Part shown: one piece after another, positions 1-64,000 of the stretch
Layout of the letters: each line of letters starts with the position of its first letter
Numbering within the stretch: position 1 is the first letter of the stretch
NCBI GenBank assembly: GCA_963764715.1
Contig: CAVXTP010000013.1
Coordinates: 96,001 to 160,000, forward strand
Direction of reading: 5' to 3'
DNA: 64,000 nucleotides
From: an uncultured Acidobacteriota bacterium
Lineage (GTDB): Bacteria; Acidobacteriota; Thermoanaerobaculia; UBA5066; Gp7-AA6
The notes under the pieces: generated by a model
Database searches by the model: none
Told to the model about the DNA's origin: nothing
The model's input: the letters and a program-made list of their open reading frames with translations, nothing else
Made by a program: the position numbers and the translations under genes

Positions 1-763
1 CCTTCTGCTCGAGCCAGCTCGAGTAGTTGCCCTTCCAGGGGATGCCCGCGCCGCGGTCGAGCTCGAGGATCCAGCCCGCGACGTTGTCGAGGAAGTAGCG
101 GTCGTGCGTGACCGCGACGACCGTGCCGGGGTACTCGGCGAGATGCCGCTCGAGCCACGCGACCGACTCGGCGTCGAGGTGGTTCGTCGGCTCGTCGAGG
201 AGGAGGAGGTCGGGCCGTTCGAGCAGGATCTTGCAGAGGGCCACGCGGCGCTTCTCGCCGCCCGAGATCTTCGTGACGTCGGCGTCCGGGGGCGGAAGCC
301 GCAGGGCGTCCATGGCGATCTCGAGCTGCCGGTCGAGCTCCCAGGCGTTGGACGCTTCGATCGCGTCCTGGACCCGCTGGTACTCCGCCATGACCTTCTC
401 GCTCTCGGCCTCCGAGAGGTCCTCGGCGAGTTTCTCGTTGAGCTCCTCGAAACGCTTCAAGAGCCCGCGCGTCTTGGTGACGGCCTCCTCGACGTTTCCG
501 AGGACGGTCTTGGAGGTGTCGAGCCGGGGGTCCTGCGGAAGGAAGCCGATGCGGGTGCCTTCGGCCGGGAACGCCTCGCCCGCGAAGTCCTTGTCGACCC
601 CGGCCATGATCCGGAGCAGCGTCGACTTGCCCGCGCCGTTCAAGCCGAGGACGCCGATCTTCGCTCCGGGAAGAAACGAGAGGTAGATGCCCTTCAGGAT
701 CTCGCGCTGCGGAGGCACGACCTTCCGCAGGTTGACCATCGTGTAGATGTACTGGTGCGCCAT
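1..763 (-). CDS. ettA: Energy-dependent translational throttle protein EttA (ABC-F ATPase), 5' part; runs off the window start
   Basis: Manual translation from ATG 763: [55 protein letters not shown] (Walker A), later [32 protein letters not shown]; not in the ORF track because it is partial. Confidence 0.93.
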
Positions 764-783
764 AGGGCGGGGGAGTCTACATC

Positions 784-845
784 AGGAGGCAGGAGGCAGG
801 AGGCAGGACTGGGAACGCGCGTTCGCTTACCGCTTACTGCTTACG
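784..845. repeat. Two short heptamer tandem repeats, (AGGAGGC)x3 at 784-804 and (GCTTACN)x3 at 825-845
   Basis: Read directly; the menG stop codon lies inside the second array. Confidence 0.6.
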
Positions 846-1567
846 GTCTCTCCGATGTTGATCCCCATCGTCCCGAGAAGTCGCTCCTCGTACCGCGCAT
901 CGACGAACCCCGCCTCCCGCATCAGCGTCTCGACGCCCCGCTGGCCGGGATAGCGCGCGAGCGATTCCGGGATGTAGAGGTACGTGTCGGGATCGCCGTG
1001 AAAGATCCAGCCCACGAGGGGCATCACCGCGCGGAGGTATCCGGCGTAGAGGGCGGCGGCGATCCGGTTGGCGGGCTTCCCGAAGTCGAGCACCGCGAGG
1101 CGGCCGCCCGGAGCGAGGACGCGCCGCAGCTCGGCGAGCGCGCCGGGAATGTCGGCGATGTTGCGCAGCCCGTAGCTCACGGTGATGGTGTCGAAGGTGC
1201 CGTCGGCGAAGGGCAGGCGCAGGGCGTCGGCCTGGGTGAAACGGCTTCGGCGGCGGCCGGCGATCCGGCGGCGCCGTGCGACGGCCAGCATCGGAAGCGT
1301 GAAGTCGATCCCCGTCACCGACGCGGCGCCGAGCTCCTCGGCCAGGAAGCACAGGTCCCCGCTCCCGCAGCAGAGGTCGAGGAGACGTGCACCGCGGCCT
1401 GCCGGCGCACCGGCGAGCGCGAGCCGGACGGTCTGGCGCTTCCAGCGGCGATGCATCCCGAAGCTCATCAGGTCGTTGACGAGGTCGTACCGCCAGGCGA
1501 GCCGCGAGAACATTTCCCGGACACGGGACGCCCGGCTCTCGTCGTAGGACAGGTACTTGTTCGTCAC
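827..1567 (-). CDS. menG: UbiE/MenG-family quinone biosynthesis methyltransferase
   Basis: MFSRLAWRYDLVNDLMSFGMHRRWK, SAM-binding LLDLCCGSGD, DALRLPFAD..FD, YGLRNI, YLPESLARYP-like motifs. Confidence 0.85.
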   Translation of the reverse strand: MTNKYLSYDESRASRVREMFSRLAWRYDLVNDLMSFGMHRRWKRQTVRLALAGAPAGRGARLLDLCCGSGDLCFLAEELGAASVTGIDFTLPMLAVARRRRIAGRRRSRFTQADALRLPFADGTFDTITVSYGLRNIADIPGALAELRRVLAPGGRLAVLDFGKPANRIAAALYAGYLRAVMPLVGWIFHGDPDTYLYIPESLARYPGQRGVETLMREAGFVDARYEERLLGTMGINIGETVSSKR

Positions 1568-1624
1568 CGCAGGGAACTATAGACGCCGCCGTTCGGCCGC
1601 TTCCGGCTGTTGTAATGTCTCGGG

Positions 1625-3517
1625 ATGGCCGAAACGAGCCCCAAGCCCGTCAGCGCCGACGAGGCCCGCCGGGTCGCCGAGGAGGCCCGCGAGGCCGAGT
1701 GGAAGGCCCCGTCCTTCCTGAAGCAGATCTTCCTCGGCAACTTCCGCCTCGACCTGGTCCACCCGTTTCCCGCGGCCCCGCCGGAGCGCCCCGAGTTCCG
1801 CGCCTTCATGGACCGGCTGGAGCGCTTCCTGGTCGAGAAGGTCGATCCGGACGCGATCGACCGCGAGGGCAAGATCCCGCCGTCCGTCGTCCAGGGGCTC
1901 GCCGCGATCGGAGCCTTCGGGATGAAGATCCCGACCGAGTACGGCGGGCTCGGCCTGACGCAGCGCGAATACGGCGAGGCCATGAAGCTCATCACGAGCC
2001 GCGACGGCAACCTCGTGACGCTTCTCTCGGCGCACCAGTCGATCGGCGTGCCCCAGCCGCTCAAGCTCTTCGGCACGAAGGAGCAGAAGAAGAAGTTCCT
2101 GCCGCGTCTGGCGGCCGGGGCCGTCTCGGCCTTCGCGCTGACGGAGGCCCAGGTGGGCTCCGACCCGGCCAACCTCTCGACCACCGTGACGCGGACCCCC
2201 GAGGGCGACTACATCCTCGACGGCGAAAAGCTCTGGTGCACCAACGGGACGATCGCCGAGCTTTTCGTCGTCATGGCGCGCCACCCGGACACCCGGAAGA
2301 TCTCCGCCTTCATCGTCGAGAAGTCGTCGCCCGGCGTCGAGGTCGTCATCCGCTGCCACTTCATGGGACTGAAGGCGATCGAGAACGGCGTCATCCGCTT
2401 CCACAAGGTCCGCGTCCCGAAGGAGAACCTCCTCTGGGGCGAGGGCAAGGGCTTGAAGCTCGCCCTGATCACGCTGAACACCGGCCGGCTGACGCTGCCG
2501 GCGTCCTCGGCCGCGCTCGGCAAGCGTTGCCTCGAGATCTGCCGGTCGTGGTCGAACGAGCGCGTGCAGTGGGGCCTGCCGATCGGCCAGCACGACGCGA
2601 TCGCGCAGCTTCTGGCCGAGATGGCGGCGACGACGTTCGCGCTCGACGCGGTGTCGGACCTCGCGTCGTCGATGGCCGACATGGGCGACCGAGACATCCG
2701 CCTCGAGGCGGCCGTCGCCAAGATGTGGAACTCGGAAGAGGGCTGGAAGATCGTGGACCGCACCCTGCAGATCCGGGGCGGGCGCGGCTACGAGACGGCC
2801 GATTCGCTGCGCGCGCGCGGCGAGGCCCCGGTGCCGGTCGAGCGGATCATGCGCGACTTCCGGATCAACCTCATCTTCGAGGGCTCGTCGGAGATCATGC
2901 GCCTCTTCATCGCGCGCGAGGCCGTCGACAGGCACCTCGCCGTGGCCGGAGCGTTCGCCGATCCGAAGGCGACCCTCGGGACGAAGCTCGCCGCGCTTCC
3001 GAAGATGGCGGGCTTCTACGGCTGGTGGTACCCGTCGCGCTGGCTCGGCTGGGGCCGCTGGCCGCGGTTCTCGGACTTCGGGCCCCTCGCGGGCCACGTC
3101 CGGTTCGCCGAGCGGACCACGCGCAAGCTCGCGCGAACGCTCTTCCACCAGATGCTGAAGCTCGGGCCGAAGCTCGAGAAGCGGCAGGCGCTGCTCTTCC
3201 GGGCGGTCGACATCGGAGCGGACCTCTTCGCCATGACGGCCGCCCTCTCGCGCGCCGACGCCATGCGCCGCGCGGGCGTGCCCGAAGCCCCGCAGGCCGT
3301 GGAGCTCGCCGACATCTTCTGCCGCGGAACGCGGCGGCGGATCGCCGAGCACTTCCGTTCGATCGGCTCCAACGACGACGTCGAGAAGTACCGGACGGCC
3401 CGGCGCTTCCTCGACGGCGAGTTCGCGTGGCTCGAGAAGGGGCTCACCGCCATGGACGAGGCCGCGGAGGCCTCGGAGCCGGCGGCCGCGGCTCGCTCGC
3501 GGGCCGCCTCGGTTTAG
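1625..3517 (+). CDS. Acyl-CoA dehydrogenase (long, VLCAD/ACAD9-like)
   Basis: FALTEAQVGSD, LDGEKLWCTNG, LQIRGGRGYE, MRDFRINLIFEGSSEI plus a C-terminal extension. Confidence 0.9.
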   Translation: MAETSPKPVSADEARRVAEEAREAEWKAPSFLKQIFLGNFRLDLVHPFPAAPPERPEFRAFMDRLERFLVEKVDPDAIDREGKIPPSVVQGLAAIGAFGMKIPTEYGGLGLTQREYGEAMKLITSRDGNLVTLLSAHQSIGVPQPLKLFGTKEQKKKFLPRLAAGAVSAFALTEAQVGSDPANLSTTVTRTPEGDYILDGEKLWCTNGTIAELFVVMARHPDTRKISAFIVEKSSPGVEVVIRCHFMGLKAIENGVIRFHKVRVPKENLLWGEGKGLKLALITLNTGRLTLPASSAALGKRCLEICRSWSNERVQWGLPIGQHDAIAQLLAEMAATTFALDAVSDLASSMADMGDRDIRLEAAVAKMWNSEEGWKIVDRTLQIRGGRGYETADSLRARGEAPVPVERIMRDFRINLIFEGSSEIMRLFIAREAVDRHLAVAGAFADPKATLGTKLAALPKMAGFYGWWYPSRWLGWGRWPRFSDFGPLAGHVRFAERTTRKLARTLFHQMLKLGPKLEKRQALLFRAVDIGADLFAMTAALSRADAMRRAGVPEAPQAVELADIFCRGTRRRIAEHFRSIGSNDDVEKYRTARRFLDGEFAWLEKGLTAMDEAAEASEPAAAARSRAASV

Positions 3518-4870
3518 GTGCCCACGGCGCGGGTTCCGGCCCGGCGCGTCGGAACCGTTCTCGCGGTGCTCGCGGCGCTCGTCGCCGGGACGCTCTACGG
3601 GTTCGCCGCGCGCGAGCGCCGCTGGTTCCCGTTCGGCCTCGTCAAGGCCGCGTACCGGGCCGTCCGACCCGCGCCGACTCCGCCGCCGGCGCCTCACGTC
3701 GGGGTGGCGTCGTACGCCGAAGAAAAGCTCGCCCAGCGGGAGAAGATCGGCGAGCTGACGCAGCTCCCGTACCTCCAGGGCTACAACCCGGCCTCGGGGC
3801 GCACCGGCGTCCTGATCTACGACGAGGCACGGGCCGCGGGCGGCTGGAACCTGGCCGTCTCGGCGCACGCCGCGCAGGCGCTCCTGCTCGACATGCGGGG
3901 GATCACCCGTCATCGGTGGGGGATCGAGATGCGCCGCCTCTGGCCCGACCTGAAACTCGAGCCGGAGCGGGCGCCCTACGCCGCCTACTGGCGGCACGCC
4001 GAGCTGCTTCCCGACGGGGACCTGCTCGCGATCTGGGACTACATCGGCGTCGTCCGCGTCGACCGCGACTCCCGGCCGAAGTGGGCCCTCGCCAACGGAG
4101 CCCACCACGACCTCGCCGCGGGCCCGGACGGGACCCTCTACGTGCTGACGCGGGAAGCGCACGTGATTCCGGCGATCAACCCGGACGCCAACGTCTTCGA
4201 GGATTTCGTTTCGATGGTCTCGCCCGAGGGAAAGCCGTTGCGGCGCATCTCGCTGCTCGCCGCCTTCGCGGATTCCGACTACGCCGCGGTCCTCGCTCCG
4301 ATGGGGCGCGAGGGAGACATCCTCCACGCCAACGGGATCTCCGTCCTCGACGGCCGGCTCGCCGCGCGGTCTCCCGCGTTCCGGGCCGGCAACCTGCTCG
4401 TTTCTCTCCGCGCCCTGAACGTGGTCGCGGTGCTCGATCCGCAGAGCGGAAAGATCGTCTGGGCCCTCTCGGGGCCGTTCCGCGCGCAGCACGATCCGAA
4501 GATCCTTCCGAACGGAAGGCTGCTCGTCTTCGACAACTTCGCCTCGATGCAGGCGGGCGCCTCGCGCGTCCTGGAGCTCGACCCGTTCACGCAGGAGATC
4601 GCCTGGCGCTACGGCGATCGCGAGAACGAGCGCTTCTTCACCGAGTCCAACGGCGAGGCCGAGCGGCTTCCCAACGGCAATACCCTGGTCGTCGAGTCCG
4701 ACTCCGGCCGCGCGCTCGAGGTCACGCCCGAGGGCGAGACCGTGTGGGAGTACGTCAACCCGTACCGCGTCGGCGAGCAGCAGGAGCTCCGGGCGACCCT
4801 GAAGCAACTGACGCGGCTGCCCGCCGGACTGTCGATCGCGTGGGCCGAGCGGCCGCAGCCGCCGAGGTGA
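3518..4870 (+). CDS. Arylsulfotransferase (ASST)-family beta-propeller protein with N-terminal membrane anchor
   Basis: AHHDL, DILHANGI, QHDPKILPNGRLLVFDN, RLPNGNTLVVE motifs; hydrophobic N-terminus. Confidence 0.75.
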   Translation: MPTARVPARRVGTVLAVLAALVAGTLYGFAARERRWFPFGLVKAAYRAVRPAPTPPPAPHVGVASYAEEKLAQREKIGELTQLPYLQGYNPASGRTGVLIYDEARAAGGWNLAVSAHAAQALLLDMRGITRHRWGIEMRRLWPDLKLEPERAPYAAYWRHAELLPDGDLLAIWDYIGVVRVDRDSRPKWALANGAHHDLAAGPDGTLYVLTREAHVIPAINPDANVFEDFVSMVSPEGKPLRRISLLAAFADSDYAAVLAPMGREGDILHANGISVLDGRLAARSPAFRAGNLLVSLRALNVVAVLDPQSGKIVWALSGPFRAQHDPKILPNGRLLVFDNFASMQAGASRVLELDPFTQEIAWRYGDRENERFFTESNGEAERLPNGNTLVVESDSGRALEVTPEGETVWEYVNPYRVGEQQELRATLKQLTRLPAGLSIAWAERPQPPR

Positions 4871-4935
4871 GCGCCGCGCGCCGGAGCGCGCAAATTCTCG
4901 TTCCCGGACCGGGACCTCGGCTAGACTGGCCTTTC

Positions 4936-7691
4936 ATGCGCCTTCCCCGGGGGCTCGCGGGCGTTCTCTGGTCTCTCCTGCCGTCGCTCTCCTTCGCCGC
5001 CACCTTCACCGTCAACTCGAACAACGATCTCGACGACGGCGCCTGCAACGCCACCCACTGCTCGCTGCGCGAGGCGATCGTCGCGGCGAACGCCACGCTG
5101 GGGGCGGACACGATCCGGTTCGTGATCGGCTCGGGACCGAAGACGATCCAGGTCGCGTCGGCCCTGCCGACGATCACCGATCCGGTGACGATCGACGGAA
5201 CGACGCAGCCGGGCTTCGTGTCGGCCCCGATCATCGAGCTCGACGGCTCGGTCGCAGGCGCCGGCGCCGTCGGCCTGCACGTCACGGGGGGCGCGAGCCT
5301 CGTGACGGGCCTCGTCATCAACCGGTTCGTGCCGGCCTTTCCGGCGACGGGCGGCCACGGGATCGTGCTCGAGACGGGCGGGGGCAACGTCGTGCGCGGC
5401 TGTTACGTCGGCACGAACCTCGGCGGAACCGCGGCGCTCGCCAATGGCGGCGACGGCGTCCAGATCGTGGCGTCCTCGGACAACGTCATCGGGCGGACGA
5501 ACGCGTCCTTCCGGGAAACCTCCTGTCCGGCAACTCGAGCGCCGGGGTCCGGATCTCGGGCGCGGGCGCCGACCGGAACACGATCGCCGGCAACCGGATC
5601 GGGACGAACCCCGCGGGAACGGCCGCGGTCCCGAACTCGGCCGCGGGCGTCGTGATCATGTCGGGCGCCGACAACGTCGTCGGTTCGGGGATCGCGGGGG
5701 ATACGCTGGTCTCCGGCAACGGCGGCGACGGCATCGTGCTCTCCGGATCGGCCACGGGCGCAGTCGTCACCAACTGCTACGTCGGGACGAACGCGACCGG
5801 AGCTGCGGCTCTCGGCAACGTCGGCCAGGGAATCAACCTGGCGGGCGTCTCGAACAACACCGTCGGGCCGGGCAACGTGGTCTCGGGCAACGGGCAGAGC
5901 GGCGTGCTCCTGATCAGCGGGTCGAGCGGCAACACGGTGGCCGCCAACTTCGTCGGTCTGAACGTGCTCGGCACGGCCGCGATTCCGAACGCCCTGAACG
6001 GCATCATCCTCTCCAACGCCGCCGACAACACGGTCGGCCCCGGAAACGTCGCCAGCGGCAACGGCACGAACGGCGTGCGGCTGCGAACGGGGGCCTCCGG
6101 CAATCTCGTCCGGGGCAATCTCGTCGGCGTCAACGCGGCGGGGACGGCGGCGGTCCCCAACCTCACCGAGGGGGTCCAGCTCAACGACGGAGCCACCGGG
6201 AACACGATCGGCGGCCCGGGGGCGGACCGGAACGTCATCTCCGGCAACGGCTCGAACGGCGTTCTCGTCGTCGACGCGACGACGGCGGGCAACTTCATCG
6301 AGGGCAACTTCATCGGCTCCAACGCGACCGCCTCCGCGGCGATCCCGAACGCGGGCAACGGCGTCGCGGTGATGGGGGGCGCGAACGGAACCCAGATCGG
6401 CGGGACCGCCGCGGGAACGAAGAACGTGATCGCCTTCAACGGGGGCCGGGGCGTCTGGATCGAATCGGGAGACGGCAACTCGATTCTCGGCAACAACCTC
6501 GCGTTCAACGGGGCGCTCGGGATCGACCTCGGCCCGATCGGCGTGACGCCGAACGACGCGGGCGACCCGGACCCCGGCGCGAACCTGCTCCAGAACTTTC
6601 CGGTGCTCTCGGCGGTCCTCCTCGACACGGCCTCGACGCAGATCCAGGGCTCGCTCAACAGCTTCGCGAGCTCGAGCTACCGCCTCGAGTTCTTCTCGAG
6701 CGTCGTCTGCGACACGTCCGGCTACGGGCCGGGGCAGCGGCTCCTCGGGGCGGCCGACCGCAAGACCGATCCGGGCGGCAACGTCGCCTTCGTCGCGACG
6801 CTTCCGACGGCGGCGCTGGGGCCGTGGATCACGGCGACGGCGACGGACTCGGCCGGGAACACCTCGGAGCTCGCGGCCTGCCTGGCGATCCCGGGGCCGA
6901 CCGTGACGTCGATCCTTCCGACCTCGGGGCCGGCCGGCGCGGCGACGGCGGTCGTCATCGCCGGAACGAACTTCCAGAACGGAGCGACGGTCAAGATCGG
7001 GGGCGCGGCGGCCGGCGGGGTTTCCGTCATGAGCGGCTTCGAGGTCGACGCCTCGACGCCCGTCCTGTCGCCGGGGACCCTGAACGACGTGACCGTGACC
7101 AATCCGAGCTCTCTCGCCGGGGGCCTCTCGGCGGGGTATCTCGCCGACTTCAACGACGTCCCGCAGGACAACATCTTCCACGACGACGTCGAGACGGTGT
7201 TTCGCGCGGGCATCACCGCCGGCTGCGGCGCGGGCAACTTCTGCGTCGCGAGCGCCGTGACGCGGGCCCAGATGGCCGTCTTTCTGCTGAAGACGGAGCA
7301 CGGCTCGGCCTACCTGCCGCCCAATTGCACGGGCGTCTTCGACGACGTTCCCTGCCCTTCGCCTTTCGCCGACTGGATCGAGCAGCTTTCCTCCGAGGGG
7401 ATCACGGCCGGCTGCGGCGGCGGGAACTACTGCCCGGCGAGCCCCGTGCGCCGCGACCAGATGGCGGTCTTTCTGCTCAAGACGAAGAACGGCTCGGCCT
7501 ACGTTCCGCCGGCCTGCGCGGGCGTCTTCGGCGACGTCGCTTGCCCCGGTCCCTTCACGGACTGGGTCGAGCAGCTCTACGCCGACCAGATCACCGGCGG
7601 CTGCTCGGCGTCGCCCCTTCTGTATTGTCCCGGTTCCTCCAACACGCGCGGGCAGATGGCGGTGTTTCTCGTGAAGACCTTCGGGCTCTAG
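4936..7691 (+). pseudogene. Secreted CSLREA + right-handed beta-helix + IPT/TIG + triple SLH protein, split by a -1 frameshift near 5491-5513 (pseudogene or sequence error)
   Basis: Frame 1 from ATG 4936: signal peptide, ATFTVNS...HCSLREAI; beta-helix repeats (GNLLSGN, IGTN) resume in frame 3 from about 5514 and end in 3x SLH ...[12 protein letters not shown]. Confidence 0.8.
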
Positions 7692-7760
7692 GATGATCGC
7701 GGCCGGCTCAGGTGCGCCTGGCTCTGGTGGACGCCTTCGGCTTTGAGGTAGGGTGAACTC

Positions 7761-8315
7761 ATGAAACGAACCGCGCTCGCCCTGGCTTCGGTCCTGCTTT
7801 TCGCCGGCGCCGCCCTCGCGGCCGACAAGAAGGCCGAGGGTGAATTCTCGGCCACGGCCTCGATCGGGACGCCGAGCGGAACGCGCAGCATGGCCTTCGA
7901 CGTCGTCGTCTCGAGCCCGAGGGGCCGCGCAGAGATGGCGCCCCTCAAGAAGGTGCTCGAGGACGGCGGCCAGCAGGCGCTCGTCAACGCGATCCGCGGG
8001 AGCGGCCAGGGCCAGGTCAAGCTGGGCGCCCTCGTCTATCCGGTCGACCTCGTCATGGTCGAGAAGATCGACGACGGCTGGCGCTACTTCGTCGTGACCA
8101 CGCGGCCGATCAAGTACACCGAGGCGGACGAGGACGGCGGCGCGTCCCTGAACTATCCCTTCGCCGTCTTCGGCTTCGACTCGACGGACTTCAGCTCGGG
8201 CGACGGCTTCATCTACACGAAGGCCGCCCTGTCGATCGATCCGGACGGGCACGTCCAGGTGTCCCAGTACGACGGGGACCCCGGGACGCTCTCCGACGTC
8301 CGCCGCATCAACTAG
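7761..8315 (+). CDS. Hypothetical secreted protein
   Basis: Signal peptide MKRTALALASVLLFAGAALA; coding-like codon usage. Confidence 0.75.
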   Translation: MKRTALALASVLLFAGAALAADKKAEGEFSATASIGTPSGTRSMAFDVVVSSPRGRAEMAPLKKVLEDGGQQALVNAIRGSGQGQVKLGALVYPVDLVMVEKIDDGWRYFVVTTRPIKYTEADEDGGASLNYPFAVFGFDSTDFSSGDGFIYTKAALSIDPDGHVQVSQYDGDPGTLSDVRRIN

Positions 8316-8327
8316 CGGCCCGCGGGA

Positions 8328-8352
8328 GGGCGGGGACAAGCCCCGCCCCTAC
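8328..8352 (-). repeat. GTAG-type REP-like palindrome
   Basis: Reverse complement GTAGGGGCGGGGCTTGTCCCCGCCC between convergent genes; related copies at 12170-12228. Confidence 0.65.
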
Positions 8353-8368
8353 GACCGTGGCCCCGAGG

Positions 8369-9316
8369 TCACGCGCCGGCGACTTCGTCGGTCCCCTCGT
8401 TGATGCCCTCGAAGAGGATCGTCGAGAGGTAGCGCTCGCCCGTGTCGGGGAGCATGGCGAGGATGACCGAGCCCTTCGGCGCCTTCGCGGCGACCTTGCG
8501 CGCGGCGGCGAAGGTCCCGCCCGAGGAGATGCCGCAGAAGATGCCTTCCTTCGACGCGAGCTCGCGCGCGGCGTCGCGCGCCTCGAGGTCGCCCACGGTC
8601 ACGATCTCGTCGTAGACCTCGCGGTCGAGCACCGCGGGGATGAAGTCCGGAGTCCAGCCCTGGATCTTGTGGGGCTTCCACTCCGTCCCGGTCAGGAGCG
8701 CCGCGCCCTCGGGCTCGGTGACGACGATCTTGATGTCCGGCCGCGCCGCCTTGAGCATCTGGCCGGCGCCGGTGAGCGTGCCGCCGGTGCCGTAGCCGGT
8801 GACCCAGTAGTCGAGGCGCCGGCCCGCGAAGTCGCGCAGGATCTCGGGGCCCGTCGTGTTGCGGTGATACTCGGGGTTGGCCGGGTTCTCGAACTGCCGG
8901 GCCAGGAACCAGCCGTTCTTCTTCGCGAGCTCCGCCGTCCGCTTGACCATCCCCGAGCCCCGCTCGGCGGCGGGGTGGAGGATGACCTTCGCGCCCAGGA
9001 TCCGCATCAGCTTGCGGCGCTCGATCGAGAAGCTGTCGGACATGACGGCGACGAACGGGTATCCCTTGACGGCGCAGACCATCGCCAGCGCGATGCCGGT
9101 GTTTCCGGAGGTGGCCTCGATGACGGTCTGCCCGGGCTTGAGCTCGCCCCGCCGCTCGGCGTCCTCGATGATCGCGATCGCCAGCCGGTCCTTGACCGAG
9201 GAGAGCGGGTTGAAGGCCTCGCACTTGACGTACATCGTCACGCCCGCGGGCGCGAGGCGATGGATCTTGACCACCGGGGTGTTGCCGATCGTTCCGAGGA
9301 TGTTTTCGTGAATCAT
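8369..9316 (-). CDS. cysK: Cysteine synthase A
   Basis: IGNTPVV, KCEAFNPLSSVKDR (PLP lysine), EATSGNTGI, GTGGTLTG, PHKIQG, LPDTGERYLST. Confidence 0.93.
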   Translation of the reverse strand: MIHENILGTIGNTPVVKIHRLAPAGVTMYVKCEAFNPLSSVKDRLAIAIIEDAERRGELKPGQTVIEATSGNTGIALAMVCAVKGYPFVAVMSDSFSIERRKLMRILGAKVILHPAAERGSGMVKRTAELAKKNGWFLARQFENPANPEYHRNTTGPEILRDFAGRRLDYWVTGYGTGGTLTGAGQMLKAARPDIKIVVTEPEGAALLTGTEWKPHKIQGWTPDFIPAVLDREVYDEIVTVGDLEARDAARELASKEGIFCGISSGGTFAAARKVAAKAPKGSVILAMLPDTGERYLSTILFEGINEGTDEVAGA

Positions 9317-9481
9317 GAATTGCTCCCTTTGCGTGCAGCGGTTGCGAAAGCGGCGCGGGCGCCGCGCGTCACGGATTCGGAAGGAACGGACGACATCGGC
9401 CCTCCGCTCCCAGGGAGTGCGCGAGGCGCGGTGGACAGGTCATCCGGGTCATCGCCGAGGAGCGTAGGATATGCCAGCTTT

Positions 9482-10894
9482 ATGAGTACCAAGAACCATG
9501 CGATCGCCACATTCTTGGCCCTGTTCGCCCTCGGGACCTCGGTCATGAGCGCGGCCGCCCGCACGATGCGGGTGGACTATTTCCACACCGGCAACGCCGC
9601 GGAGGAGCAGTTCAGCTTCGATCGCGTCGTGCTGGAGCCCCTGCCCTGGCCGGGCAACCCGAAACGGCCGATCGACGACACGAACCTCGGGAAGTACTTC
9701 TTCGAGGTCGTCGACCGGGCCTCCAACCGCGTCCTCTACTCGCGGGGCTTTGCCTCGGTGTACGGGGAGTGGGAGACGACCGGCGAGGCGAAGGAAGTCC
9801 GCCGCACCTTCTCCGAGTCCTTGCGCTTCCCGGCGCCGGACGCTCCCGTCCAGATCTCGCTCAAGAAGCGCGACGCGCAGAACGCCTTCCGGGAGGTCTG
9901 GGTTCTCCTCGTCGATCCGAAGGACGTCTTCGTCGACACGGCGGCCCCGGCCTCGCCCGGCCCCGTCCTGACCATCCAGAAGAACGGGGACCCGGCCGAG
10001 AAGGTCGACTTCCTCATCCTCGGCGACGGCTACACGGCGGCCGAGCGCGGCAAGTTCGAGAAGGACGCGCGGCGGCTGGCCGAGCTCCTCTTCGCCGTCG
10101 AGCCGTTCAAGTCGCGCCGGGGCGACTTCAACGTCTGGGCGATCTGCCCGCCCTCGGAGGAGTCGGGGATCTCGCGGCCCTCCGTCGGCATCCACCGCCG
10201 GACGCGCATCGGCTCGAGCTACGACGCCTTCGGCAGCGAGCGCTACATCCTGACCTTCGAGAACCGGTCGTTCCGCGACGTCGCCTCGTTCGCGCCCTAC
10301 GACTTCGTCGAGATCCTGACGAACAGCCGCACCTACGGGGGCGGCGGGATCTTCGGCCAGTACTCGACCGTCGCGGCCGACAGCCTCTGGTCGCCGTACG
10401 TCTTCGTGCACGAGTTCGGCCACCACTTCGCGGCGCTCGCCGACGAGTACTTCACCTCGCCCGTGTCCTACGAGCCCGCGTCGGGGGTGCGCATCGAGCC
10501 CTGGGAGCCCAACGCCACGGCCCTCCTCGACCCGGCGAACGTGAAGTGGAAGGACCTCGTCACGCCCGGCACTCCGGTTCCGACGCCCTGGAAGAAGGAG
10601 GAGTTCGAGAAGGCCTCGCGCGAGTTCCAGGCGAAACGCCGCGAGATCCGCAAGGCGAACGGCCCCGAGGACGAGATGGACAAGCTCTTCACGGAAGAGC
10701 TCAAGTTCGAGACGAAGCTCCTCGGCACCGACCAGCACTCCGGCCGCGTCGGGGCCTTCGAAGGGGCTCTCTACGAGTCGAAGGGCTACTACCGGCCGCA
10801 GGAGGACTGCATCATGTTCACGCGCGACGAGGTGCCCTTCTGCGCCGTCTGCCGGCAGTCGCTGACCCGCGTGATCGACCTCTACAGCCGCTGA
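9482..10894 (+). CDS. Secreted peptidase M64 (IgA peptidase-like metallopeptidase)
   Basis: Signal peptide; RVDYFHTG N-domain, ILGDGYT, HEFGHHFAALADEY zinc motif, CIMF..FCAVC. Confidence 0.88.
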   Translation: MSTKNHAIATFLALFALGTSVMSAAARTMRVDYFHTGNAAEEQFSFDRVVLEPLPWPGNPKRPIDDTNLGKYFFEVVDRASNRVLYSRGFASVYGEWETTGEAKEVRRTFSESLRFPAPDAPVQISLKKRDAQNAFREVWVLLVDPKDVFVDTAAPASPGPVLTIQKNGDPAEKVDFLILGDGYTAAERGKFEKDARRLAELLFAVEPFKSRRGDFNVWAICPPSEESGISRPSVGIHRRTRIGSSYDAFGSERYILTFENRSFRDVASFAPYDFVEILTNSRTYGGGGIFGQYSTVAADSLWSPYVFVHEFGHHFAALADEYFTSPVSYEPASGVRIEPWEPNATALLDPANVKWKDLVTPGTPVPTPWKKEEFEKASREFQAKRREIRKANGPEDEMDKLFTEELKFETKLLGTDQHSGRVGAFEGALYESKGYYRPQEDCIMFTRDEVPFCAVCRQSLTRVIDLYSR

Positions 10895-10904
10895 TCGTGC
10901 GCCC

Positions 10905-12173
10905 ATGAGCTTCCGCCGCGGCCTTCGGCTCGCGGGCTTCGCCCGGCGGCACCTGGGCCGCATGAACGCGGGCCGGGCGGACGTCATGGCGCACCTCGCC
11001 GCGCCCCGCGCCGACAACCTGCCGATGCCGACGTTCGTGCAGCTCCGTGTGACGAACCTCTGCAACCTGCGCTGCAAGATGTGCGGGCAGTGGGGCGACA
11101 CCGGGATCTTCCGGTCGCATTCGGGCTCCGCCGGGGCGACCGACGGGGCGCCCGAGCGGGAGCGCATCCGCGAGCTCATCGGATTGAAGCGCCAGCTCGC
11201 GCTCTCCGACTACGTGCGCCTCCTCGACGAGCTCGCGCCCTCGCGGCCGATCATCAGCCTCTTCGGCGGCGAGCCGCTGCTGTACCCGGACATCGTGCCC
11301 CTGGTCCGCGAGGTCAAGGCGCGCGGCCTCACCTGCACGGTCATCACCAACGGCGGCCGCCTCGAGCCGCTGGCGCGCGAGCTCGTCGAGAGCGGGATCG
11401 ACTCGATCGCGGTCTCGATCGACGGGCCGCCCGAGACGCACAACGGGATCCGCGGGCAGGCCGGCAGCTTCGAGCGGGCGGCCGCCGGGGTCCGCGCCGT
11501 CGCGGACTGGCGCCACCGCCTCGGCCGCGTTCTCCCGATGCAGATCGCGATCCTGCCCGTCACCGAGCTCAACATCGACGTGGTCGCCCCCGCGATCGAC
11601 GTCCTGCGGGAGCTCCCTCTCGACACGATCAACGTGGGCCTGCGCTGGTTCGTGCCCGAGAACGTGGGCGCCGAGTACGAGCGGGTCATGCGGGAGGACC
11701 TCGGCGTCGAGGCGACCTCCTGGAAGGGCTTCGAATTCGACGGGACCTCGATCGCGGCCACGAAGGGCCGGCAGCTCGCCGAGCTCGTCCGGCTGCTGAA
11801 GGGCCTGAAACGCCGGCGCTTCCTCGACTCGAGCCGTGGCCGGCCCTGGACCTCGTTCGTGCCCGACGTACCGGCCGAGCGCGTGCCCGAGTACTTTTCG
11901 GATTTTGCCGAGACCTTCGGGCACCGCATGTGCCCGGTCGCCTGGTACTTCGCGCAGGTCGAGCCGGACGGCGAGGTCGCCTTCTGCGGGGACTTTCCGG
12001 ACTATTTCATCGGCAACGTGCGCCGGCAGTCCTTTCGCGAGATCTGGGCGGGGGAGAAGGCGAACCGCTTCCGCGCGAAGCTCGCGAAGGAGCCGCTCCC
12101 GATCTGCGCCCGCTGCTGCGGGAACTTCGTCTACGGGAAGTGGGAGAGGCCGGGGGCGGTCCCCCGGTCGTAG
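10905..12173 (+). CDS. Radical SAM protein with C-terminal SPASM/twitch domain
   Basis: CNLRCKMC, GGEPLL, TNG, SIDG; C-terminal C..W..DGEVAFC..IGNV..IW..CARCC. Confidence 0.9.
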   Translation: MSFRRGLRLAGFARRHLGRMNAGRADVMAHLAAPRADNLPMPTFVQLRVTNLCNLRCKMCGQWGDTGIFRSHSGSAGATDGAPERERIRELIGLKRQLALSDYVRLLDELAPSRPIISLFGGEPLLYPDIVPLVREVKARGLTCTVITNGGRLEPLARELVESGIDSIAVSIDGPPETHNGIRGQAGSFERAAAGVRAVADWRHRLGRVLPMQIAILPVTELNIDVVAPAIDVLRELPLDTINVGLRWFVPENVGAEYERVMREDLGVEATSWKGFEFDGTSIAATKGRQLAELVRLLKGLKRRRFLDSSRGRPWTSFVPDVPAERVPEYFSDFAETFGHRMCPVAWYFAQVEPDGEVAFCGDFPDYFIGNVRRQSFREIWAGEKANRFRAKLAKEPLPICARCCGNFVYGKWERPGAVPRS

Positions 12174-12228
12174 GGGCGGCCCTTGCGGCCGCCCTCTTGA
12201 GCCGGGCGGGGGACAACCCCGCCCCGAC
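12170..12228. repeat. Inverted pair of GTAG-type REP-like palindromes (REPIN-like doublet)
   Basis: GTAGGGGCGGCCCTTGCGGCCGCCC at 12170-12194 and an inverted degenerate copy GGGCGGGGGACAACCCCGCCCCGAC at 12204-12228. Confidence 0.65.
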
Positions 12229-12231
12229 GAC

Positions 12232-13191
12232 CTACGACCGGAGCGCGTCCCAGAACTTGTAGAAGTTGAACCACTGCGTCGGATGGCGGCGGACGACGCC
12301 CTCCAGGTCCGACGCGACCCGCTCCATGATCCGGACGGCGTCGGCGTCGGCCGAGAGCGACGGGTCGGCCGAGAGCGGCTCGCCCCAGACGTTGAAGTAG
12401 CTGCCGTCGGGGTTTCGCAGAAAGAAGCCGGGCAGGATCTCGCACCCGCAGAAGCGCGCCAGAAGCGCCGGCGAACGCAGGAACGGCGTCGGCCGCCCGA
12501 AGAACGGCACCACGACCTCGTCCTCGGGATACGCGCGGTCGACGAGCAGCGCCACCGCCCGGCCGGCGTCGACGGCGCGGCGCACCTTGAAGGCCGTCGC
12601 CATGGACGAGCCGATGTCGATCGACTCGACGCCGAGCCGCTGCCGGAGCTGCTGCCGCATCTCCTGGACGTCGGGGTCGAGCTCGGGCTGGCCGACGACC
12701 GCCGGCACGAGGTCGTGCGCCCGAAGCGTCACGGCTCCCATCTCCCAGTTGCCGACGTGCCCGGTCACGAGGAGAAAGCCCCGGCCGCCGCGGCGCACGC
12801 GGGCGAGGGTCCGCGCGTCCTCGGCCAGGGTGACGACGCGGGGGACGAGCGTTTCGCTCCGCAGCTTCCACACGTCGATCGTGTGCCGCCCGTACTCGAA
12901 GAACTGGCGGCGGGCGAGCCGCTCGGCCTCGGCGTCGGAGACGCCGAGCGCCTTGTGAAAATTGTCGCGGATCCCGGCTTTCGTGCGTCCCAGAAAGGTG
13001 ACGGCGAGGCCGTTGCCCACCAGGTTGATGGCGTTCAAGACGGACATCGGCAGCCAGCGGGCGCCGTAGTGCAGGCCGCCGTAAACGACGCGGTTGGAGA
13101 GCCCGTGGCTGACCCATTTCTTTCGCCCGCGTCGGGACGCGGTCGGAGGCGGCCCCCCGTTCGGGCCGGCGGCGGGCTCGGTTTCTCCCAT
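12232..13191 (-). CDS. Lysophospholipid/lipid A acyltransferase family protein (LpxL/HtrB/PatA-like)
   Basis: LLVTGHVGNWEMG, LLVDR, VPFFGRPT, RRHPTQWF; start placed at ATG 13191. Confidence 0.85.
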   Translation of the reverse strand: MGETEPAAGPNGGPPPTASRRGRKKWVSHGLSNRVVYGGLHYGARWLPMSVLNAINLVGNGLAVTFLGRTKAGIRDNFHKALGVSDAEAERLARRQFFEYGRHTIDVWKLRSETLVPRVVTLAEDARTLARVRRGGRGFLLVTGHVGNWEMGAVTLRAHDLVPAVVGQPELDPDVQEMRQQLRQRLGVESIDIGSSMATAFKVRRAVDAGRAVALLVDRAYPEDEVVVPFFGRPTPFLRSPALLARFCGCEILPGFFLRNPDGSYFNVWGEPLSADPSLSADADAVRIMERVASDLEGVVRRHPTQWFNFYKFWDALRS

Positions 13192-13225
13192 GGGAGAGAG
13201 GAGTTTACAATCCGTGCTGCCGGCC

Positions 13226-14671
13226 ATGAACGTTCTGTTGATCCGCCCCGACCCGGGCAACGAGCGTTTCGGGCTGGGGCCCTTCTTTCGAGTCGAGCCG
13301 CTGGGCCTCGAATACGTCGCCTCGTCCCTCCGAGGCCGCGGCCACACGCCGTCGATCGTGGATCTGCGCTTCGGCCGCCGCGTCGGGGCCTGGATCCGGC
13401 GGACGCGTCCCCGGATGGTCGGCATCTCCTGCATGCACGCCCTCGAGTACGACCGGGTGATCGAGACCGCGCGCGAGGTGCGCCGCGCCGCGCCCGACGC
13501 CTTCATCCTCGTGGGGGGCCACGCCGCCGCCGCCTTTCCGGGGCCACTCCAGTCTCCCGAGATCGACGCGATCTGCGTCGACGACGGCGAAGAGGTGGTG
13601 CCGACGGTCGCGGATGCGCTGGCGTCGGGACGCCCCCTCGCGGAGGTGCCCGCCCTGCTCCTGCGGGGACGCGAGGGCTGGACCGCGACGCGCCATCTCG
13701 AGGACCGGACGGGCCTCGACGCGGTGCCTCTGCCCGCCCGCGATCTCGTGGAACGCGACCGCAACCGGTACCACTGCCTGCTCTTCAAGCCCGTCTGGCT
13801 CGTCGAGACGGCCCGCGGCTGCCCGTTCCGCTGCAACTTCTGCTCGGTGTGGCAGCTCTACGGGCGCTCGTTTCGCGAGCGGTCGATCGCCGCGGTCGTC
13901 GAGGACATGGAGAAGGTCGGCGACGCCGTCTTCATCGCCGACGACCTCTTCTGGAACCACCCCGAGCGCAGCCACGAGCTCGCGCACGCGCTCAAGGCCC
14001 GCGGCATCCGCAAGCGCTGGATCCTCGTCCAGACCCGGACGGACCTCATCTGCCGCCACGCCGACCTTCTCGAGGCCTGGCGGCCGCTCGCGAAGGATTT
14101 CGACATCTTCTTCGGCCTCGAGGCGGCTTCCGACGCGGGCCTCGCGAGCGTGACGAAGGACGCCGGCGTCACGTCGTCGATCGAGGCGGCGCGGCTCGCG
14201 CGCTCACTCGGCTACGGCGTCACGGGGAACTTCCTCGTCGATCCCGACTGGGACGAGGCGCACTTCCAGGAGCTCTGGGACTTCGTCGCGAAGAACGGCT
14301 TCCAGCGCGCGGGCTACACGATCCTGACGCCGCTGCCGGGGACCGATCTCTTCCAGAAGCTCTCGCCGATCCTCGAGGGTCAGCCCTGGTTCAAGTACGA
14401 CATGCACCACGTTCTCTGGGAGCCGAAGCTCGGCGCCAGGCGGTTCTTCGAGCTCTACGCCGAGACCTGGCGCCGGTCGATCCTGAACACCTCGGGCGAG
14501 AAGAGCTGGATCGAGTGGATGCGCCAGGTCCGTCCCGCGCAGATCCCGTACCTGACGCGCGTCCTCATGCGGACCCAACGGATGATGAAGGCGCAGGCGT
14601 ATCTCAAGGAGCACGAAGAGGCGCAGCGGACCAAAGCGGTCGCGCCGCCCCAGGCCCTCGAGGCGTCCTGA
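13226..14671 (+). CDS. Cobalamin-binding radical SAM protein (class B methylase, HpnR-like)
   Basis: RVEPLGLEYVA and VGGHAA B12-domain motifs; RGCPFRCNFCSVWQLYGRS; IADD; DPDWD; LTPLPGT. Confidence 0.88.
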   Translation: MNVLLIRPDPGNERFGLGPFFRVEPLGLEYVASSLRGRGHTPSIVDLRFGRRVGAWIRRTRPRMVGISCMHALEYDRVIETAREVRRAAPDAFILVGGHAAAAFPGPLQSPEIDAICVDDGEEVVPTVADALASGRPLAEVPALLLRGREGWTATRHLEDRTGLDAVPLPARDLVERDRNRYHCLLFKPVWLVETARGCPFRCNFCSVWQLYGRSFRERSIAAVVEDMEKVGDAVFIADDLFWNHPERSHELAHALKARGIRKRWILVQTRTDLICRHADLLEAWRPLAKDFDIFFGLEAASDAGLASVTKDAGVTSSIEAARLARSLGYGVTGNFLVDPDWDEAHFQELWDFVAKNGFQRAGYTILTPLPGTDLFQKLSPILEGQPWFKYDMHHVLWEPKLGARRFFELYAETWRRSILNTSGEKSWIEWMRQVRPAQIPYLTRVLMRTQRMMKAQAYLKEHEEAQRTKAVAPPQALEAS

Positions 14672-15246
14672 GCTCGACCGGTCTCGATCGCGTCCTGCCG
14701 GGCGGCGAACGGCTCTCCCTTCACTCGACCCGGATCCGCGCGACCCGAGAGCGCGTGTGGGAAGCGATCCTCGCGCGGGACCTCGCCAGCTCGGCGGCGT
14801 CGAAGGCGCTTCTCGCCCTGCGCGGATATGGCGGCCGGGCGTTTGCGCAGAGCAAGGGAACGTTCCCCGAAAAGCTCCAGCGCTTCGGCTTCACGCGGCT
14901 CGAGGAGGATCCCGGGCGCGAACTCGTCTTCGGCATCGCCGGGAAGTTCTGGCGCTACGACGGAGGGCTGCGGCCGATCGCGGACCGGGCCGCGTTCCTC
15001 GGATTCGCCGATGAGGGCTGCGTGAAGGCCGCGTGGAACCTCCGGGTCGAGGAGAGCGGCAGCGGCGCCTTCGAGCTCTCGACCGAGACGCGTATCCAGT
15101 ACTTCGGCGCCGCCGCCCGCCGGAAGTTCCGCCTCTACTGGACGCTCATCCGCCCGTTCTCGGGCGCGATCCGGATCGGCCTGCTGCGCGGGATCCGGCG
15201 CCGAAGTGATGGCGGAGGCTCGAACGCGCGTTACTCGGGAGTATGA
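14668..15246 (+). CDS. Conserved hypothetical protein (DUF2867-like), probable CTG start overlapping the upstream stop
   Basis: Last part of ORF 11836..15246: LDRVLP..H..I.A..ERVW, EDPGRELVFGIAGKFW, KAAWN, LSTETR, RRKFRLYW.LIRPFSG. Confidence 0.72.
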   Translation: MSSTGLDRVLPGGERLSLHSTRIRATRERVWEAILARDLASSAASKALLALRGYGGRAFAQSKGTFPEKLQRFGFTRLEEDPGRELVFGIAGKFWRYDGGLRPIADRAAFLGFADEGCVKAAWNLRVEESGSGAFELSTETRIQYFGAAARRKFRLYWTLIRPFSGAIRIGLLRGIRRRSDGGGSNARYSGV

Positions 15247-17573
15247 GTCAGGGTGAACCGGGTGATTTCAGAGGCGGTCAACTGCCCCTGCGAATCGGTC
15301 TGCGCCACAGTCGCGGTGGCCCACGGGTCTTTGCGGCCGGTCAGCGACCAGTGTTCTTGGAAGTACGGGTACGCTCCTCCGAATAAGGTTCCCCAGACAT
15401 ATCGATCCGCGAAATGGAAGACCCCGTATTCCTTGAGCCAAAAATCAGCGAAGGAAAAGGAAATGCACGTAACCGAAAACGCGTCGTGCGGAGTTCCCGT
15501 ATCGTAGAGCAGTTTGACGTTTTGGTCGCCGCCCCAGTACATCCTCGCTTTGAAAGTCGAAGGGGTCGACGAGAGCAGCACGGGGCAGTCGTCCGGGGCG
15601 CAACACGCCTCCAGGTGCTCGTGAAGGATTGGACCTTCTCCGGAGATCTCGAGCCCATTCTGAGTCGAGTGACCGCGGAGCGTCACCGACTCGGCGACCA
15701 CCCGCGCGCTCTCGCTGAACGGGCCCCCGGTCTCCGCGATCGACGAGTCGAACGTGAGCTTGAACGTGAGGCACTTGAACACCTGGTCGATCTCGGACTG
15801 GAGTTCCGGGAACCGTTGACTGAGGCCGCCAGATCGGGCGACCTTGATGATCGGGAATACGCTGAAGATGGCGTGCGGGTCCTCCGAGCACCGCTCGTGG
15901 ATCTTCGACAATGCCAGCGAGATCATCCTCTTCCAGAGTGAGTAGATTTCTTCGGTTCGGCCGGGAAAGACCGTCTCCATGGGTGCCCCGACCGCGATGG
16001 GGACCTCGAGCACCCAGGCGTTCGTTTGATGGATGAGGTCGACGACGCGAGCCGGCTCGCCGTCGGTGGCCTCCATCTGGATTTTGAGGGCCTGGTATCC
16101 CGCGTCCAGGCGCTGGACCACACTGACTTCGATCCTCTTGAATTCGGGTCCACCGATCGACGCCGCGGCGGCGCGACCGTCGCGGAGGAAGGGTGAGATC
16201 GCGTGGCTCAGCAGGTCGCCGTCGGCAACCGGCTCACGCTCGAGCCGGGACTGCCGCTCCGAATCCGTTCCGCGGGCGACGCCGTAGCCTCCAAGATGAA
16301 AGATTTCCAGCTTGAGGTCCCCCGACGTCGGCCAGGGTGGAAAGAGGAACAGGTCCTCGCCCGACCCGTTCCACGCGACAGGGGTCTCTTCCGAACCGGC
16401 GAGGGGCGCCGCGGTGTGAATCGACAGCGTCGCGCCCTGAAGCAGCGGTGTTCCGGAAGGCTGGATGTCTACGCCGGCGACGAGTCCCCCCGCGAAGGGG
16501 AAATGACCGACGGCTCCGACCGGCGTCATCGTCACGACTTCGTCGAAAAGAAGTGAAGTCGCCGGGATGTCCAGCGTGAAGACGGTGCCGTCGGCCGCGG
16601 TCGCGGAAAGCGACCCTCCCTCGAGGGCGGGAATCGGGGCGGACGCGGCGCGCGGGGAGTGGGTCTCGACCGTGATTCCGTCGCCGCCCCGGAACGCCGC
16701 GGTGTCACCGACCGATGCGAATGTGCTCGCAGGATTGCTGTAGGAGCGCATCGCACCGCTGATCGTGTCGACCACGTTGATCGTGTACGCGACGTTCGAG
16801 AGCGCTCCGAAGAAGACCCAGAACTTGCCGCTGATCGACCGGGCGTCGAGGACCTTGATCATCAACTCGACATTGGACGGCGAAAAGAACCAGAAATAGC
16901 CCGTGTCGTTGGTGAGCTGGACGGGCTGCCCGGAGCCATGGCGGCCGTGGGAATCCGTCCAGTGGACTTCCAGACGGAAGCGGCAACTCGTCAGGAAAAG
17001 ATTCGGTCTCCCGTCGGCACATGGCGTGAACGCGGCTGCGGATTCGGAGGCGGCCTTCATGCTTTCGTGCGGAACGGCGTCGATGAACCCCTGGATCTCG
17101 TCGAGCGAGCCAGGCGGCGCCGCGGTGCCGGCAACCTCGACCGTTTGCGCCGTCGGCGGCGCGTCGACGGCCCCTTCGAACGCGCTGGTGTCGCCGACGC
17201 TCGCGAACTGGCCGAGGGGGTTGTGATAGTTCTTGACCGCGCCGGTGACCGTGTCGGTGACGGTCAGGTCGAACTCCACGGATGTGAGCGCCCCGAAGAA
17301 GACCCAGTACTTCCCGCTGAGGGCCCGGGCGTCGAGGACCTTGACGACGAGCTCGATGTTGGCCTCCGAGAAAAACCAGAAGTAGCCGGTGTCGGCGGTG
17401 ATCGGGACGGCCTGGCCGACGCCGGTGCGGCCCCGGGAGTCGCGCCACGAGACGTCCACCTCGAAGCGGGAAGCGTTGAGGCAGAGGGTCGTGGGCGACG
17501 GGGCGCACGGAGCGGCGGCGAGCCGGTTCGAGGCCAGGAGCAGCGAGGCGGCGATCAGGAGAGCCTTGCGCAT
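15231..17573 (-). CDS. Secreted protein with two N-terminal 'GYFWFF..N.EL..KVLD' repeat domains and an unknown C-terminal region
   Basis: RBS AGAGGGA; signal peptide MRKALLIAASLLLAS; two repeats of about 110 aa (LCL..RF.V..W..DTGYFWFF..N.EL..KVLD..WVFFGAL..Y.NP..FASVGDT.AF). Confidence 0.8.
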   Translation of the reverse strand: MRKALLIAASLLLASNRLAAAPCAPSPTTLCLNASRFEVDVSWRDSRGRTGVGQAVPITADTGYFWFFSEANIELVVKVLDARALSGKYWVFFGALTSVEFDLTVTDTVTGAVKNYHNPLGQFASVGDTSAFEGAVDAPPTAQTVEVAGTAAPPGSLDEIQGFIDAVPHESMKAASESAAAFTPCADGRPNLFLTSCRFRLEVHWTDSHGRHGSGQPVQLTNDTGYFWFFSPSNVELMIKVLDARSISGKFWVFFGALSNVAYTINVVDTISGAMRSYSNPASTFASVGDTAAFRGGDGITVETHSPRAASAPIPALEGGSLSATAADGTVFTLDIPATSLLFDEVVTMTPVGAVGHFPFAGGLVAGVDIQPSGTPLLQGATLSIHTAAPLAGSEETPVAWNGSGEDLFLFPPWPTSGDLKLEIFHLGGYGVARGTDSERQSRLEREPVADGDLLSHAISPFLRDGRAAAASIGGPEFKRIEVSVVQRLDAGYQALKIQMEATDGEPARVVDLIHQTNAWVLEVPIAVGAPMETVFPGRTEEIYSLWKRMISLALSKIHERCSEDPHAIFSVFPIIKVARSGGLSQRFPELQSEIDQVFKCLTFKLTFDSSIAETGGPFSESARVVAESVTLRGHSTQNGLEISGEGPILHEHLEACCAPDDCPVLLSSTPSTFKARMYWGGDQNVKLLYDTGTPHDAFSVTCISFSFADFWLKEYGVFHFADRYVWGTLFGGAYPYFQEHWSLTGRKDPWATATVAQTDSQGQLTASEITRFTLTHTPE

Positions 17574-17590
17574 GGTGTTCCCTCTGGCCA

Positions 17591-17620
17591 ACACGCGCAA
17601 GGGCGGGCCGGCCGGGGTCA
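17591..17620 (-). promoter_or_regulatory. Putative ECF promoter TGACCC-N15-TGCGCGTGT
   Basis: One of three equally spaced copies upstream of consecutive minus-strand units. Confidence 0.65.
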
Positions 17621-17627
17621 GGTTCGG

Positions 17628-17677
17628 GAAAGAAAAGAGCCGCCGGGAGGTCCGAGGAAACCTCGTTTCGGCGGCGA
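17628..17677 (-). terminator. Probable intrinsic terminator after the SLH gene
   Basis: Minus strand GCCGCCG...CGGCGGC stem followed by TCTTTTCTTT. Confidence 0.5.
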
Positions 17678-17723
17678 TGGTCCGGCGACTCGAACCCGAA
17701 ACGTCTTCGTCCGGGGCTCCCGG

Positions 17724-20051
17724 CTACTGCAGGTGGAACGTCTTGGTCAGGAACACCGCCATCTGCCCGCGGGTGTTGGGATTGAGCGGACAGTAGTTGC
17801 CCCCTCCGCACCCTCCCGTGATCCCCTCGGCGGCGAGCTGCTCGATCCAGTCGGCGAACTGCGACGGGCACGGGACGTCCGGGTAGTCCCCGTTGCAGGG
17901 CGGCGGCAGGTAGTTCGGGCCGTGCTCGGCCTTCAGCAGGAAGACGGCCATCTGGTCGCGGCGGACGGGGTTCTGCGGGCAGTAGTTGCCGCCGCCGCAC
18001 CCTCCCGTGATCCCCTCGGTGGCGAGGGCCTCGATCCAGTTGGCGAACGTCGACGGACAGGGGACGTCGGAGAAGGTCCCCGTGCACGGCGGGGGAACGT
18101 AGCAGAGGCCGTGGCGGCCCTTTAGCAGGAAAACGGCCATCTGCTGGCGGAGCGTCGGGTCGTTGACGCCGTAGAGCCCGTTGCCGACGCCGACCGTGAT
18201 CGCGTTCGAGACGAGGGTCGTCACGAAGTTGTAGAACTGCTGGCTCGGCGGCACGTCCAGGAAGTCCACGATCCAGGCCTTCTTGAGGGTCCCCGAGGTC
18301 GCGTCCGTGTTCGTGACCACGATGTCGTTGACGGTGGCGGCGGGCAGCAGGGGCGCCGTGACCGTCATCGTCGTCTCGTCGGTGACGTTGGGGCCGGTGC
18401 CCGCGACGCCGCCGAACGTGACCGTCGCGCCCGCGACGAAGTGGGTGCCCGTGAGGGTGACGACCACGCCGCCGGCGGGCGGCCCCGAGCGCGGGCTCGA
18501 CGCGTAGATGACGTTCTGCGAGAACTCGGACGTGTTGCCCGACGGGTCCGTCGCCGTCAGGGAGATCGGCGGCTGCGTCGGGGCGTTCGCGTCGTTGACG
18601 ACGAGGTCGAACGGCGCGTCGCCCGCTCCGTTGGTCGTGACCTGCTGCGTTCCCAGGTAGTACGCGCTCTGGAGCAGGTCGCGCGGGCGCGGCGTGCACG
18701 ACGGGCTCTCGAAGACGTCGAGGTCGAAGGTCGTACTCGGGCTCGACTTGAGGATCCCGTGCACCGTGACGGTCGTCGCGCCGTAGTCGACCGACGAGAT
18801 GAACGGGAAGTTCTGGAGCTGATTGGCGCCGGTGTCGCCGTCGCCGGCGTCGTTTTTCGTGACGCCGTCCGGGACGTTGTCGATGCCGAGGCGCTGGCTG
18901 AAGAAGATCGGGTTGGCGCGGATCGCGTTGCGGACGCCGTCGTTGTACACGCCGGTCTGGTTGAACGCGATCGCGTTGGCCTCCCCGGGTGCGACGCCGC
19001 CGATGAGCGCGTCGGTCGCCGCCAGGCTGAGATAAACGCCCGCCCGTCCGTTTCCGAGCGGTTTCGTGGCCGTGGGGTCCGTTCCGATTGTGTTGCCCTT
19101 GACGACGGAGCCGACGGTCCCTAAGTAGATCCCGTCGAGCTGGTTGCCGGAGATGAGGTTTCCTTCCCCGGCGTTGAAATCGCCGCCGATCACCAGGCCC
19201 GGGTGGACTGTCGCGTAGATCCCCCACTGGTTGGGGAGCGACTCCGTCCCCGCAGCGTTCGTTCCGATGCGATTGCCCTGGATCGTGGTGCCGCTGCCGT
19301 TGATGACGAAGATGCCCTCGCCGGTGCTTCCGGAGACGAGGTTGCCCTGGCCCGGGTCCGACCCGCCGATCAGGAAGCCCGTGGTTCCCGTCAGGCTGAT
19401 GCCGCGGCCGTTGGAAATCGGCGCGTTCCCGGTGATCGACGTTCCGATGAGGTTGCCCTGGATGACGTTCGCGCCGCCGCCCGTCGACTGGATGCCGGTG
19501 GTGTTGCCGCTGATGAGGTTCCGGGCTCCCGCGGCGGAGCCACCGATCACGTTGCCGGTCGCGCCCGACGTGATGACGACTCCCGTCCCGTTCGGCACGG
19601 CGATCGTCCCGGTCGGATTCGTTCCGATGAAGCAGGCCTCGAGGTGGTTGTCGTTCGACTCGATCTGGATGCCGGCGGAGAAGTCGTTGACGCAGACGCC
19701 GCGGATCGTGTTCCCGCCGGCTCCCGTCATGCGGAGACCCGCGCCGCTGAACGTGGAGACCTCGATCAGGGGCGTGCCGGCGTAGCCCGGCTGGGTCGTG
19801 GCGTCGAGGGTCGTCTGGCCGGCCAGCGGCGGAAGGATGCTGAGCGGCAGGATCTGGAAGGGGCCGGCGCCCGGGATGTTGAAGTCGATCGTGTCGGGCC
19901 CCGCGTTGGCGTTCGCGTCGAGGATCGCCTGGCGAAGCGACCCCCCTCCGGTGTCATTCGTGTTCGTGACGGTGAACGTGGCGGCGTGCCCGACGGCGCC
20001 CGCGAGCGCGAAGCCCCATGCGGCGGAAGCGAGCCACCGGGCGCGCCTCAC
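17724..20051 (-). CDS. Secreted beta-helix + IPT/TIG + triple SLH protein
   Basis: GTG start overlapping the RDD stop; signal peptide, ATFTVTNTND..GSLRQAI, GNLISGN/IGT repeats, [12 protein letters not shown], 3x SLH ending KTFHLQ. Confidence 0.88.
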   Translation of the reverse strand: MRRARWLASAAWGFALAGAVGHAATFTVTNTNDTGGGSLRQAILDANANAGPDTIDFNIPGAGPFQILPLSILPPLAGQTTLDATTQPGYAGTPLIEVSTFSGAGLRMTGAGGNTIRGVCVNDFSAGIQIESNDNHLEACFIGTNPTGTIAVPNGTGVVITSGATGNVIGGSAAGARNLISGNTTGIQSTGGGANVIQGNLIGTSITGNAPISNGRGISLTGTTGFLIGGSDPGQGNLVSGSTGEGIFVINGSGTTIQGNRIGTNAAGTESLPNQWGIYATVHPGLVIGGDFNAGEGNLISGNQLDGIYLGTVGSVVKGNTIGTDPTATKPLGNGRAGVYLSLAATDALIGGVAPGEANAIAFNQTGVYNDGVRNAIRANPIFFSQRLGIDNVPDGVTKNDAGDGDTGANQLQNFPFISSVDYGATTVTVHGILKSSPSTTFDLDVFESPSCTPRPRDLLQSAYYLGTQQVTTNGAGDAPFDLVVNDANAPTQPPISLTATDPSGNTSEFSQNVIYASSPRSGPPAGGVVVTLTGTHFVAGATVTFGGVAGTGPNVTDETTMTVTAPLLPAATVNDIVVTNTDATSGTLKKAWIVDFLDVPPSQQFYNFVTTLVSNAITVGVGNGLYGVNDPTLRQQMAVFLLKGRHGLCYVPPPCTGTFSDVPCPSTFANWIEALATEGITGGCGGGNYCPQNPVRRDQMAVFLLKAEHGPNYLPPPCNGDYPDVPCPSQFADWIEQLAAEGITGGCGGGNYCPLNPNTRGQMAVFLTKTFHLQ

Positions 20052-20524
20052 CGGGCCTCCACGACGATCGAGTCGGCGATCAGGTCGTGCAGCGCTCTCC
20101 GGTCCCGATGGAGGAGCGCCACGATCGAGTCGATCAGGAGAACGTTGCCGGCCGTGATGCCGACCAGGCGCAGCAGGGCCCGTCCCATGCCGATCGCCTG
20201 CCCGTCTTCGATCCTCCCGACGCGCGCCACGCGCAGCCCCATGATCTTCTTTCCGGGGGTCGCGCCCTCGAGACCCCAGAAGTAGACGAAATAGCCGGTG
20301 ACGACCACCGCGGCGAGCGCGACGAGCCCCCAGGTTTCCGCTTCCGCGGCCCGGGGACCGAAGATCGCGAGCGCCATGTGGGCCACCAGTCCCGCCACCA
20401 GCGCGACGCTCGCCACGATCACCCCGTCGATCGCCGTCGCGGCCAGCCGCACGGCCAGCCCGGCCGATGCCGGGGGATGCACCACCGCGAGAGATCCCGG
20501 AAGCTCCAGCGTCCTCGAGCTCAT
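20048..20524 (-). CDS. RDD family membrane protein
   Basis: RLAATAID, YFVYFWGLEGATPGKKIMGLRV, RALLR, RALHDLIADSIVV; RBS GGAGGAGG. Confidence 0.88.
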   Translation of the reverse strand: MSSRTLELPGSLAVVHPPASAGLAVRLAATAIDGVIVASVALVAGLVAHMALAIFGPRAAEAETWGLVALAAVVVTGYFVYFWGLEGATPGKKIMGLRVARVGRIEDGQAIGMGRALLRLVGITAGNVLLIDSIVALLHRDRRALHDLIADSIVVEAR

Positions 20525-20596
20525 CGCCTCCTCCTCCACAGGTCCCGAAGCGCCGGCCGCCGCGTCCCACCGCCGCGACCCTGGAGACCCTGTCCA

Positions 20597-20626
20597 CAAC
20601 GCGCAGGAACGGGCGGGATGGGATCA
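20597..20626 (-). promoter_or_regulatory. Putative ECF promoter TGATCC-N15-TGCGCGTTG
   Basis: Second copy of the motif, upstream of the RDD-SLH unit. Confidence 0.65.
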
Positions 20627-20677
20627 AATGCCGCGGCCGTGCCAATCGGGTCACGGCCGCGGTGCCAGGGAAAAGGG

Positions 20678-23077
20678 CTACGGCAGGCGGAACGTCTTCA
20701 CGATAAACACGGCCATCTGACCCCGCGTATTCGCGTTGGCCGGGCAGTAGTTCCCGCCGCCGCAGCCGCCCGTGATCCCCTCCGCGGCGAGCTGCTCGAT
20801 CCATCCGGCGAAAGTCGAGGGACAGGGGACGTCGGCGAACGTGCCCGAGCAGTCGGGAGGGACGTAGGACGCCCCGTGCTCCGCCTTGAGGAGGAAGACC
20901 GCCATCTGGTCCCGGCGCACCGGATTGGTGGGGCAGTAGTTCCCGCCGCCGCAGCCGCCGGTGATGCCCTCGGCGGCCAGGCCCTCGATCCAGGCCGCAA
21001 ACGTGGACGGGCACGGGACGTCGGGGAAGGTGCCGGCGCAGGGCGGCGGCACGTAACAGAGCCCGTGGCGCGCCTTGAGGAGGAAAACCGCCATCTGCTG
21101 GCGCAGCGTCGGCTGGTCCACGCCGTAGAGGCCGCCGCCGACTCCGACGGTGATCGCATTGGACACCAGGGTCGTCACGTACGAGTGGAACTGGTGGATC
21201 TGGGGCACGTCGAGGAAGTCCGCGACCCAACCCTTGATCAGGGCGCCGGTGGTGCCGTCCGGCGTCGTCGCGACGATGTCGTTGACGGTTCCGGGCGCGA
21301 GCGCCGGCGACGTCGTGTAGAGCTGGTGATCGTTCACGAAGGTGATCGGCACCGCCGGGCCGCCGATCGCGATGGCGGTGGGGTTCGCGAAGTCGGTCCC
21401 GTTGATGGTCAGCGTCGTCCCGCCGGCCGCCGGTCCGGACGCCGGCGACATGGTGAAGATGATCCGCTGCGAGAACTCCGACGTGTTGCCGGACGGGTCC
21501 GTGGCGGTCACCCCGATCCGGGCGCCGTTTTCCACGACCACGGGCAGGGTGACGTCGAAATCGAAGTGCCCGGCGCCGTCGGTCGTGATCTGCGAGGAAC
21601 CCAGGTAGGTCTCGCCCTCGTTGAAGTCCCTCGGGAAACGGGTGCACGCCGCGTTGGCGTAGAAGTCGAAGGTGTACTGCGTCGACGGGACGCTGTTGAA
21701 CTTGCCGAGGACCTCCACGTCGGACGCGCCGTAGACGACCGACTGGACGATCGGGAAGTTCTGATAGTTGTTCGGGCTCACGTCCGCGTCGAGCGGATCG
21801 TTCGGCGTGGGGCCGTCGCCGTTCAGGTCGATGCCGAGCTGCTCGTTGTCGTGGATCGAGTTTCCGCGGATCGTGACCTGGTTCGCCGAGGACTGGACGA
21901 GCACGCCGACGGGGACGCTGAAGAGCAGCACGCCGCTGTTGTAGGCGATGACGTTGCCCTGGCCGGGTCCGGTTCCTCCGATGACGACGCCGGTGACGTT
22001 GGCGGTCGAGATCCCCGTGACGTTCGGCAGCGGCAACGCACCGGTGACGTCGGTCCCGATCTTGTTTCCGTAGATCGTCGTGTTGGTGGCGAAGTTGTAC
22101 ACGTAGATGCCCATCTGCGTGTTGCCGGAGATGACGTTGCCCTCGCCGGCGCCCGCGCCGCCGATCTCCACGTCGCCGCCCCCCGAGTCGTTGATGCCGA
22201 GCGACTGGTGGCCGAGGGAGAACGTGCCGGTCACGTCCGTGCCGATGAGATTCCCCCGGATGATGATTCCGGACCCGCCGCTCATGCCGATTCCCCCGCC
22301 GAGGTTTCCCGAGATGACGTTCCCCGCGCCCGCGAAGCTTCCGCCGATCGCTGCGCTGTCGCACCCCGAGAGGCTGATCCCGGTCCCGTTGGGAATCGAG
22401 ACCGTTCCGGTGACGTCGGTGCCGATCAGGTTGCCCTGGACGACGAGGCCCTGAGAGATCTCGCAACCGATTCCTCCGGCGTCGTTGCCCGAGATCAGGT
22501 TGCGGTCCGCGGCCGTCAGCCCGCCGATCGTGTTGTTGGGCGAGGTAATCAGCCGGATCCCCTGGCCGCCCGTGGACGCGTCGGCGGTGCCCGCCGCGTC
22601 GGTGCCGATGTAGCAGCCCTCGACGACGTTGCCGCCGGCGCTGGTGAAGAGAATCGCCGTGGAGAAGCCGTTCAGCACCAGGGCTCGGAGCGTGCTGCTG
22701 CCGGCGGAGATCGAGAGCCCCGAGGTCTGGCTCCCGTGAACCTCGATCAGCGGTGCTCCCGCGTACCCCGGCTGCGTGGTCCCGTCGATCGTCACGGGCG
22801 AGGTGACCGTCGGCAGCGACGTGAGTGAGACGTTGATCGTCTGCACGCCCGCGCCGGGGATGTTGAACGCGATCGTGTCGGGCCCCGCGTTGGCGTTGGC
22901 GTCGAGGATCGCCTGGCGAAGCGACCCGGCGCCGCTGTCGGCGGTGTTCGTCACGGTGTACGTCGCCGCCTGCACGCCCGTGCTGCCGAGCGCGAGGAAC
23001 AGCGCGGCCAGGAACCCGGCCTGGTGGATGGCTCCGCGCGGGCCCCAGGGTCGACCTCCGGTGGCTTGCGTGTCCAT
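20678..23077 (-). CDS. Secreted beta-helix + IPT/TIG + triple SLH protein (paralog of 17724-20051)
   Basis: RBS GGAGGG; [21 protein letters not shown], beta-helix repeats, 3x SLH ending KTFRLP. Confidence 0.88.
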
Positions 23078-23153
23078 TTGTCCCTCCTGCCTCTTCCTCG
23101 ATTTACGAAGGCGGGGGTCGCGGGTTCCGGACGGGGCCCCGGCCATCGTTCGG

Positions 23154-23183
23154 ACACGCGCAGGAGCCAGAAAGACAGGCTCA
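23154..23183 (-). promoter_or_regulatory. Putative ECF promoter TGAGCC-N15-TGCGCGTGT
   Basis: Third copy, in the divergent gap next to the ECF sigma gene. Confidence 0.65.
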
Positions 23184-23244
23184 ACGGGGGGGCGGGGGCG
23201 TGTTCCCGCTGTGATGTAATTCGCCCCAAAGGACTTCCGAGCCG

Positions 23245-23805
23245 ATGGCGGATCCGACCGAGCCGGACGTGACAGCCCTGCTCAAGGAGTGGAGCGGAGG
23301 GGATCGGAGAGCGCTCGAACGCCTGATGCCGCTCGTGTACGACGAGCTGCGCAAGCTCGCCGCCTCCTACCTGCGCGAGGAACGGCCGGACCACACCCTG
23401 CAGCCGACCGCGCTGGTCCACGAGGCCTACATCCGCCTGACGAACCAGCGGGACGTCGTCTGGCAGAACCGGGCCCACTTCTTCGGCATCGCCGCCCAGA
23501 TGATGCGGCGCATCCTGGTCGATCATGCCCGCAAGCGCCAGGCCGCCAAGCGGGACGCCGCCGCCTGGCGCGTCGCGACCGACGTCGACGACGCGGCCGA
23601 CCGGGCGCCGGAGCTGCTCGCCCTCGACCGGGCCCTCTCGAGCCTCGAGGAGATGGACCCGCAGCAGGCGAAGGTCGTGGAGCTGCGCTTCTTCGGAGGA
23701 CTCACGGTCGAGGAGACGGCGGAGGTCGCGGGGGTCTCGCCCGCCACCGTCAAGCGCGAGTGGCGCACGGCGAAGGCCTGGCTTCGCCGCGAGATCGGCG
23801 CCTAG
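23245..23805 (+). CDS. ECF sigma factor of the kinase-associated type (TIGR02999 / EcfK-like)
   Basis: [53 protein letters not shown]. Confidence 0.92.
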
Positions 23806-23813
23806 CGTCGGTC

Positions 23814-26342
23814 ATGGCGAGCCGCGTGCCCCCGGAGGCGTGGCCGAGAGTCAAGGAGATCCTGGACGCGGCCCTGGACGTCCCGACCGGGGAGCGGGGC
23901 GCCTTCATCGCCTCCCGCTGCGCGGGGGACGAGGCCCTGCGCCGCGAGGTCGAGTCGCTGGCCTCCGTCTCGGAATCGGGCTGGAGCTTCATCGAAAGCC
24001 CCGCGGGCGGCCGCGTCGCCGCGCTCTTCGAGGATTGGGTGCCGCCGTCGCGGGTCGGGGAGCGCATCGGCGCCTACCAGGTCCTCTCCGAGCTCGGCCA
24101 CGGCGGCATGGGGATGGTCTATCTCGCCCGACGCGCGGACGACGAGTTCCAGAAGACGGTCGCGATCAAGCTCATCCGGCCCGGCATGGCGAGCGACTTC
24201 GCGCTGCAGCGCTTCCGGAGCGAGCGGCAGATCTCGGCCTCCCTCGAGCACCCCAACATCGCGCGGCTCCTCGACGGCGGCGCCACTCCGGGCGGCGAGC
24301 CGTACTTCGTCCTCGAATACATCGAAGGGGAGCCGCTGATCGAATACTGCGACCGGCGCCGGCTGACCGTCGCGGACCGCCTGCGGCTCTTCGACGACGT
24401 GTGCGCCGCGGTCCAGTACGCGCACCAGAACCTCGTCGTCCACCGCGACATCAAGCCCAGCAACATCCTGGTGACCTCGGAGGGCGTGCCGAAGCTCATG
24501 GACTTCGGGATCGCCAAGCTCCTCCAGCCCGACGGCGCGCCCGCGGCCGACGGGGAGACGGGCACGTTCCTCCGGATGATGACCCCCGACTATGCGAGTC
24601 CCGAGCAGATCCGGGGCGAGCGCATCACGACCTCGAGCGACGTCTACGCGCTCGGGGTCGTACTCTACGAGCTGCTCGTGGGCCGCAAGCCCTACCACGT
24701 GACGGGGCCGGAGCCGGCGGAGCTGCTTCGCGTCGTCTGCGAGCGCGACCCGGAGAAGCCGAGCGTCGCCTCGGGGTCCCGGGAGCTGCGGGGCGACCTC
24801 GACGCCATCGTCCTCAAGGCGATGCGCAAGGAGCCGGAGCACCGGTACGCCTCCGTCGGCGAGCTCGCCGCCGACCTTCGCCGCTACCGGACCGGCGCAC
24901 CGGTGCTGGCGCGCCGCGGCACCTTCTCCTACCGCGCGGCCAAGTTCGCGCGCCGCCACCGCGTCGCGCTGGCCGGAGTCGCCCTGCTCGCGCTCGTCCT
25001 GGCGGGGGGCGTCCTGGCGACGCTGCGCGAGGCCCGCCGCGCCCGGGCGGCCGAGGCGCGCGCGCAGCGCCGGTTCGACGATGTGCGCCGTCTCGCGAGC
25101 TCGTTCCTCTTCGAGTTCCACGACGCGATCCGGGACCTGCCCGGCTCGACCCCGGCGCGCGCCCTCATCGTGAAGCGGGCGCTCGAGTACCTCGACGACC
25201 TCGCGCGCGAGTCGGCCGGCGACCGCGCGCTGCGGCGCGAGCTCGCGGGGGCGTATCTCAAGGTCGGCGACGTGCAGGGCAACGCCTTCATGGCGAACCT
25301 CGGAGACGTCCCGGGCGCCTTGCAGAGCTACGGCAAGGCGATCGCGCTGCTCGAGCCCGTCGTGGCCGCGGGCGGCGCCACGGACGCCGAGCAGGCGACC
25401 CTCGCGACCGCGTATCTGACCGGGGGCGGCATCCGGCTCGTGGCGGGCGACGCACGCGAAGCCGTGGCGATGGCGGAAAAGGGGCTGCCGCTGCGGAAGG
25501 GCCTCGCCGCTCGCCATCCCGGAGATCCCGCGGCCGCCCGGGACCTCGCGCAGGCCTGGCAGTTCTACGGCTTCTACCTGACGGCGGCCGAGCGCCCGGA
25601 CGAGGCCTTCGAGGCCCTGGGGAAGCAGGCGGAGATCCTGCGGGCGCGCCTCGCGGCCGCTCCGAAGGACCGCGCGGCGCGGCGCAGTCTCGGCCAGAAT
25701 CTCTACCTCACGGGCGAGGCCCTGCGGAGCCGCGGCGACGCCGAGGGCGCGCTCAAGGCGTTCGACGAGGCGGTCGTTCTCGGAGAGGGCCTCCGGAAGG
25801 AAGACCCGTCGAGCATCCAGCTCCAGCGGGACCTCGCGTACACGTACACCGCGGTCGGAGGCTTCTACGAGGCGCGGAGCGATCACCCGGCCGCCCTCGA
25901 GAACTTCCAGAAGGCGCTCGGCCTCTTCGAGTCCATGGCCGCGGCGGACGCGAAGAGCGTGGACGGCCGGCTCGGAGTGGCCATGACGCGGCACAACATC
26001 GGTCTCCAGCGGGCCGGTCTTCACGATGCGTCCGGGGCCCTGAAGGAGTACGAGGAGGCCCGCCGTCTCTACGAGCCGATGGTCGCGGCCGATCCGAGCA
26101 ACGCCTGGGTCGAGGGGTCGCTTGCCGACCTCTACCTCGCCATCGGGAAGGCGCTCGAGGAGCTCGGCCGGGACCCGGGCGACGAGCCGTGCGCCCTCTT
26201 TCTGAGGTCGAACGGGATCTACGAACGGCTGCGCGCCGCCGGCCGGCTCAGCTCTCTGAGCGCCGAGGGATCCGCGGAGGCGGCCGCCGCGGCCAGGCGC
26301 TGCCGGGGAAGCGCGGCGCAATCCTCTTTGCCGGGACGCTGA
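23814..26342 (+). CDS. Transmembrane Ser/Thr protein kinase with TPR-like C-terminal domain
   Basis: GHGGMGMVY, VAIK, HRDIKPSN, DFG, TPDYASPE, one TM helix, helical repeats. Confidence 0.92.
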   Translation: MASRVPPEAWPRVKEILDAALDVPTGERGAFIASRCAGDEALRREVESLASVSESGWSFIESPAGGRVAALFEDWVPPSRVGERIGAYQVLSELGHGGMGMVYLARRADDEFQKTVAIKLIRPGMASDFALQRFRSERQISASLEHPNIARLLDGGATPGGEPYFVLEYIEGEPLIEYCDRRRLTVADRLRLFDDVCAAVQYAHQNLVVHRDIKPSNILVTSEGVPKLMDFGIAKLLQPDGAPAADGETGTFLRMMTPDYASPEQIRGERITTSSDVYALGVVLYELLVGRKPYHVTGPEPAELLRVVCERDPEKPSVASGSRELRGDLDAIVLKAMRKEPEHRYASVGELAADLRRYRTGAPVLARRGTFSYRAAKFARRHRVALAGVALLALVLAGGVLATLREARRARAAEARAQRRFDDVRRLASSFLFEFHDAIRDLPGSTPARALIVKRALEYLDDLARESAGDRALRRELAGAYLKVGDVQGNAFMANLGDVPGALQSYGKAIALLEPVVAAGGATDAEQATLATAYLTGGGIRLVAGDAREAVAMAEKGLPLRKGLAARHPGDPAAARDLAQAWQFYGFYLTAAERPDEAFEALGKQAEILRARLAAAPKDRAARRSLGQNLYLTGEALRSRGDAEGALKAFDEAVVLGEGLRKEDPSSIQLQRDLAYTYTAVGGFYEARSDHPAALENFQKALGLFESMAAADAKSVDGRLGVAMTRHNIGLQRAGLHDASGALKEYEEARRLYEPMVAADPSNAWVEGSLADLYLAIGKALEELGRDPGDEPCALFLRSNGIYERLRAAGRLSSLSAEGSAEAAAAARRCRGSAAQSSLPGR

Positions 26343-26383
26343 CCGCACCCCGCCGGTATGATCCGGCCGCTCGAGGAGGCCCC

Positions 26384-26881
26384 ATGAAGTGTCTCGGCGG
26401 TCCCGGAGTCTGGCTCGTCGCAGCGGCTCTGTCCGCGCAGTCGGCCGACGGCGTCTTCGCGCAGGGCGCGGTCGGGGCGGTGCTGGACGCCTGGCACGGG
26501 GCGGCCGCGGCCGCCGACGAGGAGAAGTACTTCTCGTACTTCACGCCGGACGCCGTCTTCCTCGGCACCGACGCGACGGAGCGCTGGACGCGGGACGAAT
26601 TCCGGAAATGGGCGCATCCCTACTTCGCGAAGGGAAAGGCCTGGAATTTCCGGACCGTCGAGCGGTGGATCTCCTTTTCCCCCGACCGGAGCGTGGCCTG
26701 GTTCGACGAGAGGCTCGACACGCCCAACATGGGGCCCTGCCGCGGCTCCGGGGTCCTCGTGCGCGTGGGCGACGGATGGAAGATCGCGCAGTACAACCTG
26801 TCGATCCCGATTCCCAACGACCTCGCCGACGGCATCGTGAAGCAGATCGCCGCGGAGGCGGGCTCGAAGAAAGGCCGATGA
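26384..26881 (+). CDS. SnoaL-like / NTF2-family protein
   Basis: RBS GAGGAGG; LDAWH.AAA.AD..YF, FLGTDATERW, AWFDE.L, GWKIAQYNLS. Confidence 0.85.
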   Translation: MKCLGGPGVWLVAAALSAQSADGVFAQGAVGAVLDAWHGAAAAADEEKYFSYFTPDAVFLGTDATERWTRDEFRKWAHPYFAKGKAWNFRTVERWISFSPDRSVAWFDERLDTPNMGPCRGSGVLVRVGDGWKIAQYNLSIPIPNDLADGIVKQIAAEAGSKKGR

Positions 26882-28617
26882 CGATGCGACGCCGAATGGT
26901 CCGGGTCATGCTCGCCGCGCTCGGGGCCGCCGTCGTGGCGGCCGCCTCGCCGGCGCCCCCTCCCGCGGACCTCGTGATCCGGGGCGGCGCCGTCTACACC
27001 GTCGACGACGCCCGGAGCTGGGCCGAGGCCGTGGCGGTCTCGGGCGGGAAGATCGTCTTCGTCGGCACCGACGCCGGGGCGAAGGGGTGGATCGGGCCGA
27101 AGACGCGGGTCCTCGATGCCTCCGGAAAGATGGTCCTTCCCGCCTTCCACGACTCCCACGTCCACCCCGTGTCGGGAGGCGTCGAGGCGCTCGAGTGCGA
27201 TCTGAACGGCGCGCCGACGCCGGCCGCGGTCCTCGAGAAGGTCAAGGCCTACGCGGCCGCGCACCCGTCGTTGCCGTGGATCCGCGGGGGAGGCTGGGAG
27301 CTGACGCTCTTTCCCGACGGCAACCCGTCCAGGTCGCTCCTCGACGCGATCGTGCCCGATCGGCCCGTTTACCTGTCGGCGACCGACGGCCATTCGGTCT
27401 GGGTCAACTCGAGAGCGCTCGAGCTCGCGGGCGTCACGAAGGCGACGGCGGATCCGCCCTACGGCCGGATCGAACGGGACCCGGCGACGGGCGAGCCGAC
27501 CGGGACGCTCCGCGAGGACGCCGCCGACCTGGTTTCGAAGCTCTTCCCGAAGCGCACCGCGAAGGAATACGCCGACGGGCTCCGGGAGGGCCTGCGGATC
27601 GCGAACCGGTTCGGGCTGACGTCCCTCGTCGAAGCGAGCGCGTCGGAGGAGGACCTCGAGGCGTACCGGACCCTCGAGTCCCGCGGCGAGCTCTCGGCGC
27701 GCGTCGTGGCGTCGCTCCACTGCGACACGGACCGGGGCCTTGCGGAGGTGCCGCGCCTCGTCGCCCTGCGCAAGAAGTACGCCGGCCGGCGGCTGCGGAC
27801 GAACGCGGTCAAGATCTTCGCCGACGGCGTCCTCGAGACGCGCACGGCTGCCGTCCTCGAGCCCTACCTCGGGTTCCCGGGCGACCGCGGCAAGGCGAAC
27901 CTCGAGCCGGCGGCGTTTGACGCGCTGGCGACGGCCCTCGACCGCGAAGGTTTCCAGATCCACGTCCACGCCATCGGCGACCGCGCGGTCCGGATGTCGC
28001 TCGACGCCGTCGAGGCCGCGCGCCGCGCCAACGGGGCCCGGGACGCGCGGCACCACCTCGCGCACATCGAGCTCATCGACCCGGCGGACGTCCCGCGCTT
28101 CCGGCGTCTCGGCGTCATCGCGAACTTCCAGCCCTTCTGGGCCAACGGCGACAAGTACCTGACCGAGCTCACCGAGCCGAAGCTCGGGCCGGAGCGGTCG
28201 CGCTGGCTCTACCCGATCCAGAGCGTCGTCGCCTCCGGCGCGGTCGTCGCGTTCGGCAGCGACTGGAGCGTTTCCTCGATGAACCCCCTCGACGGGATCG
28301 AGGTCGCGGTGACGCACCTCCAGCCGGCCGAGGGGCCGGGCCCGGCCTGGCTCCCCGAGGAGCGGATCGGGCTCCCCGACGCGATCGCGGGCTACACGAT
28401 CCGCGCCGCGTACCTCGACTTCTCCGAGAAGGAGACCGGCTCGATCGAGGCCGGCAAGGCGGCCGATCTCATCGTCCTCGACCGCAACCTCTTCGAGATC
28501 CCGCCCTCCCAGATCCACGAGGCAAAAGTCCTGCTGACCCTCCTCGACGGCCGAGAGGTTTACCGGGGGTCAGGTCTTCAAATTTCGGTTTCTAGACTGC
28601 AATCATCCGAAAAATGA
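26878..28617 (+). CDS. Secreted amidohydrolase 3 family (YtcJ-like)
   Basis: LPAFHDSHVH, DGHSVWVNS, KIFADG, HAIGD, GSDW, GSIEAGKAADL. Confidence 0.9.
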   Translation: MTMRRRMVRVMLAALGAAVVAAASPAPPPADLVIRGGAVYTVDDARSWAEAVAVSGGKIVFVGTDAGAKGWIGPKTRVLDASGKMVLPAFHDSHVHPVSGGVEALECDLNGAPTPAAVLEKVKAYAAAHPSLPWIRGGGWELTLFPDGNPSRSLLDAIVPDRPVYLSATDGHSVWVNSRALELAGVTKATADPPYGRIERDPATGEPTGTLREDAADLVSKLFPKRTAKEYADGLREGLRIANRFGLTSLVEASASEEDLEAYRTLESRGELSARVVASLHCDTDRGLAEVPRLVALRKKYAGRRLRTNAVKIFADGVLETRTAAVLEPYLGFPGDRGKANLEPAAFDALATALDREGFQIHVHAIGDRAVRMSLDAVEAARRANGARDARHHLAHIELIDPADVPRFRRLGVIANFQPFWANGDKYLTELTEPKLGPERSRWLYPIQSVVASGAVVAFGSDWSVSSMNPLDGIEVAVTHLQPAEGPGPAWLPEERIGLPDAIAGYTIRAAYLDFSEKETGSIEAGKAADLIVLDRNLFEIPPSQIHEAKVLLTLLDGREVYRGSGLQISVSRLQSSEK

Positions 28618-28629
28618 AGACCTGACCCC
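28566..28629. repeat. Inverted repeat with 15-bp perfect arms (GGGGTCAGGTCTTCA / TGAAGACCTGACCCC)
   Basis: Read directly; the AT-rich interior extends the pairing; contains the amidohydrolase stop. Confidence 0.75.
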
Positions 28630-28633
28630 GGTC

Positions 28634-29149
28634 TCATTTGACCCGGGTGTAGGTGAAGGTGCCGACGTGGTCCTGGCCCTTCGCACGGGAGGTCCAGGCC
28701 TGGGAGAAGTGGTCGGCGTCCTGAAACGTGACGACGAGGCCCCGCATGAGCTCGCCGTCGGGGTCCTTCACGTTGGTCGCGTCGAGGAAGGAGAAGGCGA
28801 GCGTCCGGCCGCCGTCGCCGAGGGCCGTCGCGGCCATCCGCGGCTGGTTGCCCATGGCGCAATAGTGGGTCGCCATGATGCGCGCGCCGTCGGGGTGGTA
28901 GATCGTGACCATGCTCATGTCGTGCCCGCTGTCGAGCGTCTCCATGAGGCTCGTGCCGTTGGAGACGAGCTTGTAGGAGACGCGCACGTCGCCACCCCCT
29001 CCGGCGTCGGCCCCGGAGTAGGTGCCCTTCCAGTCGCCGACGAGCGTCTGGAGCTTCGTCCAGGCGGGGTTCGGCGCGTCCGCGGCCGGAAGGGTCGCCG
29101 CGAGCGCCAGGAATGCGAAAGTGGCCGCGATCGATCTGTTCTGCTTCAT
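28634..29149 (-). CDS. Conserved hypothetical secreted protein
   Basis: Signal peptide; L.G.W.G, MVTIYHPDG, THYCAMGNQPRM; TGATG coupling to SRPBCC. Confidence 0.8.
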   Translation of the reverse strand: MKQNRSIAATFAFLALAATLPAADAPNPAWTKLQTLVGDWKGTYSGADAGGGGDVRVSYKLVSNGTSLMETLDSGHDMSMVTIYHPDGARIMATHYCAMGNQPRMAATALGDGGRTLAFSFLDATNVKDPDGELMRGLVVTFQDADHFSQAWTSRAKGQDHVGTFTYTRVK

Positions 29150-29625
29150 CACCGTCCCTCCTCCACCAGGCCGCCCAGACGATCCAGGCAGCCGATCCAT
29201 CCTGCCGCATGGTCCGCGCGCGCTCGCTCGGTCGCGAGGCGCTCGTGCGTCACGACGACCTCGGTTTCGGCGCCGCGCTCCAGGAACTCCACGGTCACGA
29301 GCGTGTCCCGCCCGACCTTGTCGCCGAGGCTCGGGTCGTTGTCCCAGCTCCACGTGTAGACGAGCTTCGAGGGCGATGCGACCTCGAGGTAGCGGCCCTC
29401 GATGCGCCAGGCCTTGCCGCGTTCGCGGCCCTCGAGCAGGTAGCGGCCGCCCGTCCGCAGGTCGAGCTCGCGGACCTGCATCTCGCCGCCCGGCTCGATG
29501 AACCAGCGCATCAGGAGCTCCGGGTCCGTCCACGCCCGGTAGACCCGTTGGCGCGAGGCTTTGATCGTGCGCGAGACGCGGACCGCCGGCGGCGCGTCGC
29601 TCGCCCGGGGCGTCGGCTCAACCAT
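29149..29625 (-). CDS. SRPBCC/AHSA1 domain protein
   Basis: RVYRAWTDPELLMRWF, DLRTGG.Y, KLVYTWSW, T.VTVEF, HAAGWIGCLDRL. Confidence 0.88.
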   Translation of the reverse strand: MVEPTPRASDAPPAVRVSRTIKASRQRVYRAWTDPELLMRWFIEPGGEMQVRELDLRTGGRYLLEGRERGKAWRIEGRYLEVASPSKLVYTWSWDNDPSLGDKVGRDTLVTVEFLERGAETEVVVTHERLATERARADHAAGWIGCLDRLGGLVEEGR

Positions 29626-29990
29626 GACTCATCCTCCTCCTTCTCGTCCTTTGCGGGGGACTCCTCGAGGTAACGCTTCAGGGCGTCGAGGCGCTCCTGC
29701 CAGAAGGCCTCGTAGTGCGCGATCCAGTCGGCGGCCGTGCGCATGGGCCCCGGCACAAACCGGCAGTGGTGGACGCGTCCCTCGCGCCGGCGAGCGAGCA
29801 GGCCCGCGTCCTCGAGCACCCGAAGGTGCTTCGAGATCGCGGGCGGCGACATCGCGAAGGGCCGCGCCAGCTCGCCGACCGAGGCGTCCGGCGTTTCCGC
29901 CAGCCGGGACAGGATCGCGCGGCGCGTGGGGTCGGCGAGGGCGCCGAAGGTCGCGTCGAGCGCCGAGGCGGCGGCCGAATGGTTAACCAT
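29511..29990 (-). CDS. ArsR/SmtB family transcriptional regulator
   Basis: LDATFGALADPTRRAILSRL, ISKHLRVLEDAGL, W...Y..FW..RLD.L; the C-terminal tail overlaps SRPBCC by 115 nt. Confidence 0.88.
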   Translation of the reverse strand: MVNHSAAASALDATFGALADPTRRAILSRLAETPDASVGELARPFAMSPPAISKHLRVLEDAGLLARRREGRVHHCRFVPGPMRTAADWIAHYEAFWQERLDALKRYLEESPAKDEKEEDESWLSRRPGRATRRRRSASRARSKPRANGSTGRGRTRSS

Positions 29991-30002
29991 ATGGTTAACT
30001 AT
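29979..30002. promoter_or_regulatory. Palindromic operator over the ArsR start codon
   Basis: Perfect 18-bp palindrome GTTAACCATATGGTTAAC (29982-29999), AT-rich in a GC-rich context. Confidence 0.75.
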
Positions 30003-30046
30003 ATCGCCGTGGCACCGAGCTGTCAACGGTGCGACGCGTTTTTTCG

Positions 30047-32266
30047 TTAGAACCCGAACGCCTTGACCAGGAACACCATCATCTGCCCCCGGGTGTTGGG
30101 ATTGGAGGGGCAGTACAAGAGCGGCACCGCCTGGCAGCCACCCGTCACGCCCTCCGCGTAGAGCCGTTCGATCCAGGGAGCGAACGGGTCGCCGACGGGA
30201 ACGTCCCCGAAGACCCCCGTCGCCGGCGGGGGCACGTACGCGCTCCCGTACCTGGTTTTGAGCAGGAACGCCGCCATCTGCCGGCGTGTGACCGGACTGT
30301 CGGGACAGTAGTTTCCGCCCCCGCAGCCCCCGGTGACGCCGAGCCCCGCGAGCTCCTCGATCCACGGGGCGTAGGGGCTCGACGCCGGGACGTCGGCGAA
30401 AACCGTTCCGGTGGCGGGCGGCGGCACGTGGTCCGCGCCGAGCTCGCTCCGCAGGAGCAGGACCGGCATCTGCTTGCGCGGGAGCGCGAGGTCGCGGCAG
30501 AAGTTGCCGAGGTGGCACCCCGCGGTGATCCCGGCGCGGAACAGCGTCTCGATGAACGGGTGGAACGGGTCCCCCTGCGGCACGTCGAGAAAGTCGGCGA
30601 ACCATCCCTTCGGAAGGGTCGACTCGCTCGTGTCCGGGTTCGTCACGACGACGTCGTTGAGCGTTCCCGGCGACAGCGGCGGAGTCGACGCCGTGACGAG
30701 CGCCGCGCTCGAGACCGAGACGCCGGTCGCCGGCACTCCGCCGATCGAAACCGCCGCGCCCGGCTGGAAGCCCGCGCCCGTGATCGCGACCCCGGTCCCT
30801 CCCGCCGCCGGACCGGAGGACGGAGCGATCGCCAGGTCCGCCGCCGCCCCGGCCTCGTAGGCCCCGAGGTCGGGCGAGGCGTCCCGCGGGCGGCCGAGGA
30901 TGTCGTCCGGAGGCATCGAAGCGGGATCGGCCTGGCCGACCGCCGGACTCCCGGCGCCGATCGAGCCGTAGGTGGCCACGAGGCGCTCGAACTCCTGCCG
31001 GATCGTGGCGCTGCCGCTCACAAACGCCGTCCCGTTCCAGCGCGGGAGCACGATGCCGGCCTGGCCCGGCAGCTGCGGGTCGGCGACCACGGCGTGCGCG
31101 TCGTCGACGAGCGGGCTCACGAGATCGCCCCCCGGGATCGCGGCGCCGCCGTTCCAGTAGAGGTTGCGGTCGAGGACAAGGCCCGTGACCTCGGCGGGCG
31201 TCCCGTCGGAGAACTCGTTGGTCCCGCCCGCGGCCTCCGCCCCCATCGTCCCGGTGGGGTCCGACCACACGTTGTTCCGGAAGGCCACGTTCTCGTTGAC
31301 GGGGTTGGAGCCTTCGCGGTTCACCCGGCAGGCGTACGCGAGCGAAGGCAGGTCGCCGACGACGGTGTTGGCGCGGAACGTGACGTCCCGTCCGCCCTTG
31401 ACGCCGAACGCGGCGCGCATGTCGTTGGCGGAGTTGCCGAGCATCAGGTTGTTCTCGACGAGGATCGACCGGCCCTCGAAGTAGGGCATCCCGTCCTCGC
31501 CGACGAGGGCGAAGTTGGAGCCGCTCGAGCCCTCCCAGTTCAGGAAGACGTTGCGCCGGACGGTGATGCGCTCGTCGCCGATCTGACCGTCGTCGCCGGC
31601 GTTGGAGTCCTTCATGACGATGAAGGAGCTCGTGTCGTTGGCGTTGGACCGCCCGCTGCCGGCGAAGTCGTTGAAGAAGATGTTGTCCTGCACGAGCACG
31701 TCGGTCACGCTGTTGATGTCGATGTGCTCGTCGGAGCCGGCCTGGTTGTAGAAGACGTTGTTCTCCACGGTCACGAAGCGGGCGCCGTTGTTGATCTTGA
31801 GCAGGTCGTTGTTCCAGGAGTCGTGGAACACGTTGTCCCGGATCGTGACGTTTTCGGCCCAGAGCCCTCCGGCCTGCTGCACCTGCATGACGAGGGCGCC
31901 GGCCCCCGCCCCCGTGTGGCGGAGCTCGAAGCCCTCGAGGACCACGTTCTTCGAACCGAAGAGCTTGACGACGGTGCCGGAGTACTGGAGGACCGCGCGG
32001 TAGCGGTTGGCGGCGCGGAAGGTCGTCGGGGTCTGGAAGCGCTCGTAGAGGCTGTTTGTCCCGGTGTAGACGCCGTCCTGGAAGTAGACGGTGCACGTGT
32101 CGTCGGGAACGGCGGCGGACGCGTGGTCGAGCGTCGCCCAGGGGGATCCGATCGTCCCCGGATTCACGTCGCTGCCGGCGGGCGAGGGCGCCACCCACCG
32201 CTCGCACGGCTGGGCGAGGGCGCCGGCCGCCGGGAGGAGCGCGAGCAGCACGGCGCGGCGAAGCAT
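30047..32266 (-). CDS. Secreted right-handed beta-helix (pectin lyase-like) + IPT/TIG + triple SLH protein
   Basis: Signal peptide; [23 protein letters not shown] repeats, PDLGAYE, 3x SLH ending KAFGF. Confidence 0.87.
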
Positions 32267-32333
32267 CGCGTCGATTCTCCGCCGGCCGGGCGCGGCGGGC
32301 CCGTGACCGCGCGCACAGTCCCCGGGGCGCGAG

Positions 32334-32474
32334 CTACTCGAGCCCGAACGTCTTCACCAGGAACACGGCCATCTGCGCGCGCGTCACGGAAGTCGCCGGG
32401 CAGTACATCAGGGGCGACGCCTGGCAGCCCCCGGTGACGCCGCGGTTGTAGAGGTCCTCGATCCAGGCGGCGGC
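32334..32474 (-). pseudogene. Orphan remnant of the last SLH repeat plus stop codon
   Basis: 141 bp with 9 mismatches (hand count) against 32560-32700; encodes AAAWIEDLYNRG...VKTFGLE* and has no start. Confidence 0.8.
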
Positions 32475-32504
32475 GAGCCGACCACCAGAGGCAGACCCCC
32501 GGCA

Positions 32505-32531
32505 GTAGGCAACGCCGTGCGAAGCACGGCG
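32505..32531. repeat. GTAG plus 8-bp hairpin with GAA loop (REP-like or terminator)
   Basis: GTAGGCAA-CGCCGTGC-GAA-GCACGGCG. Confidence 0.5.
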
Positions 32532-32559
32532 GTAACTGGAATGCTTCTCGAAGCGCCAG

Positions 32560-35500
32560 CTACTCGAGCCCGAACGCCTTCACCAGGAACACGGCCATCT
32601 GCCCGCGCGTAACCGGCGTCGCCGGACAGTACATCAGGGGCGACGCCTGGCAGCCCCCGGTGACGCCGCGGTTGTAGAGATCCTCGATCCAGGCGGCCGC
32701 AAACGCGTCGGCAGCCACGTCTCCGAATAGCGTTCCCGTCGGCGCCGGCGGCGCGTAGTCGAAGCCGAGCAGGGCCTTCAGCAGCACGACCGCCATCTGC
32801 GCACGCGTGACCGGCGCCGTCGGGCAGAAGTTCCCGCCGCCGCAGCCGGCGGTGATCTGGAGCGAGGCCGCCTCTTCGATCCACGGCGCGAACGGGTCCG
32901 TCGGGGGAACGTCGGCGAAGAGGCCCACCGCCTCCGGCGGAACGTGGTCCTCCCCGAGCTTGCTCTTGAGGACGAACACGACCATCTGGGCGCGCGTGTT
33001 GGAGGCGTCGGGGCAGAAATTGCCTCCGCCGCAGCCGGCCGTCACGCCGTTCGACGCGATCGTGTCGACGAAGTCGTGGAAGGGGTGCGCCGGAGGAACG
33101 TCCAGGAAATCGACCTGGACCCGGCGGGCCGAGGCGGGAGAGACGCAGCCCGCGTCGGTCTCGACGACCGCGAGCTTCATGGTCGTTCCCGGCACGCCGG
33201 CGTCGAACGTGATCGAGGCCGTGCCCTGTCCCGAGACGATCGAGCCCCCGACGAGCGTCCAATCATAGGTCGAGCCGTCGTGCGCGGGAACGGACGCCGA
33301 GAGGCCGGTCGCGCCGACTCCGGCCGAAGGAGGCGCCGTGATGGCCGGCGGCTCGACCGGAGGCCGGACCACGATCTCGGCCGAGCCCGTTCCGGCGGAG
33401 GAACAGTGGGCGTCGGTCACGGAGGCCACCGCGTAGACCGTCGTCGAATCCGGGTTGACCTTGCGGACGGCCGGCGAGGCGGGAGCATCCTGAGCGAAGC
33501 CGTCCGACCAGAGAAGCGCCCAGGGCCCCGCGCCCGTGAGCGCCACGGTCAGCTCCGTCGAGCCGCCGGAGCAGATGGTCGCCGAGCCCGCCACGGCGGC
33601 GGTCGGGAGCGGCCGGACGAGGACGGTCGTCGTCGCCGCCGCGGACTCGCAGCCATCGAGCGAGACGGTGACGGAATAGACCCCCGACGCCGCCTCCGTC
33701 GCGCCCGGGATCGACGGGTTCGGAAGGCTGGACGTGAACCCGTTCGGCCCGGTCCAGCCGTAGGTCGCGCCGGGAGCGCCGCTCGCCGAGAGCTGCAGCG
33801 CCTGGCCCGCGCACACGGGGCCGTTGTTCGATGCGGTCGGCGTCGGCGGCGTCGGGTTGACCGTGACCGTCACCGACGGCGCGTTGGTCGAGACGCAACC
33901 CTCGGCGCTCGTGACCGTGAGCGTGTAGACGGTGGTCGCCGAGGGCGCGGCCGTGGGCGTGCAGCTCGACGCGTTCGAGAGGCCGGTCGCCGGCGCCCAC
34001 TGGCAGGATGCTCCGCCCGATCCGGAGAGCGGAGCCGAGCCGCCGGGACAGATCGAGGCCGAGCCGGAGGCCGCCGCGGTCGGCTTCGGCCGGACCGTCA
34101 CGGTCACGGCCGGCGCGTTGTTCGAGACGCAGCCGCTGGCGTCGGTGACCGTGAGCGTGTAGGTCGTGGTGGCCGAAGGCGCCGCGCTCGGCGTGCAGCT
34201 CGACGAATTGGAAAGCCCGGTCGCCGGCGCCCAGGAGCACGAGACGCCACCCGAGCCTGTGAGCGGCGTCGAGCCCCCGGCGCAGATTTCGGCCGTCCCG
34301 CCGGCGACCGCCGTCGGCCGCGGGTTGACCGTGACGAGCGCGCCGCCCGTGCCGGCGCTCCCGGCGCAGTGCGCGTCCGAGACGGAAGTCACGACGTAGG
34401 TCGTCGTGGCCGAGGGACTGACCAGCCGCATGGCGGGCGAGACGGCGATTCCGTCCTGCGGGACGCCGTCGGACCACACCAGGCTCCACGGACCCGTCCC
34501 CGTCAGCGCGGCCTGGACCTGGACGGCGCCGCCGGCGCACACGAGGCCGCCGCCCGAGACGGCGGCCGTCGGCAGTGGATGGACGGTCGCGACCGTCGTC
34601 CCCGCGCCGGACACGCAGGAGGCGACGCTCACCGTCACGGAGTAGGTGCCGGCCGCGGCGAGCGTCACGCTGGAGATGGTCGGATTCTGGTCGGACGACG
34701 TAAAGCCGTTCGGACCGGTCCAGGAATAGGTCGCGCCCGCCACCGTCGCCGCCGTCAGCTGCAGCGTTCCGTCGACGCACACGGCGCCGCCGTTGCCGGC
34801 GGCCGGAGGCGCCGGCACCGCGTTGACGGTCGTCGACGCGGCGGAGGAGTCGTTGCCGGCGGAGGGATCGACGACGCCGGAGGAGACGGCCGCCGTGTTC
34901 GTCGCGGTGCCCGACGAGACGGGGGCGGCGATCGTGATGGTGACGGGCGGCGCCGCGCCGACCGCGAGCGAGGCGCGCGTGCACGTCACGGTGGCGGTGC
35001 CGCTGCAGGCCCAGCCGGCGCCCGAAGCCGACACGAGCGTCCCGCCGGCCGGCAGCGTGTCGGCGAGCGACACGGAGGCCGCCGTCGAGGGGCCGGCGTT
35101 CGAGACGTTGAGCGTGTAGGTCATCGGCTGTCCCCCGCAGATCGAAGCAGGCGCCCCGCTCTGCGACACCGCGAGGTCCGCGCGCGCGAAGACCCCCGTG
35201 CTCGTCGACGCCGAATTGTTGGCGGCCGCCGCGTCGGCCGTCGCCGACGTCACGGAGGCCGTGGCGCCGATTGAGCCGGCCTCCGCCGGCGCCGTCGCGA
35301 CGATGCTGATCGGGGCCGCCGCGCCGATTCCGAGCGACGCCAGCGTGCAGGTGACGGGTCCCGTTCCCGAGCAGGACCAGCCCGTCCCGCCGGCGGAGAC
35401 GAAGGACGAGCCCGCGGGAAGCGTGACGCCGACGGAGAGCGAGCTCGCCTGCGAGGGCCCCGCGTTGGCCACGCCCACGGTGTACGTCAGGTTCGCCGCG

Positions 35501-37791
35501 GCGCCCACGGGGTCCGGCGCCGCGCCGAGGCTGATCGAGAGGTCGGCGTGCCGAACGTAGGTCGCGGTGAACGTCGCCGCCCCCGCCGCCGTGATCGAGT
35601 GCTGCTCGGCGCCGGCGTCCGACCAGGAGGCGAAGTCCCAGACGTCGGGGAAGGCGCCCTGCGGCGCCAGCGCGTCGACGCCGTTCGTCGAGTTCCGGAT
35701 GACCGTGCGCGTGAAGGGGGCGGTCCCGGTGAAGGTCCCGAAGGAGAGCTGCCGGCCGGCCGGCACGGTCTGGAAGCTCAGGTCGACCGTCTGCGGCTGG
35801 ATGCTCACGCTCGTCTGGTGCGTGAGATTCCCGGCGTCCGTCGCGGTCAGCCGGATCTCGAGATACGCCGGGTACTCGTGGTCGGGAGCGGGGAACGAGC
35901 CCGAGGCGACGCCGTCGAAGGTCTGATAGACGTGGGAGTGGCAGTTCGAGGGGCAGTGCTGGATCAGCACCGTCCAGGAGAGAGCGCTCGCGGGAAGGGT
36001 GCCCTGCTGCGGATCGGTGGCGTGCCCGGAGAAGGAGATGGTGTCGTTGACCTGCCAGGTCAGCGAGGCGAGCGGCGTGTCGATGAAGGCGGTCGGCGCC
36101 GTGTTGCCGGCGCTGACCGTCAGAGGGCTCGACACGTTCGACGCGCCGTGGTTGTCGGTGACCTTCAGCCGCACGGTGTAGTTGCCGGGATCGGTGTAGA
36201 CGAAGCTCGGGCTCGCGAGGGTCGAGTCGTCGAACTCGCCGTCGCCGTCGAGGTCCCAGGCATAGGTGATCGTGTCGCCCGCCTGCGCGGGGGCGGAGCC
36301 GGCGCTGGAGAAGTCGACCGTCAGGGGCGCGACGCCCGAGAGCGGGCTTCCGGACGCGGCCGCGACCGGGCCGTATTCGACGCGGATGATGCGGCCGCCG
36401 TCGAAGTCGGCGTAGTAGAGATTTCCGTCGGGCCCGATCTGGAGGTCCACGGGCCCCTGCGCCGTGGCGGCGAACGCCGCGCGGTTGGCCGGATCGGGAT
36501 CGCCCCCGGATCCGGGGAACATCACCCAGAGGCACTTGCGGGAGTAGTCCGAGAAGAAGAGCGCGCCGTCGTAGCCCGCCGGATAGTTGCTGCCGCCCTG
36601 GTAGAAGGCCATGCCGGCGACCGAGGAGCTCCCGGTCGTGCAGCCGTCGCCCGCCACGACCGAGGCGCTGTGGTTGTAGGTGTAGAAGGGCGCCGTCGTC
36701 TGGCCGATGGACGACGGGCAGATGGTGAGGCCGGTGTACTGCGTTGCGTTGCCCTCGTAGCACGGCCAGCCGAAGTTGCGGACGGCGGAGACGTCCGGAA
36801 GGCGGTTGATCTCCTCCCACGTGTTCCAGCCGACGTCGGCGATCCAGACGTCGCTCGTTCCGGGCTTGACGATCATGCGGAAGGGATTGCGCAGGCCGTA
36901 GCCGACGATCCGCCGCTCGTTGAGGTCGGAGGAGGAGGCGAGCGGGTTGTCCGGAGCCGCCAGGCCGGTCGCGGGATCGACCCGCAGGAGCGCGCCGTTG
37001 AGGACGCGCGGCTCGCCCGCCGTGCGGCGGGGGCTCTGGCTGCGGAGAGCGCCGCCTTCGGCCGTGGGCTTGGTCTGCGCCGTCCCGAGCGGGAAGGGCG
37101 GGTCGCCGCAGGGATTGGCGGGCGTCGGGCTGCCCGCGCTGCCGCCGAGCTGCCCCCAGTCGGAGGTGTTGAAGCTCGCGCCGTCGCCGCCGGTCACGTA
37201 GAGGTAGCCGTCCGCGCCGAACGCGAGCGACCCCGTCGAGTGACTCGGATACTGCTGGCACCAGTCCTCGATCAGCACCTGCTCGCTCGCCGTCCAGCTC
37301 GCTCCGGTCGCCGTGAGGCGCGAAAGGTGGCCGCTGATCACGCAGCCGTCGCCGGTCGCACCCGGGGGCGTGGGGCAGGGGTCGGAGGTGGCTCCCGGCG
37401 TTCCCCAGCGCGGCGCGGTGCCGCCGATGGACGCATCGTGCGCATACAGGACGTAGATGAAGTTGTTCGTCGCGAAGTTCGGGTCGACCGCGAGGCCGAG
37501 GAGGCCGCGGTCCCAGAAGTTGTGGACCTTCGTCCGCAGGTCGGCGACGACCGTCGGCGAGGGGTCGGTCAGGCTGTCGAAGAGCTTGATGAGCCCGCTC
37601 TTCTCCGCGACGACGACGCGGCCGTCCGGAAGGAACCGCACGACGGCGGGGTTCGTGAGGCCGCTGAAGACGACGGTCTCGTGAAAGGACGGCTGCTTGT
37701 AGGACGTCGCCGCGCGGGCGGCCGGAGCGCCGGCGAGCAGTGCGACGGCGAGGCCGACTCGGGCCGCGCGCCCTACGCATGTGGAAACCAA
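32560..37791 (-). CDS. Large secreted PQQ-dependent sugar dehydrogenase-like (GSDH) + PKD + DUF11 + Ig-like repeats + triple SLH protein
   Basis: DRGLLGLAVDPNF, LAFGADGYLYVTGGDG, GLRNPFR, DVGWNTWEEIN, NFGWPCYEG; PKD YAWDLDGDG; ADLSI..N.GPS; SLH tail KAFGLE; TTG start uncertain. Confidence 0.88.
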   Translation of the reverse strand: MVSTCVGRAARVGLAVALLAGAPAARAATSYKQPSFHETVVFSGLTNPAVVRFLPDGRVVVAEKSGLIKLFDSLTDPSPTVVADLRTKVHNFWDRGLLGLAVDPNFATNNFIYVLYAHDASIGGTAPRWGTPGATSDPCPTPPGATGDGCVISGHLSRLTATGASWTASEQVLIEDWCQQYPSHSTGSLAFGADGYLYVTGGDGASFNTSDWGQLGGSAGSPTPANPCGDPPFPLGTAQTKPTAEGGALRSQSPRRTAGEPRVLNGALLRVDPATGLAAPDNPLASSSDLNERRIVGYGLRNPFRMIVKPGTSDVWIADVGWNTWEEINRLPDVSAVRNFGWPCYEGNATQYTGLTICPSSIGQTTAPFYTYNHSASVVAGDGCTTGSSSVAGMAFYQGGSNYPAGYDGALFFSDYSRKCLWVMFPGSGGDPDPANRAAFAATAQGPVDLQIGPDGNLYYADFDGGRIIRVEYGPVAAASGSPLSGVAPLTVDFSSAGSAPAQAGDTITYAWDLDGDGEFDDSTLASPSFVYTDPGNYTVRLKVTDNHGASNVSSPLTVSAGNTAPTAFIDTPLASLTWQVNDTISFSGHATDPQQGTLPASALSWTVLIQHCPSNCHSHVYQTFDGVASGSFPAPDHEYPAYLEIRLTATDAGNLTHQTSVSIQPQTVDLSFQTVPAGRQLSFGTFTGTAPFTRTVIRNSTNGVDALAPQGAFPDVWDFASWSDAGAEQHSITAAGAATFTATYVRHADLSISLGAAPDPVGAAANLTYTVGVANAGPSQASSLSVGVTLPAGSSFVSAGGTGWSCSGTGPVTCTLASLGIGAAAPISIVATAPAEAGSIGATASVTSATADAAAANNSASTSTGVFARADLAVSQSGAPASICGGQPMTYTLNVSNAGPSTAASVSLADTLPAGGTLVSASGAGWACSGTATVTCTRASLAVGAAPPVTITIAAPVSSGTATNTAAVSSGVVDPSAGNDSSAASTTVNAVPAPPAAGNGGAVCVDGTLQLTAATVAGATYSWTGPNGFTSSDQNPTISSVTLAAAGTYSVTVSVASCVSGAGTTVATVHPLPTAAVSGGGLVCAGGAVQVQAALTGTGPWSLVWSDGVPQDGIAVSPAMRLVSPSATTTYVVTSVSDAHCAGSAGTGGALVTVNPRPTAVAGGTAEICAGGSTPLTGSGGVSCSWAPATGLSNSSSCTPSAAPSATTTYTLTVTDASGCVSNNAPAVTVTVRPKPTAAASGSASICPGGSAPLSGSGGASCQWAPATGLSNASSCTPTAAPSATTVYTLTVTSAEGCVSTNAPSVTVTVNPTPPTPTASNNGPVCAGQALQLSASGAPGATYGWTGPNGFTSSLPNPSIPGATEAASGVYSVTVSLDGCESAAATTTVLVRPLPTAAVAGSATICSGGSTELTVALTGAGPWALLWSDGFAQDAPASPAVRKVNPDSTTVYAVASVTDAHCSSAGTGSAEIVVRPPVEPPAITAPPSAGVGATGLSASVPAHDGSTYDWTLVGGSIVSGQGTASITFDAGVPGTTMKLAVVETDAGCVSPASARRVQVDFLDVPPAHPFHDFVDTIASNGVTAGCGGGNFCPDASNTRAQMVVFVLKSKLGEDHVPPEAVGLFADVPPTDPFAPWIEEAASLQITAGCGGGNFCPTAPVTRAQMAVVLLKALLGFDYAPPAPTGTLFGDVAADAFAAAWIEDLYNRGVTGGCQASPLMYCPATPVTRGQMAVFLVKAFGLE

Positions 37792-37898
37792 GCTCGCCCC
37801 CTTGCCGGCAGCTCAGCCCGGAAATTCGGTGGATTTGAAGGCGAAAGTATCGCGCCGACCTGACCTTCGGGTCAAGGAGAACCTGTCCTCGAGGCCAG

Positions 37899-37914
37899 TG
37901 TGAGGTTCGTCACA
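37899..37914. promoter_or_regulatory. CRP/FNR-family box TGTGA-N6-TCACA
   Basis: Exact consensus TGTGAggttcgTCACA upstream of a possible minus-strand TTGACC-N18-GATACT promoter (37875-37846). Confidence 0.6.
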
Positions 37915-37930
37915 TCGGAGTCGAAGGCGT

Positions 37931-37948
37931 GCCGGGCTTTCGCCCGGC
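37931..37948 (-). terminator. Hairpin after the S8 peptidase gene
   Basis: GCCGGGC-GAAA-GCCCGGC on the minus strand; no U-tract. Confidence 0.45.
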
Positions 37949-37955
37949 GGTCACG

Positions 37956-40583
37956 TCACTGCAGCTGGAACGTCTTGGTCAGGAACACCGCCATCTGCCC
38001 GCGCGTGTTGGCGTTGCCGGGACAGTAGAGGAGCGGCGACGCGCTGCAGCCTCCGGTGACCGAGCGCTGATAGATCTCCTCGATCCAGTCCGCGCCAAAC
38101 GCGCCCGGCGGCACGTCGCCGAAGACTCCCGTCGCGGGTGGCGGAACGTAGGACGAGCCCTCTTTGGTCTTGAGCAGGAACACCGCCATCTGCGCGCGCG
38201 TCACGGCGCCGTCGGGACAGTAGTTGCCGCCGCCACAGCCCCCCGTGACGCCGAGCGAGGCCAGCTCCTCGATCCAGCCGGCGGCGAACGAGTCCGCGGC
38301 GACGTCGGAAAAGACCGCGCCGGTCGCGTCGGGCGGCACATGCGCGGACCCGTACTTGCTCTTCAGAAGGAAGACCGCCATCTGCGCGCGCGTGACGGGT
38401 CCGTCCGGACAGTAGATGCCGGCGCCGCAGCCACCCGTGATGCCGTTGCGCGCGACCGTGTTGATGGCATCGTGAAAGAGGTTCGAGGGAGGAACATCCG
38501 TGAAGTCGACGGAGATCGACACGGGTGTGGACGCGACTTCGCAGGCACCGAGCGAGTCCAGGAGCTCGAGACGCATCGTGGTTCCGGGATCTCCCGATTG
38601 GAACGTGACCGTGCTCGTTCCCTGGCCGCCCGTGACGGCGCCCCCATCCAGCGTCCACTGGTTGGCGTGTCCGGCTCCCGAGTCGGACGAGGCCGTGAGA
38701 CCGCCGGTCGCGGGAGGCACCGAGACCGGGGCCGTGATCGTCGGTGCGGCGTACGGGCAGGTCACGACCGCCGTCGTCTCGGTCGAGGAGTCGTTGGCCA
38801 GGACGGGATCGGGCGACGTGGCCGAGACGGTGGCCGCGCTCGTGAGGGTTCCGATCGACGTCGGATTGACGGTCACGAGGACCGACGTCGTCGATCCGGC
38901 CGGCAGCGGCCCGAGATCGCAGGTCACGGCGTGGGCGAGGAGGGTGCAGGAGCCCTGGTTCGGGACGGCCGAGAGGATCGTCGCCGCGAGCGAAAGGGTG
39001 TCGTCGAGGTGAACGCCGGAGGCCGACGCGGGGCCCAGATTCTCGACGGTGAGCTTGTAGGCGACCGGGATGCCGACGAGCGCCGGCTCGGGCGAGTCCG
39101 ACTGCGTCAGCGCCAGGTCGGCGGACGAAGCCTCGACGGCGGCGAGCGCGTCCACGCGGCCCCATCCGTAGGTGTTGTTGGGGACATCGCCGCCGGGCAC
39201 GCCGCCACAGGTCTGCGCGCTCGTGCGCGGGACCGCCGCCGAGGTGACGATCGCTTCGATCGCATCCGGGTCCCCGACCAGGGTGGGATTCGCCGACAGC
39301 AGCAGCGCGACGAGCCCCGCGACGTGCGGTCCGGCCATGCTCGTCCCGTCGAGGAGCGCATACCCGCCGCCCGGCACGCTCGAGCGGACGCCGACCCCGG
39401 GCGCGCTGACGTCGGGTTTCATGCGGCCGCTGCCGTCGATCGTGACGGGCCCGCGGCTCGAGAAACCCGCGATCGTGTCCGAGGGCGAGCTGCTCGTCGC
39501 CCCGACCGAGAACGCCGCATCGTAGATCGCCGGAGGGTCGGAGACGGTCGAGCAGTCGCTGCCGCTGTTGCCGGCCGACACCACGACCTCGATGCCGGCG
39601 GCGCGCGTGTTCTCGACGACGGTCTGGAGCACGGTCGGGTCGGTGCACCCTTCCTCCGGGGGGCAGCCCCAGGAGTTGTTGATCACGTGCGGCGCCTTCG
39701 CCGGATTCGGGTTCGCGTTCTGGAGATCCGTCGGGGCGATGAACCACTCGAAGCACTCGCTGTAGCTCGCCGGCGTGCCCGCGCCCTGGTCCATGTTGCG
39801 GCAGCCGATCCACTTCGCTCCCGGCGCGACGCCGATCTGGTTCGATCCTCCGTCGTCCCCGACCATGGTTCCCATGGTGTGCGTGCCGTGGAAGTGGTCG
39901 TCGCACGGGACGGCGGAGTCCGCGCCGCAGACGCCGCCTCCCGAGTGGATGGCGTCGTGCCAGTTGTAGTTGTGGTTCGCGATCAGGCCCGTCCAGCCGC
40001 GGTACCTCGCTTTGAGCGCCGGATGATTCCACTGGTAGCCCGTGTCCTGCCCCCCGACGACGATTCCCTGGCCGGTATGGCCGAGGGCCCAGACCTCGGG
40101 CGCGTGGACCCGGGCTACTCCCCACTCGATCGCCTCGGGGGCGTCGGGTCCGGCGTCCCTGCGTGCGACCGGTCCGTCGAAATGGACGCTCGGGTTGGCG
40201 TACAGGTGGTAGACGTCTTCGCGCGCCGCGATCTCCTCGACGAGGGCCCGGTCACCGCGGACCAGGATCATGTTGGCGATCCAGAAGACGCGGTGCGGAA
40301 CGCGACGCTGCTCCAGAAATCGCCGGAGGGGAGCCTGCGTCGCCTCGGCGTGGGCGCGGAGGGTGTCCGCGACGAAGGCGCCCTTCTCCGCCCGGACGGC
40401 GAGCGACCGTGCGCCCCGCAGGTCCGCCTGGTCCCGGAGCATGACGAGAAACTCGGCCTCGCCGCCCGACGCGTTCTCGAGAACCCACGGGTCGATTTTC
40501 TGGGACAGCGTCTCCGCGCGTCCCGGAGTCCCCGGGACGGATGCGAGGGCGAGCGTGCAGACCAGGATCAATCGGAAGCGCAT
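37956..40583 (-). CDS. Secreted S8 subtilase (bacillopeptidase F-like) + DUF11 + triple SLH
   Basis: Catalytic triad QDTG, HGTHTMGT, GTSMAGPHVAG; SAGNSG; SLH tail KTFQLQ. Confidence 0.92.
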   Translation of the reverse strand: MRFRLILVCTLALASVPGTPGRAETLSQKIDPWVLENASGGEAEFLVMLRDQADLRGARSLAVRAEKGAFVADTLRAHAEATQAPLRRFLEQRRVPHRVFWIANMILVRGDRALVEEIAAREDVYHLYANPSVHFDGPVARRDAGPDAPEAIEWGVARVHAPEVWALGHTGQGIVVGGQDTGYQWNHPALKARYRGWTGLIANHNYNWHDAIHSGGGVCGADSAVPCDDHFHGTHTMGTMVGDDGGSNQIGVAPGAKWIGCRNMDQGAGTPASYSECFEWFIAPTDLQNANPNPAKAPHVINNSWGCPPEEGCTDPTVLQTVVENTRAAGIEVVVSAGNSGSDCSTVSDPPAIYDAAFSVGATSSSPSDTIAGFSSRGPVTIDGSGRMKPDVSAPGVGVRSSVPGGGYALLDGTSMAGPHVAGLVALLLSANPTLVGDPDAIEAIVTSAAVPRTSAQTCGGVPGGDVPNNTYGWGRVDALAAVEASSADLALTQSDSPEPALVGIPVAYKLTVENLGPASASGVHLDDTLSLAATILSAVPNQGSCTLLAHAVTCDLGPLPAGSTTSVLVTVNPTSIGTLTSAATVSATSPDPVLANDSSTETTAVVTCPYAAPTITAPVSVPPATGGLTASSDSGAGHANQWTLDGGAVTGGQGTSTVTFQSGDPGTTMRLELLDSLGACEVASTPVSISVDFTDVPPSNLFHDAINTVARNGITGGCGAGIYCPDGPVTRAQMAVFLLKSKYGSAHVPPDATGAVFSDVAADSFAAGWIEELASLGVTGGCGGGNYCPDGAVTRAQMAVFLLKTKEGSSYVPPPATGVFGDVPPGAFGADWIEEIYQRSVTGGCSASPLLYCPGNANTRGQMAVFLTKTFQLQ

Positions 40584-40706
40584 GGATGGGCCTCTCCTTG
40601 GCTCGGGATCGGCGGATTATGCCCGATCGGCGAGCTCTCGCAACCCGGAGAACAACCGCCCGAGCGCGCCCTCACACCGAGGCGCCGGTGCGAGCCCCGC
40701 CCGCCG

Positions 40707-43262
40707 CTACTGCAGCTGGAACGTCTTCGTCAGGAACACCGCCATCTGCTGCCGGACGTTCGTCGTGTTCGGGCAGTAGCGAAGCGGGTTCGTGATGCAG
40801 CCGCCGGTGATGTTGCGCGAGTAGAGGTCCTCGATCCACGCGGCCGCGAAGGCGCCCGCCGGAACGTCGGCGAAGATCGTTCCGGTCGCGGGCGGAGGGT
40901 TGTACGTCGAATCGTTCAGGGCCTTCAGGAGGAAGATCGCCATCTGCGCGCGCGTCACGGGGTTCGCGGGGCAGTAGTTGGTTCCGCCGCAGCCGCCGGT
41001 GACGCCGAGCGCCGCGAGGCTTTCGATCCACGCGGCGGCGAAGGCGTTGGCGGGGACGTCGGTGAAGACGGTTCCGGTCGCCGGCGGTGGCGCATACGTG
41101 GACCCGTACTTCGCCTTCAGCAGGAAGACGGCCATCTGTGCGCGGGTGATCGGCAGGGTCGGGCAGAAGTTGCCGAAGCCGCAGCCGGCGGTGACGCCGT
41201 TGCGGGCGACCTTGACGACGTAGTCGTGGAACAGGTTGGGCGGCGGGACGTCGAGGAAGTCGACCTGGATGTTGGTCGAGGCCTCGGGCGAGTCGCAGCT
41301 CGCCGCGCTCTCGACGACGGTGCACTGCATGGTCGTTCCGGGAGGGGCCGCGTCGAAGACGATCTGCCGCGAGCCCTGGCCCGCGGTGATCACGCCGCCC
41401 GAGAGCGTCCAGGTCCAGGTCGAGCCCGGGTGGTTGACGGCGCTCGCCGAGGCGCCCGACGCGCCGACCGGGACCGAGATCGGCGCGGTGATGACGGGCT
41501 GGCCCGGCGTGACGTTGACGGTCACCGTCGCGGTGGAGGTGTTGGTCGAGGCGCAGCCGTTGGCGCCCACGACGGTGAGCGAGTACGTCGTCGTCGACGC
41601 GGGATTCGCGGTGGGCGTGCAGCTCGACGCGTTGGAGAGACCCGTCACGGGGAGCCAGGAGCAGGAGACGCCGCCCGAGCCGATCAGGCCGACCGATCCG
41701 CCCGTGCAGACCGTTCCGCCGCCGGACGCGGCGGCCGTCGGTCGGCCGTTGATCGTCAGCACGGCCTGGTTCGAGGCGATCGTCTGGCCGAAGCCGTCCG
41801 TGACGACGACGTCGTAGTTGCCCGAGTCGCCCGTGGCCGTCGGGTTGATCGTCAGCGTGTCGGTCGTGACGCCCGAGATCGTTCCGCCGTTGTTGAGGTT
41901 GACGCCGCCCTTTCTCCAGCGGTACGTCAGCGTCGGCTGGCCGGTCGCGGTGACCGTGAAGACGGCCGAGGAGCCCGAGCAGAGCGTCTGGTTCGAAATC
42001 GTCGTGACGGTGATCGGGATCCGCTCGTAGGCGCCCATGTCGACATAGGGGGGCGTCAGTCCCGCTCCCGTGTCCGGAACGTCCGGGTCGTCGAAGAAGC
42101 GGGGGAGGCCGACGACGTCGACCGTCACGCCGCCGGGAACGGCCGAGTTGTTGCCCGCGTCGACGACCGGCGAGAGCGGGCCCGGGCGCAGGTCCGAGGG
42201 CGCGTTGAGGAACAGGGGATCGGCGTCGATGTTGCCGGTGCCCCCGATGCCGCCGCCCTGGATGTCGGTGTAGGTCACCGTCGCGGATCCGGTGCAAGGA
42301 GCGCCGAGGCAGAGCTGTCCGGTCGAGTTGCCCCAGAAGATCGAGTTGGCGATGGAGTTGCCGGTGCTCGAGAGGAACGCCGCGCCATAGACGGAGTTCG
42401 CCGTGAAGGTCGAGTTGTCGATCACGCTGCCGTTGGCCGAGGCGACCTGGAGGCCGTTGGGGCTGTTCTGCGCGACGATGGAGTTGATGAGGGTGACCGT
42501 GCCGCCGTTGGTCTCGATCCCGCCGCCGCCCGTCGAGGCGCTCGAGATCGTGTTCGACCGAAAGACGCAGCCCTGGGCGGTGATGGAGCTCGCGGCTCCT
42601 CCGTAAACGCCTCCTCCATGGCCCCCGAATCCGACCGAGTTGCCCTGGAAGGTGCTGCTCAGGATGATGGGCGCGCCGCCGGAGACCCGGAGTGCGCCGC
42701 CCTCACCTTGCGCGAAATTGCCCGAGAACGTGAGCTGGGCGAGCGTCGGCGAGCCGCCGTTGTTCCACATGCCCGCGCCGCGGTCGTTGAAGGCGGCCGG
42801 CGCGCCGTCCGCCTGGCCCGCCGTGATCGTGAACCCGTCGAGAACGCCGGACCCGGTGACCGACGCGGCCGCGGTGACGACGTGGTAACTGTTGTCGATC
42901 GAGGAGGTCGGCGTTCCGATGTCGCCGGAGAGGATCGTGACGTGGGCCTTGGGATCGCGCTGCGTGCGCTGCGTCTCGGTGCCCACGAAGCCGCCGTAGA
43001 TCCCGACCCCGTTCTCCATCGCGAACGAAGCCGTGCGGTCGGAGGCGTCCGGCTTGTATGTTCCGGCGGCGACCCAGATCTCATCGGGCGAATTCGCCGC
43101 GCCGAGCGCGGTCTGGAGGCTGGTGTAGGCGTTGGCCCAGCTCGATCCGTTGTTCGAGCCCGTCGCGGCGGCATTGACGTAAATCACGGCGGCAAAAGCG
43201 GTTGTGGTCCCGGCCGCGCAGAAGATGCCCATGGCAGCCATGAGCCGCGAAGCGAAACGCAT
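40707..43262 (-). CDS. Secreted Pmp-like beta-helix + Ig-like + triple SLH protein
   Basis: RBS GGAGGA; IYVNAAATGSNNGSSWANAY..LQ.AL, IWVAAGTY, LSGDIG, GG repeats, GNIDADPLF, VDMGAYE; SLH tail KTFQLQ. Confidence 0.87.
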   Translation of the reverse strand: MRFASRLMAAMGIFCAAGTTTAFAAVIYVNAAATGSNNGSSWANAYTSLQTALGAANSPDEIWVAAGTYKPDASDRTASFAMENGVGIYGGFVGTETQRTQRDPKAHVTILSGDIGTPTSSIDNSYHVVTAAASVTGSGVLDGFTITAGQADGAPAAFNDRGAGMWNNGGSPTLAQLTFSGNFAQGEGGALRVSGGAPIILSSTFQGNSVGFGGHGGGVYGGAASSITAQGCVFRSNTISSASTGGGGIETNGGTVTLINSIVAQNSPNGLQVASANGSVIDNSTFTANSVYGAAFLSSTGNSIANSIFWGNSTGQLCLGAPCTGSATVTYTDIQGGGIGGTGNIDADPLFLNAPSDLRPGPLSPVVDAGNNSAVPGGVTVDVVGLPRFFDDPDVPDTGAGLTPPYVDMGAYERIPITVTTISNQTLCSGSSAVFTVTATGQPTLTYRWRKGGVNLNNGGTISGVTTDTLTINPTATGDSGNYDVVVTDGFGQTIASNQAVLTINGRPTAAASGGGTVCTGGSVGLIGSGGVSCSWLPVTGLSNASSCTPTANPASTTTYSLTVVGANGCASTNTSTATVTVNVTPGQPVITAPISVPVGASGASASAVNHPGSTWTWTLSGGVITAGQGSRQIVFDAAPPGTTMQCTVVESAASCDSPEASTNIQVDFLDVPPPNLFHDYVVKVARNGVTAGCGFGNFCPTLPITRAQMAVFLLKAKYGSTYAPPPATGTVFTDVPANAFAAAWIESLAALGVTGGCGGTNYCPANPVTRAQMAIFLLKALNDSTYNPPPATGTIFADVPAGAFAAAWIEDLYSRNITGGCITNPLRYCPNTTNVRQQMAVFLTKTFQLQ

Positions 43263-43363
43263 GGAATGTCCTCCGTCGATTGTCGACACTTCTGGCTCAT
43301 TGTCGCGCGTTCTGGCCATGAAGTCAGCCGTCCATCCGGACAGGCAATGGGCCAGCGGCCGAC

Positions 43364-43416
43364 AAGTCAGAAATGCAGGTCAGACCCCAAAAGTCAGAAA
43401 TGCAGGGCTGACCCCA
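43364..43416. repeat. Two tandem 26-bp direct repeats AAGTCAGAAATGCAGG(T/G)C(A/T)GACCCCA
   Basis: 43364-43389 and 43391-43416, 2 mismatches; same GACCCC end as the 28566-28629 repeat; contains the M20 stop. Confidence 0.7.
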
Positions 43417-44517
43417 CGAGGGCGGCGGCGAGGGCGGCGCGTTCGGGAAGGGAAGAGAGGAGGACGTGCTCGTCGATGGCGTGCGCGCCGTCGCCGTCGG
43501 CGCCGAGGCCGTCGAGCGTCGGGATTCCGAGGGCGGCGGCGAACGACGCTTCCGACGCGCCGCCGGTCTCGACCTCCTCGAGCGGGGGCAGGCCCAGTCC
43601 GGCCGCGGCCTCGCGCGCGGCGCGGTAGGCGGCCTCGACGTGGGGACCGCGCTCGAGCGGCGGGTAGAAGGCGGACTCCTCGAGCTCGAGCGCGACGCGC
43701 GGGTCCGAGCTCCGGAGCGCCTCGAGCGCGGCGCGCGCGATCTCGCCGTCGGCGAGGGCGCGGAAGCGGACGTCGAGCGTGGCCTCGGCGAGCTCGGGCA
43801 CGACGTTCGGCCGCGAGCCGCCGCGGACGGTCCCGACGTTGACGGTGACGCCGCGTTCGAGGTCCGTCAACGCCGCGGCGTCGAGGAGACGGCCCGACAG
43901 CTCGAGAATGGCGTTGGCGCCCCGCTCGAAATCCGCGCCGGCGTGGGCCGCGACGCCGCGCGCGCGCAGCGTGTACGTCGCCATTCCCTTGCGGCGCGTC
44001 TTCACGGCGCCGCCCGGCCAGGCCGGCTCGAAGTCGAGGACCGCGCGGCTGCGGCGCATCTCGGACTCCATGACGCCGCGATAGAGCGCGCCGCCGACTT
44101 CCTCGAGGGGCGTCAGGAAGACGGTGACCGAAGGGATCTCCCCGAGCGCGCGAAGCGCCTTCAGCGCGAAGACGAGGACCACGAGCCCGCCCTTCATGTC
44201 GTAGGAGCCGGGGCCGGAAAGACGGTCGCCCTCGATGCGCACGGGCCGGCGCGCGAGTGTGCCGAGCTCCCAGACCGTGTCGAGATGGCCGAGGAGCATC
44301 ACGGGCCGCTCGCCCAAGCGGGCGCGCAGGATGGGGCCGGCGCCGTCGACCGGGACGAGCTCCCCGTGAAGGCCGAGCTGGGAGAGCTCCTGCTCGATCC
44401 GCCGGGCGACGGCCGCGACGCCCGCGGGATCCGAGGACGGCGACTCGATGGCGGTGATCTCCGCCAGGAGCCGCGTCATCTCCTCCTGGCGCTCGCGGCA
44501 CCAGCCGAGGAGGTTGC

Positions 44518-44521
<4 letters not shown>
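43394..44521 (-). CDS. M20 family metallopeptidase (glutamate carboxypeptidase-like)
   Basis: LLGHLDTVW, GPGSYDMKGG, EEVG, G.AAHAG, NVG...GG.RPNVVP, PTLDGLG..G.GAHA..E. Confidence 0.9.
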
Positions 44522-47964
<3,443 letters not shown>

Positions 47965-48062
47965 GGGCGGCGGGGCGGGGCTTTAGAGAAACCGACGACT
48001 TCGCCGGATGGGCGCCCGCGCGGCGCGTCCTGGGGATCACGCCCTGAATCCTACCGGAGCGT

Positions 48063-49649
48063 CTAGAGGACGCGCGTGTACTCGCTCTGGTCCTGCTTCC
48101 ACACCACGACGCCGCAGAACCGCTCGCCCTCCGGGCACACCGGCCGCACTCCCGCGTGGTGGCGCAGCGTGCACGGCGGCAGCAGCCAGGGCCCGATGCG
48201 CGGGTTGACGTCGCGGATCTGCAGGGCCTCGTCGAGGGACGCGCGCCAGATCTCCTCCTGCGCGTTGTAGCAGAGGCGCATCGCGAACTTGTGGTGGAGG
48301 TTCAGGAGGTCCGCCGACTCGGTGAAGCGGATCGCGACGGCGTTCGGCAGCAGGTAGGCCGCGAACTCGTCGGAGACGCCGCGCGAGCGGAGCTCGCCGA
48401 TCGCGCGCCAGGTCTCCTCCATCGTCTCGCGGTAGAGCGCCGCGGCCTCGGGCACGTCGTCGACGAGCATCGGGACGACGTAGTCGGGCTCCTCGGACAG
48501 GTAGGCCGGCAGGGCCGGGCGCGAGGCCGGCGTCATGCGGTGGCGCTGGTCCTGGCTGTCGGCCGTGTGCGAGAGCTTCTTGCGGAAGGTGTAGGACGGG
48601 TGGAAGAGCGCGCGCGAGAGCTTGTCGTGCGTCGTCAGCGTCAGCGTTTCGCCGAGGACGCGGTTCTTCGACGGATCGAGGACCATCCGGATCGCATCGT
48701 CGTCGGAGAGCGCGGCCCGGGGGACGCCGAGGATCTCGCGCACGGCCGAGGCGAGGATCTCCTCGTTGTTGGCCTTCCAGTCGACGAGGCGCGAGACGCG
48801 CGGCCCGAGCTCCGCGTCGAACTCTCGCCGGAACTCGCGGGACGCGCCGCGGACGCGCGGAAGCGCCCGGAACGCCGCGTACTCGGGCGTCTCCTCGAGC
48901 GGCAGCGGGTCCTGCAGGACGGTCGCGTAGAGCGGGTCGTGCCGGAGGACCTCCTCGACCATCTGCCCGACGATCTCCCGCTGCTCCGCCGGCGCGTCCA
49001 TGGTTTCGCAGAGGCGCCAGTACCGGAAGAGCGTCACGCCCGAGACCGTGTGGTACAGGTACGAGAACGTCGCGACCGGGAGCACGTACCGCGCGATCTC
49101 CTGCGCCCGCTTCTTGACCGCGCCCGAGAACCGCGTCCGCCCGTCTCCGCGCGTGCGGCCCGGGAAGAGACCGAAGTAGCGCTCGCCCGCCATCGGCGTC
49201 AGGAGCTCGGTCAGCCGGGCGTAGGCCTCCTGCTGGCGGCGCGCGGCCCGCTCGTAGATGTCCCGCTCGGGCGCGCCCATCGGGGGCACGGCGTAGTTGC
49301 CGCGGCTGACCTCGACGTAGCGCTGGGAGACCTGCTCGGAGTTGTAGAACGGGTGCGAGTGGAGAAACGTCCAGAGGAACTGGCGCGAGACGTTCTCCAG
49401 CGCGAACTGGAAGTGCGCGTGCTGGAAGGTCGTGTGGTGCCCGGCCTCGTAGATCGACTTCGCGATCGCGTCGCGCCGGTCGGGGCGCGCCGAGGCCTGG
49501 TCCTCGGTGACGATCCCCTTGGCCGAGTAGCACGTCCGGGCGGTCGCGACGACGTTCTCGTAGGCGCGGTCGAAGGCGTGGACGAGGCGGACCTTCGGCG
49601 GCGCGGAGGAGAAGGCAAAGCCGCTCTTGGGAAGGGGAAGGCTCGACAT
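48063..49649 (-). CDS. thyX: FAD-dependent thymidylate synthase, tandem two-domain form
   Basis: Domain 1 GHHTTFQH..F..VSR..SEQVSQRY..ARYVLP; domain 2 QDQRHR..AAYLLPN..RLCYNAQEEI; alternative start at 49661. Confidence 0.85.
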   Translation of the reverse strand: MSSLPLPKSGFAFSSAPPKVRLVHAFDRAYENVVATARTCYSAKGIVTEDQASARPDRRDAIAKSIYEAGHHTTFQHAHFQFALENVSRQFLWTFLHSHPFYNSEQVSQRYVEVSRGNYAVPPMGAPERDIYERAARRQQEAYARLTELLTPMAGERYFGLFPGRTRGDGRTRFSGAVKKRAQEIARYVLPVATFSYLYHTVSGVTLFRYWRLCETMDAPAEQREIVGQMVEEVLRHDPLYATVLQDPLPLEETPEYAAFRALPRVRGASREFRREFDAELGPRVSRLVDWKANNEEILASAVREILGVPRAALSDDDAIRMVLDPSKNRVLGETLTLTTHDKLSRALFHPSYTFRKKLSHTADSQDQRHRMTPASRPALPAYLSEEPDYVVPMLVDDVPEAAALYRETMEETWRAIGELRSRGVSDEFAAYLLPNAVAIRFTESADLLNLHHKFAMRLCYNAQEEIWRASLDEALQIRDVNPRIGPWLLPPCTLRHHAGVRPVCPEGERFCGVVVWKQDQSEYTRVL

Positions 49650-49699
49650 CGAATCTGCCATTCTAGCCCTCGCGCGAGGTCCGATAGCATCGGGTACGG

Positions 49700-50539
49700 A
49701 TGGACAGCCGGACCGACGCGGAGCTGCTCGAGGCCGCCCGGCGCGGCGACGCGGGGTCGCTCGAAGACCTCCTCGAGCGCCACCAGGCGCAGGTCTACCG
49801 CTTCGGCATGAAGATGTGCCGCGACCCGGAGGACGCCCGCGACGTCCTGCAGGACACGCTGCTCGCGATGGCGAGGGGCGTCCGCGACTTCCGCGGCGCG
49901 TCCTCGATCTCGACGTGGCTCTACACGATCGCCCGGAGCTTCTGCATCAAGAAGCGCCGGCGCAGCAAGTTCGCGCCGGAGCCGGAGCGTTCCCTCGAGA
50001 GCGACGCCTCGCCCGAAGCGGCGGACCTGCCGGATCCGGGCCGCACCCCCGACGAGGTCCTCGCGTCGAAGCAGGTGCACGACGCGCTGGAGCAGGCGAT
50101 CGGGGCCCTCGAGCCGATGTACCGGGAAGTCCTTCTGCTGCGGGACGTGGAGGGCCTGTCGGCGGCCGAGGTCGCCGAGGTCCTCGGCGTCGGCGTGCCG
50201 GCCGTCAAGAGCCGCCTGCACCGCGCCCGCCTGTCCGTGCGCGCGCACGTCGCGCCGCTCCTGGGGATCTCGCCGCCGGAGCCCGCGGCCGCCCCATCGA
50301 AGTCGTCCTGCCCGGACGTGCTCGAGCTCTTCTCCCGCCACCTCGAGGACGAGATCAGCGCGGATGTCTGTCTCGAGATGGAGCGCCACCTCGCCGGGTG
50401 CGCCCGTTGCCGCGCCACCTGCGATTCCCTGAAGCGCACGCTCGCCCTCTGCCGCACGAGCCCTTCGGTCCCCGTGCCGAAAGCCCTCCAGGATTCGGTC
50501 CGCGTCGCGGTCCGGAATTTCCTCGGGGCGCCGTCCTGA
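49700..50539 (+). CDS. ECF sigma factor fused to a C-terminal ZAS/zf-HC2 zinc-finger domain
   Basis: DARDVLQDT, STWLYTIA, EGLSAAEVAEVLG...VKSRLHRAR, then CPDVLELFSRHLEDEI...ERHLAGCARC (HxxxCxxC). Confidence 0.92.
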   Translation: MDSRTDAELLEAARRGDAGSLEDLLERHQAQVYRFGMKMCRDPEDARDVLQDTLLAMARGVRDFRGASSISTWLYTIARSFCIKKRRRSKFAPEPERSLESDASPEAADLPDPGRTPDEVLASKQVHDALEQAIGALEPMYREVLLLRDVEGLSAAEVAEVLGVGVPAVKSRLHRARLSVRAHVAPLLGISPPEPAAAPSKSSCPDVLELFSRHLEDEISADVCLEMERHLAGCARCRATCDSLKRTLALCRTSPSVPVPKALQDSVRVAVRNFLGAPS

Positions 50540-50566
50540 ACCCTTTTCGCGGCGGCCGGCTCTCAC
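50538..50566 (+). promoter_or_regulatory. Putative ECF promoter GAACCCTT-N12-GGCTCTCAC upstream of thioredoxin
   Basis: Copy 1 of 3, with 18 nt between GAAC and CTC. Confidence 0.7.
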
Positions 50567-50582
50567 CGGGCGTGGAGGGCCG

Positions 50583-50969
50583 ATGGCGACCGTACAGGTG
50601 ACGGAGGAGAGCTTCGAAGCGACGATCAAGTCGGGAATCGTGATTCTCGACTTCTGGGCCGGCTGGTGCGGGCCCTGCCACATGTTCGCCCCGGTCTTCG
50701 AGGCCGCCGCGGAGCGCCACCCGGACGTGGTCTTCGGCAAAGTCGACACCGAGGCCGAGGCGGGGCTGGCGGCCGCCTTCGACATCCGTGCGATCCCGAC
50801 GTTGATGGTGCTTCGCGACGGCGTCCTCCTCGCGTCCCAGCCCGGGGCGCTGCCCGCCTCGGGGCTCGACGCCCTCGTCGAGAAGGTGCGATCCCTCGAC
50901 ATGGACGAGGTGCGGCGGAGCATCGATGCCGCCGCGGCGGACGCGGCCCGCGGCGCGGAGAACGCCTGA
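50583..50969 (+). CDS. trxA: Thioredoxin
   Basis: DFWAGWCGPC, IRAIPTL. Confidence 0.92.
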   Translation: MATVQVTEESFEATIKSGIVILDFWAGWCGPCHMFAPVFEAAAERHPDVVFGKVDTEAEAGLAAAFDIRAIPTLMVLRDGVLLASQPGALPASGLDALVEKVRSLDMDEVRRSIDAAAADAARGAENA

Positions 50970-51163
50970 TGTGCCGGCGCGCGACCTGCCCGCGGTGCGG
51001 GCTCGCGACGTTCGCCGGCTGCGGCGCCCACGTCGAACAGGTTCTCGGAAACGTGCCGCCGGCGGAGCGGTGCCGGTGCGGCGGGGAGTCCCGGGACGAC
51101 GCGCAAGCCGCCGGGACGAGCCGTTCGCGAGGCTGGTTTTTCGGCCGGCGCGGAAAGGCGTAG
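50969..51163 (+). CDS. Small Cys-rich protein (64 aa)
   Basis: TGATG coupling to trx; MCRRATCPRCGLATFAGCGAHVEQVLGNVPPAERCRC. Confidence 0.85.
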   Translation: MCRRATCPRCGLATFAGCGAHVEQVLGNVPPAERCRCGGESRDDAQAAGTSRSRGWFFGRRGKA

Positions 51164-51169
51164 GCGATC

Positions 51170-51337
51170 ATGGACTCGTGGATCGAGCTCGCCGCTCTCC
51201 TCGTAGGCTGGATTCTTCTCCAGTACTGGATATTGCCCAGGCTCGGAATCGGGACCTGAGCGGTGCCGACGCCGCGCCGGTCGGCGCGGGGGAAGCACCG
51301 GGCGGACGCCGCCGATCGAAAGGACGATTGCCCCTGA
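51170..51337 (+). CDS. Small single-TM protein, candidate selenoprotein (29 aa to TGA; 55 aa with Sec readthrough)
   Basis: MDSWIELAALLVGWILLQYWILPRLGIGT-(TGA 51257)-AVPTPRRSARGKHRADAADRKDDCP; fills the operon gap; SECIS-like hairpin follows the TGA. Confidence 0.65.
51257..51300 (+). promoter_or_regulatory. Bacterial SECIS-like element
   Basis: TGA, lower stem CGGTGC/GCACCG, upper stem CCGCGCC/GGCGCGG, apical loop GGTC starting after a 19-nt spacer from the TGA. Confidence 0.6.
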
Positions 51338-51356
51338 CGGGTCCGGCCGAGGTCCC

Positions 51357-52097
51357 TTGATCGGCTGGATCCTCGGATTCGGCCTGCTCGCGAGCGTCGC
51401 CAGCGTCGGGCTCGCCGCCGTGATCCTCCTGCTGCCCGCCGCAACTCGCTCGACCCTCGTCACGACCCTCGTCAGCTACGCCGTCGGGACTCTGCTCGGA
51501 GCGGCGTTTCTGGGGCTTCTGCCCAACGCCCTCGCCCAGGCGGGCCACCGGCCGGTCCTGGCCGCGACGCTCGGCGGCATCCTCCTCTTCTTCGTGCTCG
51601 AGAAGGTCGTCCTGTGGCGGCACTGCCACGCCGGCGAGTGCGAGATCCACGGACGCCCGGCGGCTGCGCTGATCCTGGCGGGCGACGCGCTCCACAACTT
51701 CGTGGACGGCGTGGCGGTGGCCGCGGCCTTCGAGGTCTCCGTCCCGGTCGGCGTCGCGGCCGGGTTGGCGATCATCGCCCACGAGGTACCGCAGGAGCTG
51801 GGTGACTTCGCCGTCCTGCTGGAGGGAGGCTTCTCCCGGGTTCGCGCACTGATCTGGAACGGGTTGTCCAGCCTGACGACGCTGGCGGGAGCTCTGCTCG
51901 GGTACTTCTCGCTCGAGACCCTTCGTCCGGCGCTGCCGTTCGTGCTGGCCGTTTCCGCCGCGGGCTTCGTCTACGTCGCGGCCGCCGACCTCATCCCCTC
52001 CCTTCATCGAAGAGCCCGGGGCGCCGCCGGACTGGGACAGTTCGCGCTCGTCCTGGCCGGCGTCGCGACGATCGCCCTGCTGCACTCGGATCACTGA
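51357..52097 (+). CDS. ZIP family divalent metal transporter
   Basis: WRHCH, GDALHNFVDG, HEVPQELGDF; multiple TM helices; TTG start. Confidence 0.92.
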   Translation: MIGWILGFGLLASVASVGLAAVILLLPAATRSTLVTTLVSYAVGTLLGAAFLGLLPNALAQAGHRPVLAATLGGILLFFVLEKVVLWRHCHAGECEIHGRPAAALILAGDALHNFVDGVAVAAAFEVSVPVGVAAGLAIIAHEVPQELGDFAVLLEGGFSRVRALIWNGLSSLTTLAGALLGYFSLETLRPALPFVLAVSAAGFVYVAAADLIPSLHRRARGAAGLGQFALVLAGVATIALLHSDH

Positions 52098-52199
52098 GTC
52101 CGCCCCGCCGCGCGGAACGCATCGATCCCTTTCGGGAAGGCTCAGCCGCAGCCGTCCGAGAGGTTTCGCCGACGCCTCCCGGGGAGCGTCTCCGCGGGT

Positions 52200-52228
52200 G
52201 AACCCTTCGGGCCCGCCTCGGCTCTCAC
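52200..52228 (+). promoter_or_regulatory. Putative ECF promoter GAACCCTT-N12-GGCTCTCAC upstream of the OsmC gene
   Basis: Copy 2 of 3. Confidence 0.7.
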
Positions 52229-52374
52229 CCATCGGGCGCCGCGGCCGGAGCGGGGTCCCGAACAACCCGGAGGGGATGAAGATGCTCAACGTCGTCCCGC
52301 ACGCCGCTCGCCGGGGAGATTCGGGCTCGCCGCCGATCCCGACGCCAGGGCGGCCGAACTGAACGGGAGCACGC

Positions 52375-52881
52375 ATGTCCGAAATCCACAGCACCTACCC
52401 CTTCTCGATTCGATGGCAGGATGGCAAGCGCGGTCTGGCCAGCGCCCCGGATGGGCTCCCGGATCTCGAGATCGCCTCGCCGCCGCAGTTCGGCGGGCCG
52501 GGCGGCCGCTGGACGCCGGAGCACCTCTTCGTCGGCGCCGCGACGAGCTGCTGGTTGACCACGTTCCTCGCGATCGCCGAGCTGTCGAAGCTCGATTTCG
52601 TGGCGGTCGAAGCGGCGGGGGAGGGGTTTCTCGAGCGCGGCGACGACCGGCGCTTCTCGATCACGCGGATCGTTCTGCGCCCCCGCGTGACGGTGCGCCG
52701 CGAGGAGGACCGCGACCGGGCGCTGCGGATCGTCCGCAAGGCCGAAGAGTCCTGCCTCGTCGCCCGCTCCATGCGGACCGCGATCGCACTCGAGCCGGTG
52801 GTCTCGGTCGGCGAGGCCGGGGCGCGGGCCGCGGGCGCCGGCCCCTCGTCGGAGCCTCCCGCGATCTCCCCGCCGTCCTGA
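52375..52881 (+). CDS. OsmC/Ohr family peroxiredoxin
   Basis: PPQFGG..WTPEHLF.GA..SC, KAEESCLVARS (both catalytic Cys present). Confidence 0.9.
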   Translation: MSEIHSTYPFSIRWQDGKRGLASAPDGLPDLEIASPPQFGGPGGRWTPEHLFVGAATSCWLTTFLAIAELSKLDFVAVEAAGEGFLERGDDRRFSITRIVLRPRVTVRREEDRDRALRIVRKAEESCLVARSMRTAIALEPVVSVGEAGARAAGAGPSSEPPAISPPS

Positions 52882-52972
52882 GGGCGGCGATCCCTTCGTC
52901 CGCGCCGTCCGACCGCCCCGCCGTTCGGCGCGACGGGCCGTCGCCGCCGGGACGGGGGATACTGACTCCGCG

Positions 52973-53803
52973 ATGCTGACCTTCACGCTCGCCGTCGGGG
53001 CGGGCTCGCTCGTCGCGGGCTTCCTCGGCGCGCTCACGGGGCTGGGTGGGGGCGTCGTCGTCGTTCCGCTGCTGACGATCGCGTTCGGCGTCGACATCCG
53101 TTACGCGATCGGGGCGTCGCTGATCTCGGTGATCGCGACCTCCTCGGGCGCGGCCGCGGCCTACGTGAAGGAGGGGTTTTCGAACCTGCGGATCGGGATC
53201 TTTCTCGAGATCGCCACGACGACCGGGGCCCTGGCGGGCGCCGGACTGGCCTCGCGCACCTCGACCTCCGCGATCTCCGTCGCGTTCGGTCTCGTGTTGA
53301 TCGCGTCGGCGTTTCTCACGCTGCGCTCCCGTGGCGACCGGTCCGCGCCGGAAGCGCCGGGAGGATGGGGCCGGCGACTGCGCCTGAACGGCCTGGAGCC
53401 GACGGCGGCCGGACCGAGACCGTACGAGGCCCGCAACGTGCCGGCGGGGTTCGGCGTCATGTTCGTCGCGGGGGGTCTCTCCGGCCTGCTCGGAATCGGG
53501 TCAGGCGCGGTCAAGGTGCTCGCGTTGGACGGGGCGATGGGGCTGCCCTTCAAGGTCGCCACCACGACGTCCAACTTCATGATCGGAGTGACCGCCGCGG
53601 CCAGCGCCGGCGTCTACCTCAACCGCGGGTACATCGATCCCGGCATCGCGCTGCCGGTCATGCTGGGGGTCCTCGTGGGATCGCTCGCGGGCGCGCGCCT
53701 GCTGGCCCGGGCCGAAACCGCGCGGCTCCGGCTCGTCTTCGTCGTCGTGATCCTCGCCCTCGCGGTCGAGATGATCCGCAGCGGCATCACCGGGAGCATC
53801 TGA
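52973..53803 (+). CDS. TauE/SafE (TSUP) family sulfite/organosulfur exporter
   Basis: GALTGLGGG, SGLLGIGSG, KVATTTSNFMIGVTA; about 8 TM helices. Confidence 0.9.
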   Translation: MLTFTLAVGAGSLVAGFLGALTGLGGGVVVVPLLTIAFGVDIRYAIGASLISVIATSSGAAAAYVKEGFSNLRIGIFLEIATTTGALAGAGLASRTSTSAISVAFGLVLIASAFLTLRSRGDRSAPEAPGGWGRRLRLNGLEPTAAGPRPYEARNVPAGFGVMFVAGGLSGLLGIGSGAVKVLALDGAMGLPFKVATTTSNFMIGVTAAASAGVYLNRGYIDPGIALPVMLGVLVGSLAGARLLARAETARLRLVFVVVILALAVEMIRSGITGSI

Positions 53804-54186
53804 TGGCCACCCGCGCGTGGACCGACCGGAAAGTCGAGCAGCTCGTCGGCAACCTCCTGCGGGCGGGCGTCGTCCTCGCGGGCGCCGTCGTTCTCGCGGG
53901 CGGCCTGATCGAGATCTCGCGGCACGGCTCCGCGCCGCCCGCCTACCGCGTCTTCCACGGCGAGCCCGCGGACCTGCGGGGCGTCGGAGGGATCCTGCGC
54001 GACGCGTCCTCGCTCGAGGGCCGGGGGCTGATCCAGCTCGGGCTGCTGCTCCTTCTCGCGACCCCCGTCGCGCGGGTCGCCCTGCTGATGTTCGCCTTCG
54101 CCCGGCAGGGCGACCGGCTGTACGTCGGAGTCACCCTGGTCGTTCTGGCCGTCCTGCTCTACAGCCTCCTCGCCGCCGGGCGCTGA
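53803..54186 (+). CDS. DUF1634 membrane protein
   Basis: TGATG coupling to TauE; GNLLRAGV, IQLGLLLLLATPVARV, DRLYV. Confidence 0.87.
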   Translation: MATRAWTDRKVEQLVGNLLRAGVVLAGAVVLAGGLIEISRHGSAPPAYRVFHGEPADLRGVGGILRDASSLEGRGLIQLGLLLLLATPVARVALLMFAFARQGDRLYVGVTLVVLAVLLYSLLAAGR

Positions 54187-54218
54187 CCGGCCCCCCGGGG
54201 GGCCGCGAGCCCTCCCCC

Positions 54219-54247
54219 GAACCCTTTTTCGTCGGGCGGGCTCATAC
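54219..54247 (+). promoter_or_regulatory. Putative ECF promoter GAACCCTT-N12-GGCTCATAC upstream of the DUF2892-TolC-RND operon
   Basis: Copy 3 of 3; preceded by the GGCCCCCCGGGGGGCC palindrome at 54189-54204. Confidence 0.7.
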
Positions 54248-54262
54248 GGGCTGGAGGGCCGC

Positions 54263-54460
54263 ATGCAAACCAACGAAGCCGACTGGGATCGCGGGGTCCG
54301 GGTCGCGGTCGGGCTCGGTCTCCTCTCGATCACGGTCGTCTGGCCGCACACCCTGTGGGGCCTGGCAGGGTTTGCGCCGATTGCGACCGGCCTCTGGGGC
54401 TTTTGCCCCCTCTATCGCTTGAGCGGCCTGAGCACCTGTCCCGCGCAGGGGCGGTGCTGA
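54263..54460 (+). CDS. DUF2892 (YgaP-like) membrane protein
   Basis: M..N....DR..R...G, TG..GFCPLY...G.STC; RBS GGAGGG. Confidence 0.9.
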   Translation: MQTNEADWDRGVRVAVGLGLLSITVVWPHTLWGLAGFAPIATGLWGFCPLYRLSGLSTCPAQGRC

Positions 54461-54482
54461 CGGCCACGGGACGGATTCGCCC

Positions 54483-55775
54483 ATGAAACTCGCACTGCTT
54501 CTCGCCGTTCTCGCGGCCCCGGAGCCGCTCACCCTCCAGCAGGCCGCGTCCCTGGCCGCGGGCGGCGCGCCCGTGGTCGAGCGCGCGAAGGCCGAGACCG
54601 ACCGGGCGCGGGCCTCGGAGTCCTCGGCGAAGTCGGCCCTGGGCCCGACGCTCTTCGGCGACGTCGGCTTCCTCACGTCCAACAACCCCGTGACCGTCTT
54701 CTCGCTCGCGCTGGAGCAGCAGCGCTTCTCGGCGCAGGAATTCTTCCTCTCCGACCCCAACGATCCGCCGTTCACCCAGGACTGGAACGCGGCCGTGGCC
54801 GCCGCCTGGGCGGTCGACCTCTTCGGCTCGGCGCGGGCCGCCGCGCGCGCGGCGGGAAGCGCGGCCGAGGCGGCCGAGCGCGCCGCTCGGCGGACCGGAG
54901 ACGGGGCGGCGCTGGAGGCGATCGCCGCCTTCGTCGAGGCGCGGCGCGCCGAGGACACGCTGGCGATCCTGGCGGAGCGGCAGTCGGACGCGGACCGGGA
55001 CGAGGCGCTGGCCCGCGCGCTCTACGAAGAGGGCGTCGCGACGTCGGCCGATCCCGCGCGGGCCCTCGCCGTCGCCGCCGAGGTCCGCGCCGACACCGCG
55101 GCGTTTCGCGCCGCCGCGTCGACCGCGCGCGCGACTCTCGCGGGCCTGATCGGCGAGGAGGCCGCCGCGAGGCCGCTCGCGCCGCTCCCGGAGCCGACGT
55201 CCGTCGACGCGCCTCCCTCGGGCACGCGCGACGACATCGCCGCGGCCGAGCTCTCGCTCGAGTCCGCGAAGCAGGCGGCCCGCTCGGCGGATGCGTCCCG
55301 GTGGCCGTCGCTCGTCGTGAGCGGGCGATGGGAATTTCACTCGCCGACCGCGGGCGGCCGGTACGGCGATTCCGGCACGGCCTTCGCCGGGGTCCGGGTC
55401 CCGATCTTCGAGTCCGGCGCCGTGACCGCGCGCGTGGCCGAGGCACGGGCGTCGGCGCGGGCGGCCGAGGCCGCGCTCTCCGAGCGCCGGCGCGCGGCGC
55501 AGAGCGAGACCGTCTCGGCGCGGGCGCGCGCGGAAGCGGCGGCCTCGCGTCTGGTCTCGTTCGAGGACGCGCGGACGGCGGCCGCCCGCGCGCGTGAGAT
55601 CCAGCAAGCCCGATACGAGGAGGGGGCCGCGCGCCTCTCGGACCTGCTGGAGGCCCGCTCGGCGGAGCTGCGCGCGCGGATGGGCGCCGTGGGCGCCGCG
55701 GCCGATCGCGTGCTCGCCGAAGCCAACCTGCGCATGGCCCTGGGCCTGGCGCCCGAGGGGGAGGGAGCGCGATGA
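54483..55775 (+). CDS. TolC family outer-membrane efflux protein
   Basis: Signal peptide, two OEP halves (LYEEGVAT / RYEEGAARLSDLL, WPSL, VPIFESG). Confidence 0.87.
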   Translation: MKLALLLAVLAAPEPLTLQQAASLAAGGAPVVERAKAETDRARASESSAKSALGPTLFGDVGFLTSNNPVTVFSLALEQQRFSAQEFFLSDPNDPPFTQDWNAAVAAAWAVDLFGSARAAARAAGSAAEAAERAARRTGDGAALEAIAAFVEARRAEDTLAILAERQSDADRDEALARALYEEGVATSADPARALAVAAEVRADTAAFRAAASTARATLAGLIGEEAAARPLAPLPEPTSVDAPPSGTRDDIAAAELSLESAKQAARSADASRWPSLVVSGRWEFHSPTAGGRYGDSGTAFAGVRVPIFESGAVTARVAEARASARAAEAALSERRRAAQSETVSARARAEAAASRLVSFEDARTAAARAREIQQARYEEGAARLSDLLEARSAELRARMGAVGAAADRVLAEANLRMALGLAPEGEGAR

Positions 55776-56824
55776 AGCGAATTCCGGGTCTCGTGGCGCT
55801 GGCGGTCCTCGCCTTCGCCGGCTGCGCGAAGAAGCCTGCCCCCGAAGCGGCCTCCGGCGCGAACCGGAAGCTCGCGACGGCGAAAGTCGAGAGGAGCGAT
55901 GCCGCGGCGACCGTCGAGGTCGACGGAACCGTCGTGGGAGTGACCGAAGCGATCCTCTCGAGCCGCCTCGCAGCGCCGGTCGTCGAGGTGCTCGCGGTTC
56001 CCGGCCAGACCGTCCGCGCCGGCGCGGTCCTCGTCCGATTGGCGGACCGCGAATCCGAAAGCGCGCTCGAGGGCGCCCGCGCCGCGGTGGCGGCCGCACG
56101 CTCGACGTCGGAGATCGCGACCCGCAATCGGATGCGGTTCGAGCGGCTCGAGGGGCGCGGCGCGGCCGCCGCGGTCGAGATCGAGCGGACCCGGCAGGAG
56201 GAGTCCTCGGCGGTCTCGGCCCTGGCGCTCGCGCAGGCCGCGCTGGCGCGCGCCGAGACGGACCGGGAGCAGTCGGTGCTCGTCGCGCCGTTCGACGCGG
56301 TCGTCGTCGAGAAGATGGTTTCCGTCGGAGACCTCACGGCCCCTGGGCGGCCCCTCGTCCGGCTCTCCTCGGCGAAGGGGCGGCGCGTCGAGGCGGCGCC
56401 GGGCGAAGAAGCGGCCTCACGGCTCGCCGTCGGCGACGTGGTGCCCGTCGCCCTCGGCGATCGGGTCGTCGAGGGCCGGATCGTGGAAATCGTGGGCGCG
56501 GTCGATCCGGAAACGCGCCGCCGCCTCGTCCGCGTGGGCCTTCCCGCGGACGTCGATCCGCCGGTCGGCACCTTCGTGCGCCTGCGCTTCCCGGGGCCGG
56601 CCGCGTCGAGGCTCCTGGTGCCCGCGCGCGCGATCGCGGCCCGGGGCGGCCTCGAGATCGCCTGGGCGGTCGGGCGGGACGACCGGGTGTCTCTGCGGTA
56701 CGTCCGCACCGGCGGGCCCGCCGGCGCCGGCCTGGTGGAGGTCCGGTCCGGGCTCGAAGCGGGAGAGCGGGTCGTGCTCGATCCGCCGGCGGACCTGGCG
56801 GCCGGGACGCGGGCGGTCTCGTGA
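55772..56824 (+). CDS. RND efflux periplasmic adaptor (MFP), lipoprotein
   Basis: Lipobox LAFAGC; GQTVRAG, APFDAVV, VDPETR, SGLEAGERVV. Confidence 0.9.
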   Translation: MKRIPGLVALAVLAFAGCAKKPAPEAASGANRKLATAKVERSDAAATVEVDGTVVGVTEAILSSRLAAPVVEVLAVPGQTVRAGAVLVRLADRESESALEGARAAVAAARSTSEIATRNRMRFERLEGRGAAAAVEIERTRQEESSAVSALALAQAALARAETDREQSVLVAPFDAVVVEKMVSVGDLTAPGRPLVRLSSAKGRRVEAAPGEEAASRLAVGDVVPVALGDRVVEGRIVEIVGAVDPETRRRLVRVGLPADVDPPVGTFVRLRFPGPAASRLLVPARAIAARGGLEIAWAVGRDDRVSLRYVRTGGPAGAGLVEVRSGLEAGERVVLDPPADLAAGTRAVS

Positions 56825-59800
56825 CGCTCGACCCGCGGGTGCGGCTCGTGCAGGAGCGCGAACGCCTCGGCCTCGCCGGACGCCTCGCCTCCGCGTTCAT
56901 CGAGTCGAAGCTGACGCCTTTGCTCGTCTTTTTCGCCCTGGCGCTCGGAGCCCTCGCCATCGCCGTGACGCCGCGCGAAGAAGAGCCCCAGATCAAGGTC
57001 CCGATGGTCGACGTCTTCGCGTCGCTTCCGGGCCGCGGCTCGGTCGAGGTCGAGCGGGAGATCTCGTCTCCCCTCGAGAAAGCCTTCTGGTCCATCCCCG
57101 GGGTCGAGTACGTCTACTCGACCTCGTCGCCGGGCTCGGCGTTCGTGGTCGTGCGCTTTCGCGTGGGGGAGGACCCCGACCGCGCCTTGGTGCGGGTCCG
57201 CTCCAAGATCGACGCGCTCGCCGACGCCTGGCCGCGGGACGTGCCGCCGCCGGTCGTCAAGCCCCGTTCGATCGACGACGTGCCGATCTGGGCCCTGACG
57301 TTCTGGAGCCCGACGCAGGATCCGGCGACGCTCCGGCAGATCGCGGCGGAGGTCGAGAACGAGATCAAGAGCATCCCGGAAGTCTCGGACACCGCCCTCA
57401 TCGGCGGCTTGCGGCGCGAGTTCCGGGTGGAGCTCGACCCGGCGCGGCTCGCGGCGCGCGGGCTCGCGGCCGGCCCGGTCATCGCGGCGATCGAGGCCGG
57501 CAACCGCCGCACCGTGGCGGGCGAGATGGTCGCCTCCGACCGGGGCGTCGTGGTCGAGGCCGGCGGCTTCCTCGAGTCCGCGAGCGAGCTCGGCTCGGTC
57601 GTCGTCGCCGAGCGCGGCGGACGCCCGGTGCGGCTCTCCGACGTCGCGACCGTCGTCGACGGACCGGAGCGCCCCGCGACCTACGTGACGCACGGGGAGC
57701 CCGGCCGTGCCGGGCGCTTCGCCGCGGTCACGCTCGCCGTCAGCAAGCGGCGCGGCGCCAACGCGATCTCGGTCGTGCACGCGATCGAGCGCCGGCTCGA
57801 CGCCGTGGAGCCGCGCCTTCTCGCCGCGGACGTGCGCACGACGGTGACGCGCGACTACGGCGAGACCTCTTCGGAGAAGTCGAACGAGCTGCTCAAGCAC
57901 ATGGCCCTCGCGACCCTGTCGGTCGCGCTGCTCATGGCGCTCGCGCTGGGCCGGCGGGAGGCGGGCGTGGTGCTGCTCGCGGTGCCGGTCACGCTGGCGC
58001 TCACGCTCTTCGTCTTCATGCTCTTCGGCTACACGCTCAACCGGATCACGCTCTTCGCCCTCATCTTCTCGATCGGCATCCTCGTCGACGACGCGATCGT
58101 CGTCGTCGAGAACATCGTCCGCCACCTCCGGCTGCCGTCCGCGCACGGACGCCCGCTCGCCCGGATCGCGGTGGAGGCGACCGACGAGGTCGGCAACCCC
58201 ACGATCCTCGCCACGTTCGCGGTCATCGCGGCGATCGTGCCGATGGGTTTCGTCGGCGGGCTGATGGGACCGTACATGCGCCCGATCCCGGTCGGGGCTT
58301 CGGCGGCCATGCTCTTCTCGCTGCTCGTGGCCTTCGCGATCTCGCCCTGGGCGGCGCGCCGGCTGTTTCGCGGGACGCCCGCCGGGGCGGCCGGCCACGG
58401 CGAGGGCGAGCGCAGCCGGCTCGCGCAGCTCTACCGCCGCGCGATGACGCCGCTCGTCTCGGACGGCGGCCGGCGCTCGCGCGCGATCTTCTTCGGCGTC
58501 ATCGCGGTGCTGCTCCTCGGAGCAATGGCGCTCGTGCCGCTGGGCGTCGTGACCGTGAAAATGCTGCCCTTCGACAACAAGAACGAGTTCCAGGTCGTGG
58601 TGGACCTTCCCGACGGAACGACGCTCGAGACCACGCACCGCGTGCTCTCGGAGATGGCGGACGCCCTCGCGCCGCTGCCGGAAGTGACGGGAACCGAGGT
58701 CTACGCCGGCACGGCCGCGCCCTACAACTTCAACGGCCTCGTGCGGCACTACTTCCTGCGCTCGGCGCCGCACCAGGGAGACGTCCAGGTGTCGCTGGCG
58801 CCGAAGGGGAAGCGCTCCCGCTCCTCGCACGCCATCGCCCGCGCCGCCCGCGGGCTCCTCGAGCCGATCGCCCGGCGCTACGACGCCCGCGTCAAGGTCG
58901 CCGAGGTGCCGCCGGGTCCCCCGGTGCTGCAGACCCTCGTCGCCGAGATCTACGGCCCGGACGACGCGGGCCGCCGGGAGGTGGCGCGGCAGGTGCGCGA
59001 CGTGTTCCGGAAGACCGAGGGAGTCGTCGACGTCGACTGGTACCTGGAGACCCCGCGCGACAAGGAGGTCTACCGGCTCGACCGCGAGAAGGCGGGCCTC
59101 TCGGGGATCCGCGAGTCCGACGTCGCGGCGACCCTGCGCCTGGCGCTCTCGTCCGATGCGGCCGGCGAGATCCACCTTCCCGGGATCCGCGAGCGGATTC
59201 CGCTGCGGTTCACGCTGCCCGAGGAGCGCCGCCACGACCTCTCCGCGCTCGGCGCGCTCTCGGTCGCGGACGCGTCGGGCCGCCTCGTCCCGCTCTCCGA
59301 GATCGGGCGCTTCGAGCGCGTGCCGGCCGACACCTCGATCTACCACAAGAACTTGAAGCCGGTCGTGTACGTCACCGCCGACGTCGCCGGGCGCCGCGAG
59401 GCCCCGGTCTACGCGATCGGGGCGCTCGAGAAGGGCATCGCGTCGATCCCGGTGCCGGGCGGGTACCGCATCCAGACGCGCACGGCGACCGCGCCGTTCG
59501 ACACGGCGCGCTTCGGGCTCAAGTGGGACGGCGAGTGGCACGTGACCTACGAGGTCTTCCGCGACCTCGGCCTCGCCTTCGCGGCGGTCCTCGTCCTGAT
59601 CTACGTCCTCGTCGTCGGCTGGTTCAAGAGCTTTACGGTGCCGCTCGTCATCATGGCGCCGATCCCGTTGACGCTCGTCGGGATCCTCCCGGCGCACGGT
59701 CTCTTCGGCGTGTTCTTCACCGCGACCTCGATGATCGGCTTCATCGCCGGCGCCGGCATCATCGTGCGCAACTCGATCATCCTCGTCGACTTCATCGAGC

Positions 59801-60093
59801 TGCGCCGCCGGGAGGGCATGGAGCTCTCCGAAGCGGTGCTCGACGCGGGGGAGGTGCGCTTCCGCCCGATGCTCCTGACGGCGGCCGCGGTCGTCGTGGG
59901 CTCCGCGGTGATGCTGCTCGATCCGATCTTCCAGGGACTCGCGGTCTCGATGATGGCGGGGGAGGTGGCGGCGACGCTCCTGTCGCGCGCCGCCGTGCCG
60001 GTCCTCTATTACATGCTCAAACGCGCGGAGGAGAAGCGGGCGCACCCCTCGCCGGCCACCTCGTCCGTCGCGACGGAAAGGAGCCTCGCATGA
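56821..60093 (+). CDS. RND efflux permease (AcrB/CzcA superfamily)
   Basis: GTGA coupling; PREEEPQI, IGILVDDAIVVVENI, GIIVRNSIILVDFI, RFRPMLLT. Confidence 0.93.
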   Translation: MTLDPRVRLVQERERLGLAGRLASAFIESKLTPLLVFFALALGALAIAVTPREEEPQIKVPMVDVFASLPGRGSVEVEREISSPLEKAFWSIPGVEYVYSTSSPGSAFVVVRFRVGEDPDRALVRVRSKIDALADAWPRDVPPPVVKPRSIDDVPIWALTFWSPTQDPATLRQIAAEVENEIKSIPEVSDTALIGGLRREFRVELDPARLAARGLAAGPVIAAIEAGNRRTVAGEMVASDRGVVVEAGGFLESASELGSVVVAERGGRPVRLSDVATVVDGPERPATYVTHGEPGRAGRFAAVTLAVSKRRGANAISVVHAIERRLDAVEPRLLAADVRTTVTRDYGETSSEKSNELLKHMALATLSVALLMALALGRREAGVVLLAVPVTLALTLFVFMLFGYTLNRITLFALIFSIGILVDDAIVVVENIVRHLRLPSAHGRPLARIAVEATDEVGNPTILATFAVIAAIVPMGFVGGLMGPYMRPIPVGASAAMLFSLLVAFAISPWAARRLFRGTPAGAAGHGEGERSRLAQLYRRAMTPLVSDGGRRSRAIFFGVIAVLLLGAMALVPLGVVTVKMLPFDNKNEFQVVVDLPDGTTLETTHRVLSEMADALAPLPEVTGTEVYAGTAAPYNFNGLVRHYFLRSAPHQGDVQVSLAPKGKRSRSSHAIARAARGLLEPIARRYDARVKVAEVPPGPPVLQTLVAEIYGPDDAGRREVARQVRDVFRKTEGVVDVDWYLETPRDKEVYRLDREKAGLSGIRESDVAATLRLALSSDAAGEIHLPGIRERIPLRFTLPEERRHDLSALGALSVADASGRLVPLSEIGRFERVPADTSIYHKNLKPVVYVTADVAGRREAPVYAIGALEKGIASIPVPGGYRIQTRTATAPFDTARFGLKWDGEWHVTYEVFRDLGLAFAAVLVLIYVLVVGWFKSFTVPLVIMAPIPLTLVGILPAHGLFGVFFTATSMIGFIAGAGIIVRNSIILVDFIELRRREGMELSEAVLDAGEVRFRPMLLTAAAVVVGSAVMLLDPIFQGLAVSMMAGEVAATLLSRAAVPVLYYMLKRAEEKRAHPSPATSSVATERSLA

Positions 60094-60299
60094 GACGGTC
60101 CGTGGACGACTGGCTGCGCGGGATCGCGGGAACCTTCGTTCTCGCGTCGCTCGCCCTCGGGTGGTTCGTCCACCCGGGGTTCTTTCTCTTCACCGCGTTC
60201 GTCGGCGCCAACCTGCTGCAATCCGCTTTCACCGGGACGTGTCCGATGATGTGGCTCTTGAAGCGGCTCCGCGTTGGCGCGGCCGCGGCGCAGCCGTGA
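60090..60299 (+). CDS. Second DUF2892 (YgaP-like) membrane protein
   Basis: ATGA coupling; LR.IAGTFVL.SL.L...VHP...FTAFVGANLLQSAFTGTCPM. Confidence 0.88.
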   Translation: MRRSVDDWLRGIAGTFVLASLALGWFVHPGFFLFTAFVGANLLQSAFTGTCPMMWLLKRLRVGAAAAQP

Positions 60300-60583
60300 A
60301 GCTGCTGCTCGCCGTCGTTGCCCGGGAGGCGCGCGACGACGCGGAGGCCGCGCTCGAGGCGGCCGCGGGCGCGGGTTTCACGGAAATACCGGGCGTTTAC
60401 GGCGAAGGGAGCACCGGACCTCGCTTTGGCTCCCGCCAGGCGCCCGGCGTTTCGGACCTCGTCTTCGCCGCGATTGCCGACGAGAAGCTTCCGGCCGCCC
60501 GGGAGGCGCTCGCGACGGCCGGTGCGCGGCACGGGAAGCCCATTCGCGCGTTCGTGCTCCCCGTCGAGGAAGCCTGGAGCTGA
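60296..60583 (+). CDS. P-II-like small protein of the RND-associated type
   Basis: GTGA coupling; GFTEIPGVYGEGSTGPRFGS...PG, IRAFVLPVE. Confidence 0.75.
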   Translation: MKLLLAVVAREARDDAEAALEAAAGAGFTEIPGVYGEGSTGPRFGSRQAPGVSDLVFAAIADEKLPAAREALATAGARHGKPIRAFVLPVEEAWS

Positions 60584-60596
60584 GGGCTGTCGGGTC

Positions 60597-61772
60597 CTAA
60601 CCCCAGCGCGGCGGCTCGTCGAGGTTGATGCCGAGCGCCGTCTTGGCCACGACCTCGTGCGTCAGGGCGGAGTTGGCCGGGTGGAAGCGCCCCGCGCGGG
60701 CGTCGCGGAAGAGCCTCTCGAGCTCGTTGCGCTTGAACATCCCGGCGCCGCCCGAGAGCTCCATGGCGGTGTCGACGACCTTCCAGACGCCCTCGGCCGT
60801 GCGGTACTTCGTCGCCATGATCTTCGACGGCCAGAGCGCGCCGTGGCCGATCCCCGCGGACCACTCCCCGGTCGTCCGGTCGATCAGCGGCTCGAGCGCT
60901 TCGAGCTCCATCACCATCTCGGCCACGCCGTGCTGCATGGCCGGGTGATGGGCCATGGAGCCCGAGACCGCGAGCGAGGTCCGCTTCTTCAGCGACTCGA
61001 CGGTCAGGTCGAGCACGCGGCGGCCGAGCGCGTAGTAAATGTGGGCGAAACCGATCAGGGCCCACGCGAAGATCGACAGCACAAAGACGTCGATGCCGGC
61101 CGCGCCCGCCGGCACGACCCGGCTGATGCGGTCGTCGGGGATGAAGACGCCCTCGAGAATCGTGTCGTCGCTGCGGGTCGCGCGCATCCCGAGGACGTCC
61201 CAGGTCGGCTCGATGCGGTAGCCCTCTGCGTCGCGCTTGAGGAAGGCGTGCACGATTTTCGGCGCCTTCGGATCGCTCGCATCCATTCCATGGAGGCCGA
61301 GGAGGGTCCAGACGGGCGTGAGGCTGCCGAAGGCCTTGTGGCCGGTGAAGCGGTAGCCGCCGGCGACGCGTTCCGCGCGCGTCGTGGAGAGCAGCACGGG
61401 GAGGTCGTGGCCGAGCTCGGCGTGGCCGGCGGCGAAGACCGCGCCCTGCCCGGCGGCTTCGAGGATCCAGTCGCAGGAGGAGTCGCCCGATTGCCGGACC
61501 TGCGACGCCACGCCGCACCAGTAGGTGTGCATGTTCGTGCCGAGCGCGGTCGCCGGCGCCCAGTAGGCGAGGCGCCGGGTCTCGCGCATGCAGTCGGCGA
61601 AGGAGAGCCCGAGGCCTCCGAGCTCGCGCGGGACGGCCATCTTCAGGTAGCCGGCGCGGCGCAGGTCCTCGAAGTCCTCGCTGAAGAACCGGTTCTCGCG
61701 GTCGTACGCGGGCGCCCGGCCGTGGAAGGTCCGCAGCATCTCATCCGACAGGATCGGCCGGGAGTCGCTCAT
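60597..61772 (-). CDS. Acyl-CoA dehydrogenase-fold flavoprotein (hydroxylase / DszC-SfnB-like)
   Basis: VPRELGGLG, MH, FTGHKAFGS, WDVLGMRATRSDD, ERLFRDARAGRFHP; RBS GAAGGAG. Confidence 0.85.
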   Translation of the reverse strand: MSDSRPILSDEMLRTFHGRAPAYDRENRFFSEDFEDLRRAGYLKMAVPRELGGLGLSFADCMRETRRLAYWAPATALGTNMHTYWCGVASQVRQSGDSSCDWILEAAGQGAVFAAGHAELGHDLPVLLSTTRAERVAGGYRFTGHKAFGSLTPVWTLLGLHGMDASDPKAPKIVHAFLKRDAEGYRIEPTWDVLGMRATRSDDTILEGVFIPDDRISRVVPAGAAGIDVFVLSIFAWALIGFAHIYYALGRRVLDLTVESLKKRTSLAVSGSMAHHPAMQHGVAEMVMELEALEPLIDRTTGEWSAGIGHGALWPSKIMATKYRTAEGVWKVVDTAMELSGGAGMFKRNELERLFRDARAGRFHPANSALTHEVVAKTALGINLDEPPRWG

Positions 61773-61863
61773 GGCGAAGGCTCCTTCCTCGAAGATCCCG
61801 GGATATATGACGATGCGCCCGCAGATACAAGGGGCCTGGGGACCCCGATAGAATAGGCGGCCC

Positions 61864-63078
61864 ATGCAGCTGCCGATCTACCTCGATTTCCACGCCACGA
61901 CGCCCGTCGATCCGCGTGTCCTGGAGGCGATGACGCCGTACTTCACGCGCGTCTTCGGGAACCCGGCCTCGCGCGGACACGTCTTCGGCTGGGAGGCGGA
62001 GGCCGCCGTCGACGCGGCGCGCGACCAGGTGGCGCGGGCGATGAACGCCGCGGCGAAGGAGATCGTCTTCACCTCCGGCGCGACGGAGTCGGACAACCTC
62101 GCGATCCTCGGCGTGGCGCGCCTCTTCAAGGCGAAGGGCGGCCACGTGATCACGGCGCCGACCGAGCACTCGGCCGTCCTCGACGCCTGCCGGGAGCTCG
62201 AGCGCGAAGGATTCGCCGTCACGTACCTCCAGCCCGAGACGACCGGCGAGATCCCGCCCGAGCGCGTGCGGGAGGCCATCACGGAGAAGACCGTCCTCGT
62301 CTCGCTGATGCTCGCCAACAACGAGATCGGAACGATCCAGCGCATTGCCGAGATCGGCGCGATCTGCCGCGAGAAGGGGGTCTACTTCCACACCGACGCC
62401 GTGCAGGGATTCGGCAAGATCCCGTTCGACGTCGAGGCGATGAACGTCGACCTCGCCTCGATCTCCGCGCACAAGATCTACGGCCCCAAGGGCGTCGGGG
62501 CCCTCTACGTGCGATCCCGCAACCCGCGCGTGCGGCTCGAGCCGATCGTGTTCGGCGGCGGGCACGAGCGCGGAATGCGCTCGGGCACCCTCAACGTGCC
62601 CGGCATCGTGGGGCTCGGCAAGGCCGCGGAGCTCGCGGTCGGGGAGATGCCGCAGGAAACCCCGCGGATGCGCCGGCTGCGCGGCCGGCTCCACGACGCG
62701 ATCGTGTCGCGGGTGGCGGACGCGACGTTGAACGGCGCGCCGCTGCCTGCGATCGGGCCGGACGGCGCGCTCGCGCCCGGAGCCGTCGAGCGGCGGCTCC
62801 CGGCCAACCTCAATCTCTCTTTCGCCGGCGTCGAGGGCGAGGCCCTCCTCGTCAGCATGAAGGACGTCGCGGTCTCCTCGGGCTCGGCGTGCACGTCGGC
62901 GTCCCTCGAGCCGTCGCACGTCCTGACGGCGATCGGCGTGCCGCCGGAGCTGGCCCACGCCTCGATCCGGTTCGGCGTGGGTCGCTGGACCACCGAGGAG
63001 GAAGTGGACTACGCCGCGGGCGTGACCGTCGGGGCCGTCTCGCGCCTTCGGGAGAAGTCGCCGCTCGCCCGCGCGTAG
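61864..63078 (+). CDS. iscS: Cysteine desulfurase (IscS/NifS group I)
   Basis: [46 protein letters not shown]. Confidence 0.93.
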
Positions 63079-63092
63079 CCTTCGACTTCGGT

Positions 63093-64000
63093 TTGACCCG
63101 GTTGTTCACGGACCTCGTCCGCGGTGTCCCGTCGTACACCGGCCTCCTCGAGAGGGTCCGGCGGGGGGAAGACCGTCTCGTCGTCGCGGGCGGGGTCGGG
63201 GCGCTGCCGGCGGCGGTCGTCGCGGCGCTCTCCGGGGACCTCGGCCGGTCGGTGGCCGTCGTGGTCGCGACCGAGCGGGACGCCGAGCAGTGGCTCGGCG
63301 ACCTCGCTGCGGCGGGCCTCGAGCGCGTCTTCCACGCCCCGGCGCCGACCCTGACGCCGTACCAGCGCATCCCGGCATCGCTGAAGTCCCGGCGCGACGA
63401 GTTTTCCCTTTTGACCGCCCTCGCGGCGGGCGGGCCGCCGATCGGCGCCGTCCTGCCGGCGCGCGCTCTCTTCACCCGGCTGCCGGACCCCGCCCGCTTT
63501 TACGGGCTCTTCCTGCGCATCCGCGAAGGCGAGGAGCTCTCCCTCGCGAAGACCGTCGAGCGGCTCGTGCGGCTCGGCTACCGGCGCTCGGACCTGGTCG
63601 TCGAGACCGGCGACCTCGCCGTGCGGGGCGGCCTGTTCGACGTCTTCCCGCCCGACCGGGATCTGGCCGTGCGCGTCGAGCTCGACGGCGACACCGTCGC
63701 GTCGCTGCGGCTCTTCGACCCCGACACCCAGCGCTCGCGCGAGAAGATCGCGGAGGTCGCGCTCGCGCCCTTCGCCGCGTCGGAGGAGTCCGAGGAGGCG
63801 CGGCGGCTCATGACCGAACGGATCGGACGCCTTCCCTCGGAGGCCGAGCGCCTCGTCTTCGCGCCGGCCGTCTCGGCGATGCCGGCGGGCTGGCTCGAGC
63901 ACGCGGCGGCGGCGCTCACGATCGTCGTCGAGCCGGCGTCGGTCGAAGAGGAGCTCGCGGGCTTCGCCGGGCGCCTGGAGGCGGACCGCGATCCGGACCG
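63093..64000 (+). CDS. mfd: Transcription-repair coupling factor Mfd, 5' part; runs off the window end
   Basis: Manual translation: LVRLGYRRSDLVVETGDLAVRGGLFDVFPP..RVELDGDTVASLRLFDPDTQRS (UvrB-homology module); TTG start approximate. Confidence 0.85.
   Translation, partial: MTRLFTDLVRGVPSYTGLLERVRRGEDRLVVAGGVGALPAAVVAALSGDLGRSVAVVVATERDAEQWLGDLAAAGLERVFHAPAPTLTPYQRIPASLKSRRDEFSLLTALAAGGPPIGAVLPARALFTRLPDPARFYGLFLRIREGEELSLAKTVERLVRLGYRRSDLVVETGDLAVRGGLFDVFPPDRDLAVRVELDGDTVASLRLFDPDTQRSREKIAEVALAPFAASEESEEARRLMTERIGRLPSEAERLVFAPAVSAMPAGWLEHAAAALTIVVEPASVEEELAGFAGRLEADRDPD

Follow-up and report, generated by a model that had tools for sequence, protein, structure and literature searches.

We found 14 genes, all on the plus strand, between positions 49700 and 60583 of the window (the whole 64-kb stretch of DNA that was analyzed), using a GC3 frame plot, translations, Pfam and NCBIfam. 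All of the co-oriented genes listed in an earlier sequence-only reading were recovered, and the segment contains the following features:

49700..50539, + strand: ECF sigma factor (regions 2 and 4) fused to a soluble ZAS domain, 279 aa (PF04542, PF08281, PF13490)
50538..50566, + strand: promoter-like motif P1, exact match, 17 nt 5' of the trx ATG
50583..50969, + strand: thioredoxin (Trx) with WCGPC, 128 aa (PF00085, 85.9 bits)
50969..51163, + strand: Cys-rich protein of an unnamed family, 64 aa; start overlaps the trx stop
51170..51337, + strand: candidate membrane-anchored selenoprotein with an in-frame TGA; TGA and frame conserved
51261..51300, + strand: predicted hairpin 3' of the TGA
51357..52097, + strand: ZIP-family metal transporter, 246 aa, TTG start (PF02535, 113.5 bits)
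52200..52228, + strand: promoter-like motif P2, exact match, ~150 nt 5' of osmC
52375..52881, + strand: OsmC/Ohr-type thiol peroxidase, 168 aa, two Cys (PF02566, 53.5 bits)
52973..53803, + strand: TauE/SafE-family anion exporter, 276 aa (PF01925, 164.3 bits)
53803..54186, + strand: DUF1634 membrane protein, 127 aa (PF07843, 100.8 bits); start overlaps the tauE stop
54219..54247, + strand: promoter-like motif P3, exact match, 16 nt 5' of the DUF2892a ATG
54263..54460, + strand: DUF2892/YgaP-like TM protein 'a', 65 aa (PF11127, 65.4 bits)
54483..55775, + strand: TolC-like outer-membrane efflux protein (OEP), 430 aa (PF02321)
55772..56824, + strand: periplasmic adaptor (MFP), 350 aa (TIGR01730, 151 bits, passes the cut-off)
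56821..60093, + strand: RND permease of a distinct subfamily, 1090 aa (PF00873, 514 bits)
60090..60299, + strand: DUF2892 protein 'b', RND-linked subtype, 69 aa (PF11127, 41.3 bits)
60296..60583, + strand: protein of predicted P-II fold, 95 aa (structure model, pLDDT 79.5)

The translational coupling proposed for many of these genes is borne out by six junctions that overlap by 1 or 4 nt in the translations (trx/Cys-rich protein, tauE/DUF1634, OEP/MFP, MFP/RND, RND/DUF2892b and DUF2892b/P-II). Exposed Cys motifs had been ascribed to most of the small members; Cys residues are present in Trx, the Cys-rich protein, both DUF2892 proteins and OsmC, whereas DUF1634 and the window's P-II-like protein lack Cys altogether. 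The RND protein of the window has no Cys either, and none is conserved in its subfamily.

The first gene product matches Sigma70_r2, Sigma70_r4_2 and a C-terminal zf-HC2 in Pfam. Its assignment as a sigma-ZAS fusion is supported by a full RsrA-type ligand set (C204-x25-H230-x3-C234-x2-C237), which all 20 aligned homologues retain, together with three more invariant Cys (C224, C241 and C251); C40 and C82 do not vary in this set either. The same architecture of ~277 aa recurs in over 120 clusters with identities of at least 71%, and Myxococcota are among the relatives of the protein. The sequence-only reading knew of no description of this combination of genes. The fusion of a sigma factor with a soluble ZAS has been recorded before, as ECF270 subgroup 2, in which 60% of the members carry this fusion (Casas-Pastor et al. 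2021, PMC7826278 supplement). Within the accessible part of that source it is the only described ECF group of this kind; it resembles the window protein by description and overlaps in taxa with its Myxococcota relatives, and it is described there without a conserved context or promoter motif, whereas for the window we propose both a motif and a three-unit regulon. CorE and CorE2 (ECF238/ECF44), the metal-activated sigma factors of Myxococcus xanthus, likewise have no separate anti-sigma factor and carry a C-terminal Cys-rich on-board sensor. Their extension is ~20 residues long and not of the ZAS kind according to the available text of PMC7826278, while the window protein has a complete zf-HC2 of ~75 residues.

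Three exact copies of the motif GAACCCTT-N12-GGCTC-NN-AC (16 specified bases) were found, all on the plus strand; the intergenic gaps of the island ahead of trx, osmC and DUF2892a contain one each. The expectation is 0.01 at up to 1 mismatch, and three copies were reached in 0 of 100 shuffles. The first bases of P1 overlap the stop codon of the sigma gene, and upstream of the sigma gene itself we observed no copy. In one of the 79 loci with a relative of the RND gene (L004), which has neither osmC nor P2, P1 is kept at 5956-5980 with two different spacer bases and P3 at 7372-7396 with a spacer that differs throughout, a footprint left by conservation of the -35 and -10 blocks. No copy was found in the remaining 78 loci. 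The -10 block, GGCTC-NN-AC, is not of the common ECF CGT type. Three exact copies, two of them conserved in L004, support an ECF-type promoter that would tie the units into an ECF regulon, in agreement with the common regulation foreseen earlier. P1-P3 would divide the 13 genes downstream of the sigma gene into a first unit of trx, the Cys-rich protein, the selenoprotein candidate and ZIP, a second of osmC, tauE and DUF1634, and a third of DUF2892a, OEP, MFP, RND, DUF2892b and the P-II-like gene.

In the first unit, Trx reaches 96.0 bits against TIGR01068 (cut-off 96.8). The Cys-rich protein has 187 homologues, none with a Pfam domain; six of its 7 Cys are conserved, M1, C10, C18, H21, C35 and C37 do not vary, C2 and C7 hardly vary, and its AlphaFold model is of low confidence (pLDDT 61.8). 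The following ORF (51170-51337; full length 55 residues) has no match in Pfam or NCBIfam and consists of one hydrophobic helix followed by ...LPRLGIGT-[TGA 51257-51259]-AVPTPRRSAR...DDCP. L004 retains the TGA, the frame, the 25-codon tail and the C-terminal Cys-Pro. In 13 database relatives (14 search matches) the TGA position is occupied by C, W, G, R, S or a truncation, and the AVPxPRRSAR peptide 3' of it is conserved in those that have a residue there. One relative (P0249) lies C-terminal to an ArsC-like part within a single ORF. The predicted hairpin has an upper stem CCGCGCC/GGCGCGG (51272-51278 / 51283-51289) with a GGUC cap (51279-51282); upper stem and loop are the same in L004, while the flanks differ. 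Because of the conserved TGA and downstream frame, the apparent Cys homologues and the GGUC-capped hairpin, the ORF probably encodes a selenoprotein, as had been suspected.

ZIP contains the loop HCHAGECEIH; it is absent from L004 and from three sister genomes (L001-L003) and occurs upstream of the RND operon in L033. OsmC genes adjoin RND also in L008 and L078. DUF2892a is of the canonical type with 3 Cys (CP...TC...C) and was found only in the window and L004.

The RND permease, for which we found 608 relatives, falls under every NCBIfam subfamily cut-off, the best match being the multidrug RND model (440 bits; cut-off 1250), and it scores 281 bits against the CusA/CzcA-type model (cut-off 701). 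Chains of known structure reach about 191-233 bits among the best 60 listed, which include MdtB, AcrB, CmeB and ZneA. In line with the dedicated RND pump proposed earlier, it lies outside every curated RND subfamily, with drug and metal pumps of known structure about equally distant. In 66 sequences of the subfamily, 268 positions are at least 90% conserved, and the DD pair of TM4 (...VDDAIVVVEN...) is kept. The RND-linked DUF2892 subtype (G-x-NL-x-QS-xx-T-xx-C) has a single Cys that is invariant in 45 sequences. The 95-aa protein fails the cut-offs of the P-II Pfam family (23.7 bits; cut-off 25) and of the PG0541 family; every PDB match listed for its model is a PII/GlnK protein (TM 0.57-0.68), and on this structural prediction it is a P-II-fold protein.

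The pump unit is old and widely conserved: OEP-MFP-RND-DUF2892, built around a distinct RND subfamily and in some loci joined by a P-II-fold partner, recurs across phyla. Among 73 relative loci with at least 700 nt after RND, DUF2892 directly follows RND in 41, a P-II-like homologue follows it in 31 and either partner is present in 55. The P-II-like gene is absent from L002 and L004 and varies among the closest genomes. GlnK-AmtB and other P-II-fold transporter regulators, as well as small-protein partners such as AcrZ of AcrB, are known; the window is similar in that genes for a P-II-fold protein and a two-helix membrane protein lie directly 3' of the transporter gene and are coupled to it, although, unlike GlnK, its P-II-like protein fails the family cut-offs and is dispensable in close relatives.

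The self-contained island of the sequence-only reading was not observed as a co-conserved unit. The pump core is co-conserved, but the sigma-ZAS/Trx/Cys-rich/selenoprotein module lies beside RND in only 1 of 79 relatives (L004), being missing in the other 78, and ZIP, OsmC, TauE and DUF1634 occur together in none of the 79, only in the window. In L001-L003 a divergent ArsR-type regulator replaces the sigma module before the same pump at the same site, between thyX and acyl-CoA dehydrogenase/iscS. The segment is therefore a mosaic at a fixed chromosomal site rather than one conserved island, and its earlier interpretation is partly supported. As only one close relative of 79 has both, the sigma-pump link says little about the ancestral role of the pump. 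L004 being a close relative, this link could be recent.

RND relatives often adjoin sulfur-handling genes, in keeping with the suggested sulfur link. As raw counts, taken without a control set of other RND subfamilies and with many loci phylogenetically clustered, rhodanese genes lie near RND in 9 of 79 loci from at least five phyla (among them three fusions of the YgaP-like rhodanese-DUF2892 kind and a single ArsR-rhodanese fusion). SQR-like genes occur in 4 loci, the one that was scanned being a type III SQR (647 bits), DsrE_2 genes in 4 and DsrC/TusE genes in 3. A CsoR-family repressor with Cys...Asn-x3-Cys lies directly 5' of OEP in 9 Chlorobi loci and a metallo-beta-lactamase gene 3' of the pump in 10 loci; other neighbours, such as FeoB/Fur, CDF, HMA, SAM methyltransferase and AhpC genes, the arsenic-type genes of Omnitrophota and many unrelated housekeeping genes, speak for roles other than sulfur handling. 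Among the described systems, ygaVP (Escherichia coli), BigR/SqrR and CstR (cst operon) are alike in placing a DUF2892 domain under a Cys-based sulfide/persulfide sensor, and the cst operon includes a TauE-type exporter. The ArsR-type regulator of the sister genomes and the CsoR-family repressor (Cys/Asn/Cys) of the Chlorobi relatives add to this likeness. Unlike these systems, which are described without an RND pump, the window has a sigma factor instead of a repressor and free-standing DUF2892 proteins without rhodanese fusion; SQR, persulfide dioxygenase and rhodanese were not found in the window. Sulfide derepresses ygaVP, which encodes an ArsR-type regulator and a rhodanese-DUF2892 protein (PMC9774250, as far as its text was available). 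In Azospira suillum, Dsui_3440-3443 (hypothetical protein, RND, SQR, MFP) link RND/MFP to SQR and are induced by H2S, as is, ~10-fold, a DUF2892 gene (Dsui_0042) that is unlinked to the pump; the likeness is one of gene content and induction. According to the accessible text of that study (PMC5358917), deletion of the RND-SQR operon left the H2S oxidation rate unchanged, and the authors read the pumps as metal-sulfide exporters.

We consider it somewhat probable that a one-polypeptide sigma/anti-sigma switch controls the segment as a lineage-specific regulon, with the RND pump among its targets. The mechanism is drawn by analogy with SigR-RsrA (Streptomyces coelicolor) and SigH-RshA (Mycobacterium tuberculosis), thiol-oxidative switches in which an ECF sigma factor is held by a soluble ZAS. 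In the resting state the zinc-loaded ZAS would fold back and block sigma regions 2 and 4; thiol-reactive stress (disulfide stress, persulfide or polysulfide, possibly a thiophilic metalloid) would modify its cysteines, zinc would be released, and the freed sigma would direct RNA polymerase to P1, P2 and P3. Thioredoxin would re-reduce the sensor in a negative feedback, OsmC would remove peroxide, TauE-DUF1634 would export an oxidised sulfur anion, and the RND system would expel the offending species or its conjugate, with the RND-linked DUF2892 protein and its invariant Cys as a small inner-membrane partner and the P-II-fold protein as a cytoplasmic regulator of the pump. Reactive sulfur species are the most likely class of stressor, and this is the weakest step. 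Against the reading as a whole count the uncommon -10 block, the missing motif copy before the sigma gene, an RND without conserved Cys whose TM4 DD motif is like that of drug and amphiphile pumps, and the unchanged H2S oxidation after the deletion in Azospira. The window shares with both switches the C...H-x3-C-x2-C ligand set with extra cysteines, a likeness of sequence from which redox sensitivity cannot be read, and a trx gene directly under the putative sigma promoter, from which the same feedback loop (summarized in the supplement of PMC7826278, in its available part) would result. It differs in that sigma and anti-sigma form one polypeptide, in the missing autoregulatory motif copy before the sigma gene, and in a regulon with a tripartite RND pump, TauE, ZIP and two unnamed micro-proteins. 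This would be a stress circuit of an ordinary kind whose parts are largely unstudied.

A system for thiophilic metals or metalloids (As(III)/Sb(III), Cu(I), Zn/Cd, Se/Te), in which the Cys-rich ZAS senses the element directly in the manner of CorE and the pump and ZIP handle the element or its thiol conjugates, appears unlikely. It would account for the ArsR/SmtB-type regulators before the pump in L001-L003 and their homologues or ArsR-domain genes near it in eight further loci (L012, L016, L023, L026, L045, L050, L062 and L077), several with a C-terminal C-x3-C or CC, for the Acr3-like SBF, LMW-PTP/ArsC-like and ArsP genes at Omnitrophota pump loci, for the CDF, HMA, TerC, ZIP (L033) and SAM methyltransferase genes at four loci, for the ArsC-like part of P0249 and for ZIP in the first unit. 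However, the RND falls outside the CusA/CzcA type, ZIP proteins are usually importers, neighbours of the arsenic type occur in a single phylum, and rhodanese, SQR, DsrE and CsoR-family (C-N-C) neighbours are more widespread. The retained TM4 DD pair is typical of amphiphile pumps, the RND motif resembling those of drug/amphiphile pumps, and we know of no RND arsenite pump. Activation of CorE2 by Cd/Zn through its Cys-rich extension would favour a metal (PMC7826278, accessible part).

Comparably improbable is a regulon for oxidative, peroxide or electrophile stress in general, with the pump as a broad-spectrum amphiphile exporter, the sulfur-gene neighbours being incidental and DUF2892 and the P-II-like protein generic accessories, as AcrZ is. 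Oxidative stress is the classic setting of Trx and OsmC, pump relatives have AhpC, DsbA-like, DsbD-like, Usp and OsmC genes nearby, and the conserved DD motif and the multidrug model as top match point the same way, as does the action of several oxidants on soluble ZAS sensors (PMC8999054, in the text available). Yet the RND stays far under the multidrug cut-off within its own tightly conserved subfamily, DUF2892 is otherwise the membrane half of a rhodanese in a sulfide-responsive operon (PMC9774250, available text), and neither TauE-DUF1634 nor the neighbouring rhodanese, SQR and DsrE genes would be explained.

That the genes are merely adjacent without common control, the motif being no promoter and the TGA a plain stop with a regulatory or terminator hairpin, is very improbable: the modules are separable in related genomes, the hairpin has no Rfam match and folds no better than shuffles (energy z-scores of -1.71 in the window and +0.82 in L004, not significant) and we saw no Sec machinery within the 64-kb window, but against this stand the three motif copies just 5' of gene starts, two of them kept in L004 despite changed spacers, the six overlapping junctions, the conserved peptide after the TGA and, in L004, a GTG of the next gene that overlaps the distal stop and not the TGA.

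As the G+C content of the window is about 70%, raw ORF lists were full of spurious frames. For this reason we built the gene models of the island from a third-position GC (GC3) frame plot and direct translation, followed by Pfam and NCBIfam scans. All of the 14 co-oriented genes described in the sequence-only reading could be confirmed; they occupy 49700-60583 of the + strand, and the translational coupling described there was observed as overlaps of 1 or 4 nt at six junctions. The order is sigma-ZAS (an ECF sigma factor fused to a zinc-binding anti-sigma domain), trx, Cys-mini (a Cys-rich protein of 64 aa), a TGA-containing ORF (51170-51337), ZIP, osmC, tauE, DUF1634, DUF2892a, OEP, MFP, RND, DUF2892b and a gene for a 95-aa protein. 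Trx, ZIP, OsmC, TauE, DUF1634, OEP and MFP all exceed their Pfam gathering scores, and MFP reaches 151 bits with the NCBIfam model TIGR01730 (cut-off 94.9). The borders of the island are:

48063-49661, - strand: thyX, divergent, left border
60597-61865, - strand: acyl-CoA dehydrogenase, convergent, right border, with iscS next to it

The thyX product is unusually long (532 aa), contains two matched Thy1 stretches, is 80-94% conserved in the four closest genomes (L001-L004) and has the appearance of an FAD-dependent thymidylate synthase in tandem or fused form.

The view of the island as a self-contained unit did not survive the comparison with these four genomes, which shows a mosaic. A scan for the RND over 185,579 species genomes yielded 608 relatives or more; 79 loci, numbered from L001, were retained. 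The RND of L004 is 90% identical to that of the window, those of L001-L003 80-81%, and these best matches assign the window to a Thermoanaerobaculia-type acidobacterium. By protein and nucleotide comparison the backbone of thyX, OEP-MFP-RND-DUF2892b and acyl-CoA dehydrogenase-iscS is kept in L001-L004, with the exception of L001, in which the acyl-CoA dehydrogenase match is absent. The whole stretch from the sigma gene to DUF2892a is missing in L001-L003, where a divergent ArsR/SmtB-type regulator is found instead (mutual identity 65-67%). L004 has sigma-ZAS, Trx, Cys-mini, the TGA ORF, the promoter-like motif copy before DUF2892a (P3) and DUF2892a itself, and contains about 600 nt in place of ZIP-osmC-tauE-DUF1634 (window 51340-54217):

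L004 6757-7335, + strand: gene of a 192-aa protein with a C-x4-R motif (VCTTGNR), replacing ZIP-osmC-tauE-DUF1634

The GTG of this gene overlaps the distal stop of the TGA ORF, and its product shows an N-terminal hydrophobic stretch resembling a signal peptide as well as a weak, sub-threshold likeness to DUF442/BLH_phosphatase and TIGR01244 sulfurtransferase domains. The gene of the 95-aa protein (P-II-like, see below) is absent from L004 and L002 and present in L001. Within 7662-13480 of L004, OEP and MFP form one frame of 780 aa, RND and DUF2892b form one frame of 1159 aa, and tblastn with the RND gives a split match. We regard the merged frames as probable assembly indel errors, or else as real fusions. 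Because of the apparent frame disruptions in the L004 pump genes, presence and absence were judged on nucleotide alignments. From the mosaic it follows that the 'island' is an assembly of three parts: a conserved pump module (part A), a sigma-ZAS module that replaced an ArsR-type regulator (part B) and insertions specific to the window (part C). The promoter motif of the pump is also found on parts B and C. With sigma-ZAS standing where L001-L003 have an ArsR-type repressor, and the chromosomal site unchanged, nature offers a clean case of regulator replacement; as far as our searches show, such an ArsR-to-sigma swap at a single site is new.

The same sequence was read in the gaps before trx (P1), osmC (P2) and DUF2892a (P3). 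The pattern GAACCCTT-N12-GGCTC-NN-AC is matched exactly at three places in 64 kb, one in each of those gaps and always on the + strand; at up to one mismatch 0.01 matches are expected by chance, and 0 of 100 shuffles reached three. When a shorter version with two mismatches allowed was used, only three extra scattered matches appeared, about six in total being expected by chance. The layout is that of an ECF promoter, in which about 16 nt separate a -35 block containing AAC from a short -10 block. P1 overlaps the stop codon of the sigma gene, and both P1 and P3 are followed by GGAGG and a start codon within about 20 nt on the 3' side. We found no motif copy upstream of the sigma gene and no sigma-70-type promoter within the island. 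Among the 79 loci the motif occurs in L004 only, as two copies in the positions that correspond to P1 and P3, in which the -35 and -10 blocks are kept and the spacer differs by two bases (P1) or throughout (P3); L004 is without osmC and without P2. Between P2 and osmC we further noticed a short ORF on the + strand (52277-52362, MKMLNVV...GRPN) with GGAGG just 5' of it and a third-position GC rising to 0.78-0.83 in its own frame. Its terminal TGA lies in the osmC frame, with the osmC ATG four codons further on. This ORF could be a leader peptide; the stretch 52277-52362 is not carried by any relative.

The sigma part of the fused protein matches PF04542 (58 bits), PF08281 (62 bits) and TIGR02937 (98.9 bits, cut-off 42.9), and the ZAS part matches zf-HC2 PF13490 (27.4 bits, cut-off 22.2). 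The C-terminal domain carries C204-x25-H230-x3-C234-x2-C237, which is the spacing of RsrA, plus C224, C241 and C251, and two more Cys (C40 and C82) are located in the sigma part; all of these residues are invariant in 20 of 20 aligned homologues. The family comprises more than 120 clusters at 71% identity or higher, is about 277 aa in length with zf-HC2 in nearly all members, and has named members in Myxococcota, Bradymonadia and Betaproteobacteria. A tblastn search of sigma-ZAS against plasmids gave no match at E 1e-30 or better. Five sigma-ZAS and five Cys-mini matches have longest contigs of equal size (7885, 6309, 4803, 2027 and 1664), which hints that the two travel as a pair. The fusion of an ECF sigma factor to a soluble ZAS domain is already on record in the supplement of PMC7826278, where it is named ECF270 subgroup 2 and described as having 'no conserved context, no conserved promoter', and the review PMC8999054 lists ECF270 among the untested groups; the likeness of the window protein to this subgroup is one of architecture alone. 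As far as we could find, the promoter and regulon that we propose are the first for the fused sigma-ZAS family, and a very large conserved family thereby gains a testable motif and regulon.

Two small proteins are encoded between trx and ZIP. Cys-mini belongs to an unnamed family with 187 matches, in which C10, C18, H21, C35 and C37 never vary, with C2 and C7 almost invariant; an ESM Atlas search returned unnamed clusters only, and the AlphaFold model reached no more than a low confidence, with a pLDDT of 61.8. The product of the TGA ORF (U/C micro-protein, a candidate selenoprotein) consists of one hydrophobic helix followed by LPRLG(I/V)xT-[TGA]-AVPxPRRSAR...C-P. The TGA codon, the frame, the 25-codon tail and the terminal Cys-Pro-stop are the same in the window and in L004, with 15 of 25 tail residues identical. 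While a word-index search found no candidate relative, an exhaustive HMMER search over 1.84 billion representatives gave 14 matches, 13 of which are true relatives. These database relatives conserve the peptide that follows the TGA, and at the TGA position itself they have C (5), W (3), G (2), R (1) or S (1); one sequence ends there. Under translation tables 4 and 25 gene callers print TGA as W and G, so that the W and G records probably carry TGA at this position as well. In addition, the PRRSAR codons form a 7-bp GC stem with a GGUC cap at +23 to +26 from the U of UGA, identical in L004, which we take to resemble the SECIS of E. coli fdhF in loop and distance; the folding energy of the hairpin is no better than that of shuffles in this GC-rich DNA. 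Rfam gave nothing for the whole window at gathering thresholds and only chance microRNA and snoRNA matches around the TGA at E up to 10. No sel genes and no tRNA-Sec were found within the 64-kb window, for which ARAGORN reported no tRNA at all. On balance we lean towards a true selenoprotein. As far as the searches go, the locus thus yields two new, unnamed small-protein families, one of them probably of selenoproteins. A reading of the U/C micro-protein as a truncated DUF2892 was rejected, as the DUF2892 profile gave only 1.9 bits. One of the library proteins (P0249, a 198-aa ORF) has an LMW-PTP/ArsC-like CVRNAGRS motif at its N-terminus and a U/C micro-protein relative at its C-terminus, which has a terminal Cys and carries Ser instead of U. 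Either the two parts are fused or a frameshift has joined two neighbouring genes.

Turning to the pump module, we observed that the RND passes the superfamily model PF00873 only and stays below all curated subfamily cut-offs, with scores of 440 versus 1250 for RND_permease_2 (multidrug), 286 versus 940 for TIGR00915 (HAE1) and 281 versus 701 for the CusA/CzcA model TIGR00914. It is about equally far from solved chains, the best 60 listed ranging from about 191 to 233 bits and including MdtB, AcrB, CmeB and ZneA. It clusters with no characterised pump. An alignment of 66 full-length relatives from many phyla showed 268 positions conserved at 90% or more, among them the Asp-Asp pair of TM4, and no conserved Cys. 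For the partner genes we counted the 73 loci with at least 700 nt after RND, using profiles built from the loci (from domain envelopes in the case of DUF2892).

Genes after RND in the 73 loci
DUF2892 directly after RND, same strand: 41/73
P-II-like gene directly after RND: 31/73
DUF2892 and P-II-like, both: 17/73
DUF2892 or P-II-like, either: 55/73
Neither DUF2892 nor P-II-like: 18/73

Among the 18 loci with neither gene, DUF2892 was found upstream in six and 2 kb downstream in one. The RND-linked DUF2892 has one invariant Cys (45 aligned sequences). Both window proteins exceed the PF11127 gathering cut-off of 25.3 (DUF2892a 65.4 bits, DUF2892b 41.3 bits), and they are free-standing proteins of 65-69 aa with no N-terminal rhodanese, whereas YgaP is a rhodanese-DUF2892 fusion. 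The 95-aa protein misses the family cut-offs, with 23.7 bits for P-II PF00543 (cut-off 25) and 30.4 bits for PG0541 NF045581 (cut-off 45), and three P-II-like relatives from other phyla gave no NCBIfam match. However, its AlphaFold model from a 30-sequence alignment (pLDDT 79.5, disordered loop 25-52) shows the beta-alpha-beta arrangement of a ferredoxin-like fold and a long loop that joins the first helix to the following strand, and the PDB matches listed are PII/GlnK only (TM 0.57-0.68). The designation 'P-II-like' therefore holds at the level of the fold. The RND subfamily with at least 608 relatives can be defined by its Cys-bearing DUF2892 and P-II-fold partners; a subfamily defined by these partners and by thiol- or sulfur-sensing regulators is new within the reach of our searches. 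In six of the Chlorobi loci (L032-L053) the gene between OEP and RND, a member of ORF cluster c13, encodes only 132-165 aa and matches only the C-terminal, membrane-proximal part of MFP models. Its product is an adaptor lipoprotein of greatly reduced length. In the same loci the P-II-like proteins carry Cys-x-Cys (RGCNCE or RGCSCE) in the long loop.

We then surveyed the neighbours of the pump by clustering our own ORF calls and comparing 58 cluster representatives, two L001/L004 ORFs and 126 nearby singletons with Pfam, and part of the neighbour ORFs with NCBIfam as well. Many neighbours are unrelated housekeeping genes, and the counts are suggestive only, since this RND subfamily alone was counted, with no control set, and the loci are phylogenetically clustered. 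Rhodanese is found in 9 of 79 loci (L006, L008, L009, L012, L025, L058, L059, L070 and L078), once as an ArsR-rhodanese fusion and in L006, L008 and L009 as full YgaP-like rhodanese-DUF2892 fusions divergent from the pump. SQR-like flavoproteins occur in 4 loci (the single one scanned is a type III SQR, 647 bits), DsrE_2 in 4 and DsrC/TusE in 3. A CsoR-family repressor lies directly 5' of OEP in 9 Chlorobi loci; it has Cys...Asn-x3-Cys, which we take to be the CstR-type persulfide-sensor pattern, and the copper-ligand His is missing. A metallo-beta-lactamase with sub-threshold likeness to glyoxalase II and Blh is located 3' of the pump in 10 loci. ArsR-type regulators were found in 11 loci, ECF sigma factors in at least 5, SAM methyltransferases in 4, OsmC in 2 and ZIP in 1. 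Trx-fold proteins are represented by a DsbA-like protein in L037 (Pfam) and by tblastn matches of the window thioredoxin in L004, L014 and L061, and a DsbD-type membrane protein occurs in L077; AhpC, CDF, HMA and TerC are also among the neighbours, and those in Omnitrophota include Acr3-like SBF, LMW-PTP/ArsC-like proteins, ArsP and FeoB/Fur. The recurrence of rhodanese, SQR, DsrE and CsoR- or ArsR-type neighbours makes an RND pump for reactive sulfur species a directly testable question.

The link between an ECF sigma factor and the pump recurs outside the lineage of the window. An unfused ECF sigma factor of about 207-219 aa is found downstream of RND-DUF2892 in three Armatimonadota/Chthonomonadales loci, immediately in L017 and L018, at some 3 kb distance in L015; in L006 and L008 an ECF sigma factor follows RND on the opposite strand.

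Neither a ZAS-controlled ECF regulon with a thioredoxin feedback loop nor a tripartite RND pump is new as a type. In the working model for the window, the zinc-loaded ZAS domain would block its own sigma part until thiol-reactive stress frees it, whereupon P1, P2 and P3 would fire. Thioredoxin would close the feedback loop as in SigR-RsrA, and OsmC, TauE-DUF1634 and the pump would handle the stressor and what it gives rise to. As stressor we favour reactive sulfur species because of the DUF2892-rhodanese link, the sulfur-type and sensor neighbours of the RND relatives, the response of ygaVP to sulfide (PMC9774250) and the finding that in Azospira H2S induces both an RND-SQR-MFP operon and a gene for DUF2892 (PMC5358917). 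A thiophilic metal or metalloid and a general oxidant are less likely stressors. A role of DUF2892 as pump partner, of the P-II-like protein as regulator and of ZIP is speculation. Literature searches on DUF2892, RND pumps, sulfide/persulfide and Chlorobaculum tepidum gave no description of this module, with only PMC5358917 touching it.

Beyond reactive sulfur species as stressor, a joint reading may be proposed, although we consider it doubtful as a whole: RND-DUF2892(-P-II) would be a dedicated exporter of reactive sulfur species or thiophilic metalloid-thiol adducts, in which the invariant DUF2892 Cys would carry the cargo in the membrane and hand it to the pump, and the P-II-fold protein would gate the pump from the cytoplasm. 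In the window the fused sigma-ZAS thiol sensor would have captured this pump module, its operon adding the membrane-anchored Sec/Cys micro-protein family and the six-Cys/one-His mini-protein, both presumably serviced by thioredoxin. To our knowledge, no RND pump has been assigned to reactive sulfur species or metalloid-thiol adducts.

Upstream of the island we further noted two large Ser/Thr kinases (one with TPR repeats), a 1743-aa DUF11-repeat protein and a subtilase-like protein of 875 aa, a group spanning 23289-26342 (+ strand), 32560-43319 (- strand) and 44518-47964 (- strand) and, as far as seen, unrelated to the island.

Follow-up and report, generated by a model that had tools for sequence, protein, structure and literature searches.

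In genes with an fdhF-type SECIS element, such as those for FdhA, an in-frame UGA is followed about 11–12 nt on by a hairpin whose apical loop opens with a G. Most selenoprotein families contain more Cys than Sec members. SELENOK and SELENOS are single-pass selenoproteins of the ER membrane, built from an N-terminal helix and a Sec-carrying cytosolic tail that is charged, rich in Gly and Pro and probably disordered; SELENOS forms a Cys-Sec selenenylsulfide, which is reduced by thioredoxin. Small selenoproteins with Sec at the C-terminal end, namely KCU-star/DUF466, SaoC and UXX-star, are named for bacteria in two papers (PMC13188914; 10.1101/2022.07.06.499078). The review table in PMC13188914 also contains 'putative mercuric transport protein' selenoproteins, alongside the MerT/MerE/MerF kind.

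Here we describe a small gene at positions 51170–51337 of the window, the whole stretch of 64,000 nucleotides that was analysed. It shares with the fdhF-type genes the in-frame UGA, the distance to the hairpin and the G at the opening of the apical loop, and with FdhA-type genes the existence of Cys homologues and a host that carries selA, selB, selD and tRNA-Sec. The predicted protein, in contrast, is unrelated to the listed families, very small, membrane-anchored and without a folded redox domain. Its family also differs from most selenoprotein families in that Sec forms are more numerous than Cys forms. With SELENOK and SELENOS it has in common one N-terminal transmembrane helix followed by a charged, putatively Sec-bearing tail. 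However, homology between them is undetectable (Pfam, 0 families at E up to 1), the candidate Sec lies directly behind the helix at the membrane instead of C-terminally, and the SECIS sits within the coding region in the bacterial style. KCU-star/DUF466, SaoC and UXX-star are likewise very short, have database entries cut at the UGA, often stand beside transporters and show a poorly conserved tail past Sec because the SECIS is held there. They are soluble, though, with Sec within the last one to three residues, whereas the small family has a helix and 13 to 157 codons after Sec, and none of the NCBIfam models of these three families match it. MerT, MerE and MerF are comparable in being small, in lying in the membrane with paired Cys/Sec at its face and in belonging to metal-responsive loci, but the MerT model PF02411 gave no match, and the small family has one helix instead of two or three and another motif.

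Results

Layout of the small gene

The first-pass annotation had found the reading frame missing from the list of ORFs, and indeed it appears only once the minimum length is lowered to 25 aa. The order described there, an ATG, a hydrophobic helix, LPRLGIGT, a TGA at 51257–51259, 25 codons and a second TGA, was recovered in full. The 29 codons from the ATG at 51170 to the first TGA encode MDSWIELAALLVGWILLQYWILPRLGIGT, and the 25 codons between the first and the second TGA encode AVPTPRRSARGKHRADAADRKDDCP. The features of the gene are as follows.

51170–51337, + strand: small candidate selenoprotein CDS of 55 residues, Sec at residue 30, translated with TGA as U; the end TGA is included
51170–51172, + strand: ATG start, 6 nt downstream of the TAG that ends the preceding Cys-rich ORF
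51179–51235, + strand: single hydrophobic (transmembrane) helix, about residues 4–22, with invariant Gln18 (two alignments)
51236–51256, + strand: juxtamembrane motif P-[RK]-[LF]-G-[VI]-x-T, here PRLGIGT (alignments)
51257–51259, + strand: in-frame TGA, read as Sec30 on the basis of codon conservation in the family
51260–51274, + strand: AVPTP, the five codons directly 3' of the UGA, kept as [AG]-V-P-x-P with third positions free
51261–51300, + strand: two-tier SECIS-like hairpin (fold, conservation and covariation)
51329–51331, + strand: Cys54 (TGC), the sole Cys in the tail of the window's gene and a candidate resolving residue, given the near-C-terminal Cys in homologues
51335–51337, + strand: terminal stop TGA (translation)

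Genome comparisons yielded 152 distinct loci that are homologous, built alike and share the in-frame TGA. Family proteins begin with a single helix, which is followed by the motif P-[RK]-[LF]-G-[VI]-x-T-[U/C] and then by a tail that is short and charged; most are Sec forms, and about half have U-x4-C. P23, G26 and T29 are invariant among 19 relatives of the small gene, and all 19 close relatives have a start codon 29 or 30 codons ahead of the UGA. Family start codons are ATG (127), GTG (19) and TTG (3). The proteins have a median length of 56 residues, with a median of 26 codons past Sec. The mean number of Lys and Arg residues rises from 0.23 in the flank ahead of the helix to 3.9 in the flank behind it, which by the positive-inside rule would place the tail on the cytoplasmic side.

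Codon 30 in homologous genes

Codon 30 was TGA in all 19 homologues from same-genus and same-order genomes and in all 25 inspected loci of a phylum-wide profile search. Among the 48 protein- or profile-found loci that were inspected, 47 had TGA and one had TGT. A pattern scan for the TGA form in one genome per species returned at least 119 stretches, of which 73 of the first 80 were family members according to the helix test. These 119 loci were chosen for TGA; an unbiased view of codon 30 comes only from the loci found by protein or profile search.

When the same upstream motif was followed through one genome per species, TGA stood behind it in at least 80 family members, whereas none of the 18 matches with TAA or TAG belonged to the family. 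TGT or TGC gave 50 matches, and the 10 family members among these were all C-x4-C. The terminal stops of the family genes, unlike codon 30, are mixed, with 96 TGA, 29 TAG and 26 TAA (36% TAA or TAG). A profile search returned 1283 cluster representatives (50% identity) at an E value of 0.001 or better. Cys occupied the Sec position in 23 of the best 150 of these, and 116 of the same 150 end at codon 30, i.e., they are deposited as a 29–30-residue form. In some metagenome calls among these 150, W (5) or G (2) stood at the UGA position, which may be the product of a wrongly chosen genetic code. Sec forms thus outnumber Cys forms both in the pattern scans (at least 80 versus 10) and among the best 150 representatives (116 truncated versus 23 Cys). 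The first-pass annotation had made its reading depend on TAA or TAG not replacing TGA as often as TGA itself occurs, and on the existence of Cys homologues; both expectations were borne out by these counts. The UGA is conserved among homologues and TAA or TAG are not interchangeable with it, as expected of a selenoprotein gene.

The hairpin 3' of the UGA

RNAfold returned the same two-tier hairpin that had been drawn from the sequence, with its GGUC loop and 19-nt spacer. The lower stem pairs 51261–51266 with 51295–51300 (CGGUGC/GCACCG), the 7-bp upper stem pairs 51272–51278 with 51283–51289 (CCGCGCC/GGCGCGG), and the apical loop GGUC occupies 51279–51282, at a distance of 19 nt from the UGA. 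Taken alone, the window's hairpin is no better than chance (z = -1.14), as 31 of 200 shuffles fold equally well or better. In the same genome of 70% GC, a strict SECIS-like hairpin also stands behind 132 of the 1216 TGA codons that end ordinary genes (about 11%) and behind 156 of 1485 random TGA triplets.

Significance comes instead from the comparison with homologous loci. The strict SECIS-like test was passed by 133 of 155 distinct family loci and failed by 22, against the 132 of 1216 among ordinary TGA stops, and 7 of 152 family loci lacked a perfect hairpin of at least 5 bp. Such a hairpin is present at the other 145 loci, with 112 distinct stem sequences among them, and every stem position shows all pair types. 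In an alignment of 23 sequences, 94.4% of the cells were paired compared to 79.2% in shuffles, and the covariation score was 0.407 compared to 0.120, with none of 500 shuffles reaching either value. Slid controls of the alignment gave at most 57.8% pairing. The hairpin, whose lack of conservation would have counted against the initial proposal, is hence conserved with compensatory stem changes. A SECIS-like hairpin directly 3' of the UGA, with an early G in the apical loop, is found in the window's gene and in the family alike. No T-run follows the hairpin in the window. An Rfam scan of the hairpin gave just three chance-level miRNA/snoRNA matches, at E values of 2 or more; bacterial SECIS elements are thinly covered in Rfam.

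Coding beyond the UGA

Over 58 sequences, the entropies at codon positions 1, 2 and 3 were 0.42, 0.36 and 1.34 for the Val of AVPTP, 0.13, 0.13 and 1.65 for its first Pro, and 0.34, 0.47 and 0.91 for its second Pro. The classes compared were set by downstream residues, which makes the amino-acid identities partly circular, but not the third-position variation or the Pro at +5. Codon periodicity, and with it the coding conservation that the first-pass annotation looked for beyond the TGA, persists 3' of the UGA. Conservation in the tail segments PRRSAR and PAGGR is partly imposed by the RNA stem rather than by the protein.

A Cys is present in 136 of 151 family tails and stands exactly at +5 from Sec (U-x4-C) in 75 of the 151. 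Indels of one to three codons leave the tail Cys in frame. The window's own clade is without the +5 Cys. Six of eight same-genus homologues have a near-C-terminal Cys, for which both TGC and TGT are used, and the other two have Arg or Phe at the position of Cys54. Because tails without Cys occur both in the family (15 of 151) and within the genus (two of eight), a selenenylsulfide between Sec and a tail Cys cannot be universal.

Selenocysteine machinery of the host

The genome contains the selenocysteine genes whose absence would have spoken against the reading: selB (311 bits), selA (460 bits) and selD (378 bits) all scored over the curated cut-offs, and ARAGORN found a tRNA-Sec with anticodon TCA. 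In each of the host's two FdhA-type genes, the same test places a hairpin loop, GGUCU, 19 nt past the UGA. These genes serve as an in-genome control, and their geometry matches the hairpin of the small gene. In the phylum sample, selA was present in 112 of 115 genomes with the family compared to 189 of 286 without it. The Fisher significance of this association is overstated since relatives are non-independent, and 75% of the sampled genomes carry selA regardless of the family. The sole 99%-complete genome with the family but without selA (G416) has TGT at codon 30.

Gene neighbourhood

The small gene is flanked by the following genes.

49700–50539, + strand: ECF sigma factor fused to a C-terminal zf-HC2 (anti-sigma type) domain (Pfam)
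50583–50969, + strand: thioredoxin (Pfam PF00085, 85.9 bits)
50969–51163, + strand: 64-aa Cys-rich ORF adjoining the small gene on its 5' side, no family match
51357–52097, + strand: ZIP metal transporter, starting 20 nt past the stop of the small gene (Pfam PF02535, 113.5 bits)
52375–52881, + strand: OsmC/Ohr-type peroxiredoxin (Pfam PF02566, 53.5 bits)
52973–53803, + strand: TauE/SafE-type anion exporter (Pfam PF01925, 164.3 bits)

The first-pass annotation had the protein act together with thioredoxin and OsmC. A scan of ORFs at 119 loci agrees with this in part, as thioredoxin adjoins the small gene in 7 and OsmC in 5 of them, but ArsR regulators (14 of 119) and DUF302 proteins (13 of 119) are commoner partners. 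In 8 of 9 cases an ArsR regulator gene immediately precedes the small gene in the same orientation, and in 10 of 11 a DUF302 or FmdB-type zinc ribbon gene immediately follows it, again in the same orientation. Six of 34 loci have a gene of the ECF sigma/zf-HC2 type close by. Genes for thioredoxin, OsmC, YeeE/YedE, TauE, rhodanese, RND, ZIP and CDF proteins recur in the vicinity. Neighbourhoods nevertheless differ widely across the family and many loci have unrelated neighbours, so that functional inference from them is weak.

In 4 of 85 loci the small gene is immediately preceded, in the same orientation, by a gene for a YgaP-like transmembrane domain (DUF2892, PF11127), and one is also present in L033. 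By eye, the ...NLFQS...WCP...RKLGV tail of this domain resembles the ...LLQ..(V/I)LP.RLGV of the family. DUF2892 has two helices instead of one, however, and kinship was rejected as unsupported, with no Pfam match and an hhalign probability of 0.5% against five neighbouring DUF2892 proteins.

Possible mechanism and alternative explanations

We consider 51170–51337 very probably to be a genuine selenoprotein gene. Support for this reading is strong because of the comparison and not because of the single sequence. The UGA, the hairpin and the downstream frame are conserved, Cys homologues exist and the Sec machinery is present, all of which argues for the membrane-anchored 55-aa selenoprotein that was first proposed. 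The locus as a whole is, with good confidence, best explained as a gene for a 55-residue single-pass membrane selenoprotein that belongs to an uncatalogued family.

In the mechanism that we propose from the sequence data, the UGA at codon 30 would be decoded as selenocysteine. The canonical bacterial SECIS hairpin, with its 7-bp upper stem and GGUC loop, would recruit SelB with Sec-tRNA(Sec), and the ribosome would continue for 25 codons past Sec to a normal stop. Sec and tail would then lie at the cytoplasmic face of the membrane, where Sec could act as a reactive nucleophile and become linked to the tail Cys (Cys54 here, +5 in most relatives) in a selenenylsulfide, a bond that thioredoxin may recycle. 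A thiophilic stress agent (peroxide, persulfide or soft metal) might thus be handled at the membrane surface, in the setting of stress loci under ArsR or ECF-sigma control. Such a redox relay is put forward tentatively, as a possibility that we would not favour over its opposite. A more specific version would be a minimal enzyme-like selenoprotein in which one helix keeps a Sec-x4-Cys or Sec...Cys redox centre at the cytoplasmic membrane face. It would be recycled by thioredoxin, reduce lipid or organic hydroperoxides or persulfides at the membrane surface and be a bacterial functional counterpart of SELENOK/SELENOS or GPx4. We regard this version as rather doubtful; if true, the protein would be among the smallest redox selenoproteins known and among the commonest in Acidobacteriota.

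Alternatively, a real selenoprotein might use its Sec/Cys site to pass a soft metal or metalloid (Zn, Cd, Hg, Cu or As) to or from neighbouring transporters, like the cytoplasmic Cys pair of MerT, without any redox relay. Sec-containing MerT-type transporters, which exist according to 10.1101/2022.07.06.499078, speak for this idea. Further support comes from the neighbours, with ArsR/SmtB-type regulators at 14 of 119 loci, RND efflux pumps at 11, P-II-like genes at 5, and single loci with a transporter of the ZIP type (this window) or the CDF type (L039). U-x4-C or C-x4-C would also be plausible as a bidentate soft-metal site. On the other hand, thioredoxin, OsmC, YeeE/YedE, rhodanese, DsrE and pyridine-nucleotide disulfide oxidoreductases recur as well and point toward sulfur or redox chemistry, ArsR-family regulators sense persulfides too, and the +5 Cys is lost in the window's clade. 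On balance, metal handover appears somewhat unlikely.

Far less probable is an ordinary 29-residue membrane peptide that stops at the UGA, with a hairpin that has another RNA role, such as stability or attenuation, and downstream coding as a by-product. TGA is the commonest stop in GC-rich genomes, such hairpins follow 11% of ordinary TGA stops here, with that of the window not significant by itself, and the 29–30-residue form is what is deposited for 116 of the best 150 representatives. However, none of the 18 matches with TAA or TAG at codon 30 belongs to the family, even though TAA or TAG makes up 36% of the terminal stops in the same genes and some loci have a GC content as low as 34%, and the sole alternative residue at this codon at scale is Cys. 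The in-frame +5 Cys in 75 of 151 tails and the continuing codon periodicity also oppose a terminated peptide, as do the missing T-run behind the hairpin, the co-occurrence with selA and the Cys form in the selA-less genome.

Equally remote in our estimate is a selenium-sensing leader ORF, in which the efficiency of UGA decoding, i.e., the supply of Sec-tRNA, would couple expression of the next gene to selenium and the peptide itself would be secondary. This would fit the shortness of the ORF and its end 20 nt ahead of the ZIP start, and many relatives lie closely upstream of a same-strand DUF302/zinc ribbon gene, 45–283 nt from the hairpin window. Yet the peptide is strongly conserved in its helix and in the invariant Q18, P23, G26 and T29, Cys forms that are unable to sense selenium retain the family motif and the +5 Cys, and the downstream genes are diverse and often on the opposite strand. 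Finally, DNA of 70% GC readily yields open frames and hairpins, but a chance ORF with a chance hairpin and no gene is ruled out by the comparative data, with 1283 profile-matching representatives, matches in 115 of 401 phylum genomes and an occurrence in many phyla at a locus GC of 34% to 75%.

A membrane selenoprotein family, if confirmed, would add a widespread member to the bacterial selenoproteome and an unusual one, being tiny, membrane-anchored and richer in Sec than in Cys forms. Its members would have escaped notice because gene callers end the frame at codon 30 or miss it altogether; confirmation would expose a systematic annotation gap, in which databases keep a stump of 29–30 residues. 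It would also suggest a possible role for selenium in ArsR- or ECF-sigma-controlled loci for thiol, sulfur and metal stress, and supply experimenters with a naturally occurring Sec peptide that is short and has a compact SECIS.

Catalogue status and distribution of the family

The read-through protein matched 0 families at E up to 1 in Pfam-A and NCBIfam release 20, and 16 database relatives, mostly Cys forms, gave chance-level family matches only (best E = 0.025) in the same two libraries. The family is absent from the 119-family Table 1 of a 2026 selenoprotein review (PMC13188914). A full-text literature search gave no description of such a family, although the supplementary lists of BSepDB (PMC13326102, Table S2) and deep-Sep (PMC12013277, Table S2), which lie outside the indexed text, might name one. 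Within the libraries and the portions of catalogues searched, this is thus a large bacterial family absent from standard family libraries and recent selenoprotein catalogues. A word-indexed protein search with the 56-residue read-through product returned no candidate, and the profile search was therefore needed to find relatives.

Some side observations were made in other collections. A locus search with the Sec column written as Cys codons returned two Eubacteriales loci covering residues 17–31 only, which were kept out of the counts. For a Cys form, the nearest cluster in a protein atlas was a 'hypothetical protein' cluster at 0.89, which we take as a lead only. Among sequencing runs, no RNA run was listed for the region, which weighs neither for nor against its expression, and the DNA shares were all small, at 0.19 or less.

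Profile matches were present in 115 of 401 sampled Acidobacteriota genomes and in 112 of the 301 selA-positive ones. According to the taxa named in the sequence records, the family extends beyond this phylum to Geobacter-type Deltaproteobacteria, Myxococcota, Nitrospirae, Planctomycetes, Armatimonadota, Spirochaetes and others, and the GC content of its loci ranges from 34% to 75%.

A probable small selenoprotein gene in the window

The short ORF between a Cys-rich gene and a ZIP transporter gene, which the first-pass annotation had proposed as a candidate selenoprotein gene, is real and most likely represents a new family among bacterial selenoproteins with a canonical SECIS. The family is widespread and membrane-anchored, and its Sec forms outnumber its Cys forms. 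Both the ORF with its in-frame TGA and the two-tier hairpin with a GGUC loop described in that annotation were recovered, by direct reading and translation of the sequence and by RNAfold, respectively.

51170 (ATG) to 51335-51337 (second TGA), + strand: small ORF, putative selenoprotein gene
From the ATG at 51170, 29 codons, + strand: N-terminal part, MDSWIELAALLVGWILLQYWILPRLGIGT
51257-51259, + strand: in-frame TGA
Between the two TGA codons, 25 codons, + strand: C-terminal part, AVPTPRRSARGKHRADAADRKDDCP
51261-66 with 51295-300: lower stem of the hairpin
51272-78 with 51283-89: upper stem of the hairpin
51279-82: apical loop GGUC, 19 nt after the UGA

The ORF starts 6 nt past the stop of the 64-residue Cys-rich ORF and ends 20 nt ahead of the ZIP gene. 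Taken alone, the hairpin is no better than chance (fold z-score -1.14; 31 of 200 shuffles equally stable). A strict SECIS-like test demanded at least 6 perfect pairs, a 3-6-nt loop with G as first or second base and a start 15-27 nt past the TGA. Of 1216 TGA codons ending ordinary genes in the same genome, 132 passed it, as did 156 of 1485 random TGA triplets. The caveat that hairpins are common in such GC-rich DNA was justified.

Homologues and their distribution

When the read-through product was searched in six frames against 60 relatives, homologues with one TGA inside the match came back. Nineteen close homologues were extracted, eight of them congeneric and 11 belonging to a second family within the order. 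All have a start codon 29-30 codons upstream of the TGA, a hydrophobic helix, the motif LP[RK][LF]G[VI]xT and TGA at the equivalent codon, and all stay in frame past it to a next stop (TGA in 18, TAA in one). Their alignments show no variation at M1, Q18, P23, G26, T29 or the Sec column.

A profile built from these 19 sequences matched 115 of the 401 phylum genomes sampled, and TGA occupied the Sec codon in all 25 further phylum loci inspected. Scanning 185,579 species, each represented by a single genome, with a degenerate DNA pattern (motif plus TGA) gave at least 119 stretches, and 73 of the first 80 were family members by a helix test. By record labels, Acidobacteriota form the majority among the matches listed, which also include Geobacter, Geomobilimonas, Syntrophobacteraceae, Polyangiaceae, Nitrospirae, KSB1, Armatimonadota, Planctomycetes, Spirochaetes and Gemmatimonadota. 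In total, 152 distinct TGA-bearing family loci were collected.

Against 1.84 billion representative proteins, the profile had 1283 matches at E ≤0.001. Among the best 150 of these, 116 stop exactly before the Sec codon (112 by a motif test, and four that fail the regular expression yet are plainly members), and 23 have Cys at the Sec position, mostly as ...T-C-M-S-G-x-C.... The rest have W (5), R (2) or G (2) there, apart from one match with S after a divergent ...GVPQ (vs ...GVPT) and one unrelated protein. Ten clusters of the family were looked up and, where named at all, were called 'hypothetical protein'. In the library matches P0006, P0020, P0035, P0096 and P0102 (W) and P0016 and P0018 (G), the residue lies exactly at the UGA and a normal tail follows. 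Such translations may stem from metagenome gene callers that applied code 4 or 25, in which case genetic-code selection can be misled by the conserved Sec codon of a short gene.

Evidence that the TGA at codon 30 is a sense codon

Four independent lines, namely codon kind, downstream coding, Sec/Cys pairing and co-occurrence, identify the TGA at codon 30 as a sense codon. To compare codon kinds, the upstream motif was kept the same and its first codon fixed as CTN. True terminal stops of family genes are TGA in 96 cases, TAG in 29 and TAA in 26, and the GC content of family loci spans 34% to 75%, so an ordinary stop at this position should be TAA or TAG in about one third of cases. None of the 18 motif matches with TAA or TAG was family-like; the refuting outcome named in the first-pass annotation, homologues ending here with TAA/TAG as often as TGA, was not observed. 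With TGT or TGC, 10 of 50 matches were family members, all C-x4-C, and the matches listed for TGA in the CTN subset comprise at least 80 family members and six others.

Coding conservation continues beyond the TGA, as third-position variation persists among the 58 sequences assigned, like that of the window, to the subtype U-[AG]-V-P-x-P (U, Sec; +n, nth residue after it). The entropy pattern matches that of the codons ahead of the TGA.

Table. Codon entropy past the TGA at codon positions 1, 2 and 3 (n=58)
Val +2: 0.42, 0.36, 1.34
Pro +3: 0.13, 0.13, 1.65
Pro +5: 0.34, 0.47, 0.91

The other main subtype (77 of 152 loci) has Cys exactly at +5, with TGC and TGT both in use. At least one Cys is present in 136 of the 151 tails traceable to a stop, the first at +5 in 75, and in order-level relatives the tail Cys remains in frame despite indels of one to three codons. 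Homologues with Cys at the Sec position, for which the annotation had suggested a search, exist both in the protein library and in the motif scan, and share the downstream motif of the Sec forms.

Within the same 401 genomes, selA was found in 112 of 115 family-bearing and 189 of 286 family-less genomes (three of the 189, G084, G109 and G211, are flagged unpublished). This co-occurrence is supportive, not decisive, because relatives are non-independent and selA is common anyway (75% of the phylum sample). Of the three genomes in this sample with the family and without a selA match, G416 is the only 99%-complete one; its Sec codon is TGT and its locus L266 (G416:C1:109900-110500) encodes a Cys form, ...GIGT-C-MSGAC.... 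G386 is 64% complete, and G288 has TGA at the Sec codon and a congener, G307, with selA.

Conservation of the hairpin

The hairpin is conserved in structure, not in sequence. The strict test was passed by 133 of 155 distinct family loci vs 11% of the background, and 145 of 152 loci have a hairpin of at least 5 perfect pairs 14-24 nt downstream of the UGA. The hairpins comprise 112 distinct sequences, with CG, GC, AU and UA pairs at every stem position; the commonest loops in the strict test are GUC, GGC, GGA and GGUC. Pairs were counted on 23 sequences in one register (7-bp stem, 3-nt loop). Paired cells reached 94.4% vs 79.2% in shuffles and the covariation score 0.407 vs 0.120, each equalled by 0 of 500 shuffles, and both-sided change occurred in 4 of 7 pairs (22 cells vs 5.4 expected). 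With the partner shifted by one to three columns, no more than 57.8% of cells paired and the covariation score was at most 0.095. The apparent protein conservation in part of the tail follows from this conserved structure, since PRRSAR (window's genus) and PAGG[RG] (sister family) are translated stems.

Sec machinery and a within-genome control

All sel genes looked for were found in the window's genome: selA (460.4 bits, cut-off 268), selB (311.5, cut-off 242), selD (378.3, cut-off 125) and tRNA-Sec (Rfam 66.4 bits; called tRNA-SeC with anticodon tca by ARAGORN). Two FdhA-type genes have an in-frame TGA in the expected ...U-H-x-P context.

G000:C18:37407-40418, - strand: FdhA-type gene, in-frame TGA and SECIS hairpin
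G000:C11:67503-68066, - strand: FdhA-type gene, in-frame TGA and SECIS hairpin

In the same strict test, both have a GGUCU-loop hairpin 19 nt after the UGA, identical in geometry to that of the small ORF. They serve as a within-genome positive control for what the organism's SelB should recognise. The small gene displays all sequence hallmarks of Sec decoding; conserved TGA, hairpin, coding past the TGA and Sec machinery together bear out the initial selenoprotein reading.

Relation to known selenoproteins

The decoding apparatus of the small gene is of the textbook bacterial type. The family resembles SELENOK and SELENOS, which are eukaryotic single-pass selenoproteins, in architecture, without homology. 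It is like the small selenoproteins KCU-star, SaoC and UXX-star in size and database truncation; those, however, are soluble with Sec at the very end, unlike the membrane-anchored family. No Pfam or NCBIfam model matches the Sec or Cys form, and no Rfam model matches. The family is absent from the 119 families in Table 1 of a 2026 review (PMC13188914), and nothing alike was found by full-text literature searches or in term-matched passages of the Haft preprint (10.1101/2022.07.06.499078), BSepDB (PMC13326102) and deep-Sep (PMC12013277).

Protein features, gene neighbourhood and possible function

Family members have a median of 56 residues, 26 of them after Sec. Mean K+R is 0.23 in the short N-terminal flank vs 3.9 in the 22 residues past the helix, which by the positive-inside rule would place tail and Sec at the cytoplasmic face. 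Cys54, the sole tail Cys of the window's protein, recurs in six of the eight same-genus homologues and is replaced by Arg or Phe in the remaining two.

Neighbours were scanned with Pfam in two sets, all ORFs within ~1.5 kb of 34 loci and the nearest flanking ORFs of 85 further loci (150 ORFs).

Table. Loci with each neighbour (set 1, of 34; set 2, of 85)
ArsR-type HTH_5 regulator: 5; 9
DUF302: 8; 5
RND pump (ACR_tran): 8; 3
ECF sigma factor: 6 (all with fused zf-HC2); 2
FmdB-type zinc ribbon: 2; 6
Thioredoxin: 4; 3
P-II-like: 3; 2
OsmC: 2; 3
YgaP-like TM: 0; 4
Pyridine-nucleotide disulfide oxidoreductase: 1; 4
YeeE/YedE sulfur transport: 2; 0

Rhodanese, DsrE, TauE, ZIP and CDF genes were also seen, and many loci have unrelated neighbours. 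Gene order is regular wherever these genes occur: ArsR directly upstream on the same strand (8 of 9 cases), DUF302 directly downstream (4 of 5), the zinc ribbon downstream (6 of 6) and the YgaP-like gene upstream (4 of 4), all on the same strand. Such neighbour sets belong to thiol, reactive-sulfur and soft-metal stress responses.

We infer the function of the small selenoprotein from its context. Our tentative proposal, more apt to be wrong than right, is a redox relay in which Sec30, as reactive group at the inner membrane surface, would react with an oxidant, persulfide or metal, be resolved by the tail Cys and be re-reduced by the thioredoxin encoded two genes upstream in the window. Since 15 of 151 tails have no Cys, a fixed Se-S pair within the molecule cannot be the full explanation. 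Binding and hand-over of a metal or metalloid is an alternative of only slightly lower probability, and a selenium-sensing leader function of the ORF has a small chance, within what is left for other roles.

Further genes in the window lie upstream of the small ORF.

48063-49661, - strand: 532-residue ORF, just upstream of the sigma factor gene
49700-50539, + strand: ECF sigma factor with C-terminally fused zf-HC2 (anti-sigma type), by Pfam
50969-51163, + strand: 64-residue Cys-rich ORF (MCRRATCPRCG...), its ATG overlapping the thioredoxin stop

The fused sigma factor form recurs in distant lineages (loci L050 and L074). The Cys-rich ORF matched no Pfam family and had no significant NCBIfam match (best E = 0.029); a near-identical upstream tail is also found at locus L026. 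FmdB-type zinc-ribbon proteins, with a Gly/Ser-rich tail mostly ending ...CG..GGF[ST], are encoded directly downstream of the selenoprotein gene at L080, L083, L093, L120, L131, L134, L062 and L063. An FmdB-family selenoprotein (UxxU) appears in the review table (PMC13188914), so these partners are possibly worth checking for Sec forms. At L070:1273-2238 (+ strand), an AhpC/TSA peroxiredoxin is apparently split in two ORFs (profile positions 2-39 and 68-123), which could reflect the in-frame TGA of a known Sec-peroxiredoxin.
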